A stretch of DNA of 38,714 bases, taken from positions 97,073 to 135,786 of the forward strand of contig METE01000004.1 in the NCBI GenBank assembly GCA_001771275.1, in the 5' to 3' direction. Positions 1 to 38,714 of the stretch are shown piece by piece. The DNA comes from a candidate division Kazan bacterium RIFCSPLOWO2_01_FULL_48_13. Lineage in GTDB: Bacteria; Patescibacteriota; Kazan-3B-28; UBA10110. The notes under the pieces were generated by a model. It worked only from the letters and a program-made list of their open reading frames with translations. It was not told where the DNA came from and did no database searches. Positions within the stretch are counted from its first letter, which is position 1. Each line of letters opens with the position of its first letter. The position numbers were made by a program, and so were the translations under genes.

Positions 1-2
1 CC

Positions 3-668
3 ATGAAGCTCAATCACGACTGGAGCAATCCTCCGCGTTTCTGTAAATCATGCAAAGAAAAGCAGAATGCTAAATGGTACGAGATATCTTGCGAAGGATG
101 TAGCGCCACTATAAAAGCCAACCGCGACTGGGACCATCCACCAAAATTCTGCCCCTCCTGTAAGCAATCTCACCCATCAACTACCGCCTCATGCTCGCAC
201 TGTGGCGCATCATTTGTAATCACTACCAACACTCGAATCCAATGTAGTAAGAAAGGCTGGGATTTGCCCCATCGCTGTCATAACTGTCGCGAACTATTCA
301 AACATAAACCTTTCCGAACATTACGCGAGTCAACACCGCTGGGCGGGACGATTTATCGAACATACAACAGCATCAACCAACTCATTAGCGAATCGCGAGA
401 TGAGCGCGGACCCTTAGGGGGTGAACACCGAGCTCATTACTCCGGAGTCGGCAAAGCAACGGGTACCACTCACGACCGTACTGGGCCACTGGGTGGCCGC
501 TACAAAGAAACGGTGGGAACTGATGGCCGTATCAAATCCACTTCGCGTGAACAGAAAGGTGTGTTTGGCAATGAATACACCGAAAGTACTGGCGGCTCAT
601 CTAACACTAAACATCAAACTACGACCCGCTCCACTTCAACTGGAGAGAAATATCGAGAGACCAAGTAG
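3..668 (+). CDS. Cys-rich zinc-ribbon repeat protein with C-terminal PLGG repeats; hypothetical (ORF opens at the window edge, so the true start may be upstream)
   Basis: ORF ends with TAG at 666-668. It has three W-x-x-P-x-x-C-x-x-C type motifs (WSNPPRFCKSCK, WDHPPKFCPSCK, WDLPHRCHNCR) plus CEGC and CSHC pairs. These are followed by about 25-aa repeats carrying PLGG (TPLGGTIY, GPLGGEHR, GPLGGRYK). Hairpin terminators lie downstream. Confidence 0.55.
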   Translation: MKLNHDWSNPPRFCKSCKEKQNAKWYEISCEGCSATIKANRDWDHPPKFCPSCKQSHPSTTASCSHCGASFVITTNTRIQCSKKGWDLPHRCHNCRELFKHKPFRTLRESTPLGGTIYRTYNSINQLISESRDERGPLGGEHRAHYSGVGKATGTTHDRTGPLGGRYKETVGTDGRIKSTSREQKGVFGNEYTESTGGSSNTKHQTTTRSTSTGEKYRETK

Positions 669-697
669 TCGTTTGTGACACTAACTGCATCGATACT

Positions 698-730
698 ACC
701 TCGGACCTTAGCAAAGTTCGAGGTATTTTT
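698..730 (+). terminator. Rho-independent terminator after the zinc-ribbon gene
   Basis: Stem acctcg (698-703) pairs with cgaggt (719-724) and is followed by attttt. Confidence 0.5.
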
Positions 731-740
731 ATTATTTAAC

Positions 741-772
741 AAAAGCCGTCTCGATTAATCGAGACGGCTTTT
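741..772. terminator. Bidirectional hairpin terminator between the zinc-ribbon gene and the 16S gene
   Basis: aaaa-gccgtctcgattaatcgagacggc-tttt: a perfect 24-nt palindrome (745-768) flanked by an A-run and a T-run. Confidence 0.6.
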
Positions 773-780
773 ATCTTGCT

Positions 781-804
781 CAGTCAAAGAGTAACTAAAA
801 AGTG
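781..804 (-). other. 3' strand of the 16S precursor processing stem
   Basis: cagtcaaagagtaactaaaaagtg is the reverse complement of 4615-4638. There is a single difference, which gives a G-U pair in the minus-strand RNA. Confidence 0.7.
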
Positions 805-999
805 ACATCACTCGTTGTGCTCCGTTATAAATAACGAAGTCGGTCGATCTTTACTTCGTAGTAAAGCTTTAGAATGTCAGTGATTGGGTGCCAGATACAA
901 GGGTCGGCCTTGTGTCCAGCATCCAACCACGGACATTCGAATTGCTCCCTAGAAAGGAGGTGTTCCATCCGCACGTTCCCGTACGGATACCTTGTTACG

Positions 1000-1252
1000 C
1001 ATTTGTTAGTCTCTTGTTACCAAGAGTATCGGACTATGTCTTCACCCTGATTTCTCAGGGGCTAACGTATAGTCTCTACGGGGTTAAGGAAGCTTGCTTG
1101 TTCTGCTGTCCAGCAGAATTTAGTAAACTTTCGCCATCAATGATGACTATCCCAACTTCCCTCGGCGTTGTCCTAATCCGCCGGCTGGCGGACAGGAGTT
1201 CACCGATATAGTTAGATTTTACTATGCAATTACTCGCATAGGAAGCCGTTAA
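1000..1252 (-). mobile_element. ORF-less group I intron (253 nt) in the 16S 3' minor domain (inside the 1492R primer site)
   Basis: In the RNA sense, exon 1 ends ...GAAGU and the intron ends ...AAAUG (omega-G is the complement of c1000). P1 is GAAGU (1253-1257) with GCUUC (1242-1246), including U-G at the splice site. P3 is CUAAC/GUUAG (1211-1215 / 1062-1066). P7 is GACUAU/AUAGUC (1069-1074 / 1032-1037). P8 is CCCUGA-GAAA-UCAGGG (1045-1060). P9 is CUCUUG-GUAA-CAAGAG (1011-1026). Confidence 0.85.
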
Positions 1253-1337
1253 ACTTCACCCCAATCATGAGTTTCACCTTCGGCCCGCTTGCGCGAGACT
1301 TCGGGCGCCCCTCACTTTCGTGGTGTGACGGGCGGTG

Positions 1338-2125
1338 ATTGCGATTAGGTAGTCTCTATCGCTCCCCACTGGACATGCGTGTCTAACGCATCCAGCGAGT
1401 CTCTTTGTCTAATCCATTTGATTTTTGCGACTCCTTCTGATGTCAGATGTTCCTTGCGCGCCATCATAGTGGCTACTGTGCAGAACTTCTCGAACTGCCA
1501 GATTTTCTTAGCCTGCAATGGATATCTCTGGAAAAATGGTATCACTTTGCCAGCGATATCAGACAAATTACTGACCTTGTACTTTACATGCGGCCGCCAT
1601 TTATCATACCGTTGATAATTCAGGTGATAAATTTTACCGCAGCCAAGAACATCTTTAATTTGTTGAAGGATTGCTTCATCATCTTCTCGAAGTTCAATTT
1701 CGAACAATAATCGAACTTCCGCCAAAGCATCACCGTTCTTGTTGATAGTAATGCTAAAGCATCCTTCCCCATCAACGAAACCGACAATGTAGTTTGGATC
1801 AAGCATTGAGTTCACCCCTTCGTCTGCTTTAATTATAAGGCAAACTACTATGGGATCAGCTGACTTCCTATCGGCGCTTACCAACTACTCCTTGCCAATA
1901 GGATCTCCCTGGGTTACGCATCAGGCTATTTCTGACATTCCCACGCGGGCTCAAGCGATGTTTCTTCCCCTGTGTACACGACAAGGTCGAAACGCCCTTT
2001 AATGCGTAAGACTATCATTCGTATGTTGGACCCTTCAGGCTTGCCCTTACGGGAGAAGCCCTGTCCTCAACTATAAAGTCGGATTTACACCGACTAGTCC
2101 GATGCGCTGCCAGGCGCATTTATTT
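1338..2125 (-). mobile_element. 788-nt intervening sequence in the 16S decoding-centre sequence (E. coli about 1396/1397), carrying a LAGLIDADG gene; intron class unresolved
   Basis: The universal CUUGUACA|CACCGCCCGU sequence is split. The exon resumes at 1337 (gacgggcggtg, 1327-1337) and stops at 2126 (tgtacaag). Group-I-like strings are present (GACUA...UAGUU, GAUAGUC, AGAGACUA), but the boundaries are not U|...G|. Confidence 0.7.
1345..1806 (-). CDS. LAGLIDADG homing endonuclease, single-motif (I-CreI-like size)
   Basis: The motif YIVGFVDGEGCF is present. The ATG at 1806 is preceded by AAGGGGTGA. The longer track ORF (to 1884) starts further upstream without an SD. The stop is TAA at 1345-1347. 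The gene lies entirely inside the 16S insert. Confidence 0.8.
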   Translation of the reverse strand: MLDPNYIVGFVDGEGCFSITINKNGDALAEVRLLFEIELREDDEAILQQIKDVLGCGKIYHLNYQRYDKWRPHVKYKVSNLSDIAGKVIPFFQRYPLQAKKIWQFEKFCTVATMMARKEHLTSEGVAKIKWIRQRDSLDALDTHVQWGAIETT

Positions 2126-2561
2126 TGTACAAGACCCGAGAACGTATTCACCGTAGCATGGCTGATCTACGGTTACTAGCGATTCCGGCTTCATGCAGGC
2201 GGGTTTCAGCCTGCAATCCGAACTGAGACCGGTTTTCAGGGATTAGCTCCACCTCGCGGTTTGGCTACCCTCTGTGCCCGGCCATTGTAGCATGTGTGTC
2301 GCCCAGGCCATAAAGGCCACGCTGATTTGACGTCATCCCCGCCTTCCTCCTTGTTAACCAAGGCAGTCTCGTGTGAAAAATACAACACACAATGGGGGTT
2401 GCGCTCGTTACCCGACTTAACGGTACACCTCACGGCACGAGCTGACGACAACCGTGCAGCACCTGTCTATGCTGTCTCGAAAGAGGGCTCAAGTTTCCTT
2501 GAGCTTGCAACACGATGCAAGACCTGGTGAGGTTCCTCGCTTAGTATCGAATTAAACCACG

Positions 2562-2604
<43 letters not shown>

Positions 2605-2718
2605 TAACCTTGCGGCCGTACTCCCCAGGCGGGATACTTAACGCGTTAGCTACGGCACTGAGGGGACCGATGCCACCAATGCCTAGTATCCATCGTTTAC
2701 AGCGTGGACTACCGGGGT

Positions 2719-3734
2719 CAAACAGTATATTACTATACAGATTGGACTATATCATTCTCTGAACTTTGCTCTTTGTAGTTTTTCCACTTGGCTTTCTTCA
2801 GTTCATAGTACTGTTGCACTATTTCCAAAGAAAACTTAGAAAGAGCCGCGACTTCAGAGATCCAGCGTTGTTGAAGTTGATGATTGTGATACAGAAGAAT
2901 AAATTTTGGGATCATTTTTTCCACCGCCAGATGCGGTAGAATAATTCGCAGAAGTGATTGCAGTTGCTCGGAGGAGTTTAACCACAGCCGCACCTGATCA
3001 GGCCTTTGCCTGTTCTTGGGGGCGACAGTTGTCTCAATCTGCCAAACCACCTTCAAGTATTTCTGGAGTAAAGTTACACCCGGTTTGGTAAAACCATCCG
3101 TACAAATTACCCCTTTTCTGCCGTTAGCTATTATTGAGCCATCATCTTGCCACCAAATGGCCAGGGACAACGGGGTCAATAAATTAAGCCACTTCCTTCT
3201 GATCAAGAATTTACCGTGAGGATGAGTAAGTTTATAAAGTTCGGTGAGCGCTGGCAAAGCCAGGCTTTGGTACCTCCACTTTATTTTTCCCCATCCGTCT
3301 CGACCGTCCTTTGTTTGCCGCCACGAATTATTCTGAGAAGAGATTTCATTCAATTGTTTTACTTTCCAATCAAAGTAGCTCTTCTGTTTTTCGGAATGGC
3401 GAAACGAAAAACGGGCATTCACATAGGTCCGATGGACTTTTAACGATCCATCACCTAATATCGAGCCGAAAATAATCGCTCGAGCCGTTTCAGACAAGGG
3501 TATGATTTGCCTCATAATTTTGCAATTAATTGCTATACCCTCTGTCACAGTCAACTTCATAGTCTCTACGGGGTCAATACACGCTACGCGCGTACGACTT
3601 CCCTCGGGATTGTCCATCACGGGCCGGTAACCCGAATGTAATGGAGTTTCCCCGATACAGCTGAATGCTCATCTCGACGTCGCCGCCGAGAGGGACACCC
3701 TTCGTCACTATATTTAATGAGCGGTGACGGATTT
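2719..3734 (-). mobile_element. 1016-nt intron in 16S at the 785-806 site (E. coli about 794/795), carrying a double-motif LAGLIDADG gene
   Basis: GGAUUAGAU|...|ACCCCGGUAGUCC is split. Exon 1 ends in U and the insert ends ...CUGUUUG (omega-G-like, complement of c2719). It shares the 16-nt string CCCCGUAGAGACUAU-type P7 motif with the 1000-1252 intron (3559-3574 = 1069-1084). Confidence 0.8.
2733..3620 (-). CDS. LAGLIDADG homing endonuclease, two-motif (monomeric type); start uncertain (GTG 3620, ATG 3617 or ATG 3560)
   Basis: Motifs are IIFGSILGDGSL and LAIWWQDDGS. The stop is TAG at 2733-2735, only 14 nt before the intron 3' end. Confidence 0.8.
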   Translation of the reverse strand: MMDNPEGSRTRVACIDPVETMKLTVTEGIAINCKIMRQIIPLSETARAIIFGSILGDGSLKVHRTYVNARFSFRHSEKQKSYFDWKVKQLNEISSQNNSWRQTKDGRDGWGKIKWRYQSLALPALTELYKLTHPHGKFLIRRKWLNLLTPLSLAIWWQDDGSIIANGRKGVICTDGFTKPGVTLLQKYLKVVWQIETTVAPKNRQRPDQVRLWLNSSEQLQSLLRIILPHLAVEKMIPKFILLYHNHQLQQRWISEVAALSKFSLEIVQQYYELKKAKWKNYKEQSSENDIVQSV

Positions 3735-4125
3735 ATCTAATCCCGTTCGCTCCCCACGCTTTCGCTCCTTAGCGTCAGAAATGGCCCAGCAGACTGCCTT
3801 CGCCTTTGGTGTTCTTCTCGATATCTACGGATATTACCCCTACACCGAGAATTCCATCTGCCTCTACCATTCTCAAGATCAGCGGTTTCGAACACCCTTC
3901 TCCGGTTGAGCCGGAGTCTTTAATGTTCGACCTACTGGTCCGCCTACGAGCGCTCTACGCCCAATAAATCCGGATAACGCTCGAGCCCTACGTATTACCG
4001 CTGCTGCTGGCACGTAGTTAGCAGGCTCTTATTCTTACGGTACCGTCATAATCTTCCCATAAAAAAGAGGTTTACAATCCGAAGACCTTCATCCCTCACG
4101 CGGCATTGCTGCGTCAGACTTTCGT

Positions 4126-4188
<63 letters not shown>

Positions 4189-4614
4189 CTGGCTGGTCAT
4201 CCTCTCAGACCAACTATCGATCACAGCCTTGGTAGGCCATTACCCTACCAACTAGCTAATCGAACGCAGGCCACTCCTTGGGCGATAAATCTTTACTCAG
4301 CACTTATTTCAACAGACTAAAAATTAATCCACTGAAATAAGTGCTGAGACTATCGAGAATTATCCTGCCTTTCGGCAGGTTATGCTCGACCCAAGGGTAT
4401 GTTCCCACGCGTTACTCAGCCGTCTGCCGTGCACCCGAAGTGCACTCGACTTGCATGTGTTAGGCATGCCGCCGGCGTTAATCCTGAGCCAGGATCAAAC
4501 TCTCAAAAAAGTGAGTTCAGACTGCATAGCAGCTGACATCACTAAGAGTTAATCCACCCATCTCCAGTTTTGGAAAACTGGGGATGGGGAAATTGAATTT
4601 GAATTGATTGTGAG

Positions 4615-4638
4615 CACTTTTTAGTTACTCTCTGACTG
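4615..4638 (-). other. 5' strand of the 16S precursor processing stem
   Basis: cactttttagttactctctgactg pairs with 781-804, giving 24 bp with one G-U. This is the usual RNase III-type stem that brackets an rRNA. Confidence 0.7.
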
Positions 4639-4767
4639 TCAAGGTGGCGAGAAGCGTTAAAAAGAAAAACCCGGCCCTCTTTGGGCGCGGATCTCCATCG
4701 AACGACCGACTTGGAAATCCAGTTTTAGGTTGCTCCTTTTTAACTTAAGAATAAGCTAACTTCCGGT

Positions 4768-4795
4768 ATTATACCGAGTCCGCGCATTAAGTCAA
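4768..4795 (-). promoter_or_regulatory. Sigma-70-type promoter for the 16S gene
   Basis: On the minus strand: TTGACT (4795-4790), a 16-nt spacer, then TATAAT (4773-4768). It lies about 250 nt upstream of the mature 16S 5' end. Confidence 0.65.
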
Positions 4796-4825
4796 CCCCA
4801 GGGGGCGGACACAGATCTCCTCCTA

Positions 4826-4854
4826 TTGACAAAATCCGCTCTGAGAGCTATGAT
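4826..4854 (+). promoter_or_regulatory. Sigma-70-type promoter for the 4861 ORF (probably a leaderless mRNA)
   Basis: TTGACA (4826-4831), a 17-nt spacer, then TATGAT (4849-4854). The ATG at 4861 is only 6 nt after the -10 and has no SD. Confidence 0.6.
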
Positions 4855-4860
4855 CTTACT

Positions 4861-5790
4861 ATGTCAGAGAGCGGTGAATCACAATTGGGCAGCTGGTTGT
4901 CCCCCGAAGCGGACCTCCAGCCTCAGGTATCCGAACGAGTGGTTTTAGAAACTGACTGCGAGGGACATTTTAAGGACGGGATAAAAATCTTGCCCGCCTT
5001 TCGGATGTTGGAACAATTTACCGACCAAATGGTCAGTAGCGGAGAAATTCCCAGTCAATTTCATATGGCTATTGGCGACATGCTGCCCGCTGGTGTTAAC
5101 TACACCAGCCGATACGACCATATTAGTTCTACTCGCAAATTAGTACTGCATCTAAAAAACGGCATCACCATTACTGGAGAATCAGCGCCCTTGGAGTTAG
5201 TTGAGCAATCGGAACTATTTGGTCCCGTTGATACCTCACCCATCAACCCGGATAGAATTTTGTTGGATAAAGTCGCAATTCAAGAAATAATTCCCCAAGG
5301 GCCCAACATTCAATTTATTGATGCAGTGATCAAACCCCACTCCTACCAGCCTAAAGTACTGGCTGAGGCGATTCACACCATCACTGGCGATGACTATGTG
5401 CGACAAGGTATTAGTGATCGTTTTTATTTTAATCGCTCGCGCCTGCTCGAAGGTTTGGGACAGTTAGCCTATATTCATTTTCGAGAAAATATTAAGACCG
5501 CCAAACCCATGACCCCCTTCTTCGAAAAGGTGGATGGTTACTTTACTAAATACCAGCCACAGATCGGCGAAACGATCCATTATCAACTTAATCACTTCGA
5601 AGTCGATTTTACCGACCGAGGCGATAAAGGCAGCGGAATCATCTCCGGCTTAGTGATGGATGGCCACGGTACTCTGGTGATAGCTAAATTTACCGCTACG
5701 GTAGGAGCGGCCGAGCCAAGACGCTTAGAGAAAATAGCCGGCCTAGCCCATCGGCAATCTCTTAAATCCACCCCGCCCGAACAGATCTAA
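4861..5790 (+). CDS. Hypothetical protein with a possible C-terminal FabZ/FabA-like hotdog domain
   Basis: 309-aa ORF. The C-terminal pattern IQEIIPQGPNIQFIDAV ... LEGLGQLA ... KVDGYFTKYQPQIGETIHYQL resembles dehydratase hotdog motifs. The N-terminal half is not recognised. Confidence 0.4.
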   Translation: MSESGESQLGSWLSPEADLQPQVSERVVLETDCEGHFKDGIKILPAFRMLEQFTDQMVSSGEIPSQFHMAIGDMLPAGVNYTSRYDHISSTRKLVLHLKNGITITGESAPLELVEQSELFGPVDTSPINPDRILLDKVAIQEIIPQGPNIQFIDAVIKPHSYQPKVLAEAIHTITGDDYVRQGISDRFYFNRSRLLEGLGQLAYIHFRENIKTAKPMTPFFEKVDGYFTKYQPQIGETIHYQLNHFEVDFTDRGDKGSGIISGLVMDGHGTLVIAKFTATVGAAEPRRLEKIAGLAHRQSLKSTPPEQI

Positions 5791-7439
5791 GTTAAGGCGG
5801 ACTTGTCTTCCAACATTCCGTGAGCTTCGTGCTTGCGTTCTTTGGCGGTGACCGCAAATCCCAGATACTTGCCCAGCATCATTCGAGTTTCAGAATCAAG
5901 CGCCGGAATCGAACCAAAAATCACTCCAGAGATTGGCACAAATACCCACTGCAAGATCATTTCTAATCGTTTCCACCGAGGAAAGTGCTTGGGCATTGGT
6001 GGCAACAGGCCCTGGGCGATAATGGCCGAGACTATCACCCCAATCCAAGTAATACTCAAAAGATTGCGCGCTAACACCGGCAGGTTAAAGGCCAATACGG
6101 TTGTACGAAAATCAGGATTGAGGATCAGCGGCATCCATCCCCCCAAAGCGATCAGCAGCGACGAGGTGGACCAAGATACATGCCCTTCAAATGTTCTAAA
6201 AGGATGGATAATACGCTGATAGAATGTGAGTTGTCCGCGGGTTGAGAAAAACTTTTCCATTAAATACGGCAGGTGCTCGATCCCCCACGCCCAGCGGCGT
6301 TTTTGGATGTATTGTGCCTTCATCGTATCCCACACATCTTTGCCCAATACTGCGTCCATCGAGACCGGACTAAAGATGGGGATAGCCTTATGATTTCCGT
6401 TATATCTAAAGTAGGCCCGATAGAACTGGCGCGAGTCCTCCGACACGATGGTCCTGTCCCAAAAATCAATATCGACTAAGGTCTTAAGGCTCATTGCCTG
6501 TGAAGAGAAATTAATCAAGCGATACGGCCGGGTCGATTCGATCATCTGCCAATAAGAAGAGCCCAGGGCCACCAGCCGGTTAAGCACCGGCACATCCCAG
6601 AGATTGTTATTAAATAACGGGATGGGCTGATAACTCCGAAATGTGCGATCGGGATTTAGGATGTACTCGTAAGTAACATTGGCAAAATACTGCTTGGAGG
6701 GCAGCGTGTCGGCATCAAAACAGGAAACCATTACATTGTCGTAAGGCAGTCGGCGTTCGTCGATATATCGCTGCAACTCTGTGCCTGCGTGATAAACATT
6801 GGCGCCCTTGGCTTTTAACTCGCCCACGATGCCGTCGGGATGAACGGTAATGGTTACATCGGCAAAAATATTTTTAAATTCATCGGCCACCCGCTGGGCG
6901 ATGACCTGCGCCGGCTCACCGGCGCGCTCTTCGGTCGCCAATACGATTATCAGCTTATCTTTTGGATAGTTGCTGTTGGCGCAAGCTCGCAGCGAGGCAG
7001 ACACCACTTCGTCGCTTTCTTTATAGATAGCGTAGATAACAACATGCAGAATATCGTCCCACCGTTTCTGCGTCTCTGGCCGGGCTCGCATCTGCTCCAC
7101 CTGGGAGAGTTCTTCCCGCAACCGACTGGCCTCAAACCCACGGGCCAGCTGATATTTACGAGTTAGCTCATTCGCCCAGCTCTCCAAGTCGGTTGTTTTT
7201 TTACAACGCTCCAGCCAATCTATCCGGGTGCTCCGTTTTAGATGAACATATCCGGCAACCAGATGTCCGCCCATCACCAACGCCTTGGTCAGCCAATAGG
7301 TGTCAAACAGAATGATAAAATAGGCCACGCCGGCCGGCCAAACAAACGACAGCGCGATCGGCAAAAGCAGGATCGTCCAAGAGGTGATCCCGGGTAGCAT
7401 CTCCCAAAACCGATAGCTGTTAGTCCTTTTCATCGGCAC
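5787..7439 (-). CDS. Family 2 glycosyltransferase, membrane-embedded processive (cellulose/chitin-synthase-like) type
   Basis: 550 aa. It has FDADT and QKRRWAWG (QxxRW) motifs, with N-terminal and C-terminal transmembrane segments. Confidence 0.75.
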   Translation of the reverse strand: MPMKRTNSYRFWEMLPGITSWTILLLPIALSFVWPAGVAYFIILFDTYWLTKALVMGGHLVAGYVHLKRSTRIDWLERCKKTTDLESWANELTRKYQLARGFEASRLREELSQVEQMRARPETQKRWDDILHVVIYAIYKESDEVVSASLRACANSNYPKDKLIIVLATEERAGEPAQVIAQRVADEFKNIFADVTITVHPDGIVGELKAKGANVYHAGTELQRYIDERRLPYDNVMVSCFDADTLPSKQYFANVTYEYILNPDRTFRSYQPIPLFNNNLWDVPVLNRLVALGSSYWQMIESTRPYRLINFSSQAMSLKTLVDIDFWDRTIVSEDSRQFYRAYFRYNGNHKAIPIFSPVSMDAVLGKDVWDTMKAQYIQKRRWAWGIEHLPYLMEKFFSTRGQLTFYQRIIHPFRTFEGHVSWSTSSLLIALGGWMPLILNPDFRTTVLAFNLPVLARNLLSITWIGVIVSAIIAQGLLPPMPKHFPRWKRLEMILQWVFVPISGVIFGSIPALDSETRMMLGKYLGFAVTAKERKHEAHGMLEDKSALT

Positions 7440-7442
7440 CTA

Positions 7443-7829
7443 TTATGCTCCGATCATCACCAATGACAAGGTAATCCCAAATACGATCGTTTGAATAAAA
7501 AAGGTGGCACCCAACAACAGCCAGGCCGCCAACAGATCTTTCGGGTAGATTTTAAACACCAGCCAGGTATTAAAGGAGATTAGAGCCAAATTTACCAACG
7601 GCCACAACACATCCCCAATCCAGCTTAAGAATCCCAGGTCAAAACCCAGCGGCACCGTTAAAGCAATCGGGTAGGGCGCTACCCAGATTAGCCACAACAT
7701 CCAAGAGACAACATGCAACAGCCAGGCCAGATAGATAAATAGATAGAGATTCTTCTCGCGCCGCTTTAATCTCCCCCACTGGTAAAAGAAGTTGCGCCCG
7801 CCGCTCCATTCAAATAGTCTTACCTTCAT
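7443..7829 (-). CDS. Small integral membrane protein, hypothetical
   Basis: 128 aa with four hydrophobic segments. It ends 3 nt upstream of the GT2 start and is likely co-transcribed with it. Confidence 0.55.
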   Translation of the reverse strand: MKVRLFEWSGGRNFFYQWGRLKRREKNLYLFIYLAWLLHVVSWMLWLIWVAPYPIALTVPLGFDLGFLSWIGDVLWPLVNLALISFNTWLVFKIYPKDLLAAWLLLGATFFIQTIVFGITLSLVMIGA

Positions 7830-7930
7830 AACTTTATCTTAGCATTTAGTGGTTAGCGGTTAGAACACAATGAGCTTACGCCAAGACGCGGTGTTCCCCA
7901 TTCTCTATCCCCTAACCGCTATTCTCTGTT

Positions 7931-8446
7931 TTATTCGCTTTTAGAGATAAAGCTTGCCACAATCATAAACAACAGTGGCAGAATTAGAAACCACGAATAG
8001 AAGTTGACCAGCGGCGCGGCGATTAGTGATCCACTGATCACCTGCTGTTTGGTCTCGTCGGGCAGGAAATTAAGAATAGATGAAGCGATCAACGCAGCAT
8101 TTAACACACTGTAGCCGGCTTGCACCACAAAGCCCATCATTCCGCCACCGCCCATCGAGCCGTGGAGCATCAAACCCCCCTTCATCGCTATCAGCAACAG
8201 CACCGCGGCAAATAAAATAACTTTAACTACAAAAATGGATAGATTGCCACTCATCCAGCCGTTATTGATTACATCATTCTCTTGGGAGAGCATCGCAAAA
8301 GCGGAGGCGCCCCACTGGTTGGCGATCACCAGCCCAACATAGGCTCCCAGCAATGTAATAATAACTTTTTCCCGCCCCATCAAAAAACCGTAGACCAGGC
8401 TGGCCCCCAAAAACACTAACAGCACTAAATCCCAGGTAGGAACCAT
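7931..8446 (-). CDS. CvpA-like integral membrane protein
   Basis: It is hydrophobic throughout and has a CvpA-like N-terminus (WDLVLLVFLGASLVYGFLMG). The track ORF starts at TTG 8473 inside a dispersed repeat, so ATG 8446 is preferred. Confidence 0.5.
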   Translation of the reverse strand: MVPTWDLVLLVFLGASLVYGFLMGREKVIITLLGAYVGLVIANQWGASAFAMLSQENDVINNGWMSGNLSIFVVKVILFAAVLLLIAMKGGLMLHGSMGGGGMMGFVVQAGYSVLNAALIASSILNFLPDETKQQVISGSLIAAPLVNFYSWFLILPLLFMIVASFISKSE

Positions 8447-8625
8447 AGAATAACGCTTAGCGTTAATATCCAATGTTCAATTACTAATATACCAGAAAAC
8501 GCTACGCGTTAATATCCAATGCCCAATCCCCAATCACTGATTTAGTTATCCCACACTGGAGATTGGAGATTACGACGAAGCCGTTAATTGAATATTGGGT
8601 ATTGGACATTAGCCCTTTAGGGCTT

Positions 8626-9714
8626 TTAGAGCTCTTCGCCCAAGTCTTCGAGCAGCCGTTTTTGTTTGAGGGTCAGGTGTCTTGGAATAACGATCTCAAC
8701 TTTAACAAACAGATCGCCGTGGCCAGTTTGATCCAACCGGGGCAGGCCCTTGCCGCGCAATCTAAATACCTCTCCACCACCCGTTCCCGCCGGGATCTTT
8801 AAAGTCAGCCGTTCATCCAACGCATCGATCTTGATCTCCCCGCCCAGTACTGCTATGGGGTAGCTTAATCCCTCAGTGCGATAGAGATCGGCTCCCCGTC
8901 GTTCAAACCGCGAATCAGACAGCACCGTTACTACTATATATAGATCGCCGGATCGACCGCCACGCCAGCCCACTTCACCCTGGCCCGATAGTTTAATGGT
9001 TTGATTACTGTCAATTCCGGCGGGAATATCGACCTCGATGGTCTCTGACTTAGTTACCTTGCCATCGCCTCGGCAGGTCCGGCAGGCTTTAGCCGGTTTC
9101 TTACCGGTTCCCCGGCAGGTATCGCACATCTGCACCTGCGCAAAGGTGCCCAAGATGGTTCGCCGATTAACCCTGAGCTCGCCGTGGCCACCGCACTTAT
9201 CGCAAGTGGCCAGCTTGCCATCAGCAGCGCCACTACCGTGACAAACCTCGCAGATCCGAGAGCAATTGATCCCCATTTTCTTTTTGACGCCCTTGGCGGC
9301 TTCCGCGAAAGTCACTTGCAGGTGTCCCTCAATATCGCTTCCCCGATGAGCCTGTTCCGGGTTTCTCCGGCGCCGACCGCCGCCGCCAAAGAAAGCATCA
9401 AAGATATCTTCGAATCCTGCCATATCACCAAAATCTTGTGTAAAGCGAGAAAAATCTTCCGGCCTAAATCCGGAGAAGCCGCCGCGGGTGCTGCCATCAA
9501 AGGCTTGGCCATATTGATCGTACTGACGACGCTTAGATTCATTACCCAAAACCTGGTAAGCCTCATTTATTTCTTTAAATTTCTTCTCCCCCTCGGCATC
9601 CCCCTTGGTTTTATCCGGATGGTACTTTAAAGCCAGCTTGCGGTAAGCCTGCTTGATCTCCTCAGCAGTCGCTCCCTTGTTAATCCCTAATATTTGATAG
9701 TAATCTTTTGCCAT
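8626..9714 (-). CDS. dnaJ: Molecular chaperone DnaJ
   Basis: J domain (YYQILGI...HPDK), a G/F region, and four CxxCxGxG-type zinc motifs. Confidence 0.95.
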   Translation of the reverse strand: MAKDYYQILGINKGATAEEIKQAYRKLALKYHPDKTKGDAEGEKKFKEINEAYQVLGNESKRRQYDQYGQAFDGSTRGGFSGFRPEDFSRFTQDFGDMAGFEDIFDAFFGGGGRRRRNPEQAHRGSDIEGHLQVTFAEAAKGVKKKMGINCSRICEVCHGSGAADGKLATCDKCGGHGELRVNRRTILGTFAQVQMCDTCRGTGKKPAKACRTCRGDGKVTKSETIEVDIPAGIDSNQTIKLSGQGEVGWRGGRSGDLYIVVTVLSDSRFERRGADLYRTEGLSYPIAVLGGEIKIDALDERLTLKIPAGTGGGEVFRLRGKGLPRLDQTGHGDLFVKVEIVIPRHLTLKQKRLLEDLGEEL

Positions 9715-9737
9715 CTTAATTAACTAACCCCACTTTC

Positions 9738-9849
9738 CGTCATTCTGGTAAGGTCCGACTCGTCGGACCGCATCCAGAATCTTATATCAGATCCTGGACC
9801 CCAGTAGTAGAGCAGAGCTCACTACGGGGCGCGGCAAGCCAGGATGACG
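9738..9849. repeat. MITE-like intergenic element bounded by CGTCATTCTGG / CCAGGATGACG inverted ends
   Basis: The terminal inverted repeats enclose the hairpin ggtccgactcgtcggacc. The same end sequences occur at 14514-14635, 15211-15362 and 17618-17846. Confidence 0.7.
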
Positions 9850-9882
9850 ATGCATGGTCAACATCGTCAATTTTCTATTGTT

Positions 9883-10518
9883 TTACCGTAGCTCTACTGC
9901 GCCATTGGCAGCGTTGACCCGCCAGACTTGGTTGTCTTCACCCGATTTGTCTTGATACGAAACTACCCAGCTTAGGACATCCCGCTCCGGTTGTACCAAC
10001 AGCAGATTAACATAATAATCGCCGGGATGATTAGCCCGAAAATTGCTGCCCCCCGTCTGCTCAACGATCTCCAATGCTTGAACAAAATTTATTTTAAGAT
10101 ATTCACCCGCAATACTCACCGGCACCACCTCGTCGCCAAAGATCTCTGTCCGATCATAACTATGCCGCACCTCGGTTTTTACCCGCGGGTTATTTACCGC
10201 ATAGCTACTGCTTAATCCGGGCGCCTGAAACAGATAAACATAACGGGTTAAAAAATCATAACCCAATCCGCCATCAAATCGCATAGAGATAGCCGCCAAT
10301 TCTGCCTGGGCATTCCACCGATCAGCCTGCTGCTTGGCTTGGGATAGTTCAGATGCAAACGCGGCATCCTCCTTAATGTAATCCAACTGTAAAAAGCTGC
10401 CGGCGGCCAAAGTCGGTTGCACCTCGTCTTGGCCCAACAACGCGTGCCATACCCCCCAGCCACCCAGACCGACCAAAACTAAACCCAACGCTAAAGAGAT
10501 GACTTTAGGATATCTCAT
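9883..10518 (-). CDS. Secreted or membrane-anchored protein, paralog of the adjacent lipoprotein
   Basis: N-terminal hydrophobic anchor. The C-terminal block EYLKINFVQALEIVEQTGGSNFRANH matches EYWKINYAKALQLAEAQGGASFRAQH of 10520-11227. Confidence 0.6.
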   Translation of the reverse strand: MRYPKVISLALGLVLVGLGGWGVWHALLGQDEVQPTLAAGSFLQLDYIKEDAAFASELSQAKQQADRWNAQAELAAISMRFDGGLGYDFLTRYVYLFQAPGLSSSYAVNNPRVKTEVRHSYDRTEIFGDEVVPVSIAGEYLKINFVQALEIVEQTGGSNFRANHPGDYYVNLLLVQPERDVLSWVVSYQDKSGEDNQVWRVNAANGAVELR

Positions 10519-10519
10519 A

Positions 10520-11227
10520 TTAAACTATGGTTACCGCGCCCGAACCGGCATCCACTTGCGCCTGGAACTTGGCTCCCGACGCGTCAGTAGCTTTATAGGT
10601 AATAAACCAGTTCAGCTGTTTGCCAGCAGGCCGGGCCAGGATTATAGAGGCCTCAAAGGTCTTGTGCTGGGCGCGAAAGCTCGCGCCGCCCTGGGCTTCG
10701 GCTAACTGCAGCGCTTTGGCGTAGTTGATCTTCCAGTACTCGGCCGGAATATCCAGGACGCTAAAGTCCAGCTCAAAATCTTGGATTGGCATTAAGAACC
10801 GCTTCATCGGATCCAGATTATTGCGCGGCACATTAACCAAGAAATAATAGTCCGGCTTGGAGACCGAACTATAGATATAGTAGTTGGTCGACAGGCCAAA
10901 AGTGTTCGAGAGTGAATTAATGTACTTAGAAGAGACCAGCACCAGTATCGCATCGGGCTGGATCAGCCGAATAAAGTCAGTGGCCTCTTTGTTCTCCCGC
11001 AGCAGCTGCGGATGGATAACCGTCGAATCTGCCAAACCGCTCTCGGGAGCAGTAGTCCCAGGATAAGCGGTAAAATCGGGGTTCTGATTAGTGGGGGTAT
11101 TGCTCAGGCTGTTATCAATCGAGTCGTCGGTATTATCGATCGCGCGCCGCTGACAACCGGCGGCTGACAGCGTCATCAAAAACGCCGCTCCTATCAATCC
11201 CCAAACTAACCATTTTCGCTTTACCAT
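10520..11227 (-). CDS. Lipoprotein, paralog of 9883-10518
   Basis: Signal peptide with the lipobox LSAAGC. It shares a C-terminal domain with the neighbouring gene. Confidence 0.65.
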   Translation of the reverse strand: MVKRKWLVWGLIGAAFLMTLSAAGCQRRAIDNTDDSIDNSLSNTPTNQNPDFTAYPGTTAPESGLADSTVIHPQLLRENKEATDFIRLIQPDAILVLVSSKYINSLSNTFGLSTNYYIYSSVSKPDYYFLVNVPRNNLDPMKRFLMPIQDFELDFSVLDIPAEYWKINYAKALQLAEAQGGASFRAQHKTFEASIILARPAGKQLNWFITYKATDASGAKFQAQVDAGSGAVTIV

Positions 11228-11334
11228 CCCGTTAGAAATCTACTTAGCGTATATGTTCGGCTATCTGTTTATTTTGGTTGTCCCGATCAGCGATTTCTAA
11301 CGGGACAAGTTATCTCCTATTTAAATATAACAGA

Positions 11335-13257
11335 TTATTTCTGCTCTTTATCGTCGCTTTCGCTAAATTCTCCCTCTTTGGCGTTATCGGCGCCAGTGTC
11401 TGTTTTGGGCTGATCACCACTGCCATTGGGCGGCTCCGGCTGCTTATACATCGCTTCGCCCACTTTAGACAGCGTAGTCGATAGCTCTTCAGTCGCTTTC
11501 TTTAATTCATCTGTTTTGTCGGTATTAAGCAGGTCCTTAACAGCTTTAATCTTGGCTTCGATGTCCGTTTTGAGCGTGGCATCTACTTTATCGCCCGCGT
11601 CTTTCAGCGCTTTTTCCGAAGCATAGACCAAACTATCGGCTTGATTCTTAACATCAACCTTTTCGCGTTTAATCTTATCTTCAGCCGCATATTTCTCCGC
11701 TTCCGCCGCCATCTTGGCTACCTCTTCTTTCGATAAGCCGGATGAAGCCGTAATTGTAATCTTCTGTTCTTTACCCGTAGCCTTATCAACCGCCTTCACA
11801 TTAACAATGCCATTAGCATCGATATCAAAGGTGACTTCAACTTGAGGAACCCCCCGAGGCGCGGGAGGAATGCCATCCAATATAAACCGACCTAAGGTTT
11901 TGTTATCCCCCGCCAATTCCCGCTCCCCCTGAACGATATGGATCTCTACCGAGGTTTGGTTATCAGCCGCGGTCGAAAACACTTGAGATTTACTGGTCGG
12001 AATAGTGGTATTGCGCTCAATTAGTTTTGTAGCTACCCCACCCAAAGTTTCGAGACCAAGTGATAGCGGAGTTACATCCAACAACAGTACATCTTTTACA
12101 TCACCCTGCAGTACGCCGCCCTGGATGGCGGCGCCGATCGCCACCGCTTCATCCGGGTTAACGCTCTTATTCGGTTCTTTGCCAAAGAACTTCTTAACTG
12201 TCTCGACCACTAATGGCATCCGTGTCATCCCGCCAACTAAAATCACTTCATCAATATTCGAAGTGCTTAAACCAGCGTCTTTCAATGCCTTCTCCATTGG
12301 CGGAATGGTGCTTTCCACCAAATCACCCACTAACTGTTCTAACTTAGAGCGAGATAATTTCATTACCAAATGCTTCGGGCCAGATTCGTCTGCCGTTACA
12401 AATGGAATGTTAATCTCGGTTTCAGTTGAGCTGGAAAGCTCTTGTTTGGCTTTCTCGGCGGCTTCTTTTAGTCGCTGGAGGGCCAATTTATCATCGGCCA
12501 AATTAATTCCCTGATCTTTTTTAAATTCATCGATGATCCAGCTGATCACTCGCTGGTCAAAATCATCACCGCCCAAATGAGTATCGCCGTTAGTGGCCTT
12601 AACCTCAAAGATGGATTCCCCGCCACTATCCCCGATCTCCAAAATAGAGATATCGTAAGTACCACCACCCAAATCATAGACGGCTACCTTCTCATTCTTC
12701 TTATTATTTTTATCCAAACCGTAAGCTAAAGTCGCCGCGGTTGGTTCGTTGATGATCCGCTTAACATCAAGTCCTGCGATTTGGCCGGCGTCTTTAGTGG
12801 CTTGGCGCTGCGAATCGTCAAAGTAAGCCGGTACAGTAATCACTGCTTCTGTAACTGGCTCACCCAAATAGGCCTCGGCGTCTCGTTTGATCTTTTGCAG
12901 CACCAGAGCCGAGATCTCTTGGGGAGTATAATCCTTGCCGCCCATCTCCACAGTAGTTCCACCGTGAGCAGCCTGTTTCATCTTATACGGCATCAGTTTT
13001 ACATCTTTTTGGGTCTCTGGGTCGTCAAATCGCCGACCGATAAACCGCTTTACCGAAAACACGGTGTTATCCGGATTAGTGACCGCTTGCCGTTTGGCCA
13101 GTTGCCCAACTAATGTATCCCCCGCCTTGGTGGAAGCAATTACCGAAGGTACTGTCCGACCGCCCTCGCTACTGGGAATTACTTCTACCTTGCCGCCGCG
13201 CATAACAGCTGAAGCGCTGTTGGTTGTCCCCAAATCGATCCCAATGATTTTATTCAT
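11335..13257 (-). CDS. dnaK: Molecular chaperone DnaK (Hsp70)
   Basis: [18 protein letters not shown] and the full Hsp70 architecture; 640 aa. Confidence 0.97.
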
Positions 13258-13260
13258 AAT

Positions 13261-14145
13261 TTACCTCTCTATACCTATTTCTTGTATAGTATCTAATAAT
13301 TTTTTAAATCCCACCGGATTAAGTACAAGAACGGCTGCAACCTCGGGCTTGTAATCTGTCGCCGTAGAAAAGCTTTTGACTTTACAAACACCCAAATCAA
13401 TTTTTCTTTTTGTCCTCTTGGATTCCAAATTCTTCCTGCGCTCCAGCCGCCAATACTCCATGTGAGTCGTATCAGCTACCACAATGGGAAGTATTATGCC
13501 ATGTCGCGCATCATTGCCATGCACTTTCTTGAGATAAAATGCTGCTGCTATCGCTGAATTTATAGCGCGATAAATATGATGGTCGCCATAATCCCGATCT
13601 ATCTTTTTTGTATCAGAATTGGGGTGGCGGTCCTTTTGACAATCATTTGCATCGAGATTAATTTCCGCATGAGATTGCTCAACACCAATTTTCTTCAACA
13701 ATTGTGTAAAAAAGCTCTGGCTTGCCTCTTTTTCTTTGTAGCGCTGTCGGGCAAATTCTGGAGACATCCGCAAGGGATTGTCATCATACCCTGAACCAAA
13801 CGGAAAAAACCATTGCCCCACGTGTTTAATTTGTCTATCCATATCATCCATACCCCTCATAAAAATCCACCTGTACGTATCCGTCTTTTTTGCTTCGATG
13901 ATTAACGTAAGCTCTACAGGAAATATTTTACTATCATAGGAAACGTTGATTTCTCGCCGCGCAATTATATCGATCTCCCCGGGCTTGTTGTCTATCGCAT
14001 CATAAATCCCGACGCGCGATTCCACGCTGGGCCAATGATAATCTTCTTTGAGCATCCAGAACAAATCATTTTCAAAACCAAAGCCCTTAAAGCCTCCCTG
14101 TTTCTCCTTTGTAACTGGTTCCTTCTGAGCAACAGCCTGGTTCAT
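13261..14145 (-). CDS. PD-(D/E)xK (restriction-endonuclease-fold) protein, hypothetical
   Basis: FENDLFWMLKE ... GEIDIIARRE ... LIIEAKK gives an E / D / E-x-K arrangement. The stop is 3 nt before the dnaK start. The gene is visibly more AT-rich than dnaK. Confidence 0.55.
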   Translation of the reverse strand: MNQAVAQKEPVTKEKQGGFKGFGFENDLFWMLKEDYHWPSVESRVGIYDAIDNKPGEIDIIARREINVSYDSKIFPVELTLIIEAKKTDTYRWIFMRGMDDMDRQIKHVGQWFFPFGSGYDDNPLRMSPEFARQRYKEKEASQSFFTQLLKKIGVEQSHAEINLDANDCQKDRHPNSDTKKIDRDYGDHHIYRAINSAIAAAFYLKKVHGNDARHGIILPIVVADTTHMEYWRLERRKNLESKRTKRKIDLGVCKVKSFSTATDYKPEVAAVLVLNPVGFKKLLDTIQEIGIER

Positions 14146-14171
14146 CTTCCTGCCCTCGCTTTTAAAATTAA

Positions 14172-14498
14172 TTATTCGATTTCTATCGGATATATATCGT
14201 AGGCAACTTCTTCATACGGGTGAACTTTTTTGATGGCCGCAATTACGCTTGTCAGGACTTCTCTCGGGCACACCATTTCAATACGCCCCTCTTCGACGGC
14301 CTCCAGTTTACCGACCTCGCCAATCGCAGGATTAGCACCAGCCTCTGGTTGAAACCGTCCGATGCCTTTGGAGGAAAAACTGCAATTTGTGTAATTCCCG
14401 ATCTTCCCAGCTCCTGCACCGCTCATCGCCTGACGCACCGCATCAGCATGCGATTCCGGGACAAACACAACTATTTTTACATTATTACTCATATTCAT
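14172..14498 (-). CDS. YqfO/NIF3-insert-domain family small protein (COG3323-type)
   Basis: The pattern VFVPESHADAV...AGAGKIGNY..C.F...G.G.F.P...ANP.IG..G....V.E.RIE.VC....L..V..AIKK.HPYEEVAYD matches this family. Confidence 0.65.
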   Translation of the reverse strand: MNMSNNVKIVVFVPESHADAVRQAMSGAGAGKIGNYTNCSFSSKGIGRFQPEAGANPAIGEVGKLEAVEEGRIEMVCPREVLTSVIAAIKKVHPYEEVAYDIYPIEIE

Positions 14499-14513
14499 TT
14501 CGATTTATTTATT

Positions 14514-14635
14514 GTCATTCCGGACTCGATCCGGAATCCAGGCGAATAATTTATTTTCTTTTCCCTGGCCGCGTACCGCGACAGCGGGCAGGCCTGGATC
14601 CCCAATCCGGATGCTTCGCTCCGGTTGTGGATGAC
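14514..14635. repeat. MITE-like intergenic element (GTCATTCCGG ... GGATGAC ends); its right 42 nt form an inverted repeat with 15211-15254
   Basis: 14594-14635 is about 85 percent identical to the reverse complement of 15211-15254, including the exact 17-mer cggatgcttcgctccgg. Confidence 0.7.
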
Positions 14636-14689
14636 ATTGTTTTGATTGGTTAGATTGGTACAGATTGGTGAGATTGGTGAGATTGCCAG

Positions 14690-15190
14690 TTATTTCCCCA
14701 CTCTTACCTTCGCGGGTTTTAATATCTTGTCTTGATATTTTAGGCCGGCTTCGAACTGCTCGATTACCGCATCTTCTTTATGCTCGTCATGTTCTTCGTG
14801 TGAGATAGCCTCCATCGTGGCGGGATCGAACTTATCACCCGGCTTAACTTCGATGGGCTCAAGGCCTTCCGCTTTAAATACATCCGTAAACTTTTTTAAG
14901 ATATTTACCACCCCATCCATAGCGCCCTTCTGGCAGCTGACTACTTCGGCGGGAATAGTCGCCGGATCTAACTTAGTATTTTGAATAGCAACCAACATCC
15001 GTTTGAGATCTTCGTAGATCTCTAATACCCGGGTTAGCAGCGCCAGGCTCATAAACTGGGTCATCTCACCCCGTAGCTTCTCCTGCTGTTTTTTGTAGTT
15101 ATCTAAATCAGCTAACGCCCGTTTGGCAATGTTTTCCCAATTGACGGGTGAATCACCTTGTTGTTCCGGTTGTTTTACCTCATCATCCAT
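14690..15190 (-). CDS. grpE: Nucleotide exchange factor GrpE
   Basis: ALADLDNYKKQ and the C-terminal GrpE beta domain are present. ATG 15190 is preceded by AAGGAG. The track start at 15208 is a GTG overlapping that SD. Confidence 0.85.
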   Translation of the reverse strand: MDDEVKQPEQQGDSPVNWENIAKRALADLDNYKKQQEKLRGEMTQFMSLALLTRVLEIYEDLKRMLVAIQNTKLDPATIPAEVVSCQKGAMDGVVNILKKFTDVFKAEGLEPIEVKPGDKFDPATMEAISHEEHDEHKEDAVIEQFEAGLKYQDKILKPAKVRVGK

Positions 15191-15210
15191 ATAATTTTCT
15201 CCTTTCACCC

Positions 15211-15362
15211 GTCATCCTCGAGCCGGAGCGAAGCATCCGACATCGGGGACCCAGACAGAAAAATAAAGTTTTTTGTTTTTCATTTCCGCCTAGATCCTGA
15301 ATAAGTTATCTACAAGCCTACGGCAGTAAAGTGTTTTCAGGATGACAAAGGGGGGATGACTC
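15211..15362. repeat. MITE-like intergenic element (GTCATCC ... GGATGAC ends), with an unfilled copy of the CTGAAAACACTTTACTG/CCGTAGGCTT module
   Basis: See 14514-14635 and 27121-27346. The reverse complement of 15293-15346 equals 27172-27235 minus a 22-nt hairpin. Confidence 0.7.
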
Positions 15363-15369
15363 GATAGAG

Positions 15370-16071
15370 CTAAAGCTCTTCGAGTAATTTCTTCATATAA
15401 TTCACTAATGGTAAGGCTTTATTGTATTGCATTCTGGTCGGCCCAATAATACTGATTACCCGTTTATGCCCCAGCGGCCCAAACTGCGAAATAACCACTG
15501 TAGCATTTTTCATTCTTGGGTTGTTTCCGATTAGTACTTGCGTATTATTATCAGCCATATCGCCCAGACTCTGCACAAACTCTTGCGGCTTTTCGATAGC
15601 CTCCATCATCCGAGAGCGAAAAGCCAAATCTTCAAACTCTGGCAGTTGAGCCATCTGACTCAACCCCGATAAATAAACATTCTGAGTCGCATCCATCAAA
15701 AAACTAACATTACCGGTTTGTTTAGCCAACATCTCTGCGGCCGCTTTGTACCTTGCCTGCAAATCACTAATATTTTTAAAATACCGACCTAAGACCTCTT
15801 GTTGCTTTTTGGACAGCTCCTTTTGACGCTGAACTAATAATTTAACATAGTGCTGATAACCCAATTCGGTTGGGATTCTACCAGCCGAAGTATGCGGTTG
15901 AGCCAGTAAGCCCAAAGCCGTCATCTCCCCCATATCGTTTCTGATGGTGGCCGAACTTACCTCGTAGGGTAACTGCTCAGCTACCTGAATCGAACCGACT
16001 GGCTGATTAGTGTGCACAAATGTCTCCACGATCAACCGCAAGACATCTTGTTTTCTGGTGTTGCTATCCAT
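15370..16071 (-). CDS. hrcA: Heat-inducible transcription repressor HrcA (short form, 233 aa)
   Basis: N-terminal wHTH (QDVLRLIVETFVHTNQPVGS) followed by an HrcA-like body. A perfect CIRCE operator lies immediately upstream and grpE is downstream. Confidence 0.85.
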   Translation of the reverse strand: MDSNTRKQDVLRLIVETFVHTNQPVGSIQVAEQLPYEVSSATIRNDMGEMTALGLLAQPHTSAGRIPTELGYQHYVKLLVQRQKELSKKQQEVLGRYFKNISDLQARYKAAAEMLAKQTGNVSFLMDATQNVYLSGLSQMAQLPEFEDLAFRSRMMEAIEKPQEFVQSLGDMADNNTQVLIGNNPRMKNATVVISQFGPLGHKRVISIIGPTRMQYNKALPLVNYMKKLLEEL

Positions 16072-16080
16072 AACTTTTAT

Positions 16081-16109
16081 ATGCTAAAACCATTTAGCAC
16101 TCATGTCAA
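16081..16109 (-). promoter_or_regulatory. hrcA promoter overlapping CIRCE (near-leaderless)
   Basis: On the minus strand: TTGACA (16109-16104, inside the CIRCE spacer), 17 nt, then TAGCAT (16086-16081). The ATG at 16071 is 9 nt after the -10. Confidence 0.5.
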
Positions 16110-16120
16110 GTGAGTGCTAA
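16094..16120. promoter_or_regulatory. CIRCE operator (HrcA binding site)
   Basis: TTAGCACTC-N9-GAGTGCTAA, a perfect match to the consensus inverted repeat. Confidence 0.95.
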
Positions 16121-16128
16121 CTCCCCTA

Positions 16129-16155
16129 TAAAAAGTGCCCCGTAAAACAGGGCAC
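16129..16155 (-). terminator. Rho-independent terminator of the upstream membrane-protein gene
   Basis: On the minus strand: gtgccc-tgttttac-ggggcac followed by ttttta. Confidence 0.6.
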
Positions 16156-16177
16156 CCAGGCCTCTCGGCCGGCTGAG

Positions 16178-16717
16178 TCAATAATGCATACTGGAGGGAC
16201 GCTGCTGGCGGTGTTGAGGGAGGATCAGGCCAACGACAGACCACCAGACTAACATAAGCACCATGGCGATTACTGCCAACACCAACACTACGAGCCATAG
16301 CTCCGAGATCCATTGGCCAATTAACAGCCAGATAATCGACAGAGCTGCGGGTAGGGGTCGTTGCCACCATTTGGTAACTTCATTCGGGTAGCGCATATGG
16401 ATAATAACAGCATGGATTGCTGGAGGCACCATCTGGACCACACCAATCAGATACCAAAATGGCGAATAGCCCCATTTAAACAGCAACGGCCATGACCAAC
16501 CCAAAAGAATGCCACCGGTTAACAGCATCAGCCATGAGGCAACTACCCCGACAAAGAATAGGGTTATCTGATCCCAAAGCGGATCAAATGCTAAGTTGTT
16601 CTCTGGCGCTTCGAAAGATTGACGATATGGGCTCCGGATCACCGCTATCGCGACCGCCCATAATATTAGCAACAAGATTACTGCCAACAGGCAGCTCACG
16701 ATCACCGTATCCGACAT
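16178..16717 (-). CDS. Integral membrane protein, hypothetical
   Basis: 179 aa with 4-5 hydrophobic helices. It ends with TGA, which is rare in this window. The overlapping ORF 16101-16370 is judged spurious. Confidence 0.55.
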   Translation of the reverse strand: MSDTVIVSCLLAVILLLILWAVAIAVIRSPYRQSFEAPENNLAFDPLWDQITLFFVGVVASWLMLLTGGILLGWSWPLLFKWGYSPFWYLIGVVQMVPPAIHAVIIHMRYPNEVTKWWQRPLPAALSIIWLLIGQWISELWLVVLVLAVIAMVLMLVWWSVVGLILPQHRQQRPSSMHY

Positions 16718-16876
16718 TATTTACTCCTTTTTTCAAGCCACTGGTTTTAACATAGATAACGCCCGAAGGTTATTATCTACCAGCACCCCTCACCCTATCG
16801 AACAAGAGGCTTCTGGTCAATAAAAATCAGCCCCGGTAAACCGGGACTGATTTAGTCTCAAAACAGATACGGAGAA

Positions 16877-17389
16877 CTAGTAGGTCAGGACCACATTGGT
16901 CTTTGCTCCCGAGGGCGCCGAATCCCGACCGTTGGGATAGGCCGGACTCTTCACCACAGGCATTAGTTCTACCGTCCCTGAGGTAGCTAACACCAGCGGT
17001 GGCATATCTACCGTGGCATAGTACCAAGGCTTGGTATCCCCCTGCAATGTGGTACTACCAACCTCGCTCAGAGCGATGTCAAAATTGGTTGAAGTGACAG
17101 CCCCTCGAGGCATCACCACGGCCTTCCAAGCAATGACTTCCAATCCCGATACGGCGGAGGGAGGAATAAGCCTCCAGGCCATATTTAATTCACCATTCAG
17201 CCGAACATCTGCACTGAGATTGGTGATCATCTTCGGCAGATTGGCAGCGTCGGATTGCGCATCCGACTTATCGCTCATCTGCCACAGACCAATTAACAGC
17301 GCGATCACCACGATCAGGCCAACTACTCCCCAATTGATGGTGACACCTTGAGATTTATGGGCTCTCTTTGCCCTTCTTTTTTTTGCCAT
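16877..17389 (-). CDS. Membrane-anchored hypothetical protein
   Basis: The preferred start gives MAKKRRAKRAHK followed by one TM helix. The track ORF extends to 17473 with an implausible N-terminus. Confidence 0.5.
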   Translation of the reverse strand: MAKKRRAKRAHKSQGVTINWGVVGLIVVIALLIGLWQMSDKSDAQSDAANLPKMITNLSADVRLNGELNMAWRLIPPSAVSGLEVIAWKAVVMPRGAVTSTNFDIALSEVGSTTLQGDTKPWYYATVDMPPLVLATSGTVELMPVVKSPAYPNGRDSAPSGAKTNVVLTY

Positions 17390-17617
17390 CTCTTTCTTAT
17401 TTATGAATATAACTTTATAACTAATAAAATAAACCACGCAGACCAAACCCCTGCGCGCACACACTTTTGCCAAACCAACAGTATTATACCACTAGCTGAC
17501 CTAAAGCCGTCAACCCGGTAGAAGATTTTGGAGTAGCGATGCTACTACTGGCAAAGCCAGCTCCAAAATTCTCTACCGGGTCAACCCCGCCCCCCGTCGT
17601 CCCGCGTGGCTCACCTC

Positions 17618-17846
17618 TCGTCATTCTGGGGAAGCTCCGGCCAGCCGGAGCTGACTCCGGAATCGTACGATCCTGGACCCTCCTTCGTCTGTCAGGGCCA
17701 AAGGCCCCCCTTTGGGGCCGTAGGCTATTATATAGATAACTTATTCAGGATCTTTTAAGATTCTGGATGCGTCCGTCAGAGCCTAAGGCTCCCCTTCGGG
17801 GCTGACGGACTTAACCCAACGGGTTCCCTTTGGGACCAGAATGACG
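17618..17846. repeat. Composite MITE-like element bounded by perfect 11-nt inverted ends CGTCATTCTGG / CCAGAATGACG
   Basis: The ends are at 17618-17628 and 17836-17846. The interior carries the 32-nt module gggccaaaggcccccctttggggccgtaggct (17695-17726), identical to 27188-27219, and further hairpins. Confidence 0.75.
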
Positions 17847-17891
17847 GGATAGAAATTCAGCATGACAAATCACGGCAAGCTACAAAAACTA

Positions 17892-19661
17892 TTATCCCAG
17901 CAACTTTAAGAAGGCCTCTTGCGGGATACTCACCTGCCCCACCTGCTTCATCCGCTTCTTCCCCTTTTTCTGCTTATCCAGCAGTTTATTCTTTCGAGTA
18001 ACATCTCCCCCGTACAACTTGGCCGTAACATCTTTGCGATACGGCGCTAACTCTTCTCGGGCAATGATCTTTCCACCGATGGCTGCTTGAATAATTATCT
18101 TAAAATTCTGCCGCGGGATTAGCTCTTTTAACTTGGTGGAGATCTCTCTACCGGCCCGTTGAGCCGAGCTGCGATCCACTATTACACTTAAGGCATCGAT
18201 GACATTGCCGCCCACCAAGATATCTACCTTAACCAGATCGCCCGGCCGATACTCTAAAAATTCATAGTTCATCGAAGCATAACCGGAAGAGATGCTCTTC
18301 AACTGGTCATAAAAATCGACCACGATACTGGAGAGCGGCACTTCGTAGGTAACCAACACTCGATTCTTGTCTAAATGTTCAATATTATTTTGAATCCCCC
18401 GCCGTTCCTGGACTAATTTAAGGATCCCTCCTAAATAAGCAGTTGGCGAAATTAGCTCTAATTTTACCCATGGTTCTGCTATATGTTTAATGCGGGTAAC
18501 CTCCGGCAGTTCGGTGGGGTTGCTAATAATCTGTTCACTGCTATCCGCTAACGCTACCAGATAGCTAACGCTTGGCGTAGTGGCGATTAGATCAAGGTCG
18601 AACTCGCGCTCTAACCGCTCTTTAACTATCTCTAAATGAAGCAGACCCAAAAAACCGCACCTAAACCCAAAGCCCAAAGCCGGCGAAGTCTCCGGTTCGT
18701 AAACCAAAGACGAATCGCTTAAGGCCAGCTTGTTTAATGCTTCTCGCAGTTTTGGATAATCATTATTATCAATGGTAAAGATTCCGGCATACACAAACGG
18801 AGTTACCTTTTTATAGCCCGGCAACATCTTGGCTTTTTCGGACTTTGCATCGGTGATCGTATCGCCAACATGAACCTTGCTAACATCCCTAAGACCGGTG
18901 GCAATATAGCCGATATCGCCCGCCCTTAAGATCTCGGATTTTTTAAGCTGGGGGGCGAAGATGCCAACTTCCAACGCTTCAGACTCGGCCTTAGTCGCTA
19001 TCATTTTTATTGCTGATTCACCACGGATCTCCCCATCCATAATTCTAATGTAAGCAATTACCCCTTTGTATTTGTCAAACACCGAGTCAAAGATCAGCGC
19101 TCGCAAGGGGGCATTTGGGTCTCCTGCCGGAGCCGGTACATCCGCGATAATTTCATCTAATATTCCCTCCACATTTTCTCCGGTCTTACCGGACACGCCT
19201 AAGATATCTTCCGGCTCGATACCTAAGATATAGGCCAACTCATTTTTAGCGCCTTCAATGTTAGCGCCCGGCAGATCGATCTTGTTTACTACGGGGATAA
19301 TCGTTAACCCTTGCTCGCGAGCCAAATGCAGGTGAGCCAGTGTCTGCGCTTCGATCCCCTGGCTGGCATCCACTAATAAAATGGCGCCTTCCACGGCAGC
19401 CAGAGACCGGGACACTTCGTAGCTAAAATCTACATGGCCCGGCGTATCGATTAGATTCAAGGTATAGCCCTGATACTGCATCTTTACCGGCTGAAGCTTA
19501 ATAGTGATACCGCGCTCTCGCTCCAGATCCATCGTATCCAATAGCTGTTCTTTCATCTTGCGTTTTTCGATGGTTCCGGTCACCTCTAAAAACCGATCCG
19601 CCAGCGTACTTTTACCGTGGTCAATATGGGCTATTATACAAAAGTTTCTTATCTTCTCCAT
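17892..19661 (-). CDS. lepA: Translation elongation factor 4 (LepA)
   Basis: AHIDHGKST, DTPGH and NKID GTPase motifs plus the LepA C-terminal domain; 589 aa. Confidence 0.95.
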   Translation of the reverse strand: MEKIRNFCIIAHIDHGKSTLADRFLEVTGTIEKRKMKEQLLDTMDLERERGITIKLQPVKMQYQGYTLNLIDTPGHVDFSYEVSRSLAAVEGAILLVDASQGIEAQTLAHLHLAREQGLTIIPVVNKIDLPGANIEGAKNELAYILGIEPEDILGVSGKTGENVEGILDEIIADVPAPAGDPNAPLRALIFDSVFDKYKGVIAYIRIMDGEIRGESAIKMIATKAESEALEVGIFAPQLKKSEILRAGDIGYIATGLRDVSKVHVGDTITDAKSEKAKMLPGYKKVTPFVYAGIFTIDNNDYPKLREALNKLALSDSSLVYEPETSPALGFGFRCGFLGLLHLEIVKERLEREFDLDLIATTPSVSYLVALADSSEQIISNPTELPEVTRIKHIAEPWVKLELISPTAYLGGILKLVQERRGIQNNIEHLDKNRVLVTYEVPLSSIVVDFYDQLKSISSGYASMNYEFLEYRPGDLVKVDILVGGNVIDALSVIVDRSSAQRAGREISTKLKELIPRQNFKIIIQAAIGGKIIAREELAPYRKDVTAKLYGGDVTRKNKLLDKQKKGKKRMKQVGQVSIPQEAFLKLLG

Positions 19662-19763
19662 AGTCAGTGGTCAACTTGCCCCGTACCAATAATCCGTTGA
19701 AATTGCGGCCAAGCAATTTCCGGTTTATTTGGTATCGGGGTGTGGGCAATAATACAAAAAATT

Positions 19764-20507
19764 CTAATTTTTTTCATATTCGGTAAATCTCATCGCTAAC
19801 ACGGCCGGGAATTTAATGAGGAACAGCGGCTGATTGAATTTTTTCACATCTTGTTCAGTCAACGCTAATTCTTTAATGTTGTCTAACCTAAACCCGCCGC
19901 TTTGCGCTTGCTCGACATACCAAGATAGTGGCCGATGATAAACCGCGGTCGGACTATCGACATTAGTTAATTTGATCTTGGTCGCAAAAGGCTGGGTATA
20001 GCTATCAATTCGCACAAACGGATCCCGTCTTAACAACTTGCCTATCACGGTCTTGGCCCAATTAGCTGCCGGGCGCCGAAAGGCTGGATGAGGAATGGTA
20101 ATGATCAGGGTGCCGCCCGGCCTAATATGTGTTTTGACATTGCGCAGCGCGCCGGCTACATCTTCGACATCCTGCAGCGTCGTATTAATTATCACCGCAT
20201 CAAAATCCGTATCGGTAATGGCTATCGGCTGAGTGATATCGGCCAACACCAATTCGCCGGGAGTATTTCTGTCCCGGGCGATCCTTAGCAGCTCGCTGCT
20301 CGCATCTACCCCGGTAACCCGGCTATCTTTAAGCAGCCGGGATAGATACCCCTCGCCACATCCCAAATCCAATATTTTCTGGCCTCGCCCATTATTTGGC
20401 AGATTACCCAATATGTACGGGTTGGTCAAAGATTGCCGGAGATAGTCGCCCTGATCACCAATCACCCGACTGTAGCTAACCGCCGCTATATCCCAATCAT
20501 TCACCAT
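19764..20507 (-). CDS. Class I SAM-dependent methyltransferase
   Basis: ILDLGCGEGYLS (motif I) with downstream DAVIIN and PGGTLII motifs. Confidence 0.8.
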   Translation of the reverse strand: MVNDWDIAAVSYSRVIGDQGDYLRQSLTNPYILGNLPNNGRGQKILDLGCGEGYLSRLLKDSRVTGVDASSELLRIARDRNTPGELVLADITQPIAITDTDFDAVIINTTLQDVEDVAGALRNVKTHIRPGGTLIITIPHPAFRRPAANWAKTVIGKLLRRDPFVRIDSYTQPFATKIKLTNVDSPTAVYHRPLSWYVEQAQSGGFRLDNIKELALTEQDVKKFNQPLFLIKFPAVLAMRFTEYEKN

Positions 20508-20598
20508 AAGTCTATTCTACTAAAATGATAGGGTAGCTAAGAGAAAATGGATATTTTCTGATAGCTGCCCCGCTGAAGGCTGTCCGAAATATTCCACC

Positions 20599-20880
20599 TT
20601 AACCGACGGGCGCTGGCTCCCATTCCTGCCGCTCTTCATTAAATATTAGTCGGAGGCCGCAGTTGCCACATTCGATCATCCCGAGGTTTAGATTAGAGCG
20701 GGGGGTGGTTAAAGTAATGTGGCAATCGGGACAAATAGGCGGCAGTTCAGGTGGGTGGTGTTTGTCGGGGTCAAGTGAGGCAAAAGAGAAACGGGAAATA
20801 TATCGCTGGGAGTAGTATTTGATGTGACCATCGGGACACATCATCTCGACTAAACCCTGCCTGTCTTCACCCACTTTAGT
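20599..20880 (-). CDS. Zinc-ribbon (CPxC...CxxC) small protein, hypothetical; start uncertain (track ORF extends to 20949)
   Basis: CPDG...CPDC...CGNCG cysteine pairs. The ATG at 20880 overlaps the stop of a 30-codon upstream ORF that has a strong SD. Confidence 0.45.
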   Translation of the reverse strand, partial: TKVGEDRQGLVEMMCPDGHIKYYSQRYISRFSFASLDPDKHHPPELPPICPDCHITLTTPRSNLNLGMIECGNCGLRLIFNEERQEWEPAPVG

Positions 20881-21057
20881 CATCGATTGGCCGCAAGGAT
20901 GTCCAAACCTCCGATTCTTTCTTACCGTCTTCGGACGGCGAGGGTGCACCGACCGGGGTAGCTTTCATCAGATATCACCTCCTAAGCCACCAAATTCTGT
21001 AACTTTCTGCCGGAGAATAAAGCATAGCATAACCGGCGCCCAGAGCAAGGAAAACTA

Positions 21058-21085
21058 TTGACATCCGCCAGGGAAAGTGTAGAAT
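21058..21085 (+). promoter_or_regulatory. Sigma-70-type promoter for a small RNA and a tRNA pair
   Basis: TTGACA (21058-21063), a 16-nt spacer, then TAGAAT (21080-21085). Confidence 0.6.
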
Positions 21086-21091
21086 TGTAAT

Positions 21092-21160
21092 GTCCTGCGG
21101 GTTTCCCCCTTAGGACCTTAATAAGTAGCTAGGGCAGGAGGCCCGCAGGCACCCTTTTAC
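21092..21160 (+). ncRNA. Candidate small structured RNA, possibly a reduced SRP (4.5S-like) RNA
   Basis: It starts right after the promoter. A long hairpin is closed by cctgcggg (21094-21101) and cccgcagg (21142-21149). The apical string AGGACCUUAAUAAGUAGCUAGGGCAG resembles the 4.5S domain IV string AGGUCCGGAAGGAAGCAGCCAAGGCAG, but the apical helix and tetraloop are not canonical. Confidence 0.35.
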
Positions 21161-21250
21161 CCGTGGGGAGCATAGATTGGCAATCCTACCAACCTTTGTT
21201 TTTTGGATTTTCGTATTCACATTTTTATATTTGATTCTTGTTGGGCTGAT

Positions 21251-21323
21251 GCTGATGCGACCCGATGGTACGGGCGTTCGGCTCATAACCGAAAGGCTAT
21301 GGGTTCGAATCCCATCATCAGCA
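21251..21323 (+). tRNA. tRNA with CAU anticodon (Met or lysidine-modified Ile2); no encoded CCA
   Basis: Acceptor GCUGAUG/CAUCAGC, anticodon arm UUCGG-CUCAUAA-CCGAA, T arm AUGGG-UUCGAAU-CCCAU. The D stem is weak. Confidence 0.75.
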
Positions 21324-21330
21324 TTTTTTT

Positions 21331-21406
21331 GGCGATGTAGCTCAGAACCCGGCAGAGCGCTCGGCTCATAACCGAGAGGTCGCGGGTTCGAGTCCCGCCA
21401 TCGCCG
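21331..21406 (+). tRNA. tRNA with CAU anticodon (Met or Ile2); no encoded CCA
   Basis: Acceptor GGCGAUG/CAUCGCC, D arm GCUC...GAGC, anticodon arm CUCGG-CUCAUAA-CCGAG, T arm GCGGG-UUCGAGU-CCCGC. Confidence 0.85.
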
Positions 21407-21486
21407 TTCTTTGAAAATTCTTATTCTGTGTTATATTTTTTGGCTCTTCTGGGCGCGGAATGCGTTGAAGAGCACAGGAGTTTGAG

Positions 21487-22002
21487 ATGACAAAGCGGGT
21501 AGAATTGTTGTTCGAGTTTGAATCGGACATCTGTAAAAAATCACCCGCCGCCAAACAACCCAAGACCAACGCAACGATACCAGCCGATATGGTAATTGTA
21601 TCGATTATTCTGGCCTTGGTCTGCTCTCTTATCTTGATTTACCAGGAATCCATTCCCGGCAGATCATTTAATGGGAAGATTACACCGCCGGCGGAGATAG
21701 TCCAAGAGGGACTAATCTCGAAGGTATGGCTCTCGTCAGAAGATGACAGATACTATGTAAATGTTATCTTCTCAGCTGGTGAGCAACGGCACCGCAAGTG
21801 CACTTTAAGCACTGTGGGGCTGTATGTCTCATCCTCTGCTGAGGCCATCATCGGTCGGATCCCCACCAACCCCCGTGAAGAAAGTTGGGAGTACACGGCC
21901 ATGGATGTGGGGCTTGAAAAAGCCGATTATTGGCGCCTGCGCAAAGCAGGATGGCCAATGTTCGGCCAAAGGTCGCTGGTCATCATCTTGACCGACGACT
22001 GA
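21487..22002 (+). CDS. Hypothetical membrane-anchored protein
   Basis: 171-aa ORF with one TM segment (VIVSIILALVCSLILIY). It ends with TGA. The start is uncertain. Confidence 0.4.
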   Translation: MTKRVELLFEFESDICKKSPAAKQPKTNATIPADMVIVSIILALVCSLILIYQESIPGRSFNGKITPPAEIVQEGLISKVWLSSEDDRYYVNVIFSAGEQRHRKCTLSTVGLYVSSSAEAIIGRIPTNPREESWEYTAMDVGLEKADYWRLRKAGWPMFGQRSLVIILTDD

Positions 22003-22066
22003 CCACGAAAATCCTCCGCTTAACAACAGGTAGGGGCTCGCAGCAATGCGGGCCCTATTTTTATAC

Positions 22067-23638
22067 CTAACTATCCTCCAACAACTTAGCCGGTTTTAAA
22101 ACCATCATCACTTCCGGCAATTTCAACTTTTTAGTCACCGTTAGATAAGTCAGTCCCGCAACAACGGCGGCCACCCCGGCCTGCACGAACAGCCCCCAAA
22201 ATGTATGGGTATTAACTATCCAGCTCATCGCCTGCAGCGCGCCGTATCCTGTTGCCCCCATCGCCACTACTCCAATTACAATTTTTCCTGCCATTATCCA
22301 GAGCGGCTGCAAACTCCAACCACCCAGTCGCTTTCGCAAAATAATAAACAAGATCAGCGCGTTAATCAGCGCGGCCACCGATACCGCTAACGCCAAACCC
22401 ACCACTTTTAGATACGGAATAAATAATAGGGCGGCCCCAACATTAATAAATAAAGTCAGCACACTCGTCCAAAATGGGGTTTTGGTATCCTGCAAGGCGT
22501 AGAATGTCCGTGCCAACAACGGGATGATGGCCTGCGCCGCCATGCCAAAAGTAAAGAACGCCAAGGTGGAGATCAAAAACCGAGTATCCTCCCAGGTAAC
22601 CTGCCCAGCGCCATATGCCAACCGCACGATCTGGGCGCGCAACAGCCAATACAGCATCATCATCGGCAAGATTAGATACAGAATTTGCCGCAGCGTTCTG
22701 ATAAAATCTTCTTTAAATTCGCCTAATTTTTGCAAAGTATATTTTTCTGACAAGGTTGGAAACACCGCCACCGCAAACGAGATGCCAAAGATGCTGATCG
22801 GCAGACTCTGCAGATTATCGGCGCCGTTTAATACCGAGACGCTGCCCTTAGCTAAAAATGAGGCGATAACCGTGTTCAACAATACCGAAACCTGCTGAGC
22901 GGCGATCCCCATTGTGCGCGGGATCATTAAAGCGGCGATCCGTCTAAGCGCCGGGTGGTTAAAATTAAGGTGCATCCGATAGCGATACCCCAAAGCAAAC
23001 ACTCCCGGCAGCTGAATAATCATATGCAAGAACGCTCCCAGCACCACCCCGTAGGCCAAACCCATATAGCCAAACTGCGGCACTAAATAAATCACCCCCA
23101 AGATAATGCCAATATTGTAGAGGATCGGGGCGATAGCATAGACCAAAAAATTTTTGAACGAATTTAAAATACCGCCGGCCAAGTTGCTGAGGCCAAAGAA
23201 GAATGGCGACAGCAGCATCACCCGCATGAGATTAGTGACCATCTCGTGCTTATCGCCCACAAACCCCGGGGCCACCATTTTGGTTAGATACGGCGCAAAC
23301 ACAGCGATTAGCAGCAGCAGACTGGTTACAATCACAATCCCCAAATTAACCAGGGAATTTACCACCCCCCAGGCCTCTTCCTTGCCTTCTTTTTTTAAAT
23401 AATCCGTAAAGATCGGGATAAACGCCGACGAGAGCGCCCCCAGGATCAGCAGGTTAAAAATAAAATCCGGCACCTTAAAGGCGGCAAAGTAGGCATCCAA
23501 TACATCGCCAGCGCCAAAATGCGAGAATAGTGTCCGGTCCCGGATCAAGCCAAACACCCGGCTGACTAAAGAGGCGACTGCCAGAACTAAAGTTGCCTCA
23601 AAGATACTGGACCGGCGAGTGATTAGCTTATGAATCAT
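22067..23638 (-). CDS. murJ: Lipid II flippase MurJ (MviN family)
   Basis: 523 aa, polytopic, with an MviN-like N-terminus (SRVFGLIRDRTLFSHFGAG..DAYFAAFKVPDFIFNLL). Confidence 0.88.
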   Translation of the reverse strand: MIHKLITRRSSIFEATLVLAVASLVSRVFGLIRDRTLFSHFGAGDVLDAYFAAFKVPDFIFNLLILGALSSAFIPIFTDYLKKEGKEEAWGVVNSLVNLGIVIVTSLLLLIAVFAPYLTKMVAPGFVGDKHEMVTNLMRVMLLSPFFFGLSNLAGGILNSFKNFLVYAIAPILYNIGIILGVIYLVPQFGYMGLAYGVVLGAFLHMIIQLPGVFALGYRYRMHLNFNHPALRRIAALMIPRTMGIAAQQVSVLLNTVIASFLAKGSVSVLNGADNLQSLPISIFGISFAVAVFPTLSEKYTLQKLGEFKEDFIRTLRQILYLILPMMMLYWLLRAQIVRLAYGAGQVTWEDTRFLISTLAFFTFGMAAQAIIPLLARTFYALQDTKTPFWTSVLTLFINVGAALLFIPYLKVVGLALAVSVAALINALILFIILRKRLGGWSLQPLWIMAGKIVIGVVAMGATGYGALQAMSWIVNTHTFWGLFVQAGVAAVVAGLTYLTVTKKLKLPEVMMVLKPAKLLEDS

Positions 23639-23643
23639 CCAAT

Positions 23644-25455
23644 TTAATTATCGGTGGGGGCGGAGACTTCCGGAAAAAAGGCCTCAAAATCTTCTCGCTC
23701 GATCGTCTCGTCCTTGATCAAACGAGCCGAGATCGCATCCAATTCTTTGCGGTATTTTTTTAACACGGCCACCGCTTTGTCTTCGGCATCTTTGATCAGG
23801 ATGGCCACCTCATCATCAATCATCGCCGCCACTTTTTCGCTATAGTTCCGCTGCTCGTGGATCTCCCGGCCTAAGAACACTAATTCGTCCTGAACACCAA
23901 ATACCACTGGGCCTAATTTATCACTCATCCCAAATCTGGTTACCATCTTTCTGGCTAATTCGGTAGCGCGTTGAAGGTCGTTGGAGGCGCCAGTAGTAGT
24001 TTCTTTAAATGTTAGCATCTCCGCCACTCGGCCACCCAGCATCGCCGCCAGCTCATCAACAAACTGCGATTTGGAGTGAAGATACCGATCAGCCACTGGC
24101 ATATTCCAGGTATAACCCAGCGCCATTCCCCGCGATACCACCGAGATCTTATGCACTGGATCGCCATTTGGCAGGATGTGGGAAACAACCGCGTGGCCGG
24201 CTTCGTGATATGCCGTCACCTTTTTTTCTTGATCGCTTAAAATTTTATTGCGCCGTTCGGGACCCAGCAGCACCTTTTCTACCGCCGCCATTAAATCTTG
24301 CTGAGTAATCCGTTTACGATCAGTGCGGGCAGTCAGAATAGCCGCCTCGTTTAACAGATTCTGCAGATCGGCGCCGGTAAAACCAGGGGTCTGAGCAGCG
24401 ACGCGGCTGAGATCGACTCCCTCGTCCATTGGTTTGCCCTTGGCGTGCACATCCAAAATGGCTCCCCGGTCTTTGACATCGGGCCGTTCCAAAGTCACTC
24501 GCCGATCAAACCGGCCAGGCCGGAGCAAAGCCGGGTCCAATACATCCGGCCGGTTAGTCGCAGCGATTACAATTACATTAGTATTGGTCTCGAATCCATC
24601 CATTTCCACCAGAATTTGATTCAGGGTCTGCTCTCGTTCATCATGTCCACCACCCAGTCCGGCTCCCCGTTGCCGACCAACCGCATCGATCTCATCAATA
24701 AACACGATCGCCGGAGAGTTGCGCTTGGCTTTAGCAAACAGATCGCGTACTCGCGCGGCGCCCACGCCAACAAACATCTCCACAAACTCCGAACCCGAGA
24801 TGTTAAAGAACGGCACCCCGGCTTCGCCAGCTACCGCTTTGGCGAGTAGAGTTTTACCCGTGCCGGGAGGCCCCAGCAACAATACGCCCTTCGGGATTTT
24901 GGCGCCTAAACTTAAGAACTTGCTGGGGTATTTTAAAAACTCTACTACTTCCATTAACTCTTGCTTGGCCTCGTGCGCTCCGGCCATATCTTTAAAGGTT
25001 ATTTTATGCTTGTCGGTCGGGGTGATCCGCGCCCGACTTCGGCCAAACGATAACGCCTGGTTATTGGCTCCTTGCGCTTGGCGCAGCATAAAATATAAGA
25101 AGCCAAAGATCAGCACAAACGGCAGCAGCGAAGACAGCAAGCTTAACCAAAGCATCCCTTTCTCGGCATCCTGCACTTCGATCGTTACCTGTTTGGGATC
25201 AATGCCGGCTTCGATCAGCGAGGTACCGGTTTCTTTGCGCGAACGATACTCCGTGCCATTGCTGCCTATTACGGTCAGCTCATCGCCTTTGATAATAATC
25301 TTATCTACCCGCTTGGCAGCGACTTCTTCAATTACCTGGCTTACCGGGATCTCTTTGATCTTAGTAGTATCCACGCCAAACAGGCTGTAGAGGAGGCCCA
25401 CTACCAGCAAAATGACAATCCCGTAGCCTAAAATTCTACTATTGGTTGCTCTCAT
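23644..25455 (-). CDS. ftsH: ATP-dependent zinc metalloprotease FtsH
   Basis: Walker A GPPGTGKT, the SRH region, and the HEAGHA zinc motif; 603 aa. Confidence 0.97.
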
Positions 25456-25458
25456 AAC

Positions 25459-26484
25459 TTAGCGGTCTTTTGGCTTAAATCGGCTAACACTAATCTTATC
25501 ATACGCTTTTATCAGGAACAATTTGCCCGGCAGTTGCTTATAAGAGGTCGGGTTTTTACTATTGATTACCTTGCGCATCTCGGCGATATGGATGGATTTA
25601 TAGTCCTGTCGGCTCCCGCGCACCTCACCGATCGTCCACAGCAATAACTCATTCTGGAGATAGGGGTGTAGCTTATTGAATAGGGCCAGTCTAAAACTGA
25701 CTGAGCCTCTCCCCCTCCGTAGCTTAACTACTTTCTTACTCTGAGCTAAATAAACGCCCAGCAGATCTTCTAATCCAGAGAGGTTATCAGCATTTCGCAA
25801 GATTACCTCATCGATCTGTGGGCTAACTCTTCTTAACATCGGCAAGACTTGATGGCGAATGCGATTTCTGGTGTACACTGTCTGACGATTGGTCTCATCC
25901 TCCCGATAGCCAAAATGCAGAGTTTTAGACAGCCGTTTTAAATCGGCCTTGGTTGCTCGTAATAGCGGCCGCCAGATACTGCCTTGCCACTCACTCATTC
26001 CCGATAGCCCCCGCACTCCCGCCCCGCGCAGCCAGTTCATCATAACCGTCTCCACCTGATCATCAGCCGTGTGTGCTACTACAATCGCTTTGGCGTGATA
26101 GCGCTTGGCCACCCGATGCAAAAAATCATACCGCGCTTTTCTGCCGGCCTCCTCCAAGGTCAACTTCTGCCGCTTAGCCAACGACCTAACCGTCACGCTG
26201 TTAGTCACCACCGATAATCCCAAGCGACGCCCCACATCCTTAACCCATCGCTCATCCCCAGCCGCTCGGCGGCGCAGTTGATGATTGAGATGGGCAACTA
26301 TCAGCCGCCAATCATATTTAGCCGCCAACGCAACTAACAGATACAGCAGGCTCATCGAATCAACTCCTCCCGACACCGCCACCACCAAAGCAGCTCGCCG
26401 CGGCGGGAGTTTCCCCTGTTCGATCTGGGCTAACAGTTTATCTGCCAATTGCACGCCTACATTATATAGGATGACGATAGACAA
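25459..26484 (-). CDS. tilS: tRNA(Ile)-lysidine synthase TilS
   Basis: PP-loop SGGVDS and a TilS-like body. It lies immediately upstream of ftsH, a common arrangement. Confidence 0.85.
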   Translation of the reverse strand: MSIVILYNVGVQLADKLLAQIEQGKLPPRRAALVVAVSGGVDSMSLLYLLVALAAKYDWRLIVAHLNHQLRRRAAGDERWVKDVGRRLGLSVVTNSVTVRSLAKRQKLTLEEAGRKARYDFLHRVAKRYHAKAIVVAHTADDQVETVMMNWLRGAGVRGLSGMSEWQGSIWRPLLRATKADLKRLSKTLHFGYREDETNRQTVYTRNRIRHQVLPMLRRVSPQIDEVILRNADNLSGLEDLLGVYLAQSKKVVKLRRGRGSVSFRLALFNKLHPYLQNELLLWTIGEVRGSRQDYKSIHIAEMRKVINSKNPTSYKQLPGKLFLIKAYDKISVSRFKPKDR

Positions 26485-26665
26485 ATTTTAGCTTTTGGCC
26501 TACCTTAAATTACGCTATGCTATTGAAGGAGACCTCCGGTCTAATGCCCAATATTCAATTTCCAATGGGACAACAGAAGCTATTGCTTTCCAATCATTGA
26601 ATATTAAACATTGGATGCTTGAGAATTGGATATGGGAGATTGGATATTAACGCGTAGCGTTTTAT

Positions 26666-26810
26666 GCCAGGGTAGCTTCCGCCGTCGTTCAATCTTATCG
26701 CAAATAGGTCATTAGCCTCTTGCGATATAGATATCACTATGGTGGACAGGCAGCGATAGCCTCCGGCCCAGAGGGCCTCCAGGCCCGGCGGGAGCAGTGG
26801 ACTCGCCCCG
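26666..26810 (+). pseudogene. tRNA-Met-like 5' part whose D loop is replaced by a 116-nt structured element (E1, 26678-26793)
   Basis: gccagggtagct + [tccgccg...cggcggga] + gcagtggactcg. The D stem is kept (GCUU/GAGC). It ends with ctcgccccg, which is complementary to 27017-27025. Confidence 0.5.
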
Positions 26811-26822
26811 ATTAAAAATTTT

Positions 26823-26922
26823 GCCAGGGTAGCTCAGTGGTAGAGCAGTGGGATTCACCCCGTTAGAAATTAGCCAGCGTAGCTCAGTGGTAGAGCAGTG
26901 GGATTCACCCCGTTAGAAATTA
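26823..26922 (+). repeat. Two tandem 50-nt units, each a tRNA-Met 5' half (30 nt) plus the tail attcaccccgttagaaatt
   Basis: Units are at 26823-26872 and 26873-26922. The third repeat phase starts the intact tRNA at 26923. Confidence 0.85.
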
Positions 26923-26997
26923 GCCAGCGTAGCTCAGTGGTAGAGCAGTGGACTCATAAGCCATTGGTCACAGGTTCGAATCCTGTCGCTGGCACCA
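26923..26997 (+). tRNA. tRNA-Met (CAU), CCA encoded
   Basis: Acceptor GCCAGCG/CGCUGGC, D arm GCUC-AGUGGUA-GAGC, anticodon loop CUCAUAA, T arm ACAGG-UUCGAAU-CCUGU, followed by ACCA. Confidence 0.88.
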
Positions 26998-27008
26998 AAA
27001 TTAGCTGG

Positions 27009-27066
27009 ATTTCTAACGGGGCGAGTAAGCCATTGGTCGTGAGTTCGAATCTCACCCCTGGCACCA
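27009..27066 (+). pseudogene. tRNA 3' half (anticodon loop to CCA) preceded by a 13-nt complement of the 5'-half tails
   Basis: atttctaacgggg (27009-27021) is the reverse complement of ccccgttagaaat. This is followed by cgag-taagccatt-ggtc-gtgag-ttcgaat-ctcac-ccctggc-acca. The acceptor strand pairs with gccaggg of 26666 and 26823, not with the intact tRNA. Confidence 0.6.
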
Positions 27067-27120
27067 GTAAAACAATAAAAAATATCAAATATAAAATAAA
27101 AAACCACCTCCCCCCTTGTC

Positions 27121-27346
27121 TCCGCCATCCGCCAGAGCCCAAGGCTCCCCTTTGGGGCTGGCGGAGGCGGACTGAAAACACTTTACTGGGCCAAAGGCCC
27201 CCCTTTGGGGCCGTAGGCTTATAAATAACTTACGACACAGCCCTCCGTAGTCCGTCAGCTGACGGACGGAGGATGGGTTCAGGATCCAGGCCTAGATTCC
27301 TCGAATCCCCAGCATTCTCTGGGCAAGCAAGTCCGGGGATGACCAA
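27121..27346. repeat. Cluster of nested GC-rich hairpin modules (same family as 9738, 14514, 15211 and 17618)
   Basis: It contains tccgcc...ggcgga hairpins, the 32-nt module at 27188-27219 (= 17695-17726), ccctccgtagtccgtcagctgacggacggaggatggg (27241-27277, also in 28686-28722 and 30124-30160), and the end ggggatgac. Confidence 0.75.
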
Positions 27347-27377
27347 TAAAATCAATAAGCCGTTAATGGATTAGAAT

Positions 27378-27788
27378 ATGGCTAAAGATTCTGCCGAACA
27401 AATAAAACGCCAACGCAAGTTGCGCTCCCAAATTCTAACGGCGATCTTCGCCAGTATCTTTGTGTATATGTTGGTAGGCACTATCGAGGCGGTGTGGCAA
27501 AACTACGCTATCAATAAGGAGGTAGCCAAATTGAGGGCAGAGATCGTCCAACTCCAAGAAGAAGGCCGTCAAGTAAAGTACCTGATCGCTTACTTAGGCA
27601 CTGAGTCCTTTAAAGAGCGGGAGGCCCGCCGCAAGCTGGGATATAAAAAACCGGGGGAACAGGTGTTAGCTTTACCCAACTCCATTCTGGAAGAACTAAC
27701 CCCGGGCCAGGCTAACGATAGTACTGATCCCGAGGCCAAACCAGAGCTATCGAATCCGCAAAAGTGGCAAGAGTTCATCTTCGGCTAA
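27378..27788 (+). CDS. Septum formation initiator (FtsB/DivIC-like) protein
   Basis: 136 aa with one TM helix and then a coiled coil (NKEVAKLRAEIVQLQEEGRQVKYLI...ARRKLGYKKPGE), typical of the family. Confidence 0.55.
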   Translation: MAKDSAEQIKRQRKLRSQILTAIFASIFVYMLVGTIEAVWQNYAINKEVAKLRAEIVQLQEEGRQVKYLIAYLGTESFKEREARRKLGYKKPGEQVLALPNSILEELTPGQANDSTDPEAKPELSNPQKWQEFIFG

Positions 27789-27968
27789 CTCAGTTATAAT
27801 AAAAACTGATTAGTCTGATTTACTCAAACTAATCAGTTACTCCCCAAAAAACAGTATTTGATATTTTCTATTTGATATTAATTTGGGTCTGTAGCTCATC
27901 CCCGAAGGGGCCCCTGTGGGGTGGTGAGTAGTCCAATTATTAAAATAATAGAGTTCGCCTCCTCGGGT

Positions 27969-28040
27969 GGGCCTGTAGCTCAGCGGTAGAGCAGCCCCCT
28001 CATAAGGGGTTGGCCCTTGGTTCGATCCCAAGCGGGCCCA
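27969..28040 (+). tRNA. tRNA with CAU anticodon; no encoded CCA; flanked by complementary leader and trailer
   Basis: Acceptor GGGCCUG/CGGGCCC, D arm GCUC-AGCGGUA-GAGC, anticodon arm GCCCC-CUCAUAA-GGGGU, T arm CUUGG-UUCGAUC-CCAAG. The leader ctcctcggg (27959-27967) pairs with the trailer cccgaggag (28041-28049). Confidence 0.85.
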
Positions 28041-28069
28041 CCCGAGGAGCGAGAGCCTTCTTTCAAAGT

Positions 28070-28110
28070 CTTGGTTCTCCGCCCGCTGGCGGACCCAAGC
28101 GGGCCCACCA
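28070..28110 (+). pseudogene. tRNA 3' fragment (T arm + acceptor + CCA) with a 16-nt hairpin inserted in the T loop
   Basis: cttgg-ttc-[tccgcccgctggcgga]-c-ccaag-cgggccc-a-cca. This is identical to the 3' end of the tRNA at 27969-28040 except for the insert and the CCA. A matching 5' fragment, gggtctgtagctca, lies at 27886-27899. Confidence 0.6.
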
Positions 28111-28159
28111 CTCCAGTCTGGACAGTCGTTCGTTCCTCTGATAGCATTGCCCTTGTCGA

Positions 28160-28234
28160 CGCGGGGTAGAGCAGTAGTAGCTCGCCAGGCTCATAACCTG
28201 GAGGTCGTAGGTGCAATTCCTACCCCCGCTACCA
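28160..28234 (+). tRNA. Initiator tRNA-fMet (CAU), CCA encoded
   Basis: CGCGGGG-UA-GAGC-AGUAGUA-GCUC-G-CCAGG-CUCAUAA-CCUGG...CCCCGCU-A-CCA. The 5' CGCGGGG...GAGCAG...GCUCG and the mismatched 1:72 pair mirror the E. coli initiator. Confidence 0.85.
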
Positions 28235-28369
28235 TGTCGTAGCAAACTTCACTAACTCGCCCCGACCAACTAAGTTGGCGGGTCTTATCGTTCCATTACT
28301 ACTCCTTCCCAAATCACATCATTTAAAACATCCCCGTTGAGGGGATGTTTTAAATTGAAGGTAACAACC

Positions 28370-28561
28370 TTACTTCTTGCCCCAACGAGTGGACAACTCG
28401 TAGAGAGCTGCCAAACCGACAAGAGCGTAGATCACGCGGGTAAGCGTGCTCATATCGCCGAACAAAGTGGCCACCAAATCAAAGTTAAAGAATCCAACCA
28501 GACCCCAGTTCAGGCCACCGATAACGACCAACAAAAATGTAATCCAACCAAATGTGCTCAT
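28370..28561 (-). CDS. DUF378-family small membrane protein
   Basis: 63 aa. The GGLNWGLVGFFNFDLV...IYALVGLAALY pattern is typical of DUF378. Confidence 0.7.
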   Translation of the reverse strand: MSTFGWITFLLVVIGGLNWGLVGFFNFDLVATLFGDMSTLTRVIYALVGLAALYELSTRWGKK

Positions 28562-28646
28562 AATAATTCCTTTATAAATTAATGTGCTCGGTCCCCTACT
28601 CTTATTTTACCAAAAAATCAGGCCAAACTCGGTCTTCATAGCTATT

Positions 28647-28745
28647 TGGCTCCCCAGCTCGGTTCGGATTGCATTCCTACGCCAGCCCTCCGTAGTCCGT
28701 CAACTGACGGACGAAGGATGGGAGGAGATAATCTGGGACTTTCGA
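28647..28745. repeat. Cassette-boundary repeat, copy A (filled with a 45-nt hairpin module)
   Basis: 28655-28745 is identical to 30093-30183 over 91 nt. It lies just 3' of the minus-strand gene 28801-29826. Confidence 0.85.
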
Positions 28746-28800
28746 CTGGCTACTGACGCATCTGGGTCAATCATAGAACCTTCAAGAAATTTGATCCACG

Positions 28801-29826
28801 CTACGATCTCTCAACATGCCGAACCATAAAATTGACCGTTTCGTTCACATTAACCGGCTCAATTACAATATTCGGATGTTTATTTTGAAAAATTCGGAAT
28901 ATTTCATCAGCAAAGGCCTGCCCAATATTTGGCACCTTTTCAAAATCCAAGACGATCCTTTTGAACTTGTCTAAGCCGGTTAAGATCCGCCGCGCTTGAG
29001 ACCTCGAAACATAGACCGTCCCCATGGTGAAAAGCCTGACATGAATTTCAGTTTTATCAAAAGCATAGCTCCCCGGTTTGGACTGATACTTTTCAAAAAT
29101 CTTATTAAGATGTCTATCACTATTCCGACTAATTGAAAAGACAACTCGAGTTCCCCTAATAGATGTTTCAGTCTTATTGAAAAAAATATCTGGAATGATA
29201 TTGTCCACTACCATCTCGTATCCAAAGCTCTCGAGTGCAAATCTATCAGCCGCCTGGGATGTAAAGAAAATTCCTTCGCCTGTGTGAGCTTTCGGGTCCG
29301 TTGTCAATTTCCCCTTCAATAAGTCTTGCATGGCCTCCAATTCTAACTTTAGCCCCCTTTCTTTCATCACTTTAAGAAAGACTCCCACACCAAAGTCCTG
29401 TACGCTAAACTTAATTTGGTCTAATGCGTCTTCTAACTGAACTTCAATGAGCTTCGATCCGGAGTGTTCGATAGCATTATTTAACATTTCTGAAAAAGCA
29501 TAATGGACAATACTTTTAACATTCTCCGGAGCTGTGCGGAAAGCTGGACAAGCGTCAATCAAATTATCAAATACTTCGTGCTCTTTGATGTCTCGGTTGA
29601 CCAGCTTTTTGGTAACGGCCGAAGCACCAATCTTATTAATCAAATCGGGTAAGGTGTAAAAAGCTGCCCTCGTAGAACCAAATTTCACTACTTTCCCTTC
29701 GTTGACTAGGATACGTAAAATCTGGCTAGCTCGTTGTCTGCTGAACTGAAAATTCCTAGCCACCTCGGGAGATGTCACCCGTTCCTTTTCTCGAATAAAT
29801 TCAGTTACCTGAGATTTGATATCCAT
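28801..29826 (-). CDS. wHTH + histidine-kinase-like ATPase (anti-sigma/RsbW-like) + C-terminal STAS-like (DUF4325-type) protein
   Basis: N-terminal wHTH (SPEVARNFQFSRQRASQILRILVNEGKV). N-box-like EMLNNAIEHS and G1-like QDFGVGV. C-terminal block RRILTGLDKFKRIVLDFEKVPNIGQAFADEIFRIF. The gene is AT-rich. Confidence 0.6.
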   Translation of the reverse strand: MDIKSQVTEFIREKERVTSPEVARNFQFSRQRASQILRILVNEGKVVKFGSTRAAFYTLPDLINKIGASAVTKKLVNRDIKEHEVFDNLIDACPAFRTAPENVKSIVHYAFSEMLNNAIEHSGSKLIEVQLEDALDQIKFSVQDFGVGVFLKVMKERGLKLELEAMQDLLKGKLTTDPKAHTGEGIFFTSQAADRFALESFGYEMVVDNIIPDIFFNKTETSIRGTRVVFSISRNSDRHLNKIFEKYQSKPGSYAFDKTEIHVRLFTMGTVYVSRSQARRILTGLDKFKRIVLDFEKVPNIGQAFADEIFRIFQNKHPNIVIEPVNVNETVNFMVRHVERS

Positions 29827-29853
29827 AGAATAATTCTATCATATATCCTAATT

Positions 29854-29928
29854 ATTGTAAAGTACTAAAAAGGAATTGTAAACAGTATTGTAAAGTGCTC
29901 TAAATCAATTGTATGCTCTATTGTAAAG
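29854..29928. promoter_or_regulatory. Array of five ATTGTAAAG-type direct repeats upstream of the wHTH-HATPase gene (putative operator or iterons)
   Basis: Copies start at 29854, 29875, 29887, 29908 (degenerate ATTGTATG) and 29920. The spacing alternates 21/12/21/12 nt. Confidence 0.55.
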
Positions 29929-30084
29929 ACGGTGATTTAGGCACCTCGGTCACTTTACTCGTTTTTGTTTGGCCCCGTTAGCATTCCTTACTGTAAAACG
30001 GATTCCATCCTGTTATTACAGTAGCGTCAGCTCCGGGACGCACCTGTCTGGCTCTTCTGTCGGATGACAGATGTCGCCAACATG

Positions 30085-30210
30085 TGGCTCAACAGCTCGG
30101 TTCGGATTGCATTCCTACGCCAGCCCTCCGTAGTCCGTCAACTGACGGACGAAGGATGGGAGGAGATAATCTGGGACTTTCGAAAGGGAGCTCGGGTAAG
30201 TGGGTCAGTT
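30085..30210. repeat. Cassette-boundary repeat, copy B (filled)
   Basis: The left part equals copy A. The right part, aagggagctcgggtaagtgggtcagtt, equals copy C. It lies just 3' of the fic gene. Confidence 0.85.
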
Positions 30211-30296
30211 GACGTGACATACATCAACTATACTAATATCCTTTGGTTATCTCCATTCCTATCTCAAAAAGTGTAGCGTCCCCTATTTCTATTTGT

Positions 30297-31184
30297 CTAT
30301 TTGCCCTCAAAATCCTCGCTGATCTTCCAAACACCCTTTTCTCTGAAAGCAGGAATATTCTGTCGGCGTGCGGCATTTGTGATTGCGGATGCAGATTTAG
30401 CGTGGCTTTTTGTGTATTCGGAAAGCCGAATAACTTTGCCGCCTTTGAGATACGTAATGCGCTTATGAAGCGACTCCATCAAGCCAAGAGAGACTACCTT
30501 TTCAAGAGTTTTGGTATTTTTGTCGTCACGATAATCGCCAAAGGACTTGTAGTATTCTTTTTTCTCACGGTCCCGAATGATAATAATCGGGAAACCGAGA
30601 CACTGAAGCTGGTAAGAGATCAACACGCGGCCAATACGACCGTTGCCATCGCAGAACGGATGGGTAGTTTCAAAATCCAAATGGAACTTGGCAATCTTGT
30701 CTAAAAAGTAAGCAGACATATCGCTCGTATATTCGGTGATAGTAGAAGCAATCAGTTTCTCCACTTGTTCCGGAGCAGGAGCAACGTGCGTACCGACTCG
30801 GACATATTCGCCCGGGCCACGAAAGCGTCCAGCGATCTTGTCATCAATACCGCCAATCAGCATCTGATGCAAAAGTAATATAAGCTCCCTGTTTACTTCC
30901 GTCTCTTTTGATTTGGTGCGAATGTAGTCGATAACTCGAGCGAGATTTTTTGCTTCATACACTTCACGCAAAGAAACACCTCGAGCGACCTCCATATCCA
31001 AAAGAATCTTCTCGGTCTCCTTGAGAGTGAGGGTGGAGTTTTCAATAGCGTTGGAGTTGTAAACACTCTCCGATACTTCCACCTCATCGATCATGACCAA
31101 AAGCGAATCCTTGCCTTTGCGGAGGACGTCATACTGGGCCTTGAGAGCCTGAATCCGATCTTTGATTGGTTTTGTTATAGCCAT
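30297..31184 (-). CDS. fic: Fic family protein (AMPylase-type), class II with an N-terminal inhibitory helix
   Basis: Catalytic loop HPFCDGNGRIGR (HxFx[D/E]GNGRxxR). An upstream S-N-A-I-E-N matches the [S/T]xxxE[G/N] inhibitory motif. There is a C-terminal HTH-like tail. Confidence 0.85.
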   Translation of the reverse strand: MAITKPIKDRIQALKAQYDVLRKGKDSLLVMIDEVEVSESVYNSNAIENSTLTLKETEKILLDMEVARGVSLREVYEAKNLARVIDYIRTKSKETEVNRELILLLHQMLIGGIDDKIAGRFRGPGEYVRVGTHVAPAPEQVEKLIASTITEYTSDMSAYFLDKIAKFHLDFETTHPFCDGNGRIGRVLISYQLQCLGFPIIIIRDREKKEYYKSFGDYRDDKNTKTLEKVVSLGLMESLHKRITYLKGGKVIRLSEYTKSHAKSASAITNAARRQNIPAFREKGVWKISEDFEGK

Positions 31185-31585
31185 AGGCTTGAATAATGTT
31201 TATAGAGCCAGTATAGTCTATTCATCTCTAAAAGTCAATCTTTAGTGAATAGAGGCTATAAAGTGCCCTACATTCACTAGACAATATACCCTATAGCCAG
31301 AAACACAAGCATTCCCCTGTGTTTCAGCAATAAGACACTTTTGTATCATTACTGAAAAGCGGGCTGGAAGTCGCCTTTAAGGTATCCCCCAATTCAGATA
31401 TGTAAGAATAGGGGTGCGTTTCTCCTTTGACCTGGTTTTTGGAGATTAGTTTCAACTACCTAACCTGTTAAGATTTTACATAATTAAGTAGCACGCCATT
31501 CCGTAGCCCAAAGTCAGTCCGTAGCTCTTGGCCTGTGGTAGCTCATAGAGCGTAGTCGGCTTAGCGTAGGAGGATTGGCAAAGGA

Positions 31586-31605
31586 TGGCTCCCGGGGTCG
31601 GACTC
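31586..31605 (-). repeat. Direct copy of the last 20 nt of tRNA-Asn (T-loop to CCA)
   Basis: tggctcccggggtcggactc is identical to 33651-33670 and 33435-33454. Confidence 0.9.
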
Positions 31606-31674
31606 CCGCCGGCGTTCAATCTCATTCAAAGTAGATCATCTGTCTCTTTGAATGTAGATATCACTTTGGCGGAC
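31604..31674. ncRNA. Structured element E2, homolog of E1 (26678-26747); function unknown
   Basis: The conserved flanks cgttcaatct and tagatatcact.tgg.ggac enclose a hairpin. The hairpin sequence differs between copies (tatcgcaa/ttgcgata vs cattcaaag/ctttgaatg) but the pairing is kept. Confidence 0.5.
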
Positions 31675-31783
31675 CTTGCTCCCCTCTTGCTTCGGAACAT
31701 CAGCTGTTCCTTCGCATCGGTTCTCGCTCAGACCTCATCAACAAATCGTTCCCTAGCCCCGATTATATCGGGGCGACGGACGA

Positions 31784-31866
31784 TGGCTCAACAGCTCGGT
31801 CCAGATTGCATTCCCAAGGAGATAATCTGGGACTTTTGAAAGGGAGCTCGGGCAAGTGGGTCAGTT
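31784..31866. repeat. Cassette-boundary repeat, copy C (unfilled)
   Basis: It matches copy B on both sides but has 'ca' where A and B carry the 45-nt hairpin module. It lies 3' of the DGR template repeat. Confidence 0.8.
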
Positions 31867-31935
31867 ATGGAATCTTGAGAGAAAGGAACAAACAAAAACT
31901 CTCCCGACCAGAAAGTCGAGAGAGAAACGAAGAGA

Positions 31936-32072
31936 GTTGCGGCGACGGAAGACAAAGCGGTTGTTGCCATTCCAGTGGTTGTCGGGGTTGTCCCAATTCG
32001 TATTGAGCCAACGGTCGTTGTCGTCGTGTTCGACGTTGAACACGTTCGGATTGCCGTCGGAATCGGTATTGT
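31936..32072 (-). repeat. DGR template repeat (TR), including a 3' IMH*-like segment (31936-31955)
   Basis: See the VR feature. The coding-strand adenine-rich copy translates as ...NTDSDGNPNVFNVEHDDNDRWLNTNWDNPDNHWNGNNRFVF with many AAY codons. It is not preceded by a credible gene start. Confidence 0.9.
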
Positions 32073-32330
32073 GCGAGATATTATCCATAAGCACCACCCC
32101 TTGATTCTACTTTTGTGGCAGAAGTCTTAGAGTTGAATTTTATTCGGCATCTATAATGCCTGAATATCTCGCACCAAGTATCTTCATTTTTTGAAGTTTC
32201 TGCATACAACCTCTATTCCAAACCTTAGTCGGGAATACTCTCATTGTATGGATACTGGGTTCGGCAGCCAGAAACCTTGATCGCTGGCATATTCGCCTAG
32301 TTCCATGAATAGTTTACCAAATTTGAAACA

Positions 32331-32362
32331 TAAAAAGAGGCCGTGCTCCGGAGAGCACGGCC
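32331..32362 (-). terminator. Rho-independent terminator of the DGR target gene
   Basis: ggccgtgctc-cgga-gagcacggcc (32339-32362), followed on the minus strand by tcttttta. Confidence 0.65.
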
Positions 32363-32426
32363 AAAGGACAAAGGGTCAAGGGTCAAGGACCCAAGAGAAC
32401 CATGGGTCCAAAACCCAAAGTCCAAG

Positions 32427-33113
32427 TTACTTGCGACGCAGGAACACCCAGCGGCCGTCGCCATCCCAGCGGTAGCCGGGGCGGGCCCAACGCGTATAGA
32501 GCCAACGGACGCGGTCGGCGTGCCCGACGCTGAACACGCCCGGACGGCCGTCGGAAGCGGTAATGGTCTCCATCGCCATGATGAGGACCTCGCCGACTGG
32601 CTGGTCAGGGTACTGCTTCCGTAGTTCGGGGCCAGCCCAAGCTGGAATGAGCTCACCGTTCACGTTATGAATACCTTCGTAGATCTCCGCCGTGGTCGGT
32701 CTCTCTTTGCTAGTCAGCTCCGTACCAGAAGCGATGACCAGCTCCAGGGTAGTGATGTCGAAGCCCTTCTTGAAGCCGGCCTTCTTCATGATATCAGCCG
32801 CCCAGTCGCCGATTCGAAAGCCACCCGCCTTCAAATCGGCAGTATAGCTATTGGCATCGTCGCAGGTACGGGTCAGCACCTTCCACGTCGGTCGCTGTAT
32901 CAGGGGGAGACGCAGAGCCTGTTCCTCGGCCAGACGGCTGAGGAAGCTGTACCACTCCTCGCTGAAATTGGGGTGGCCCATAGCCAACTGCGCCCGTTCT
33001 GTGCCACCCTTGTACTTGCGGGTGGCATCCTCGACCTGTCGGCCGAGCTGTCTGGCCACACCATCCGAGGTGGGCTGAGTTTCGACAGTTCCAGAAGTAC
33101 TCTGATTTGACAT
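32427..33113 (-). CDS. DGR variable (target) protein, 229 aa, with VR at the C-terminus
   Basis: The ATG at 33113 has AGGAG 7 nt upstream. The track ORF runs to 33209 without an SD. The last about 45 codons are the variable repeat. The stop is TAA at 32427-32429. No signal peptide was seen. Confidence 0.8.
   Translation of the reverse strand: MSNQSTSGTVETQPTSDGVARQLGRQVEDATRKYKGGTERAQLAMGHPNFSEEWYSFLSRLAEEQALRLPLIQRPTWKVLTRTCDDANSYTADLKAGGFRIGDWAADIMKKAGFKKGFDITTLELVIASGTELTSKERPTTAEIYEGIHNVNGELIPAWAGPELRKQYPDQPVGEVLIMAMETITASDGRPGVFSVGHADRVRWLYTRWARPGYRWDGDGRWVFLRRK
32430..32566 (-). repeat. DGR variable repeat (VR), including a 3' IMH-like segment (32430-32449)
   Basis: Hand alignment of 32450-32566 with TR 31956-32072 (constant offset 494, no indels). 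All 79 positions that are not A in the TR coding strand are identical. Of the 38 TR adenines, 27 are substituted in the VR. The next 20 nt are 13/20 identical, with mismatches at non-A positions. Confidence 0.9.
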
Positions 33114-33434
33114 CAGGTATCTCCTATTGGTTCGCCTTATTGTTAAGGCGTTGATGGGTGATTTCCCTGAAGTATTCAGGGGCCATCGAACACCCCTAGG
33201 ATAGCACAAAAACCATCCTTTGTAAAGGAGATTTTATGCTCTGGAGGCATATTTCTACTAATCCGCCCTAATCCTCGGGGAGCTGGACTTTGGGTAGTTT
33301 CCATGACTTAACTAGAGCTTTTGCCCAACGGGGCAAAGCGGTTTAGAACCATTTTAAGGAGTAAACCAAAACAACCTATCTGGGTCATTTTGGCTTTCAT
33401 CACCCCAAAGGAGGGGTTCGATAACTGTCCTAGT

Positions 33435-33612
33435 TGGCTCCCGGGGTCGGACTCCGTCCGTCAGATGACGGACTAGAACCGGTCGGGGTTCGGGCTGCCT
33501 CACCCCTCTTCAGAACCTTGCGGTTCCGACGCCCGCTAAAGCGGTCTGCCTCCACCACGGGAAAACTCCCGTTTTCCCGACCCCTTTCCCACGGTTCGAG
33601 TCCAACCACAAA
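33435..33612 (-). other. Degenerate tRNA-Asn-like / structured RNA segment ending in the tRNA-Asn 3' terminus
   Basis: It ends with the 20-nt tRNA-Asn 3' copy (33435-33454). The T loop is interrupted by the hairpin cgtccgtcagatgacggac. Upstream are several GNRA-type hairpins (ggaacc-gcaa-ggttc). There is no intact cloverleaf. Confidence 0.4.
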
Positions 33613-33617
33613 CTATG

Positions 33618-33648
33618 AAAAAGCGTCACGAAATTCGTGCCGCTTTTT
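33618..33648 (-). terminator. Hairpin terminator directly after tRNA-Asn
   Basis: On the minus strand: aaaaagcggcacg-aattt-cgtgacgcttttt. There is one internal mismatch. Confidence 0.6.
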
Positions 33649-33650
33649 CA

Positions 33651-33725
33651 TGGCTCCCGGGGTCGGACTCGAACCGACAACCAATCGCTTAACAGGCGAT
33701 CGCTCTGCCATTGAGCTACCCGGGA
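33651..33725 (-). tRNA. tRNA-Asn (GUU), CCA encoded
   Basis: UCCCGGG-UA-GCUC-AAUGGCA-GAGC-G-AUCGC-CUGUUAA-GCGAU-UGGUU-GUCGG-UUCGAGU-CCGAC-CCCGGGA-G-CCA. Confidence 0.9.
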
Positions 33726-33774
33726 ATGATAAACTTTTTGCGAAAGTTAATGTCCAATATCCAATGTCCAATAA

Positions 33775-34152
33775 TCAGGTAGTGGGAATTTTGGCTACCA
33801 TTTTGTTTTTGATCGTCGCCAGTATTTTAACGATTTCTTGGCCCTCCGTAAATACCTCATCCAGAGCAGAAAAATCCAATAACTTTCTACCCCTCAGTAT
33901 CCTTAACCAATACAGGGTTTCTTTGGCTTCTTTAAGGCTAATTGATAATTTGTGGATAAAATCCCGGTCCGACTGGGCCTCGCTGGCTTCCATCATATTA
34001 GCAGCGATCGAAGTAGCCGAACGCACCAACTGGCCAATCAGGGGACGCGATTTAAAATCCAACGCCACACCGTCAGTCAATGTCAGGACCAGATTAGCGA
34101 ACACCTCGCAACGATCATAGATATCAATTTTACTTCCCGCTCTTTCCCCCAT
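33775..34152 (-). CDS. Four-helix-bundle protein (23S rRNA intervening-sequence protein family); candidate DGR accessory protein Avd
   Basis: IGQLVRSATSIAANMMEASEAQSDRDFIHKLSISLKEAKETLYWLRIL is the family signature. It is on the same strand as the target and TR, 0.66 kb upstream of the target gene. It is flanked by CCAAT/ATTGG-rich inverted arms. Confidence 0.6.
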   Translation of the reverse strand: MGERAGSKIDIYDRCEVFANLVLTLTDGVALDFKSRPLIGQLVRSATSIAANMMEASEAQSDRDFIHKLSISLKEAKETLYWLRILRGRKLLDFSALDEVFTEGQEIVKILATIKNKMVAKIPTT

Positions 34153-34185
34153 TGGATATTGGAGATTGGATATTAGATTAAAAGA

Positions 34186-35778
34186 TTAATTCAAATAATC
34201 TTTTAATCTTTTGCTATCTTTGGATTTACGAAGTTTAGCCAAGGCCTTGGCTTCGATCTGACGGATGCGTTCGCGAGTAACCCCAAACTCCTGCCCCACC
34301 TCTTCCAAGGTATGCGCCCATTCATTATCCAAACCAAACCGAAGTTTTAAGATCTTCTGTTCGCGGGGGGTTAATAGATCCAATACCGAACCTACATCAC
34401 CACATAACAATTGATAAGCCGATTGCTCTTCGGGCGTTAGACTATCCTCATCCTTAATAAAGTCTCCTAATAAGCTATCGTCTTCATCCCCCACCGATTT
34501 CTCCAAACTGACCGTCTCCTGCGAAATTTTTAGGATATGATTAACCTTTTCTACTTCCAGGCCCATCTCGTTAGCGATCTCTTCTGGCGACGGATCACGA
34601 CCTAATTCTTGCACCAACTGGCGTTGAGTTCTGGCCAATCGGTTCATCGTCTCTACCATATGGACTGGGATGCGGATGGTGCGGGCCTGATCAGCGATCG
34701 CGCGGGTAATCGCCTGCCGAATCCACCAGGTGGCATAAGTGGAAAATTTGAATCCGCGGGTGTAGTCGAATTTCTCGACCGCTTTCATTAATCCGATATT
34801 CCCTTCCTGGATCAGATCCAACAGCGACAAACCTCGGCCAATATATTTCTTGGCGATGGAAACTACCAACCGCAAGTTAGCCTCGGCTAACTGCTTGGAG
34901 GCCACTTTATCGCCAGCGGCCACCCTTTTAGCCAAGGCCACCTCTTCGTGTTTTTTCAACAGCGCGATCTTGCCGATCTCTTTTAAATACATCCGGACAG
35001 AATCTTCGCTGATGGTCTCTTCGACATCATCTTCGCTCATCCGTTCTCTCGAAGCCCTCGCGCCTTTCTTGGGTTTCTTGGCAGCCGGCGTCGCTGCGTC
35101 AGCCCCCATCGCGCTCGTCTGCCAAATCAGATCATCCCGCATATCTACCACTTCAATGCCCAAATCAAAGAAAGCCTCGTAAAGTTTATCCAGCATTTCT
35201 ACATCTGTTTCGACATGGGGCAGCGATTGGGCAATCTCCTGTTGCGTCACAAAACCTTGCTCTTGTCCCTTGGCCACTAAATGCTCCACTTCGGGCGGGA
35301 AGGTGTGTTTTTTATACTTCTTTTTGATCTCCGCGATATCCGCAGCGTCCAGATCTTCTAAGGCCGGCACCTCGACCTCGGCCAGAATGGGCGCCTCGAC
35401 CTTGACGATCTTTTTGAAAACTTTCTTTTTGGGCGCAACCCTCTTCTTGGCGGTTTTTTTAACTGCCTTTTTCTTAGGTCGGGTAGTTTTTTTCTTTAAC
35501 CAAACTTTGCCTCCAGCCTGGCCACCGGCTTGGGACCTCTGGCTCGGAAAGCGGTTCCGGCCCGGAAGGCGCTTAGCTTTTTTAACCAGGCGCTTTTTAG
35601 CTGCCCGCTTCTTAGCCGGCTTCCGCGCCATCCGCCGTTTAGGCTTGGCCGACCTTTTCTTGGCGACTTTCTGTTTAATCGCCCGCTTGGGCTTAGCCTG
35701 CCCGCGGACGGGGGACGCGGCCAGGGCCTTTCTTACCGGCTTTCTCGACTTCTTTCTAATAGATTTTTTCTTAGCCAC
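34186..35778 (-). CDS. rpoD: RNA polymerase sigma-70 factor RpoD with a Lys/Ala/Arg-rich N-terminal extension of about 125 aa
   Basis: Region 2 [27 protein letters not shown], plus regions 3 and 4 ([12 protein letters not shown]...[13 protein letters not shown]). The N-terminus is [16 protein letters not shown]...[15 protein letters not shown]. Confidence 0.93.
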
Positions 35779-35780
35779 AA

Positions 35781-37505
35781 TTACAAATGTTTAAACTGTT
35801 CTAATAAAATAGAGAGCTTCTCCTGATCCCCGGCTTGCTCAGCTGCCGAAACTTCGGCTTTAAGTCGAGCTAAGGTTTGTTTAACCTGCCGGCGCTGGAT
35901 CAAGTTGATATAAAAGTTGAGTTCCCCCTTAAGATCTGCTTCCGCCATATCGGCGTACTGTTCTTCAATAACCATTAGCAGCTCCAAGAGAGCCACCCGG
36001 TCATCGTAGGCTAAGCTCGCCAGTAAGTCATCTAACGAAAATTCGCTCTTAGAATAACAATTTGCGAGCTTCTCGTAAACTCTCTCCGACCACTCCCGCC
36101 ACCTTACCTGGCCTAATCTCTCCCGAAAATCAGGATAGTAGGCCGGCCGATACAGGATGATCCCTAATACCCGCTTATTCAACCAATCAGGATCTTTATC
36201 GGGGGAAGCGGGTTTTTCTTCCGTCTTAGCGGTTGAGCGAGGGGCTTTTAGCCTGCTCATCGCCTCATATAAGCTGTCGGTACTGGTACTAAGCCTGCCC
36301 GCCAGTTTTTTGATGTATTGGTCTTTCTCTACTGGGTCAATCAATAAACTGATGACCGAGAGCACCTCAGCGGCCACCTTCTTTTTGCCGGCCACCGTAT
36401 CCACCCCGAACTTATTGATAGAGTGGTCTAAATAGAAATCGATCACTGGGATAGCGCTCTCCACTATTTGCCTCCAGACATCAGCGCCCGCCTTGATACA
36501 ATCATCCGGATCTTTGTATTGGCCCAAGATAGCTACTTTAATATTTAAGTCATCGGTGGCTGCTAATTCGATCGCCCGTTTGGTCGCTTCTCCCCCGGCC
36601 GCATCCGCATCCAATGCCAGCACCAACGCTTCGCCGTATCGGCGGATTAGTTTTAATTGATCAAGAGTCAGCGCCGTACCCGAAGACGCTACTACATTTT
36701 TTATCCCCGCCTGATACGATGACAGCAGGTCCATTTGCCCTTCTACTAACACCGCATAGTTCTGAGCTTGAATATCTTCCTTGGTAGCGGATAGGCCGTA
36801 CAATATCCGCCCTTTTGAAAAAATAGCCGTCTCCGGTGAGTTTAGATATTTTGGCTGGTCTTCTGGATTAAGTACCCGACCAGTAAAACCAACCACCTTG
36901 CCGCTGGCGTTGGTGATCGGGAACATTAGCCGATGATGGAACTTATCGCTGTAACCGCGCGCCCGTTGGACCAATAATCCAGCCTTCTCGATATCTTCTA
37001 ACTTATACCCGCGCCGCTCTAAAAATTTGATCAGATAGTCCCAGCCCGATGGCGCGTAACCGATCCGAAAGGTTTTGGCGGTCTCTCGGGATAGTCCGCG
37101 ACTGACCAAATAGTTTAGCGCCTGCCGGCCTTCGGTGCTATCGGCGATCGCTTTCTCATAGAACTTGGCCGCCAGCTCGTTGATATTAAACAGAACATTT
37201 TTACTCCCCCATTCTCCGCTTGATCTTGACTGCAGCTGCACCCCGGCTTTCTCGGCCAACTGTGAGAGCGCCTCGGTAAACTCTAATCCCTCTTTCTCCA
37301 TCAAGAATCGAAAGGCGTCTCCCCCTTTGCCGCAACCGAAACAGTGCCAGATCTGTTTATCGGGACTGACCATAAATGAGGGCGTCTTCTCGCTATGGAA
37401 CGGACAGGTGCCTTTATAGTTGCGTCCCGCTTTTTTGAGTGGAATATACTGGCCGATCAGCTCGACCACATCTATCTTCGATTTAATTAGATCTAAATCG
37501 GTCAT
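35781..37505 (-). CDS. dnaG: DNA primase DnaG
   Basis: Zinc finger [11 protein letters not shown]...CFGCG and a TOPRIM region (EGQMD...DADAAG). It is adjacent to rpoD, the classic dnaG-rpoD arrangement. Confidence 0.93.
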
Positions 37506-37513
37506 GGCAGTAA

Positions 37514-38044
37514 TTACATTCCGGCCTTATTGGGCTCCGTTATATGCGCTAAATATTCCTCAAAAGCAATTTTCAACCACGGGGTAATATCGACATTGTT
37601 AATCTCACCCGCTAATTGCTGGACACTAACCCACTTACAATCCGAAACTTCGCTCGGATTGGGATTAATATTCCCGTCGTAATGCCCCATCAACAAGGTA
37701 CAGATCTCATTCTCGGAACCGATATCTTTATACTTCACCTGATACTGGAACTTAGAGATAAACTCTAATTTGCAAGAAAAACCCAGCTCTTCTTTGAGCC
37801 GCCTTTCTCCGGCCTGCTCATAGGTTTCAGTTTGATGAACATGGGTAGAGCAAGAAGTGTCCCAAAAATTAGGCCACAGCATTTTAGGGGCACTTCGCCG
37901 GGTTAGCAGGATCTCGCCCTGGTCATTGAAAATAAAGATCGTGATGGCCCGATGTAAAATACCGTCCCCCAAATGGCATCTAGCCTTGGCCTCTAAGCCA
38001 ACGATTTCGTCCTGCTCATTAACAATTACTATTTGTTCACTCAT
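37514..38044 (-). CDS. idi: Isopentenyl-diphosphate delta-isomerase, type 1 (Nudix fold)
   Basis: HRAITIFIFNDQGEILLTRRSAPKMLWPNFWDTSCSTH...ERRLKEELG matches the IDI-1 pattern. Confidence 0.8.
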   Translation of the reverse strand: MSEQIVIVNEQDEIVGLEAKARCHLGDGILHRAITIFIFNDQGEILLTRRSAPKMLWPNFWDTSCSTHVHQTETYEQAGERRLKEELGFSCKLEFISKFQYQVKYKDIGSENEICTLLMGHYDGNINPNPSEVSDCKWVSVQQLAGEINNVDITPWLKIAFEEYLAHITEPNKAGM

Positions 38045-38182
38045 AAATTACCGCATTAAATCTTCTATCGAGACACTAAGGGCTTCAACTATTTCCATCT
38101 GATGTCTCTGAGGTGACAAGTTGCATCATCAAGATGGGCAAAGTAGATCTGCATATCCGACATTGGGCGATGTAACGAGAAT

Positions 38183-38566
38183 TTATCGAACTAATAATTC
38201 CGGATCAAATCCCAGTTTAACTAACCTATCAAATAAAGGGCGAAGTTCTTCATTCGCCGCCGCTGCCGCTGCTACTGCCGGTCGCGTAATTTCATCCAAC
38301 CCCTCAAATGATTTTTGAGATAACGCCTGGTTAAAAGCAGCAATCGCTGTCTGACTATTCTCGCGTACGGTGGAATAAATTTCGTTCACATCAAGATGTG
38401 AAAACTCCGTCTCGAGCAGTTGGTCGATGGTGTCCATCACTTTTTTTCTCTCGGGATCGTGGCTCATTGTCCTATATATTCCACCCGGTAGATTAAAACG
38501 AAAGTTGTTCATATCGATAGGTTTTTCGTTTTCCGGTGATATGTTACCCTCTGATGGTTCTTTCAT
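38183..38566 (-). CDS. Hypothetical protein
   Basis: 127-aa ORF with a TAA stop and no recognisable motif. Confidence 0.4.
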   Translation of the reverse strand: MKEPSEGNISPENEKPIDMNNFRFNLPGGIYRTMSHDPERKKVMDTIDQLLETEFSHLDVNEIYSTVRENSQTAIAAFNQALSQKSFEGLDEITRPAVAAAAAANEELRPLFDRLVKLGFDPELLVR

Positions 38567-38714
38567 ACCGTTCCTTGATTAAAGTAAAAAGGAGATTTAT
38601 TATCGGCTGCGGCTCATATACTAACTGGCGGTGAGGGAGGGATTTACCCTGCCATATATATTCTATAGGTCGGGTATAAACTTCTCATCCCTCCTTCCAT
38701 CCAATCAACGATCT

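Follow-up and report, generated by a model that had tools for sequence, protein, structure and literature searches.

The 788-nt insert in the decoding-centre sequence of a CPR 16S rRNA gene is very probably a LAGLIDADG-encoding group II intron of the rns-1396/16IS9 family

The locus described here raises the question of how a 788-nt insert, whose ends do not look like those of a group I intron, could be removed from the decoding-centre sequence of a 16S rRNA gene. The window, i.e., the whole stretch of 38,714 nucleotides that was analysed, belongs to a genome of the CPR/Patescibacteria type (0.79 Mb, 97.5% complete). In the window, a bacterial 16S rRNA gene with three interruptions occupies about 4510 to 953 of the minus strand, and the insert is the middle interruption.

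In the RNA sense, the junction text reads GGGUCUUGUACA|AAAUAAAUGCGCCUGG...CCUAAUCGCAAU|CACCGCCCGUCACACC (exon 2 past the 3' junction can also be quoted to a different extent, as CCUAAUCGCAAU|CACCGCCCGUCA). The last base of exon 1 is A at 2126 and the first base of exon 2 is C at 1337, while the insert, read from 2125 to 1338, starts with AAAUAAAUGCG and ends with AAU, so that its final base is U. Because the flanking bases differ between the two junctions, the cut cannot slide; being fixed in this way, it leaves only one junction that restores the universal UUGUACACACCGCCCGU. Direct reading of the sequence thus bears out the preliminary description, according to which the sole restoring junction leaves exon 1 ending in A and the insert ending in U.

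The same junction is used in other genomes. A DNA search of relatives returned four inserts at the identical junction, with 78–81% identity over the full length. A protein-pattern scan built on the ORF alignment, for which one genome per species was used, gave 44 loci; about 30 of them, including the four from the DNA search, have an insert exactly at UUGUACA|CACCGCCCGU, and about 25 of these same-junction inserts lie in more distant genomes. Their hosts are labelled as Saccharibacteria, Levy-, Davies-, Gottesman- and Shapirobacteria, and others. Six loci are labelled “uncultured Gammaproteobacteria,” and in the four of these with visible flanking 16S exon text, this text is the same as in the CPR-labelled loci. 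The distribution of the intron is patchy: the uninterrupted TTGTACACACCGCCCGTCA was found in 22 of the 40 relatives searched, namely in both same-genus genomes, which lack the intron, and in 20 others.

A permissive Rfam scan of positions 900–4600 of the window (E ≤ 10) revealed a match to RF01998 (group-II-D1D4-1) in the insert, at 1815–1902 on the minus strand, with 39.3 bits (threshold 35); it is the text of J2/3 and domain III that matches this model. For domains I–III, the 5' parts of 22 homologues were aligned using plain MAFFT, and the RNAalifold consensus of this alignment predicts 82 pairs in 13 helices. In an independent pair count, 95.7% of the cells were paired and 63 of the 82 pairs had compensatory changes. 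When the 3' partner was slid by 1–3 columns, only 31.9–49.4% were paired, and none of 500 column shuffles reached the observed values. The features of the insert are real and evolutionarily conserved, and chance is excluded as their source. Each of the domain I helices was 77–100% paired, all of them with compensatory changes. The predicted domain I contains helices I(i) and I(ii), a small GUCGG-UGUAAAU-CCGAC hairpin, IC, and a multi-helix ID that carries the EBS1 hairpin; IC, an unbranched single hairpin, has a GUAA loop, and there is no IC2. In the distal helix of domain III, compensatory changes were found in eight of eight pairs. The organization is that of a group II intron: there are six domains, of which domain I is large, has many helices and is closed by I(i)/I(ii), and domain IV is formed by the ORF (Table 1).

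The model of domains V and VI (RF00029) gave no match in the insert at E ≤ 10, and both domains were located by hand and then backed by covariation in a 3'-end alignment of 31 sequences, with the pairs of domain V counted over 30 distinct sequences. In the lower helix of domain V, the middle four pairs covary freely (UGGA/UCCA, GUAG/CUAC, UAGG/CCUA, UCAG/CUGA, UAUA/UAUA). The base, CUCGC/GUGGG, is invariant (C-G, U.G, C-G, G.U, C-G), and the same holds for the GCG/CGC upper helix and for the U.G pair beneath the 2-nt bulge. The bulge is AU here and AC in most relatives. A 4-bp upper helix with a pentaloop, in place of 5 bp with GNRA, makes this a variant form; the hairpin at 1399–1365 nevertheless has the domain V pattern, with the CGC triad, the G.U wobble and the 2-nt bulge. 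In domain VI, all 31 sequences share the bulged A, with 7 nt between it and the 3' junction, and it appears branch-point-like. In this alignment, the intron invariably ends in U, preceded by A in more than 90% of the sequences.

Table 1. Positions of the features assigned to the insert and to the adjoining end of exon 1 (window coordinates).
Feature	Position	Strand	Remarks
Whole intron	1338..2125	-	After E. coli 16S position 1396; junction read directly; common to ~30 homologues; relatives with uninterrupted alleles
IBS1 GUACA	2126..2130	-	Last 5 nt of exon 1; complementary to EBS1 loop UGUAC
5'-terminal linker AAAUAA	2120..2125	-	Between splice site and GUGYG-like motif; family consensus AAWUAA
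AUGCG, positional GUGYG equivalent	2115..2119	-	Intron +7 to +11; abuts helix I(i); first G replaced by A
Domain I	1908..2114	-	207 nt; RNAalifold consensus and pair counts
Helix I(i) CCUGG/CCAGG	2114-2110 with 1912-1908	-	RNAalifold consensus
EBS1 loop GUGUAC	1974..1979 (hairpin 1968-1986, in ID)	-	Near-invariant loop, covarying stem
Domain II	1862..1907	-	11 pairs, 5 with compensatory changes, 95.8% paired
J2/3 (AGCUGAU) and domain III	1815..1861 (domain III 1854-1815)	-	RF01998 match 1815-1902
LAGLIDADG_1 homing-endonuclease ORF	1345..1809	-	153 aa from ATG, single motif; Pfam PF00961, E 2e-24
Domain V CUCGCUGGAU-GCGU-UAGAC-ACGC-AU(bulge)-GUCCAGUGGG	1365..1399	-	14 pairs, 99% paired, 5 compensatory
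Domain VI GCGA-UAG-AGACUAC-CUA-[A]-UCGC	1341..1362	-	4-bp basal helix, bulged A 1345, 3 pairs, loop; both helices covary
3' tail AAU	1338..1340	-	AU terminus, fits group II AY rule

The ORF starts just past domain III, fills domain IV and continues through domains V and VI; it ends 7 nt short of the 3' junction, where its UAA stop includes the bulged A. By Pfam, PF00961 is its sole domain, and no reverse transcriptase was found in it. Residues 3–134 match either half of the two-domain enzymes I-OnuI, I-AabMI and I-PanMI (E about 1e-38), so the product is a single-domain enzyme, which presumably acts as a homodimer. The ORF is intact in the four nearest homologues. Variation at 0.83 of the third codon positions and at 0.20 of the second ones indicates purifying selection. 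The last ~75 nt of the insert are near-invariant in the nearest relatives despite their position inside the ORF: the last 21 codons (~63 nt) cover domains V and VI, and the share of variable third positions falls there to 0.14, versus 0.83 elsewhere in the ORF. The reading frame passes through domain V in 20 of 30 family members and stops before or inside it in the other 10, so the C-terminal tail is dispensable, and the low third-position variation together with these early stops shows that the conservation of the tail is imposed by the RNA. A maturase acting in trans was also sought; the sole RVT_1 gene in the genome lies outside the window (C4:84730-85407), and no group II maturase domain was detected in it by Pfam.

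Bacterial rRNA genes can also have intervening sequences that fragment the rRNA, as passages of PMC11270868 relate, and an insert cut out by RNases with no ligation, leaving a fragmented 16S rRNA, is the first alternative to be weighed. We consider it very unlikely here. The insert is situated in single-stranded universal decoding-centre sequence and not at a helix tip, its junction regions pair no better than shuffled sequence (-24.1 versus -21.2 +/- 3.4 kcal/mol), and a complete, selected and covarying ribozyme fold would be left unexplained. The specific reading of the junctions as an RNase III stem was rejected, as their co-folding was no stabler than that of shuffled sequence.

A group II intron should select its 5' splice site through pairing with the exon, and the EBS1 hairpin offers a candidate for this. 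Its loop, GUGUAC, is invariant except for one C-to-U change (locus L038), and its 4-bp stem covaries (CG/UA/GC). Five bases of the loop, UGUAC (1978-1974), are complementary to GUACA (2130-2126), with a duplex energy of -5.7 kcal/mol, which identifies the loop as EBS1 and the end of the exon as IBS1. The pairing itself cannot covary because the exon is invariant; the assignment agrees with that in Table S4 of PMC13190283. By this pairing, the 5' splice site sits where the preliminary description placed it. In the domain I fold, judged by eye, no second exon-complementary loop that could serve as EBS2 was seen.

The 5' end deviates from the group II pattern: the intron begins with AAAUAA and not with GUGYG. 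The equivalent of this motif follows after six bases, and in the family it reads A[U/G]G[C/U]G, where the A and the two unbracketed Gs do not vary; the intervening bases make the non-canonical 5' end a 5'-terminal linker, and 29 of 30 members have one of 6 nt. Such a deviation is known from rns-1396 introns (PMC13190283) and from fungal rRNA lineages (PMC4424553). Since AUGCG is the positional homologue of GUGYG, the splice site might instead lie directly before it, in which case the mature 16S rRNA would retain AAAUAA in the decoding centre. Several observations make this highly improbable. The invariant EBS1 loop complements GUACA and not the linker, and the alignment of domain I shows no loop resembling UUAUUU; in the published family the splice site precedes the linker (PMC13190283), and a universally conserved site would be disrupted if six bases were added at 1396/1397.

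Splicing activity is predicted from the sequence, and this leaves room for an intron that no longer splices, in an rRNA copy that is a pseudogene or in a host that is impaired. The probability of this is, in our estimate, again very small. Only one 16S rRNA gene, and no uninterrupted copy or site, turned up in the genome, which makes a pseudogene unlikely; against the bacterial SSU model, the exons of this gene reach 1245 bits, and purifying selection acts on the ribozyme pairs and the ORF across about 30 species. In the sequencing run of the source DNA, the intron is present with no differences. In metatranscriptomes, the 1337->2126 join occurs in one RNA run, with only 20 nt on one side, as universal 16S sequence that possibly comes from other organisms; the RNA runs consist of short unitigs of many organisms, perhaps without the host, and their zero depth over the intron is, like the join, no evidence on its splicing.

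The preliminary description read the insert mainly against group I introns, and the corresponding hypothesis is a group I intron that is degenerate or circularly permuted and has a P7/P3/P8 core near its 5' end and a second P7-like element near its 3' end. The gene has two true group I introns, and short strings of the insert do look like their J6/7-P7 text. At E ≤ 10, however, the covariance-model scan proposed in that description gave no match to Intron_gpI (RF00028) in 1338–2125, the group II match being above its threshold instead, whereas both neighbouring inserts match Intron_gpI (1010–1279 with 44.3 bits and 2723–3725 with 31 bits). These neighbours also have canonical group I boundaries, ...GAAGU|UUAAC...CAAAUG|CGUAAC for 1252->1010 and ...UUAGAU|AAAUCC...CUGUUUG|ACCCC for 3734->2719. 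The group I rule of a U at the end of exon 1 and a terminal G, which both of them follow, does not hold for the 788-nt insert (A and U), as the preliminary description had correctly noted.

The supposed group I elements find other places in the group II fold. The strings reported as P7/P8-like (GGACUAG, GUCGG-UGUAAAU-CCGAC, UAUAGUU and GAUAGUC) are indeed present, in the first ~120 nt, but they are domain I helices: one is a strand of I(ii), and the others form the small hairpin, part of a conserved junction and the stem of ID. The strings taken for group I text belong to elements (helix I(ii), ID stem, domain VI loop) with covarying partners elsewhere. The “odd element order” is hence an artefact of taking domain I helices for P7/P8. 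A second AGAGACUA near the 3' junction likewise exists (1350–1357) and is overlapped by the end of the ORF, but the role of a P7-like element does not suit it: AGACUAC, the loop of domain VI, is part of this string, and the loop text is not conserved among homologues, where it reads AGAAACUAC, GGAAAUUAC, AUAGUUCU and so on. Because of these differences, the likeness to group I J6/7-P7 text is coincidental. The internal copy of an exon string is real as well (UGUACACA at 1971–1978), and it now appears as the EBS1 loop that pairs with the end of exon 1. A group I origin of any kind therefore has a negligible probability. The same can be said of an archaeal-type bulge-helix-bulge intron processed by splicing endonuclease and ligase, for which nothing more than the non-group-I boundaries speaks, as the bulge-helix-bulge-like pairing looked for by junction co-folding did not appear and no homologue of tRNA_int_endo (PF01974) was found in the 97.5%-complete genome, with archaeal controls detected.

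Overall, our analysis makes it very probable that the insert is a compact IIC-type group II intron of the rns-1396/16IS9 family, with a single-motif LAGLIDADG gene in domain IV and the mode of action proposed below. Its ribozyme comprises ~375 nt without domain IV. The IIC label is a predicted one, following the published classification and the features read off the fold, with no class-specific model. None of the mechanisms offered in the preliminary description (degenerate or permuted group I intron, twintron, purely protein-assisted excision) fits the evidence, and its statement that the choice could not be made from the sequence no longer holds: the group-II-D1D4-1 match, the covarying domains I–III, V and VI, the EBS1 complementarity and the AY end decide it. 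As the insert obeys the rules of group II and not those of group I, no new excision mechanism is needed.

We infer splicing in the host cell, its chemistry and the activity of the endonuclease from these sequence features, and the following course can be proposed. In the pre-rRNA, the EBS1 loop UGUAC of domain I would pair with IBS1 GUACA and thereby set the 5' splice site after A1396, the linker AAAUAA separating this site from AUGCG, which abuts helix I(i). Domain V, with its CGC triad and 2-nt bulge, would supply the catalytic centre. In the first step, the invariant bulged A in domain VI may attack, giving a lariat, or hydrolysis may take place; in the second step, A1396 would be joined to C1397 and the decoding-centre sequence restored. 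The endonuclease, probably as a homodimer, would cut intron-less 16S alleles, and the intron would spread by DNA homing, without reverse transcriptase.

Regarding the first step, IIC introns usually splice by hydrolysis in vitro despite a normal branch point (PMC4748821). Introns without a canonical branch point, including representatives of Li et al. 2011 in vitro, showed linear excision only, according to passages of PMC4748821, and a 4-bp basal helix of domain VI is the length reported as optimal for branching (PMC4748821). The conserved linker AAWUAA of fixed 6-nt length has been kept together with an invariant bulged A on such a helix, and for this reason branching may persist in the family, with a lariat formed on a non-G, six bases upstream of the GUGYG-like motif. 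Moreover, since translation would pass through domain V and the branch site in most members, the passage of a ribosome and the folding of the ribozyme may be mutually exclusive on one molecule. We put forward this pair of suggestions tentatively and regard it as possible but rather doubtful.

These results remove an apparent anomaly in the 16S rRNA gene and show that CPR lineages commonly have a LAGLIDADG-encoding group II family at position 1396 of 16S, with ~30 species representatives in our set. The conserved 5' linker and the retained branch-point A pose a modest question on the choice of the 5' splice site and on the chemistry of splicing. In practical terms, universal primers and probes for 1392/1406 have their target split by the intron, and amplicon surveys therefore miss organisms of this kind.

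Among known systems, the intron O.i.I1 of Oceanobacillus iheyensis, a standard IIC intron, resembles the insert in its small size, unbranched IC, lack of EBS2 and CGC triad. Toor et al. reportedly established in 2008 that the catalytic triad of O.i.I1 is CGC. Standard IIC introns, however, have a reverse transcriptase, are inserted after terminator hairpins, use an IBS1 of 3–4 nt and start with GUGYG, whereas the insert has an LHE instead, a 5-nt IBS1 in rRNA and a linker.

A displaced 5' splice site has been described in other group II introns. The bacterial intron C.te.I1 of Clostridium tetani splices 8 nt upstream of GUGYG (PMC4424553); it is not located in rRNA, and we liken it to the insert by description only. 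Fungal rRNA group II introns splice 1–33 nt upstream of GUGYG (Zimmerly and Semper, 2015; PMC4424553). Among them, the fungal mitochondrial IIB1 introns of Li, Costa, Bassi, Lai & Michel (2011), as related in PMC4424553, likewise interrupt rRNA (e.g., the SSU of Grifola frondosa), mostly encode an LHE and have 5'-terminal insertions. They have lost EBS2 and the branch-site motif (PMC4424553), in contrast to the 1396 family, which is IIC-like and has an invariant bulged A and a 4-bp basal helix.

The closest counterparts come from two recent studies. In the passages of Tsurumaki et al. (2024) that concern them, group II-like inserts of CPR 16S rRNA genes are placed only at about position 1400 and are termed “16IS9,” with 53 cases, of which 39 have LAGLIDADG_1 and none has a reverse transcriptase (PMC11270868). 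The present insert shares with them, as far as these passages describe them, the group II-like classification by Rfam, the approximate position 1400, the LAGLIDADG_1 domain and the lack of a reverse transcriptase (PMC11270868). In the same passages, the inserts were classed by Rfam matches only, “including partial hits” (PMC11270868); to these passages, our analysis adds a fold for each domain, the linker, EBS1 and the assignment of domains V and VI.

The second counterpart is the bacterial rns-1396 family of Liu et al. (2026), which combines a IIC backbone with a single-motif LHE in domain IV (PMC13190283), has neither EBS2 nor IC2, and has a “5' terminal linker” in all members (PMC13190283). 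It was first seen in Thiomargarita namibiensis (Salman et al. 2012, as related in PMC13190283), and its published hosts are Thiomargarita and one Saccharimonadota genome (PMC13190283). The insert agrees with it in the insertion after 16S position 1396, the single-motif LHE in domain IV, the 5'-terminal linker and the EBS1 core GUGUAC, and both are without EBS2 and IC2 (EBS2 being judged here by eye). The difference concerns the host, which here is another CPR lineage, while the main text of PMC13190283 confines the family to Thiotrichaceae. In our protein-based scan of species genomes, no recognisable Thiotrichaceae locus was found. The EBS1 listed in Table S4 is UGUGUGUACC in Thiomargarita and AAUGUGUACA in the Saccharimonadota genome (PMC13190283), and the latter string also occurs in our loci L010 and L011; the link to Thiomargarita is thus drawn through the published EBS1 strings and the Saccharimonadota member of Table S4, and not through sequence alignment (PMC13190283). 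Given its match to both rns-1396 and 16IS9, the insert is one more member of a family that has already been described, and it connects “rns-1396,” restricted to Thiotrichaceae according to the main text of 2026, with the “16IS9” inserts reported from the CPR in 2024.

The 16S rRNA gene that hosts the group II intron carries two further inserts, both of which are group I introns with the canonical U|...G| boundaries and sub-threshold Rfam scores: the group I match reaches 44.3 bits for the shorter insert and 31 bits for the longer one, against a curated threshold of 50. The longer insert encodes a LAGLIDADG_2 protein of 295 aa (Pfam E 4.8e-38).

Features located in the window, in the intron alignment and elsewhere in the genome of the source organism
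Feature	Location	Strand	Description
Group I intron	window 1010-1252	(-)	243 nt, ORF-less; flanks GAAGU / CGUAACAAGG; close to the 16S 3' end
Group I intron	window 2719-3734	(-)	1016 nt, ORF-bearing; flanks GGAUUAGAU / ACCCCGGUAGUCC
Additional domain I hairpin	alignment columns 77-100		loci L002/L007, L011, L015, L017, L032, L047
380-aa ORF	G000:C4:83292-84434 (locus L050 63-1205), outside window		Phage_integrase, Intein_splicing and LAGLIDADG_3 domains

Within the group II intron, the endonuclease ORF runs through the catalytic domain V and on into domain VI (window 1345-1399 (-)), where the bulged A forms part of its UAA stop. Among the relatives, the endonuclease frame remains open past the 3' splice site and into exon 2 in four loci (L010, L012, L016, and L036), and the ORF stops before or within domain V in ten others. 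In several family members, the small domain I hairpin GUCGG...CCGAC is directly followed by an additional, inserted hairpin of ~20 nt, which is missing from the window copy (region 2066-2028 (-)).

Outside the window, the 380-aa ORF looks like an integrase split by an intein bearing a homing endonuclease. It is adjoined by a reverse-transcriptase gene whose domain content is RVT_1 only, the group II maturase domain being absent.

The endonuclease family of the main intron is also present in six MAGs labelled “uncultured Gammaproteobacteria” (loci L019, L025, L031, L035, L036, and L040). The flanking 16S exon text, visible in four of these six loci, is identical to that of the CPR-labelled loci, and the L019 intron is very similar to that of L026, from a Levyibacteriota MAG. 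The gammaproteobacterial assignments may be in error; alternatively, the intron may have passed from one phylum to another.

Follow-up and report, generated by a model that had tools for sequence, protein, structure and literature searches.

A tRNA gene with the anticodon CAU, placed between tilS and divIC in an uncultured bacterium from groundwater that belongs to the candidate phyla radiation (Patescibacteria/CPR), is interrupted at its anticodon loop, and an intact tRNA(CAU) gene lies within the interruption. Our best explanation is that the resident gene (tRNA A) was invaded at the anticodon loop by a cassette that has no protein gene but carries a complete tRNA gene (tRNA B). As a rough estimate, we give this reading a probability of 0.78. 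Judging from sequence comparisons, the outer halves are most likely relics, and not the parts of a spliced split tRNA.

The locus lies within the window, as we call the 38,714-nt stretch of DNA that was analysed. A preliminary description of the window had listed several 5' pieces, an intact tRNA, and a 3' half. By direct reading and exact string search, we found every piece where it had been placed:

26619..26648 (+), promoter-like sequence (TTGAGA-18-GATATT), with the outer tRNA 18 nt downstream
26666..26677 (+), positions 1-12 of the outer (resident) tRNA A, GCCAGGGTAGCT, an exact string
26678..26793 (+), E1, structured insert of 116 nt within the outer 5' piece, in place of ~10 nt of its D loop/arm
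26794..26804 (+), positions ~24-34 of the outer tRNA A, GCAGTGGACTC, ending with C34 of the anticodon
26805..26822 (+), variant left arm L', G-CCCCGATTAAAAAT-TTT, with CCCCGATTAAAAAT itself at 26806-26819
26823..26872 (+), unit 1 (50 nt): A-type 5' half, GATTCA, left arm CCCCGTTAGAAAT, TA
26873..26922 (+), unit 2 (50 nt), a hybrid: tRNA B-like start (GCCAGCG), unit 1-like end
26923..26997 (+), inner tRNA B, anticodon CAU, CCA encoded; intact (found by ARAGORN; 73.4 bits with the Rfam tRNA model)
26998..27008 (+), spacer AAATTAGCTGG between inner tRNA B and the right arm
27009..27025 (+), right arm ATTTCTAACGGGG (27009-27021) plus CGAG; inverted partner of the left arms
27026..27066 (+), 3' half of the outer tRNA A, from T36 to A76, CCA encoded, ending with CCCTGGCACCA; intact
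27067..27102 (+), AT-rich 36-nt tail, 100% shared with the sister genome L008

As had been described, the tail of the 5' halves and the leader of the 3' half are perfectly complementary: the arms CCCCGTTAGAAAT and ATTTCTAACGGGG pair at 13 of 13 positions. An inverted-repeat search also recovered the complementarity of ctcgccccg and cggggcgag. The two tandem 50-nt units are present as well (unit spacing 50/50, 94% identity), but unit 2 (26873-26901) begins like the inner tRNA and not with GCCAGGG. Similarly, the CCCTGGC of the 3' half was said to pair with the 5' pieces, but it is matched only by the outermost piece (piece 1) and by unit 1, as unit 2 has GCCAGCG instead. The 5' half in unit 1 is 29 nt long (GCCAGGG...GCAGTGG), and unit 2, like unit 1, ends with GATTCA and the left arm. 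The inner flank of L' (ACTCG) is complementary to CGAGT at 27022-27026, and a variant arm that resembles L' occurs in another nested locus, L079 (CCCCGTTTAAAAT). In our reading, L' marks where an older cassette, lying further out, ended on the left. The AAATTA in the spacer repeats the 6 nt directly before tRNA B. (We rejected a retro-copy origin for tRNA B, which found no further support besides its mature-tRNA boundaries and these flanking AAATTA repeats.) The promoter-like site could drive transcription of all the nested parts, though it is weak: 1 site was found while 1.5 were expected in shuffles.

We then compared the locus to related genomes. In the sister genome L008, the site is empty. 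An uninterrupted 75-nt tRNA is made up of the window's 29-nt 5' half, ACTCA, and the 41-nt 3' half, which is 100% identical to the window's. The flanks of this empty site are the same as the window's, including the upstream flank directly before 26666. (Outside the AT-rich tail, the window and L008 are ~77% identical.) In L001/L002, L005, and L007, too, the spacer between tilS and divIC holds a single plain tRNA. The simplest filled site is in L004 (GCA_016936175.1), a separately assembled MAG from Zodletone. There, the order is 5' half, GATTCA, arm, TA, tRNA B, spacer AAATTGGCTGG, arm, CAAGT, and 3' half, so the junction of the 5' half with GATTCA and the arm is the same as in unit 1. The insert is just ~125 nt. 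The inner tRNA is identical to tRNA B of the window (75/75), and the cassette region is 96.8% identical over 157 nt, as compared to 76.5% for the surrounding genes. tRNA B is ~87% identical to both of the resident types (it differs from tRNA A at ~10 of 75 positions) and is thus foreign to both lineages. The outer halves are decaying in relatives: in L004, the outer 3' half has lost its T arm. Among species-representative genomes, the junction of the left arm with tRNA B was found only in L004's genome, and it had no match in viral contigs. Sequencing runs that contain words from the cassette represent the same organism at low depth, and no new hosts were found among them.

Could the pieces be scars from the integrase-mediated integration and excision of islands or prophages, that is, stacked attL/attR remnants? 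tRNA genes are classical integration sites, and the anticodon loop is one of the sublocations used. P4-type elements with tyrosine integrases, islands, and prophages insert in an essential tRNA gene and carry sequence that restores a working tRNA; the same is presumed for our locus, and repeated events likewise stack tRNA fragments. Also, a tRNA next to the site in L005 has an att-scar-like duplicate of its 3' end ~200 nt downstream. However, such elements carry the displaced 3' (or rarely 5') part of the gene, so that the restored tRNA is a hybrid; they span kilobases, have direct repeats at their ends, and contain an integrase gene. In our locus, what is duplicated is 5' halves along with the entire inner tRNA, as opposed to 3' parts joined to the 5' part of the resident gene. 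tRNA B does not have the hybrid make-up of resident and incoming parts. The L004 insert packs a whole tRNA into ~125 nt between inverted, not direct, repeats, and there is no integrase or other recombinase among the neighbouring genes. Overall, we consider integrase scars to be improbable. One reading in the preliminary description, scars of repeated recombination at the anticodon loop, comes close, in that recombination would have remodelled the outer shells, but it is incomplete, as the core event appears to be the insertion of a palindrome-bounded cassette with a whole replacement tRNA.

The arms themselves are not confined to tRNA genes. A 19-mer that represents them (ATTCACCCCGTTAGAAATT) is present in at least 120 metagenome contigs. 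In 100 of 120 copies, the inverted partner of the arm is 3-164 nt away, and the interiors are unrelated. Identical 4-nt direct repeats, of varied sequence, flank 20 of the 29 arm pairs that were not constrained by the search pattern. (In 2000 shuffled trials, the mean was 4.4 and the maximum was 11.) By these comparisons, the 13-nt arms are the terminal inverted repeats of a widespread MITE-like family with 4-bp target duplications. Thus, the complementarity of the tail and the leader is not specific to tRNA. Other features of MITEs are found as well: inverted repeats that match at 13/13 positions, small size, no coding sequence, multiple copies, and empty sites in relatives. Copies of the family are mostly at gene starts. 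(They often lie on start codons and add a fixed N-terminal peptide to housekeeping proteins.)

At the tRNA cassettes, the 4-bp target duplication is absent: L004 and L079 have the flanks TTCA...CAAG, and the window has TTCA or CTCG on the left and CGAG on the right. None of the 120 loci contained a full-length insertion sequence or transposase-bearing element with the same ends (arms 400-4000 nt apart, no further arms between them, and a duplication on either side). Rfam, at gathering thresholds, has no family for the conserved arm-bearing region of L089/L086. We also rejected an arm-borne promoter for the inner tRNA, as the TAGAAA is too close to G1. Another rejected idea was that CAU is targeted because its antisense, ATGAG, resembles the ATGAA target of the family; L079 involves a tRNA-Ala, so this cannot be general.

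MITEs and Rickettsia palindromic elements (RPEs) insert in or beside genes, including RNA genes; they are tolerated in frame at protein termini and form hairpins in transcripts. RPEs, and MITEs such as the Correia elements of Neisseria, are small, lack genes, have inverted repeats at their ends, and are present in many copies (PMC3184786, PMC10969869). The arm family is similar, with its 13-nt terminal repeats, 4-bp duplication, and at least 120 copies. Unlike RPEs and MITEs, the cassette carries a complete tRNA gene that replaces the disrupted one, it lacks a target duplication, and no autonomous partner was found in the 120 loci. In the literature, we did not find any description of an RPE or a MITE with a complete tRNA gene that replaces the one it disrupts.

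The arrangement is not unique to this site. A second nested locus of the same kind lies further downstream and is shared with L007:

27885..28110 (+), second nested locus

It begins with an outer 5' fragment that has a hairpin in its D loop, followed by the leader CGCCTCCTCGGGT. Next is an intact tRNA-CAU (27969-28040) that ends with ACCC, then the trailer ACCCGAGGAGCG, and then an outer 3' fragment (CCCAAGCGGGCCCACCA). How far the outer fragments reach is not the same in the window and in L007, and the arms differ by two compensatory changes, which suggests that the arm helix is maintained for some function. In L079, a tRNA-Ala(CGC) lies between the same kind of arms inside a broken tRNA-Ala. 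The junctions are TTCA...CAAGT, both tRNAs have G3:U70, and the D loop of the outer one contains a hairpin insert. A further case is a Logan contig from the same samples as the window, in which the 3' end of a tRNA is followed by AAAATTTCTTTAGTTCGGGGCA and then by a 3' half again. In every case that we have seen, the tRNA in the cassette matches the host tRNA.

The preliminary description had also suggested that the outer halves form a functional split or intron-containing tRNA. If so, RNase P and RNase Z would free the embedded tRNA, and the outer halves, held together by the 13-bp helix of tail and leader, would either be trimmed and ligated or function as a two-piece tRNA tethered by the helix. 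The spliced product would join ...GCAGTGGGATTCA to TAAGCC...CCCTGGCACCA. Some of the evidence fits. RNAfold predicts a nested cloverleaf (z -5.9) in which the outer tRNA has both its acceptor arm and its T arm, and in which the arm helix continues the anticodon stem. In the window, the 5' half in unit 1 and the outer 3' half are still perfect, and removing the exact segment from arm to arm would restore a TTCATAA loop with the CAU anticodon. The arms of the second locus keep pairing through their two compensatory changes. We attribute the perfect outer halves to the recency of the insertion, although the intron model predicts the same.

Nevertheless, we have several reasons to consider a functional split tRNA very improbable. 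First, the helix is made of generic terminal repeats, which belong to a mobile-element family found at hundreds of sites unrelated to tRNA. Second, the halves are not kept intact: in L004 the outer 3' half is without its T arm, and in the window the D arm of the outermost 5' piece is replaced by E1. Also, two further 5' halves would compete for the single right arm. Third, the junction does not fit. Archaeal split, tri-split, and intron-containing tRNAs, as in Nanoarchaeum and Caldivirga, require a bulge-helix-bulge, the endonuclease EndA, and a ligase, and both of the halves are conserved (PMC4033280, PMC3218864, PMC10714607). The bulge-helix-bulge consists of a 3-nt bulge, 4 bp, and a 3-nt bulge at the exon-intron borders. 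The junction in the window, with the pairing read by hand, is a 3-nt bulge (A37 A38 G39), 4 bp, a 1x1 mismatch, and 13 bp; there is no second bulge and hence no bulge-helix-bulge. The 4-bp helix is weaker in L004. We scanned the nine neighbouring ORFs (which include TilS, FtsH, MurJ, DivIC, Fic, and a HATPase protein) and found no EndA- or RtcB-like protein among them, and bacteria are not known to have a tRNA splicing endonuclease. Fourth, ARAGORN, which the preliminary description had recommended, makes no split or intron-containing call; even with introns of up to 300 nt and lowered thresholds, it reports only the inner tRNA. Finally, a single plain gene suffices in the relatives. The similarity to archaeal split tRNAs does extend to a 5'-half tail that is complementary to the 3'-half leader and to a break at the anticodon loop, and mobility has been proposed for the archaeal tRNA introns as well (PMC4033280, PMC3218864, PMC10714607). 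In contrast to the archaeal cases, the helix here is a transposon end, the halves decay in relatives, and a whole tRNA lies inside. For a short time after an insertion, the outer halves may still work together as two pieces of a tRNA tethered by the helix, though we think this less likely than the selfish-element idea given below.

Chance does not explain the repeated and complementary pieces. The 13-mer family (at most 2 mismatches) has 8 matches where 1.23 are expected, and none of 100 shuffles reached 8; the 22-nt string from the D arm occurs 3 times where 0 are expected. Logan contigs, with 0 or 1 mismatch, span 26400-26858, 26829-26908, 26872/26879-26951, and 26939-27102. Counts of 31-mers give a copy number for unit 2 of at least 1. 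(L130, a contig from JGI, shows no difference over 6026 nt, but it may derive from the same data.) An origin in place, by local duplication or by template switching at a palindrome, or else an assembly artefact, with no foreign cassette in either case, seems to us hardly credible: short-read assemblers and replication slippage do mishandle a 50-nt periodicity with identical 22-nt cores, and a local unequal crossover is the best explanation for unit 2, but tRNA B differs from the resident tRNA A while agreeing at every position with the inner tRNA in L004, each junction is backed by k-mer contigs from several runs, and different lineages hold the empty and the filled sites.

Returning to the invasion of tRNA A by a cassette, we propose the following course of events. 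The cassette would consist of the complete tRNA(CAU) gene B bracketed by the 13-nt inverted repeats of the MITE-like family. Its insertion would destroy the resident gene, but the cell would survive because the insert would bring that tRNA along in working form. tRNA B is presumably the working gene and the source of the mature product, while the outer halves are probably silent. The whole nested locus would be transcribed from the resident promoter, and tRNA B would be released by RNase P at its 5' end and by RNase Z or exonucleases at its 3' end. The long arm helix may aid release as a site for double-strand cleavage. The hybrid unit 2 could be the product of an unequal crossover, or of slippage during replication, that involved an A-type and a B-type 5' half 50 nt apart. 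Piece 1 with L', together with unit 1, may be the shells of an older cassette, one nesting level further out, whose 3' half and right arm would have been lost by deletion between directly repeated right arms. Such a deletion would explain why the surviving right arm matches the left arm in its core and L' in its flank. E1 would be a later insertion into the dead D arm. The nest of three levels and the later deletion are a reconstruction; alternatively, there may have been just a tandem triplication, after which the first arm diverged.

How did the cassette reach these genes? We favour uptake of DNA followed by homologous recombination at the tRNA halves, because the tRNA-bearing copies lack the 4-bp duplication and have odd junction sequences in common. 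Ordinary transposition seems less likely, as it would not explain the arrival of cassettes that lack target duplications. A similar process is the "intronless homing" of T4 SegB, in which an endonuclease gene spreads into tRNA regions by recombination with co-conversion of the flanks. However, there is no endonuclease gene in or beside the cassette. A more speculative idea, which we think is doubtful, is that nested cassettes form a class of selfish elements that can do without their own nuclease. What moves would be the unit "tRNA half, arm, spare tRNA, arm, tRNA half," with the outer halves serving as homology arms that are conserved across species after uptake, and the hosts being naturally competent, recombination-prone bacteria. 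The hairpin-folded insert would be copied into a matching tRNA gene, the spare tRNA would save the host, and repeated rounds would build shells like those of a Russian doll. If the arm helix directs an RNase III-type release, then a DNA parasite would be controlling the expression of an essential tRNA.

Another precedent for insertion at this position is the group I introns in the anticodon loops of bacterial tRNAs, such as tRNA-Ile(CAU) of Azoarcus and tRNA-Leu of cyanobacteria (bioRxiv 10.1101/2020.01.27.920355). These resemble our locus in position (CAU tRNAs included) and in size (~200 nt). But for 26500-28300, Rfam searches with the gathering thresholds and with E up to 5 both came back without an intron family, and hence without a ribozyme core, and the rescue would be by a spare gene instead of by splicing. 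Two modes of selfish DNA in RNA genes are known: self-splicing introns, and integrases that rebuild the end of the gene. A palindromic element that brings a spare for the essential gene that it breaks would be a third. We found no description in the literature of this nested arrangement or of nested tRNA genes in CPR bacteria.

Archaeal split and intron-containing tRNAs are used in arguments about the origin of tRNA, and the nested bacterial tRNA resembles them. The cause here appears to be different, as the sister genomes show an empty site, a simple filled site, and a decayed shell. When tRNA halves or nested tRNAs are encountered in CPR genomes, annotation as split tRNAs should be avoided, and the shells can inflate tRNA counts. 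That genomes which are otherwise ~76% identical have the same inner tRNA is a sign that tRNA genes often pass from one lineage to another.

Finally, E1 has no Rfam family at E up to 5, and neither do the arms or the spacer. E1 is a composite of a core (~26678-26757) and a GC-rich hairpin module (26760-26794), and its fold has z -2.8. The core is shared with another element in the window, E2 (31596-31680), and the hairpin module is also present in L055, L092, and L008. E1-like copies in other contigs have 6-7 differences.

We read positions 26400-27400 of the window directly and placed each piece of the tRNA locus by exact string search. The resident gene, a tRNA with a CAU anticodon (tRNA A), is broken into halves, and a second, intact tRNA(CAU) (tRNA B) lies inside it.

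Pieces of the nested tRNA(CAU) locus
26666-26677, plus strand: start of the outer 5' piece, GCCAGGGTAGCT (string search)
26678-26793, plus strand: E1, a 116-nt insert (direct reading)
26794-26804, plus strand: continuation of the outer 5' piece, GCAGTGGACTC (string search)
26805-26819, plus strand: G and L', a variant of the left arm L, CCCCGATTAAAAAT (string search)
26823-26872, plus strand: unit 1, a 29-nt 5' half starting with GCCAGGG, then GATTCA, CCCCGTTAGAAAT and TA
26873-26922, plus strand: unit 2, built like unit 1 but starting with GCCAGCG
26923-26997, plus strand: intact tRNA B, anticodon CAU (ARAGORN; Rfam, 73.4 bits)
between tRNA B and the right arm, plus strand: spacer AAATTAGCTGG
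27009-27021, plus strand: right arm ATTTCTAACGGGG, then CGAG
27026-27066, plus strand: 41-nt 3' half of tRNA A, ending in CCCTGGCACCA

These are the pieces and the order of the preliminary description, save that it grouped unit 2 with the GCCAGGG pieces; the acceptor strand of unit 2 is in fact of the inner-tRNA type (GCCAGCG). A repeat finder recovered the 50/50 spacing and the inverted repeats, and the motifs of the locus far exceed chance expectation. Every junction is covered by Logan contigs of several runs, without mismatch or with one, and a 6-kb JGI contig (possibly from the same data) is identical to the window. Given the short k-mers in Logan contigs, the copy number of unit 2 is fixed only as at least 1.

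In the outermost 5' piece, E1 stands in place of about 10 nt of D-loop sequence. It is a composite of a GC-rich hairpin module, which also occurs in L055, L092 and L008, and a core shared with E2, a related element at 31596-31680. The core includes a hairpin whose arms differ between copies yet still pair. Short GC-rich hairpin modules like CCTCCGGCCCAGAGGGCCTCCAGGCCCGGCGGGAG (window 26760-26794 and 27120-27280) recur in L055, L092 and L008. One is present in L086 and absent from the counterpart in L089, so these modules look like separate mini-insertions.

We then compared the locus with its relatives, which were obtained via TilS homologues. The organism behind the window is from groundwater, and the closest TilS proteins carry the label Patescibacteria. 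The locus has tilS upstream on the minus strand, with ftsH and murJ next to it, and divIC downstream. The same order is conserved in the relatives, whose flanking genes are 74-78% identical to the window's at the DNA level.

Relatives carry either a plain gene or an interrupted gene with a decayed shell. A single plain tRNA(CAU) occupies the tilS-divIC spacer in L001/L002, L005 and L007. In L008, the plain 75-nt tRNA consists of the window's 29-nt 5' half, ACTCA, and the window's 41-nt 3' half; the upstream flank is the same as the window's and the 36-nt AT-rich tail is identical. Because the L008 tRNA equals the joined halves with the same flanks, the pieces starting at 26666 and ending at 27066 belong to a single resident gene, as its two ends. 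Over the tRNA A 3' half and the non-coding tail, 77/77 positions agree (window 27026-27102, L008 1915-1991), and the flanking genes of the two are ~77% identical. The sequences point to a recent exchange of this 3' segment between the two lineages.

The simplest filled state is in L004 (GCA_016936175.1, a Zodletone MAG). Its order is a resident-type 5' half (GTCAGGG...), GATTCA-CCCCGTTAGAAAT-TA, tRNA B, AAATTGGCTGG-ATTTCTAACGGGG-CAAGT, and the resident 3' half, from which the T loop and some of the T stem are gone. This outer gene is apparently free of selection. The inner tRNA is identical to tRNA B at 75/75 positions. Identity between the window and L004 is 96.8% in the region of the cassette (the arm-tRNA-arm insert), versus 76.5% for the neighbouring genes, and tRNA B is only ~87% identical to either resident type, so the inner tRNA is foreign to both hosts. 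One and the same cassette occupies the matching site in two distinct resident alleles; with tRNA B, it is known from these two lineages only.

What are the arms? Scanning metagenome contigs for ATTCACCCCGTTAGAAATT gave matches in at least 120 contigs. Among the matches listed, 100 of 120 copies have an inverted partner 3-164 nt downstream, with unrelated interiors. Identical 4-nt direct repeats flank 20 of the 29 listed arm pairs that are free of the search-pattern constraint, versus a mean of 4.4 and a maximum of 11 identical pairs in 2000 trials of right-flank shuffling. The repeats varied (TGAA, TTCA, TTTA, TAAA, TTGA, CTCG, TGGA, TGTC). This is the pattern expected of a transposable element that ends in 13-nt inverted repeats and duplicates 4 bp of its target. 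Since the arms are mobile-element ends, the perfect complementarity of tail and leader is a property of the vehicle and not of tRNA biogenesis. The family behaves like Rickettsia palindromic elements and miniature inverted-repeat elements (MITEs). The locus agrees with MITEs in most respects, except that it shows no target duplication and that no autonomous partner is known (no autonomous element with these ends was found among the listed arm loci). We would class the locus as a palindromic mobile element whose cargo is a self-complementing tRNA. We found no description in the published full-text literature of a bacterial tRNA gene nested in its own kind.

Three other explanations were considered. 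First, integrative elements that rebuild a tRNA end likewise rescue an essential tRNA, but it is improbable that the pieces are integrase scars: the inverted repeats and the gene neighbourhood do not fit, the duplications are of 5' halves, and the inner tRNA is complete. Second, the outer halves resemble archaeal split tRNAs, and group I introns occupy the same position in tRNA anticodon loops, but sequence features that define each of these three known systems are missing here. A functional split or intron-containing tRNA is very improbable, as the shells are decayed, there is no bulge-helix-bulge, and the helix is of generic origin. ARAGORN, which the preliminary description had suggested as a check, called no intron-containing tRNA when run with introns allowed. 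Third, the arrangement almost certainly did not arise in place or by misassembly, because the foreign inner tRNA is identical in a separately assembled genome (L004) and junction contigs support each junction.

For the mobile-element reading, the starting state would be of the L004 type, A5'-L-B-R-A3', where R is the right arm. The 5' halves of A and B are 50 nt apart and have 22-29 identical bases in common; a single unequal crossover or slippage between them could have produced unit 2, with its B-type start and A-type junction with L. The outermost 5' piece is native to C34 and is followed by L'; a similar left arm occurs in L079, an unrelated metagenome contig. The sole right arm has a 13-nt core that matches L and an outer flank, CGAGT, that complements the L' flank ACTCG. 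Such a mixed arm is the expected remnant if a three-level nest, A5'-L'-A'5'-L-B-R-A'3'-R'-A3', underwent deletion between its two directly repeated right arms (R and R').

The three tRNA-bearing copies lack the 4-bp target duplication and have junctions TTCA...C(A/G)AGT in common, and the junction common to L004 and the window is an unusual one of 13 nt, which exceeds the native sequence by one base. For these reasons we favour a spread in which cassettes arrive on DNA that is taken up and recombines homologously via the outer tRNA halves, rather than repeated fresh transposition. The 100% identity of the tRNA A segment and tail between the window and L008 suggests that such exchange takes place at this locus. 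This route of arrival is the least certain step. Transcription would be driven by the resident promoter (a weak promoter-like site is at 26619-26648), tRNA B would be freed by RNase P and 3' processing, and the predicted long helix of the arms may be cleaved by a double-strand RNase.

Other tRNAs are nested as well. In L079 (860-1100), a tRNA-Ala(CGC) between CCCCGTTTAAAAT and ATTTCTAACGGGG-CAAGT sits within a broken tRNA-Ala, in its anticodon region. G3:U70 is present in both tRNAs, the outer D loop bears a hairpin insert, and an extra 3'-end copy, CTAGGTCCA, lies downstream. A Logan contig (runs X1 and X2) has a tRNA 3' end, AAAATTTCTTTAGTTCGGGGCA, and then the same 3' half as at 27026-27066 again. 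Its depth is above that of the window genome, which suggests another organism in the same samples with a nested tRNA(CAU) and a third arm variant.

A second nested locus in the window (27885-28110), at the neighbouring tRNA(CAU), is shared by L007 (1590-1900). The outer fragments have decayed to different extents in the two. The arms differ by two compensatory base-pair changes (CTCGGGT/ACCCGAG in the window, CTTTGGT/ACCAAAG in L007), so the helix around the inner tRNA seems to be maintained. The inner tRNA ends in ACCC instead of ACCA, and the upstream arm is altered to match (GGGT versus TGGT in L007). In L001 (2941-3015) and L002 (2657-2731), the counterpart of the tRNA at 27969-28040 is in the opposite orientation. 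The inversion is exact, from the 5' end to CCA, and no arms remain; an inversion via inverted arms on either side, lost afterwards, would fit.

Elsewhere, the arm family (L009-L128, and a variant copy in the window at 11226-11306) is mostly at gene starts. Among the matches listed, the left flank is ATGAA in 30 of 79 arm pairs with a downstream open frame, and A precedes the TGAA duplication in 30 of 31 cases, so start codons (A|TGAA) are apparently where the element inserts. Translation reads the downstream arm as ATT TCT AAC GGG GTG AAT, so that unrelated proteins (resembling MurC, nucleoside diphosphate kinase, topoisomerase, and membrane proteins) gain N-terminal tags, for example MEKKNNKISNGVN. 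The listed matches include 18 with a frame open across the entire element and 47 with an in-frame ATG inside it. Several arm copies also lie in a conserved non-coding region of ~300 nt (L028, L039, L055, L086, L089, L092, L098, L118, L127), which had no match in Rfam. In L089 (e.g. 130-480), it is upstream of a membrane-protein gene resembling a TRAP-transporter small subunit. The GC content of the contigs with this region looks higher than that of CPR genomes, so the range of the arms may extend beyond CPR.

The window's 16S rRNA gene (2075-4510) is 2436 nt long, versus a 1533-position model, and is interrupted by an insert with a LAGLIDADG_2 ORF (2733-3620). Just downstream of it (1345-1902) are another LAGLIDADG ORF and a match to group II intron D1-D4. 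Besides the broken genes, five intact tRNA genes with CAU anticodons lie in 7 kb around tilS (21250-21407, 26923, 27969, 28160). Only the one at 28160-28234 is initiator-like (C1:A72). tRNAs A and B may be of either the elongator Met or the Ile2 isotype. The neighbouring tRNA at 27969 (C4:G69, C5:G68, C29:G41) looks more like the TilS substrate, judging by E. coli identity elements.

Follow-up and report, generated by a model that had tools for sequence, protein, structure and literature searches.

A probable DGR remnant, without reverse transcriptase, beside the tRNA-Asn gene of a Kazan-division bacterium

A cassette near the tRNA-Asn gene of a candidate division Kazan bacterium, a member of the CPR, carries the target gene and template repeat (TR) of a DGR, and no reverse transcriptase (RT) accompanies it in the window, by which we mean the whole 38,714-nt stretch analysed here. 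We consider it probable (about 70%) that the locus is the remnant of a DGR whose RT and accessory gene were lost by clean deletion, in a stretch prone to recombination; ordinary decay appears to account for it, without a new mechanism. The cassette and its downstream boundary comprise the following features, with related loci designated by handles such as L010.

33114 to 33434, minus strand: conserved cassette leader, 92% identical to L010 and to L015/L017
33226 to 33198, minus strand: promoter-like site in the leader (TTTACA, 17 nt, TATCCT; promoter scan)
32427 to 33113, minus strand: intact DGR target gene (228 aa), with the VR at the C-terminus
32424 to 32565, minus strand: VR, the C-terminal part of the target gene, forming one 142-nt repeat pair with the TR
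32339 to 32362, minus strand: terminator-like hairpin 3' of the target gene (z = -5.5)
31930 to 32071, minus strand: TR, its body 97.5% identical to the L010 TR
31899 to 31924, minus strand: hairpin and T-run 6 nt past the TR, in relatives also spanning the 3' end of the antisense avd
31867 to 31898, minus strand: deletion junction, at which about 1.45 kb of L010 (11211 to about 12650) is missing, namely bAvd, RT and about 40 nt past the RT
31784 to 31866, minus strand: boundary repeat in its short ('unfilled') form, with the end sequence CCGAGCTGTTGAGCCA; its counterpart in L010 and L017 directly follows the RT gene

The first-pass annotation had reported that the 38.7 kb hold no RT, and this was borne out by Pfam searches of the 41 ORFs of at least 80 aa, by tblastn of the window with two related DGR RTs and their Avds, which detected neither protein, and by a profile of 120 CPR DGR RTs run against the six-frame translation, in which the best E-value was 5.4 (positive controls, 1e-176). 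No frame of the window holds a remnant of RT or avd. An RT gene immediately beyond the window would have made the cassette an ordinary DGR with unusual spacing; contigs reaching 10 kb past each window end contain no RVT_1 gene, and about 58 kb of contiguous sequence is free of any RT. The group II intron at the window start was rejected as a hidden RT, since its D1-D4 match (1815-1902) adjoins a LAGLIDADG ORF and not an RT, and the closest RT homologue, P0016, comes from another genome and is not the window genome's own. The PF05635 gene at 33775-34152 was dismissed as the Avd of the DGR because relatives keep it next to rpoD whether or not they have a DGR: it has this position both in L010, which possesses a true bAvd besides, and in L022-L024, in which gene calling yielded no DGR gene. 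The true bAvd (PF22296) lies between TR and RT in L010, L012, L013, L017 and L026 and is absent from the window.

Two relatives show what is missing. Between 33440 and 31890 the window and L010 align with 90.7% identity, after which L010 continues with bAvd, RT (RVT_1) and a boundary repeat homologous to that at 31784-31866. L017, from the Kazan division, shares the window's wider gene order (fic, DUF378, DivIC, tRNA-Met, TilS, FtsH, MurJ) and has target, bAvd, RT, a boundary-like repeat and fic in succession. The layout in both is target, TR, hairpin, antisense bAvd, RT and boundary repeat, and the order target, TR, antisense avd, RT is found likewise in L012, L013 and L026. In the window the boundary repeat follows about 30 nt past the post-TR hairpin. 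The earlier suggestion that the RT was lost holds up in this form, since in both relatives bAvd and RT occupy precisely the interval from the TR hairpin to the boundary repeat. It is hardly credible that the RT-less arrangement is instead an assembly error, through a collapsed repeat or a chimeric contig: repeats abound here, and several assemblies are broken near the non-coding segment E1 (see below), but every contig that extends as far as the RT-less junction, six independent ones from different samples and assemblers, has it in identical form, so it is not an assembly artefact. In those six contigs the sequence running from the 3' flank of the TR into the boundary repeat, the structured segment E2 and the 20-mer beyond it are identical as well.

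We propose that the locus began as a phage-derived DGR with the order usual in CPR bacteria (target with the VR at its C-terminus, terminator, TR, hairpin, antisense bAvd, RT), and that a single deletion of about 1.45 kb, from the post-TR hairpin to just before the boundary repeat, took bAvd and RT. Left behind would be a target gene that is intact and probably expressed, its VR frozen, together with a TR no longer reverse-transcribed locally. Among the relatives, IMG/VR lists the contig of L013 with the viral genomes, homologous phage genes lie upstream of the DGR in L017, and the DGR of L010, a 3.08-kb cassette, is bounded by 113-nt repeats that are 99% identical.

In the body of the repeat pair, mismatches occur exclusively at TR adenines, indicating that an RT once acted on the window's VR; roughly 30 VR positions correspond to TR adenines. 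Over the last 22 nt of the TR (31930-31951), TR and VR of the window disagree at 6 positions, all of them non-adenine, which breaks the TR/VR identity through the GC-rich 3' element near the homing site, whereas in RT-bearing relatives this element is identical (L010, L013) or has one difference (L012). Because the TR changes are clustered in these 22 nt and not evenly spread, they suggest a recombination patch rather than slow decay. A search of JGI metagenomes for this unusual TR 3' allele gave no match, hence no second copy, and a TR-family pattern search of the same metagenomes recovered only the contig of L010, one L012-like contig and a short relative, L028. The VR nucleotide sequence is identical in nine assemblies, compared as assembly consensus in contigs picked by exact protein identity and in several cases probably from one aquifer site, so that minor read-level variants would not show; the 90%-identity cluster of the target protein has a single member. 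L005 was rejected as a diverged strain for judging VR stasis, as it carries the same cassette (1 mismatch) and only the 3' half of its fic gene has been replaced by recombination. The target protein has no Pfam match, and outside the VR its gene differs from that of L010 by 32 synonymous and 13 non-synonymous codon changes.

Could the cassette still be active, with a DGR RT (and Avd) encoded elsewhere in the genome using the TR in trans and the VR still diversifying? Such activity would fit the body mismatches, which lie at adenines without non-adenine drift, and the fact that the TR body and the VR-TR spacer (96.2%) are the parts best conserved relative to L010; moreover, target ORF, promoter-like site and terminator are intact, and CPR genomes abound in DGR RTs (7836 homologues at E <= 1e-40). 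We nevertheless regard it as unlikely, given an invariant VR for which the protein collection holds no near-identical variant, a TR 3' element altered where that of RT-bearing relatives matches the VR, the loss of the element's own Avd as well, the RT-free 58 kb and the lack of a second copy of the TR 3' allele in the JGI metagenomes. We infer that probably no RT acts on the cassette in trans, and a recently frozen fossil is the reading that fits the cassette best. A point against a fossil is that the TR body is without decay, and the loss is therefore recent or the TR is still under selection.

The surroundings of the cassette bear on how it came to lie here, and contain these further features.

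33651 to 33725, minus strand: tRNA-Asn (GTT) gene (ARAGORN; Rfam, 70.9 bits), whose last 20 nt (33651-33670) are 20-mer copy 1 (pattern search)
33455 to 33650, minus strand: E1, 196-nt non-coding segment between tRNA-Asn and copy 2 (fold z = -4.3)
33615 to 33650, minus strand: tRNA terminator hairpin at the start of E1 (terminator/hairpin prediction)
33435 to 33454, minus strand: 20-mer copy 2, left junction of the DGR cassette (GAGCCA followed by ACTAGGACAGTTATCGAACC)
31606 to 31783, minus strand: E2, 178-nt structured non-coding segment (fold z = -3.6)
31586 to 31605, minus strand: 20-mer copy 3 (pattern search)
30297 to 31184, minus strand: fic gene, the next module, adjoining the DGR in L017 too (86% nucleotide identity)
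30082 to 30210, minus strand: boundary repeat, 'filled' form, with a 43-nt palindromic insert (repeat comparison)
28801 to 29826, minus strand: HATPase_c_2/DUF4325 gene, a further module (domain search)
28644 to 28745, minus strand: boundary repeat, 'filled' form, ending CCGAGCTGGGGAGCCA before AATAG

An exact pattern search confirmed that the 20-mer TGGCTCCCGGGGTCGGACTC occurs three times, as had been noticed at first reading; none is expected by chance in the window, which holds no further near-match at up to 3 mismatches. All three copies begin at the same T-loop position, and the one inside the tRNA-Asn gene is its 3' end, from T-loop position 57 to the encoded CCA. They lie in the same sense as the TR, and on the plus strand each is the perfect complement of the tRNA-Asn 3' end including CCA. 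Direct repeats of the 3' part of the tRNA are present at the ends of the putative island. At relaxed thresholds, the tRNA was the sole Rfam match between 28500 and 33800. The textbook model of tRNA islands expects the native terminator after the distal repeat; in the window a native-looking terminator still stands behind the real tRNA-Asn.

All module junctions lie just after GAGCCA, and the left arms are interchangeable between genomes at one and the same junction: to the left of GAGCCA/A(A/C)TA(G/A)GACAGTTATCGAAC the window has the exact 20-mer, L010 the 3' end of a boundary repeat and L017 a degenerate tRNA-like end. The hairpin that stands behind tRNA-Asn in the window comes after a boundary repeat in L016. 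Genes for large serine recombinases end inside tRNA-Asn in L010 and L023; the two proteins are 26% identical (E = 6e-44) and share the C-terminal end WLP..DSN..PI, which the antisense strand of the tRNA gene encodes. No integrase or recombinase was detected in the window by Pfam searches of its ORFs or by tblastn, and a weak tblastn match upstream of copy 2, taken up as a possible recombinase remnant, proved to be merely the antisense tRNA peptide WLPGSDS. The first-pass annotation had called for a search for an empty tRNA-Asn site in related genomes; L010, L022/L023 and L024 all have differing cargo behind tRNA-Asn, and an unoccupied site was not recovered. A pattern search for the boundary repeat in 185,579 representative genomes matched three genomes only, the window's own not among them, and the same pattern found nothing in viral contigs.

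The extra 20-mers are most likely scars of recombination sites. The region from tRNA-Asn to about 28644 would be a mosaic in which the modules E1, DGR, E2, fic and HATPase/DUF4325 were joined just past a GAGCCA core, provided either by the tRNA-Asn 3' end or by the look-alike that ends each boundary repeat. The two extra copies would represent half-sites left over from a series of site-specific integration events, in which the enzymes were probably large serine recombinases of the kind that relatives still have beside tRNA-Asn. The putative attB (tRNA-Asn 3' half plus ACTAGGACAGTTATCGAACC) is only a reconstruction, and the boundary repeat plus AATAGGATAAGTAGCC is a candidate attP. Points against this origin are that the window holds no recombinase, that the search for an empty site recovered none, and that the native-looking terminator has kept its place behind the real tRNA. 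As a cassette within a mosaic of inserted modules that starts at tRNA-Asn, the locus agrees with the earlier proposal of a tRNA-Asn-linked island.

Two other readings of the 20-mers turn on the RT. In the first, put forward as speculation in the first-pass annotation, the TR transcript would run to 31586, and its tRNA-like ...GAGUCCGACCCCGGGAGCCA end would recruit an RT or prime it. The 20-mer does lie in the TR sense as an exact copy of the tRNA end, and E2 folds well, but a conserved terminator-like hairpin with a T-run is predicted 6 nt past the TR, about 290 nt before the 20-mer, with homologous hairpins bearing compensatory changes in L010, L012, L013 and L028. Moreover, the RT-bearing L010 and L017 have no E2 and 20-mer after the TR (E2 is absent between RT and fic in L017), and both elements lie beyond the boundary repeat, which intact relatives have downstream of their RT gene. 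By alignment, the E2 hairpin module (31606-31675) also recurs at 26672-26741 and in L017 at 16237-16310, beside tRNA-Met fragments far from and unrelated to any DGR, and the 20-mer copy has no 5' acceptor strand, so that no tRNA-like fold can form. Such a handle is therefore extremely improbable. In the second, the former RT would have retro-copied tRNA ends, its cDNA primed by or template-switched onto tRNA-Asn in the manner of a retroviral primer-binding site. The perfect plus-strand complementarity to the tRNA 3' end and an RT once active at the locus speak for it, yet the same junction has non-tRNA left arms in relatives, serine recombinases stand at tRNA-Asn in two of them, similar tRNA-Met end fragments occur away from any DGR, and the copy begins at T-loop position 57, which is not a known RT stop. 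We hold this to be very unlikely.

It is also conceivable, if distinctly improbable, that E1, E2 and the boundary repeats are not scars but have functions of their own, as small RNAs, 3' UTRs or terminator modules, and only resemble a tRNA end. E1 and E2 fold far better than shuffled sequence, compensatory changes occur among E1 variants and among copies of the E2 hairpin module, and every boundary repeat lies just downstream of a gene. The 5' half of E1, a segment at which contigs break, varies between strains (three variants and an N-run in the NCBI record), and the variants keep their hairpins, which hints at function beyond a scar. However, E1 as a conserved RNA amounts to 2 covarying pairs among only 3 sequences, there is no Rfam match, the boundary repeat lacks a fold of its own (z = +0.4), which also led us to discard a tRNA-like or attC-like fold for it as no better than shuffled sequence, and the elements mark the exact points at which gene content differs between genomes.

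The locus resembles canonical DGRs of the Bordetella phage BPP-1 type in its TR and VR of about 140 nt with adenine-specific differences and in a VR at the C-terminus of a small target protein; its family occurs on phage (L013) and on CPR chromosomes, with bAvd and a DGR-clade RT beside the TR in relatives. It differs in lacking RT and its own Avd, in the broken 3' GC-rich TR/VR identity and in its invariant VR. Among tRNA-gene genomic islands, a T-loop sublocation class flanked by direct repeats of the tRNA 3' end has reportedly been distinguished, and the window shares with such islands the exact direct repeats from T loop to CCA, the tandem inserted modules, the gene content that varies beside the tRNA among relatives and the recombinase genes that abut the tRNA there. 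In contrast to them, the window has no integrase, the recombinases of relatives are of the large serine type and not the usual tyrosine integrases, two of the window's 'islands' are only 178-196 nt long and non-coding, and several junctions use the tRNA-end look-alike in place of tRNA sequence. CIMEs, the cis-mobilizable elements known from ICESt1 and ICESt3 of Streptococcus thermophilus, accrete as islands at one attachment site; like them, the window has recombinase-less modules with att-like repeats in tandem at one site, apparently through repeated integration without excision, but it lacks conjugation and recombination genes, its core mimics a tRNA 3' end, and the mobility of its modules is putative. 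The window resembles an integron cassette array in its row of single-gene modules, behind each of which stands one of a set of related 85-130-nt repeats, and in the boundary-repeat end GTTGAGC, which fits the attC R' consensus GTTRRRY; unlike integrons, the window has no IntI tyrosine recombinase (no Phage_integrase match in its ORFs), its modules have their own promoters, the boundary repeats are without attC-like two-fold symmetry or fold, and the tRNA-type cores contain no GTT.

More tentatively, tRNA-Asn in this Kazan/CPR lineage might anchor an integron-like array in which large serine recombinases stack modules by way of a GAGCCA core that mimics the tRNA 3' end, the whole DGR being one movable cassette. 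The modules of such an array, on this still doubtful reading, would be promoter-bearing single genes (DGR, fic, HATPase/DUF4325, restriction enzymes and others) together with non-coding mini-elements of 180-200 nt.

Published surveys of DGRs, including those of CPR genomes, begin from the RT (Paul et al. 2017; PMC8144416; PMC5758913); they miss cassettes that have lost it, and RT-less remnants are not catalogued there. Here such a loss is documented, with two relatives that reveal where the deletion begins and ends, and the locus indicates that a diversified target gene can stay intact, and frozen, once its mutator is lost. It bears on the persistence of DGR-made variants and on how often counts of CPR DGRs miss past activity. 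If the junctions are indeed recombination sites, small CPR genomes would swap accessory genes at a tRNA-Asn hot spot through serine recombinases and repeats that look like tRNA ends, and this side result may be of wider use than the DGR remnant itself.

The window is part of the chromosome of a CPR (Patescibacteria) bacterium and carries dnaK/dnaJ/grpE/hrcA, lepA, ftsH, tilS, murJ, rpoD, dnaG and a 16S rRNA gene with insertions; it is at least 99.7% identical to NCBI GCA_001772265.1 METC01000020.1, and the nearest named relative is 'candidate division Kazan bacterium RIFCSPHIGHO2_01_FULL_44_14'. The 16S rRNA (2075-4510) is 2436 nt long, compared with 1533 nt for the model, and a LAGLIDADG_2 ORF (2733-3620) lies within it; a group II intron D1-D4 match (1815-1902) adjoins a LAGLIDADG_1 ORF (1345-1884), both (1345-1902) probably lying inside a 23S rRNA gene. 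The DGR cassette and its flanks, on the minus strand beside tRNA-Asn, comprise:

33651-33670, minus strand, 3' end of tRNA-Asn(GTT), copy 1 of the 20-mer
33455-33650, structured non-coding segment E1
from 33435, copy 2 of the 20-mer
32427-33113, minus strand, target gene (228 aa) with the variable repeat (VR) at its C-terminus
32424-32565, VR
31930-32071, template repeat (TR)
31866-31784, minus strand, unfilled boundary repeat
31606-31783, structured non-coding segment E2
from 31586, copy 3 of the 20-mer, followed by fic

To locate a reverse transcriptase (RT), we searched the 41 ORFs of the window with Pfam (no RVT_1), ran tblastn with the RTs and Avds of two related DGRs (no RT or Avd) and applied a profile of 120 CPR DGR RTs to the six-frame translation, which gave a best E of 5.4 in the window and 1e-176 for the positive controls L010 and L017 (loci of relatives). 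These searches bear out the first-pass annotation that the 38.7 kb hold no RT. Nor does one lie just beyond, as the 10 kb past each end, taken from other contigs of the same organism, contain only housekeeping genes or genes without a reverse-transcriptase domain.

TR and VR form a 142-nt repeat in which all mismatches in the repeat body fall at TR adenines. The target ORF is intact, has predicted promoter-like and terminator-like sites, and differs from that of L010 outside the VR by 32 synonymous and 13 non-synonymous codon changes. Its protein has only 14 homologues, the closest (86% identity) being on L010, which has dnaG, rpoD, the PF05635 gene and tRNA-Asn in common with the window. In L010 a 6.5-kb insert separates tRNA-Asn from the DGR cassette, with L010 9673-11210 matching window 33440-31890 at 90.7% nucleotide identity; beyond the end of this match follow an antisense bAvd (PF22296; bAvd/avd, a DGR accessory gene), an RT (RVT_1) and a homologue of the window boundary repeat. 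L017, from the Kazan genome named above, has the other flank in common with the window (fic, 86%; DUF378, DivIC, tRNA-Met genes, TilS, FtsH and MurJ) and is ordered target, bAvd, RT, boundary-like repeat, fic, and the loci L012, L013 and L026 show the L010 order of target, TR, antisense avd and RT. These RT-bearing layouts show that the window lineage lost approximately 1.45 kb carrying avd and RT. The left deletion end lies directly past a hairpin that also spans the avd stop codon, the right end ~40 nt beyond the RT stop. All six independent contigs that extend this far share one and the same RT-less junction, which rules out an assembly error. At another related locus (L028 1876-1995), similarity to L010 is lost ~12 codons into the avd 3' end, and the sequence holds AATTAAGACAGTTAG, resembling the left-junction motif of the cassette; this may be an independent rearrangement, and the contig ends soon after.

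The TR body is 97.5% identical to that of L010, but over the last 22 nt of the TR identity drops to 73%. In this GC-rich 3' element TR equals VR in L010, L012 (one difference) and L013, while the window TR has six non-adenine differences from its own VR. Such damage, being clustered and not evenly spread, suggests that recombination or repair replaced a patch in connection with the deletion, and argues less for slow decay. The VR is identical at the nucleotide level in nine assemblies, as judged from assembly sequences of contigs picked by exact protein identity and including L005 (the same cassette with a recombined fic), and the 90%-identity cluster of the target protein has one member. The L005 breakpoint lies inside fic, whose 3' half is ~16% diverged, mostly at every third base (window 30306-30702; L005 3297-4850); past fic, L005 has a different 441-aa gene without Pfam match.

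The proposed order downstream of the TR (unfilled boundary repeat, E2, 20-mer copy 3, fic) is present in full, preceded by a terminator-like hairpin and T-run 6 nt past the TR that is kept in relatives with compensatory changes. L010 has no E2 or 20-mer past the TR, and L017 has neither between RT and fic. Moreover, E2 contains a ~70-nt hairpin module (31606-31675) with further copies, both adjoining a tRNA-Met end fragment, at 26672-26741 and L017 16237-16310. These results speak against the earlier suggestion that the TR transcript ends in a tRNA-like 3' handle, and the module belongs to a tRNA-associated repeat family and not to the DGR. Its flanks are conserved (CGTTCAATCT ... TAGATATCAC) and its stem varies by compensatory changes; the abutting tRNA-end fragments are the Asn 3' 20-mer, a Met 5' 12-mer or a Met 3' 17-mer. 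The tRNA-Met region itself is nested (26660-27070): besides one complete gene (26923-26997) it holds three partial 5' halves, of which one has a ~115-nt insert, and a 3' half that stands apart and ends at 27066. The acceptor strand of this 3' half (CCCTGGC) pairs with GCCAGGG in the 5' half at 26823, the flanks CCCCGTTAGAAAT and ATTTCTAACGGGG complement each other, and the Kazan genome has a similar layout (L017 16220-16475). Either a tRNA that is split or interrupted or scars of integration could account for this. Five tRNAs in the window have a CAT anticodon.

A pattern search confirmed three exact copies of the 20-mer TGGCTCCCGGGGTCGGACTC where chance would give none, and detected no near-matches; one copy is the genuine tRNA-Asn end, reaching from T-loop position 57 to the encoded CCA. 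Three copies of the boundary repeat lie in the window, each directly downstream of a minus-strand gene, and the end of the repeat, CCGAGCTG(TT/GG)GAGCCA, is similar to the tRNA-Asn end CCGACCCCGGGAGCCA. In L010 the whole DGR is bracketed by two 113-nt boundary repeats (99% identical) whose likeness to the tRNA end continues beyond CCA (GAGCCAAATAGGA). The left junction of the cassette always reads GAGCCA, then A(A/C)TA(G/A)GACAGTTATCGAAC (window, L010 and L017), and to its left lies the exact 20-mer (window), a boundary repeat (L010) or a degenerate tRNA-like end (L017); in another relative, L016, a boundary repeat precedes the hairpin that in the window comes after tRNA-Asn. Large serine recombinase genes in L010 and L023, homologous over their full length, have as their last 14 codons the antisense of tRNA-Asn, and the window has no recombinase. 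The tRNA T arm joined to the cassette leader gives GGTTCGA...GAGCCA...TCGAACC, with terminal inverted repeats (GGTTCGA/TCGAACC) as would be expected of a serine-recombinase attB site. Each relative examined has different gene content past tRNA-Asn, and E1 is a place where assemblies break or vary. Interchangeable left arms, recombinases at tRNA-Asn, variable gene content and the E1 breaks together support a recombination hot spot joining modules at a tRNA-end-like core, in which the extra 20-mers would be half-site scars.

E1 is a population-level hot spot directly after tRNA-Asn: its 5' half exists in at least three strain versions, with hairpins kept in each, positions 33501-33591 are Ns in the NCBI record, and E1 holds the start or end of several contigs. 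The palindrome GTCCGTCANNTGACGGAC has four copies, all in 27-34 kb (27250, 28695, 30133 and 33456), two being the 43-nt inserts that make a boundary repeat 'filled'; none of the other loci examined showed it. The L010 insert (3024-9685) encodes a large serine recombinase, a 1086-aa Eco57I-like restriction-modification protein and an HTH_17 protein, with the 113-nt boundary repeat at its end. The Avd-like PF05635 gene ('23S rRNA intervening sequence protein') adjoins rpoD both in relatives that have a DGR and in those that lack one, and has inverted repeats on both sides (33749-33773 and 34150-34177) rich in TTGGATATTGGA motifs, similar to motifs before tRNA-Asn in the related loci L023 and L024.

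Of the proposed island at tRNA-Asn with its RT lost or acting in trans, the loss holds, avd and RT being kept at the same place in L010 and L017, and tRNA-linked island accretion fits the repeats better than an integron or retro-copy origin. The cassette is probably phage-derived: IMG/VR lists L013, a contig with the same DGR family and two targets, as a viral genome, and homologous phage genes lie upstream of the DGR in L017. The locus descends from, and is built like, a canonical DGR, but falls short of a functional one: it lacks an RT and an Avd of its own, its 3' identity element is broken, and no diversification was observed. Two DGR surveys (PMC5758913, PMC8144416) take the RT as their organising feature and, in the passages covered, make no mention of remnants without an RT. 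The remnant is new as an example, not in kind, and the cassette-array lead is the part of the locus most worth following.

Follow-up and report, generated by a model that had tools for sequence, protein, structure and literature searches.

The locus described here is probably a recent relic of a DGR cassette of the Patescibacteria type, residing in a candidate division Kazan genome, and its variable repeat (VR) is most likely frozen because no enzyme is encoded at the locus. The window, i.e., the whole 38,714-nt stretch of DNA that was analyzed, carries the target gene, the VR within it, and a matching template repeat (TR) on the same strand:

32427..33113, minus strand: DGR target gene, encoding a protein of 228 aa with an N-terminal helical part and a C-terminal α/β domain
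32450..32566, minus strand: variable repeat (VR); the TR-matching homologous stretch in relatives runs about 20 nt further, to about 32430
31956..32072, minus strand: template repeat (TR); one position differs from the TR of the RT-bearing relative L009

TR and VR align without gaps over 117 nt, and the recomputed alignment agrees with the first-pass annotation that no mismatch falls on a non-A template position. All 79 non-A positions of the TR (37 C, 25 G, and 17 T) are the same in the VR, and all 27 mismatches lie at adenines, which number 38 in the TR: 15 have become G, 8 C, and 4 T, while 11 adenines are unaltered. For mismatches placed randomly over the 117 positions, the probability that all 27 hit the 38 adenines is 4.9e-18 (hypergeometric). 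The pair was also recovered independently by a repeat finder (D1), and a scan of both strands of the window with the non-A scaffold of the TR matched the TR and a single VR only. As first annotated, the VR occupies the 3′ end of its ORF, where it covers codons 183–221 of 228, and the TR is rich in AAY codons: Read in the VR frame, it contains 12 of them, together with 25 codons that include an A, and allows about 1e22 amino-acid combinations. All 20 codons changed in the VR are non-synonymous. The two 5′-most mismatches (32072 and 32069) correspond to codon 184, which is AAT in the TR and ATT in the VR (Ile184). Since Ile184 is found in 61 of 62 family members, these two mismatches probably sit outside the functional VR; thus, the conservative count is 25 of 25 mismatches on TR adenines. 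Judged by its sequence, this adenine-specific pattern is one written by DGR mutagenic retrohoming. The original assignment is upheld further by the 99% identity of the TR to that of the RT-bearing cassette L009 and by the 62 homologues, in which the hypervariable codons are the TR-A codons.

Variability within the target family follows the template. Across the 62 aligned members, VR codons with an A in the TR show a mean column entropy of 2.41 bits vs. 0.88 bits for the non-A VR codons (Mann–Whitney p = 4.6e-5), and S187, G189, F194, V196, W204, L205, P212, and W216 form a near-invariant VR scaffold. The target protein has no Pfam domain, signal peptide, or TM segment. It has 14 close and 1451 profile-level homologues, the latter from Patescibacteria where named, and none of the 120 profile matches listed, of 1451, contains a Pfam domain. 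Neither a Pfam search of the 62 family members nor a PDB profile search nor a viral fold library gave a usable match to the protein. The AF2 model (pLDDT 92, pTM 0.80) predicts three N-terminal helices and an α/β domain, with the VR forming the last β-hairpin and loops. Nine of the top 11 Foldseek matches of this model in the PDB are C-type lectin CRDs, all of them weak (E 0.3–1.4, TM 0.31–0.44), and no known DGR variable protein is found among its top 50 matches.

The locus is not a complete DGR of the BPP-1 type, with which the first-pass annotation had compared it. None of the six frames of the 38.7-kb window contains an RVT_1 domain or a YxDD/[ILV]GxxxSQ RT motif, neither an RT nor a cassette Avd was found in the adjoining 10 kb to the right of the window (sequence taken from sister contigs), and the window has no counterpart of the bAvd (PF22296) of L009 and L007. 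The minus-strand genes downstream of the TR encode a Fic protein (30297–31184) and a HATPase/DUF4325 protein (28801–29826), not an RT. A four-helix-bundle gene of the PF05635 family (33775–34152) was considered as the cassette Avd and rejected. Its product is distantly Avd-related and has no pairwise similarity to the Avd of L007; moreover, it is a backbone gene, because its L009 orthologue adjoins sigma-70 while the L009 cassette carries a separate bAvd of its own.

Comparison with L009 delineates what is missing. Both loci share DnaG, sigma-70, the PF05635 gene, and tRNA-Asn in synteny, and the L009 cassette aligns with window positions 33440–31890 at 90.7% identity, up to the first of the following features:

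31868..31890, no strand: deletion junction; L009 homology stops at 31890 (L009 11210) and restarts at 31867 (L009 12678)
31784..31867, minus strand: lineage-specific intergenic repeat bounding the cassette; further copies at 30082–30210, 28644–28745, and 27238–27277
33435..33454, minus strand: 20-nt copy of the tRNA-Asn 3′ end at the upstream edge of the cassette; second copy at 31586–31605, gene at 33651–33725

The break in homology lies just past the terminal hairpin of the TR, and the restart lies inside the repeat that also occupies window positions 31867–31784. Between these points, L009 has 1.44 kb of its own, encoding bAvd (PF22296, 41 bits) and an RT with the DGR-type motifs LGNLTSQ and YADD; in the window, these points are 22 nt apart. 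Five contigs (L001–L005; one NCBI MAG and four ENA assemblies) that were assembled independently and come from different samples, each of which spans the TR, the junction, the repeat, and Fic, are 100% identical across the junction, which is therefore not an assembly error. As aligned here, the 1.44-kb avd-RT segment is lost from the window lineage. That this loss is recent is indicated by the non-A positions, identical at 79/79, and by a TR region that matches an RT-bearing cassette at 99%.

A search of 5.8 billion proteins with the L009 RT, in which the matches listed reach down to about 56% identity, returned none more than 76% identical apart from L009's own. The organism of the window is absent among the best 120 matches, and the sole Kazan protein among those listed belongs to another MAG (A3K24 vs. 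A2810). A genome-contig scan with the same RT yielded 27 loci, of which none is from the MAG of the window, which may not be in that collection.

The cassette family considered here comprises the window locus, L007–L009, L011, L013, L041, L042, and L049. Intact cassettes (L007, L009, L011/L012, L041, and L042) share the order target, TR, bAvd on the opposite strand, and an RT of 336–345 aa, and L008 has the same order up to the end of its contig. The RTs of the relatives carry LGNLTSQ and YADD, and their TR/VR pairs likewise show A-only mismatches. Several relatives (OY968788.1, RA.bin10, and SMAG_U14554) have two RT loci per genome. Neither a TR nor an RT is found near the target genes of family members L043 and L047; thus, loss of DGR parts recurs in the target family.

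Identity between the window and L009 is mosaic. The 5′ half of the target gene is about 99–100% identical and its C-terminal half about 81–84%, while the TR reaches 99.1% and the 282 nt upstream of it 98.9%. For sigma-70, identity between the two genomes drops to only 70% vs. 90–100% for the cassette, which argues for horizontal exchange of the cassette; DGR cassettes thus appear to pass from one Patescibacteria lineage to another at a hot spot linked to tRNA-Asn. In L009, the whole DGR cassette is flanked by two identical 107-nt repeat copies. No integrase is encoded in the window. The 84–130-nt repeats were also considered as tRNA-like or integron attC-like elements, which was rejected: ARAGORN and Rfam were negative, and fold z-scores are modest (−1 to −2.2). 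The window is part of the chromosome of a candidate-phyla-radiation bacterium. Its other genes are dnaJ, grpE, hrcA, lepA, ftsH, dnaG, and sigma-70, and its 16S rRNA gene is stretched to 2.4 kb by an insert encoding a LAGLIDADG endonuclease.

The TR itself is embedded in an RNA gene of about 400 nt, consisting of a structured 5′ domain, the TR, and a 3′ stem-loop:

32339..32362, minus strand: terminator-like hairpin and U-run after the target gene, dividing it from the DGR RNA gene
32143..32299, minus strand: core of the conserved structured 5′ domain (covariance model R1, 186 bits)
32073..32172, minus strand: closing helix of the 5′ domain, in which GCGAGATATT (32163–32172) pairs with GATAATATCTCGC (32073–32085); it ends at the 5′ edge of the TR
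32092–32103, minus strand: conserved CAAGGGGTGGTG box within the closing-helix region 32073..32172
31925..31935, minus strand: downstream duplex strand TCTCTTCGTTT, predicted to form 11 bp with the upstream AAATGAAGATA (32179–32189)
31899..31924, minus strand: terminal stem-loop and U-run of the DGR RNA, conserved and with compensatory changes in relatives

The stretch from the terminator to the TR (230–280 nt) is 84–99% identical among cassettes vs. 74–84% for coding sequence, a conservation that extends to L013 with its different type of TR. RNAalifold predicts nine helices, with 98% of cells paired. Compensatory changes occur in 18 of 66 pairs, compared to 6.0 ± 1.8 in shuffled alignments (0 of 500 reach 18) and to no more than 4 with the pairing partners slid; four of the pairs with such changes lie in the closing helix (helix 7). 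Covariance model R1 matches in three divergent Berkelbacteria DGR loci as well. Upon their addition, 25 of 49 pairs show double-sided changes vs. 12.4 ± 2.2 in shuffled and 5–9 in slid controls. The window DGR RNA scores 186 bits, on a par with the RT-bearing loci. Rfam 15 contains no match to the 5′ domain, and a literature keyword search on DGR RNA structure in the candidate phyla radiation found nothing relevant. Reading the TR as a small ORF (ATG at 32087) was rejected: L007 has no start codon there, and the nucleotides are conserved as a helix. The 11-bp duplex between the flanks is only partly kept in the divergent loci, with one compensatory pair. As predicted, it resembles the upstream–downstream avd:Sp ‘cPRT stop’ duplex of the BPP-1 DGR RNA (bioRxiv 10.1101/2023.10.23.563531).

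Between the TR and the downstream duplex strand, the window departs from its relatives:

31936..31955, minus strand: aberrant TR 3′ end, TTGTCTTCCGTCGCCGCAAC; it has 8 non-A differences from the window VR, whereas intact relatives have the VR sequence here
31936–31955, sequence that would restore this 3′ patch (not the one present in the window): CTGGGTGTTCCTGCGTCGCTAC

The first-pass annotation had noted that these last 20 nt differ at non-A positions and had read them as IMH versus IMH*. The differences are present (8 of 20), but comparison with relatives does not support this interpretation. Five distinct intact relatives (L007, L008, L009, L011/L012, and L042) have TR = VR, or are one base off, for about 20 nt further, through CTGGGTGTTCnnnCGTCGC, and the window TR is the outlier. 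Each relative lineage has its own variant of this 3′ 20-nt stretch, the same in its TR and its VR. Since the lineage variants co-vary in this manner, the stretch is homogenized together with the rest of the TR. From the patch onward, the window TR is about 60% identical to L009, compared to about 99% upstream of it, and the patch encodes an RFVF ending known from other family members. The TR 3′ end of the window thus has the look of a patch introduced by recombination. The window VR has not received it, which is most simply read as an absence of retrohoming since the TR 3′ end was replaced. Two hairpins lie 3′ of the VR, at 32403–32417 and 32339–32362.

Signs of ongoing diversification of the VR are absent from the consensus sequences of these near-clonal populations. 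TR and VR are unchanged across six independent assemblies from at least four studies, all with the same junction, and the 90%-identity protein cluster of the window lineage consists of a single sequence on 7–10 contigs. The six assemblies are nearly clonal: Leaving aside Fic and a short patch of variation at 33559–33580, they differ by 0–4 substitutions. Their shared consensus VR therefore argues only weakly against activity at a low level. A metagenome-contig scan with the VR scaffold, with N at the TR adenines, returned the contig of L009 alone; this collection evidently does not contain the window lineage and is uninformative on its variants.

The history that we favor, judging from the mutation pattern and the relatives, runs as follows. 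An RT–Avd complex would have reverse-transcribed the TR RNA with misincorporation opposite adenines, and the resulting cDNA would have replaced the VR, giving rise to the 27 A-to-N differences. Since then, the window lineage has lost the 1.44-kb avd-RT segment, and the target gene, which is still intact, would encode a binding surface that is normally hypervariable but here fixed as a single variant. The main competing explanation is that the cassette is still active as an RT-less ‘satellite’, served in trans by the RT–Avd of a second DGR in the same genome. We regard this as rather unlikely. In its favor, a plasmid-borne BPP-1 avd-TR-brt operates in trans, and some DGRs have targets that are not adjacent (PMC5758913); several relatives carry a second RT locus in their genome. 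The perfect non-A identity (79/79) and the fully intact DGR RNA gene speak against a relic insofar as both are also expected under continued activity in trans. Further, the flanking RNA elements are conserved across cassettes despite their different TRs, so a paralogous RT could plausibly recognize the window RNA. Against service in trans stand the lack of any RT within about 49 kb, the protein search with the L009 RT described above, the same VR in all assemblies, and the TR 3′ patch, which remains uncopied although this stretch is homogenized in relatives.

A broader version, for which we see still less probability, joins several of these observations: The locus would be a functional enzyme-less satellite, composed of the target and a self-contained structured DGR RNA gene, that is diversified in trans by an RT–Avd encoded elsewhere and moves between Patescibacteria lineages independently of an RT, with the short repeats at the tRNA-Asn hot spot as its bounds; separately, the 5′ domain would represent a DGR RNA architecture permuted relative to BPP-1, in which Sp lies 3′ of the TR. 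It is very improbable that the RT is missing through an error of assembly, with sequence collapsed or mis-joined at the repeat beside the TR. The 84–130-nt repeats do adjoin the junction and several assemblies break near 33500–33600, but the sequence across the junction is the same in L001–L005. Virtually no weight falls on an ordinary diverged duplication whose mismatches fell on adenines accidentally or under a mutational bias unrelated to DGRs: Apart from the existence of the repeat, nothing favors it, and it is contradicted by the P-value of about 5e-18, by the near-identity of the A-rich copy (99%) to the TR of an RT-bearing cassette, and by a family variability that follows the TR adenines.

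As a probable relic, the window locus would represent an intermediate between intact cassettes and the target-only family members L043 and L047, date the RT loss as recent, and show a hypervariable protein fixed in one state. A DGR in such a genome is ordinary by itself; what makes the locus modestly interesting is that it captures a probable stage of decay, points to exchange of cassettes, and comprises the RNA domain. Of these, the RNA domain is the by-product of greatest use: Supported by covariation and absent from Rfam, this domain 5′ of the TR could guide work on template recognition by the RTs of candidate-phyla-radiation (CPR) DGRs. DGR surveys begin from the RT; consequently, RT-less cassettes go unseen.

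DGRs are abundant in CPR bacteria, and their targets lack recognizable domains (PMC8144416, PMC5758913). The window locus belongs to the same host group as the DGRs of RT ‘clade 2’ (Roux et al, 2021; PMC8144416) and of the ‘CPR set’ with unclassified VR types (Wu et al, 2018; PMC5758913). It shares with them a small target that lacks recognizable domains, TM segments, and a signal peptide, and whose C-terminal VR is templated by AAY codons, and its relatives possess RTs of about 340 aa with LGxxxSQ as well as an Avd-like accessory gene. Unlike these systems, the window locus has lost RT and Avd, so that RT-anchored surveys would not list it. In remote-target or trans DGRs (Wu et al, 2018; PMC5758913), a VR can likewise be diversified without an adjacent RT; there, however, the TR stays with the RT and extra VRs are remote, whereas the window TR is orphaned together with its VR.

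With the BPP-1 element (mtd, avd, TR, brt), the locus has in common the adenine-specific TR-to-VR transfer, the position of the VR at the 3′ end of the target gene, and a template RNA whose upstream and downstream flanks are able to pair, as predicted here. In contrast to BPP-1, the relatives have avd, encoded on the opposite strand, placed between TR and RT, the large structured domain of the RNA is located 5′ of the TR rather than 3′ (Sp), and TR and VR of the target family remain equal up to and including their GC-rich 3′ end, where a distinct IMH/IMH* stretch is not seen. Moreover, the target is not a phage tail fiber, and the window is devoid of any RT. The target shows no sequence or Pfam similarity to the CLec-fold variable proteins of known DGRs (Mtd, TvpA, AvpA, and TaqVP; PMC5006420, PMC6328139), and although its best PDB folds are C-type lectin CRDs, these matches are weak (E 0.3–3, target-normalized TM 0.40–0.44). 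As in these proteins, the model of the target places the VR on the C-terminal β-hairpin and loops of an α/β domain.

Alignment of window 33254-31955 with 9861-11151 of L009, a syntenic relative carrying an intact cassette (bAvd and RT), reveals a recombination mosaic. A 500-nt segment comprising the C-terminal half, the VR, and the 3′ UTR displays 81-84% identity, while both flanks are 99-100% identical. In contrast, the backbone sigma-70 genes of the window and L009 share only 70% identity. Near-identical cassette segments next to such diverged backbone genes imply, as judged from sequence, that parts of the DGR cassette were recently exchanged horizontally. A further observation concerns the sister contig L005, whose DGR remnant is 100% identical to that of the window, unlike the 3′ half of its Fic gene, which differs from window 30314-30702 at 62 positions, mostly third codon positions. 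This pattern suggests an allelic replacement, in which recombination may have swapped the Fic allele in L005.

Within the 27-33.5 kb region, every minus-strand gene (the target gene with the TR, Fic, and HATPase/DUF4325) is followed by a copy of a direct repeat of 84-130 nt, which ends with GAGCCA.

Direct repeat copies:
31784-31867, window
30082-30210, window
28644-28745, window
27238-27277, window
9575-9685, L009
12658-12764, L009

In L009, the entire DGR cassette lies between two 107-nt copies identical to each other. Thus, the gene-by-gene repeats of the window and the flanking pair of L009 constitute a cassette-like organisation. No integrase was found in the window.

Conservation and covariation delineate a structured RNA domain directly 5′ of the TR.

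32073-32310 (core 32143-32299), minus strand, structured RNA domain

Covariation is strong, with double-sided changes in 25 of the 49 pairs, and a predicted 11-bp duplex pairs a stretch preceding the TR with one that follows it. The domain has no match in Rfam and recurs in L007, L008, L009, L011, L013 (TR of another type), L026, L031, L033, L041, L042, and L049. This domain probably serves as the RT/Avd-binding scaffold in the RNA of this DGR clade.

Target-family members also occur on contigs containing neither TR nor RT: as tandem paralogues in L043 (5012-6690), and in L047 (241-924) at a site syntenic with the intact DGR of L007. Each is a retired target or a remote one.

Elsewhere in the window, RNA genes display further peculiarities.

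2075-4510, minus strand, 16S rRNA gene
1345-1884, minus strand, LAGLIDADG_1 ORF
1815-1902, minus strand, group II intron D1-D4 match
21250-21407, 26923-26997, 27968-28043, and 28160-28234, plus strand, CAT-anticodon tRNA genes

At 2436 nt, the 16S rRNA gene exceeds its 1533-nt model because of an insertion encoding a LAGLIDADG_2 endonuclease (2733-3620). Just downstream, the LAGLIDADG_1 ORF overlaps the intron match. Five distinct CAT-anticodon tRNA genes lie inside 7 kb; given their mutual identity of just ~60-70%, they are evidently not recent duplicates. The one at 28160-28234 looks like an initiator.

A tRNA-Asn gene lies near the DGR remnant.

33651-33725, minus strand, tRNA-Asn gene
33435-33454 and 31586-31605, additional copies of its last 20 nt

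The DGR cassette of L009 is separated from tRNA-Asn by a 6.5-kb island, which carries an Eco57I-type restriction enzyme. In the window, the short stretch separating the cassette from tRNA-Asn (33501-33591) varies among assemblies (L001, L002), and several assemblies end there, suggesting a population that is heterogeneous at this junction. The two additional copies bracket the DGR remnant and, by analogy, resemble degenerate att sites of elements inserted at the tRNA.
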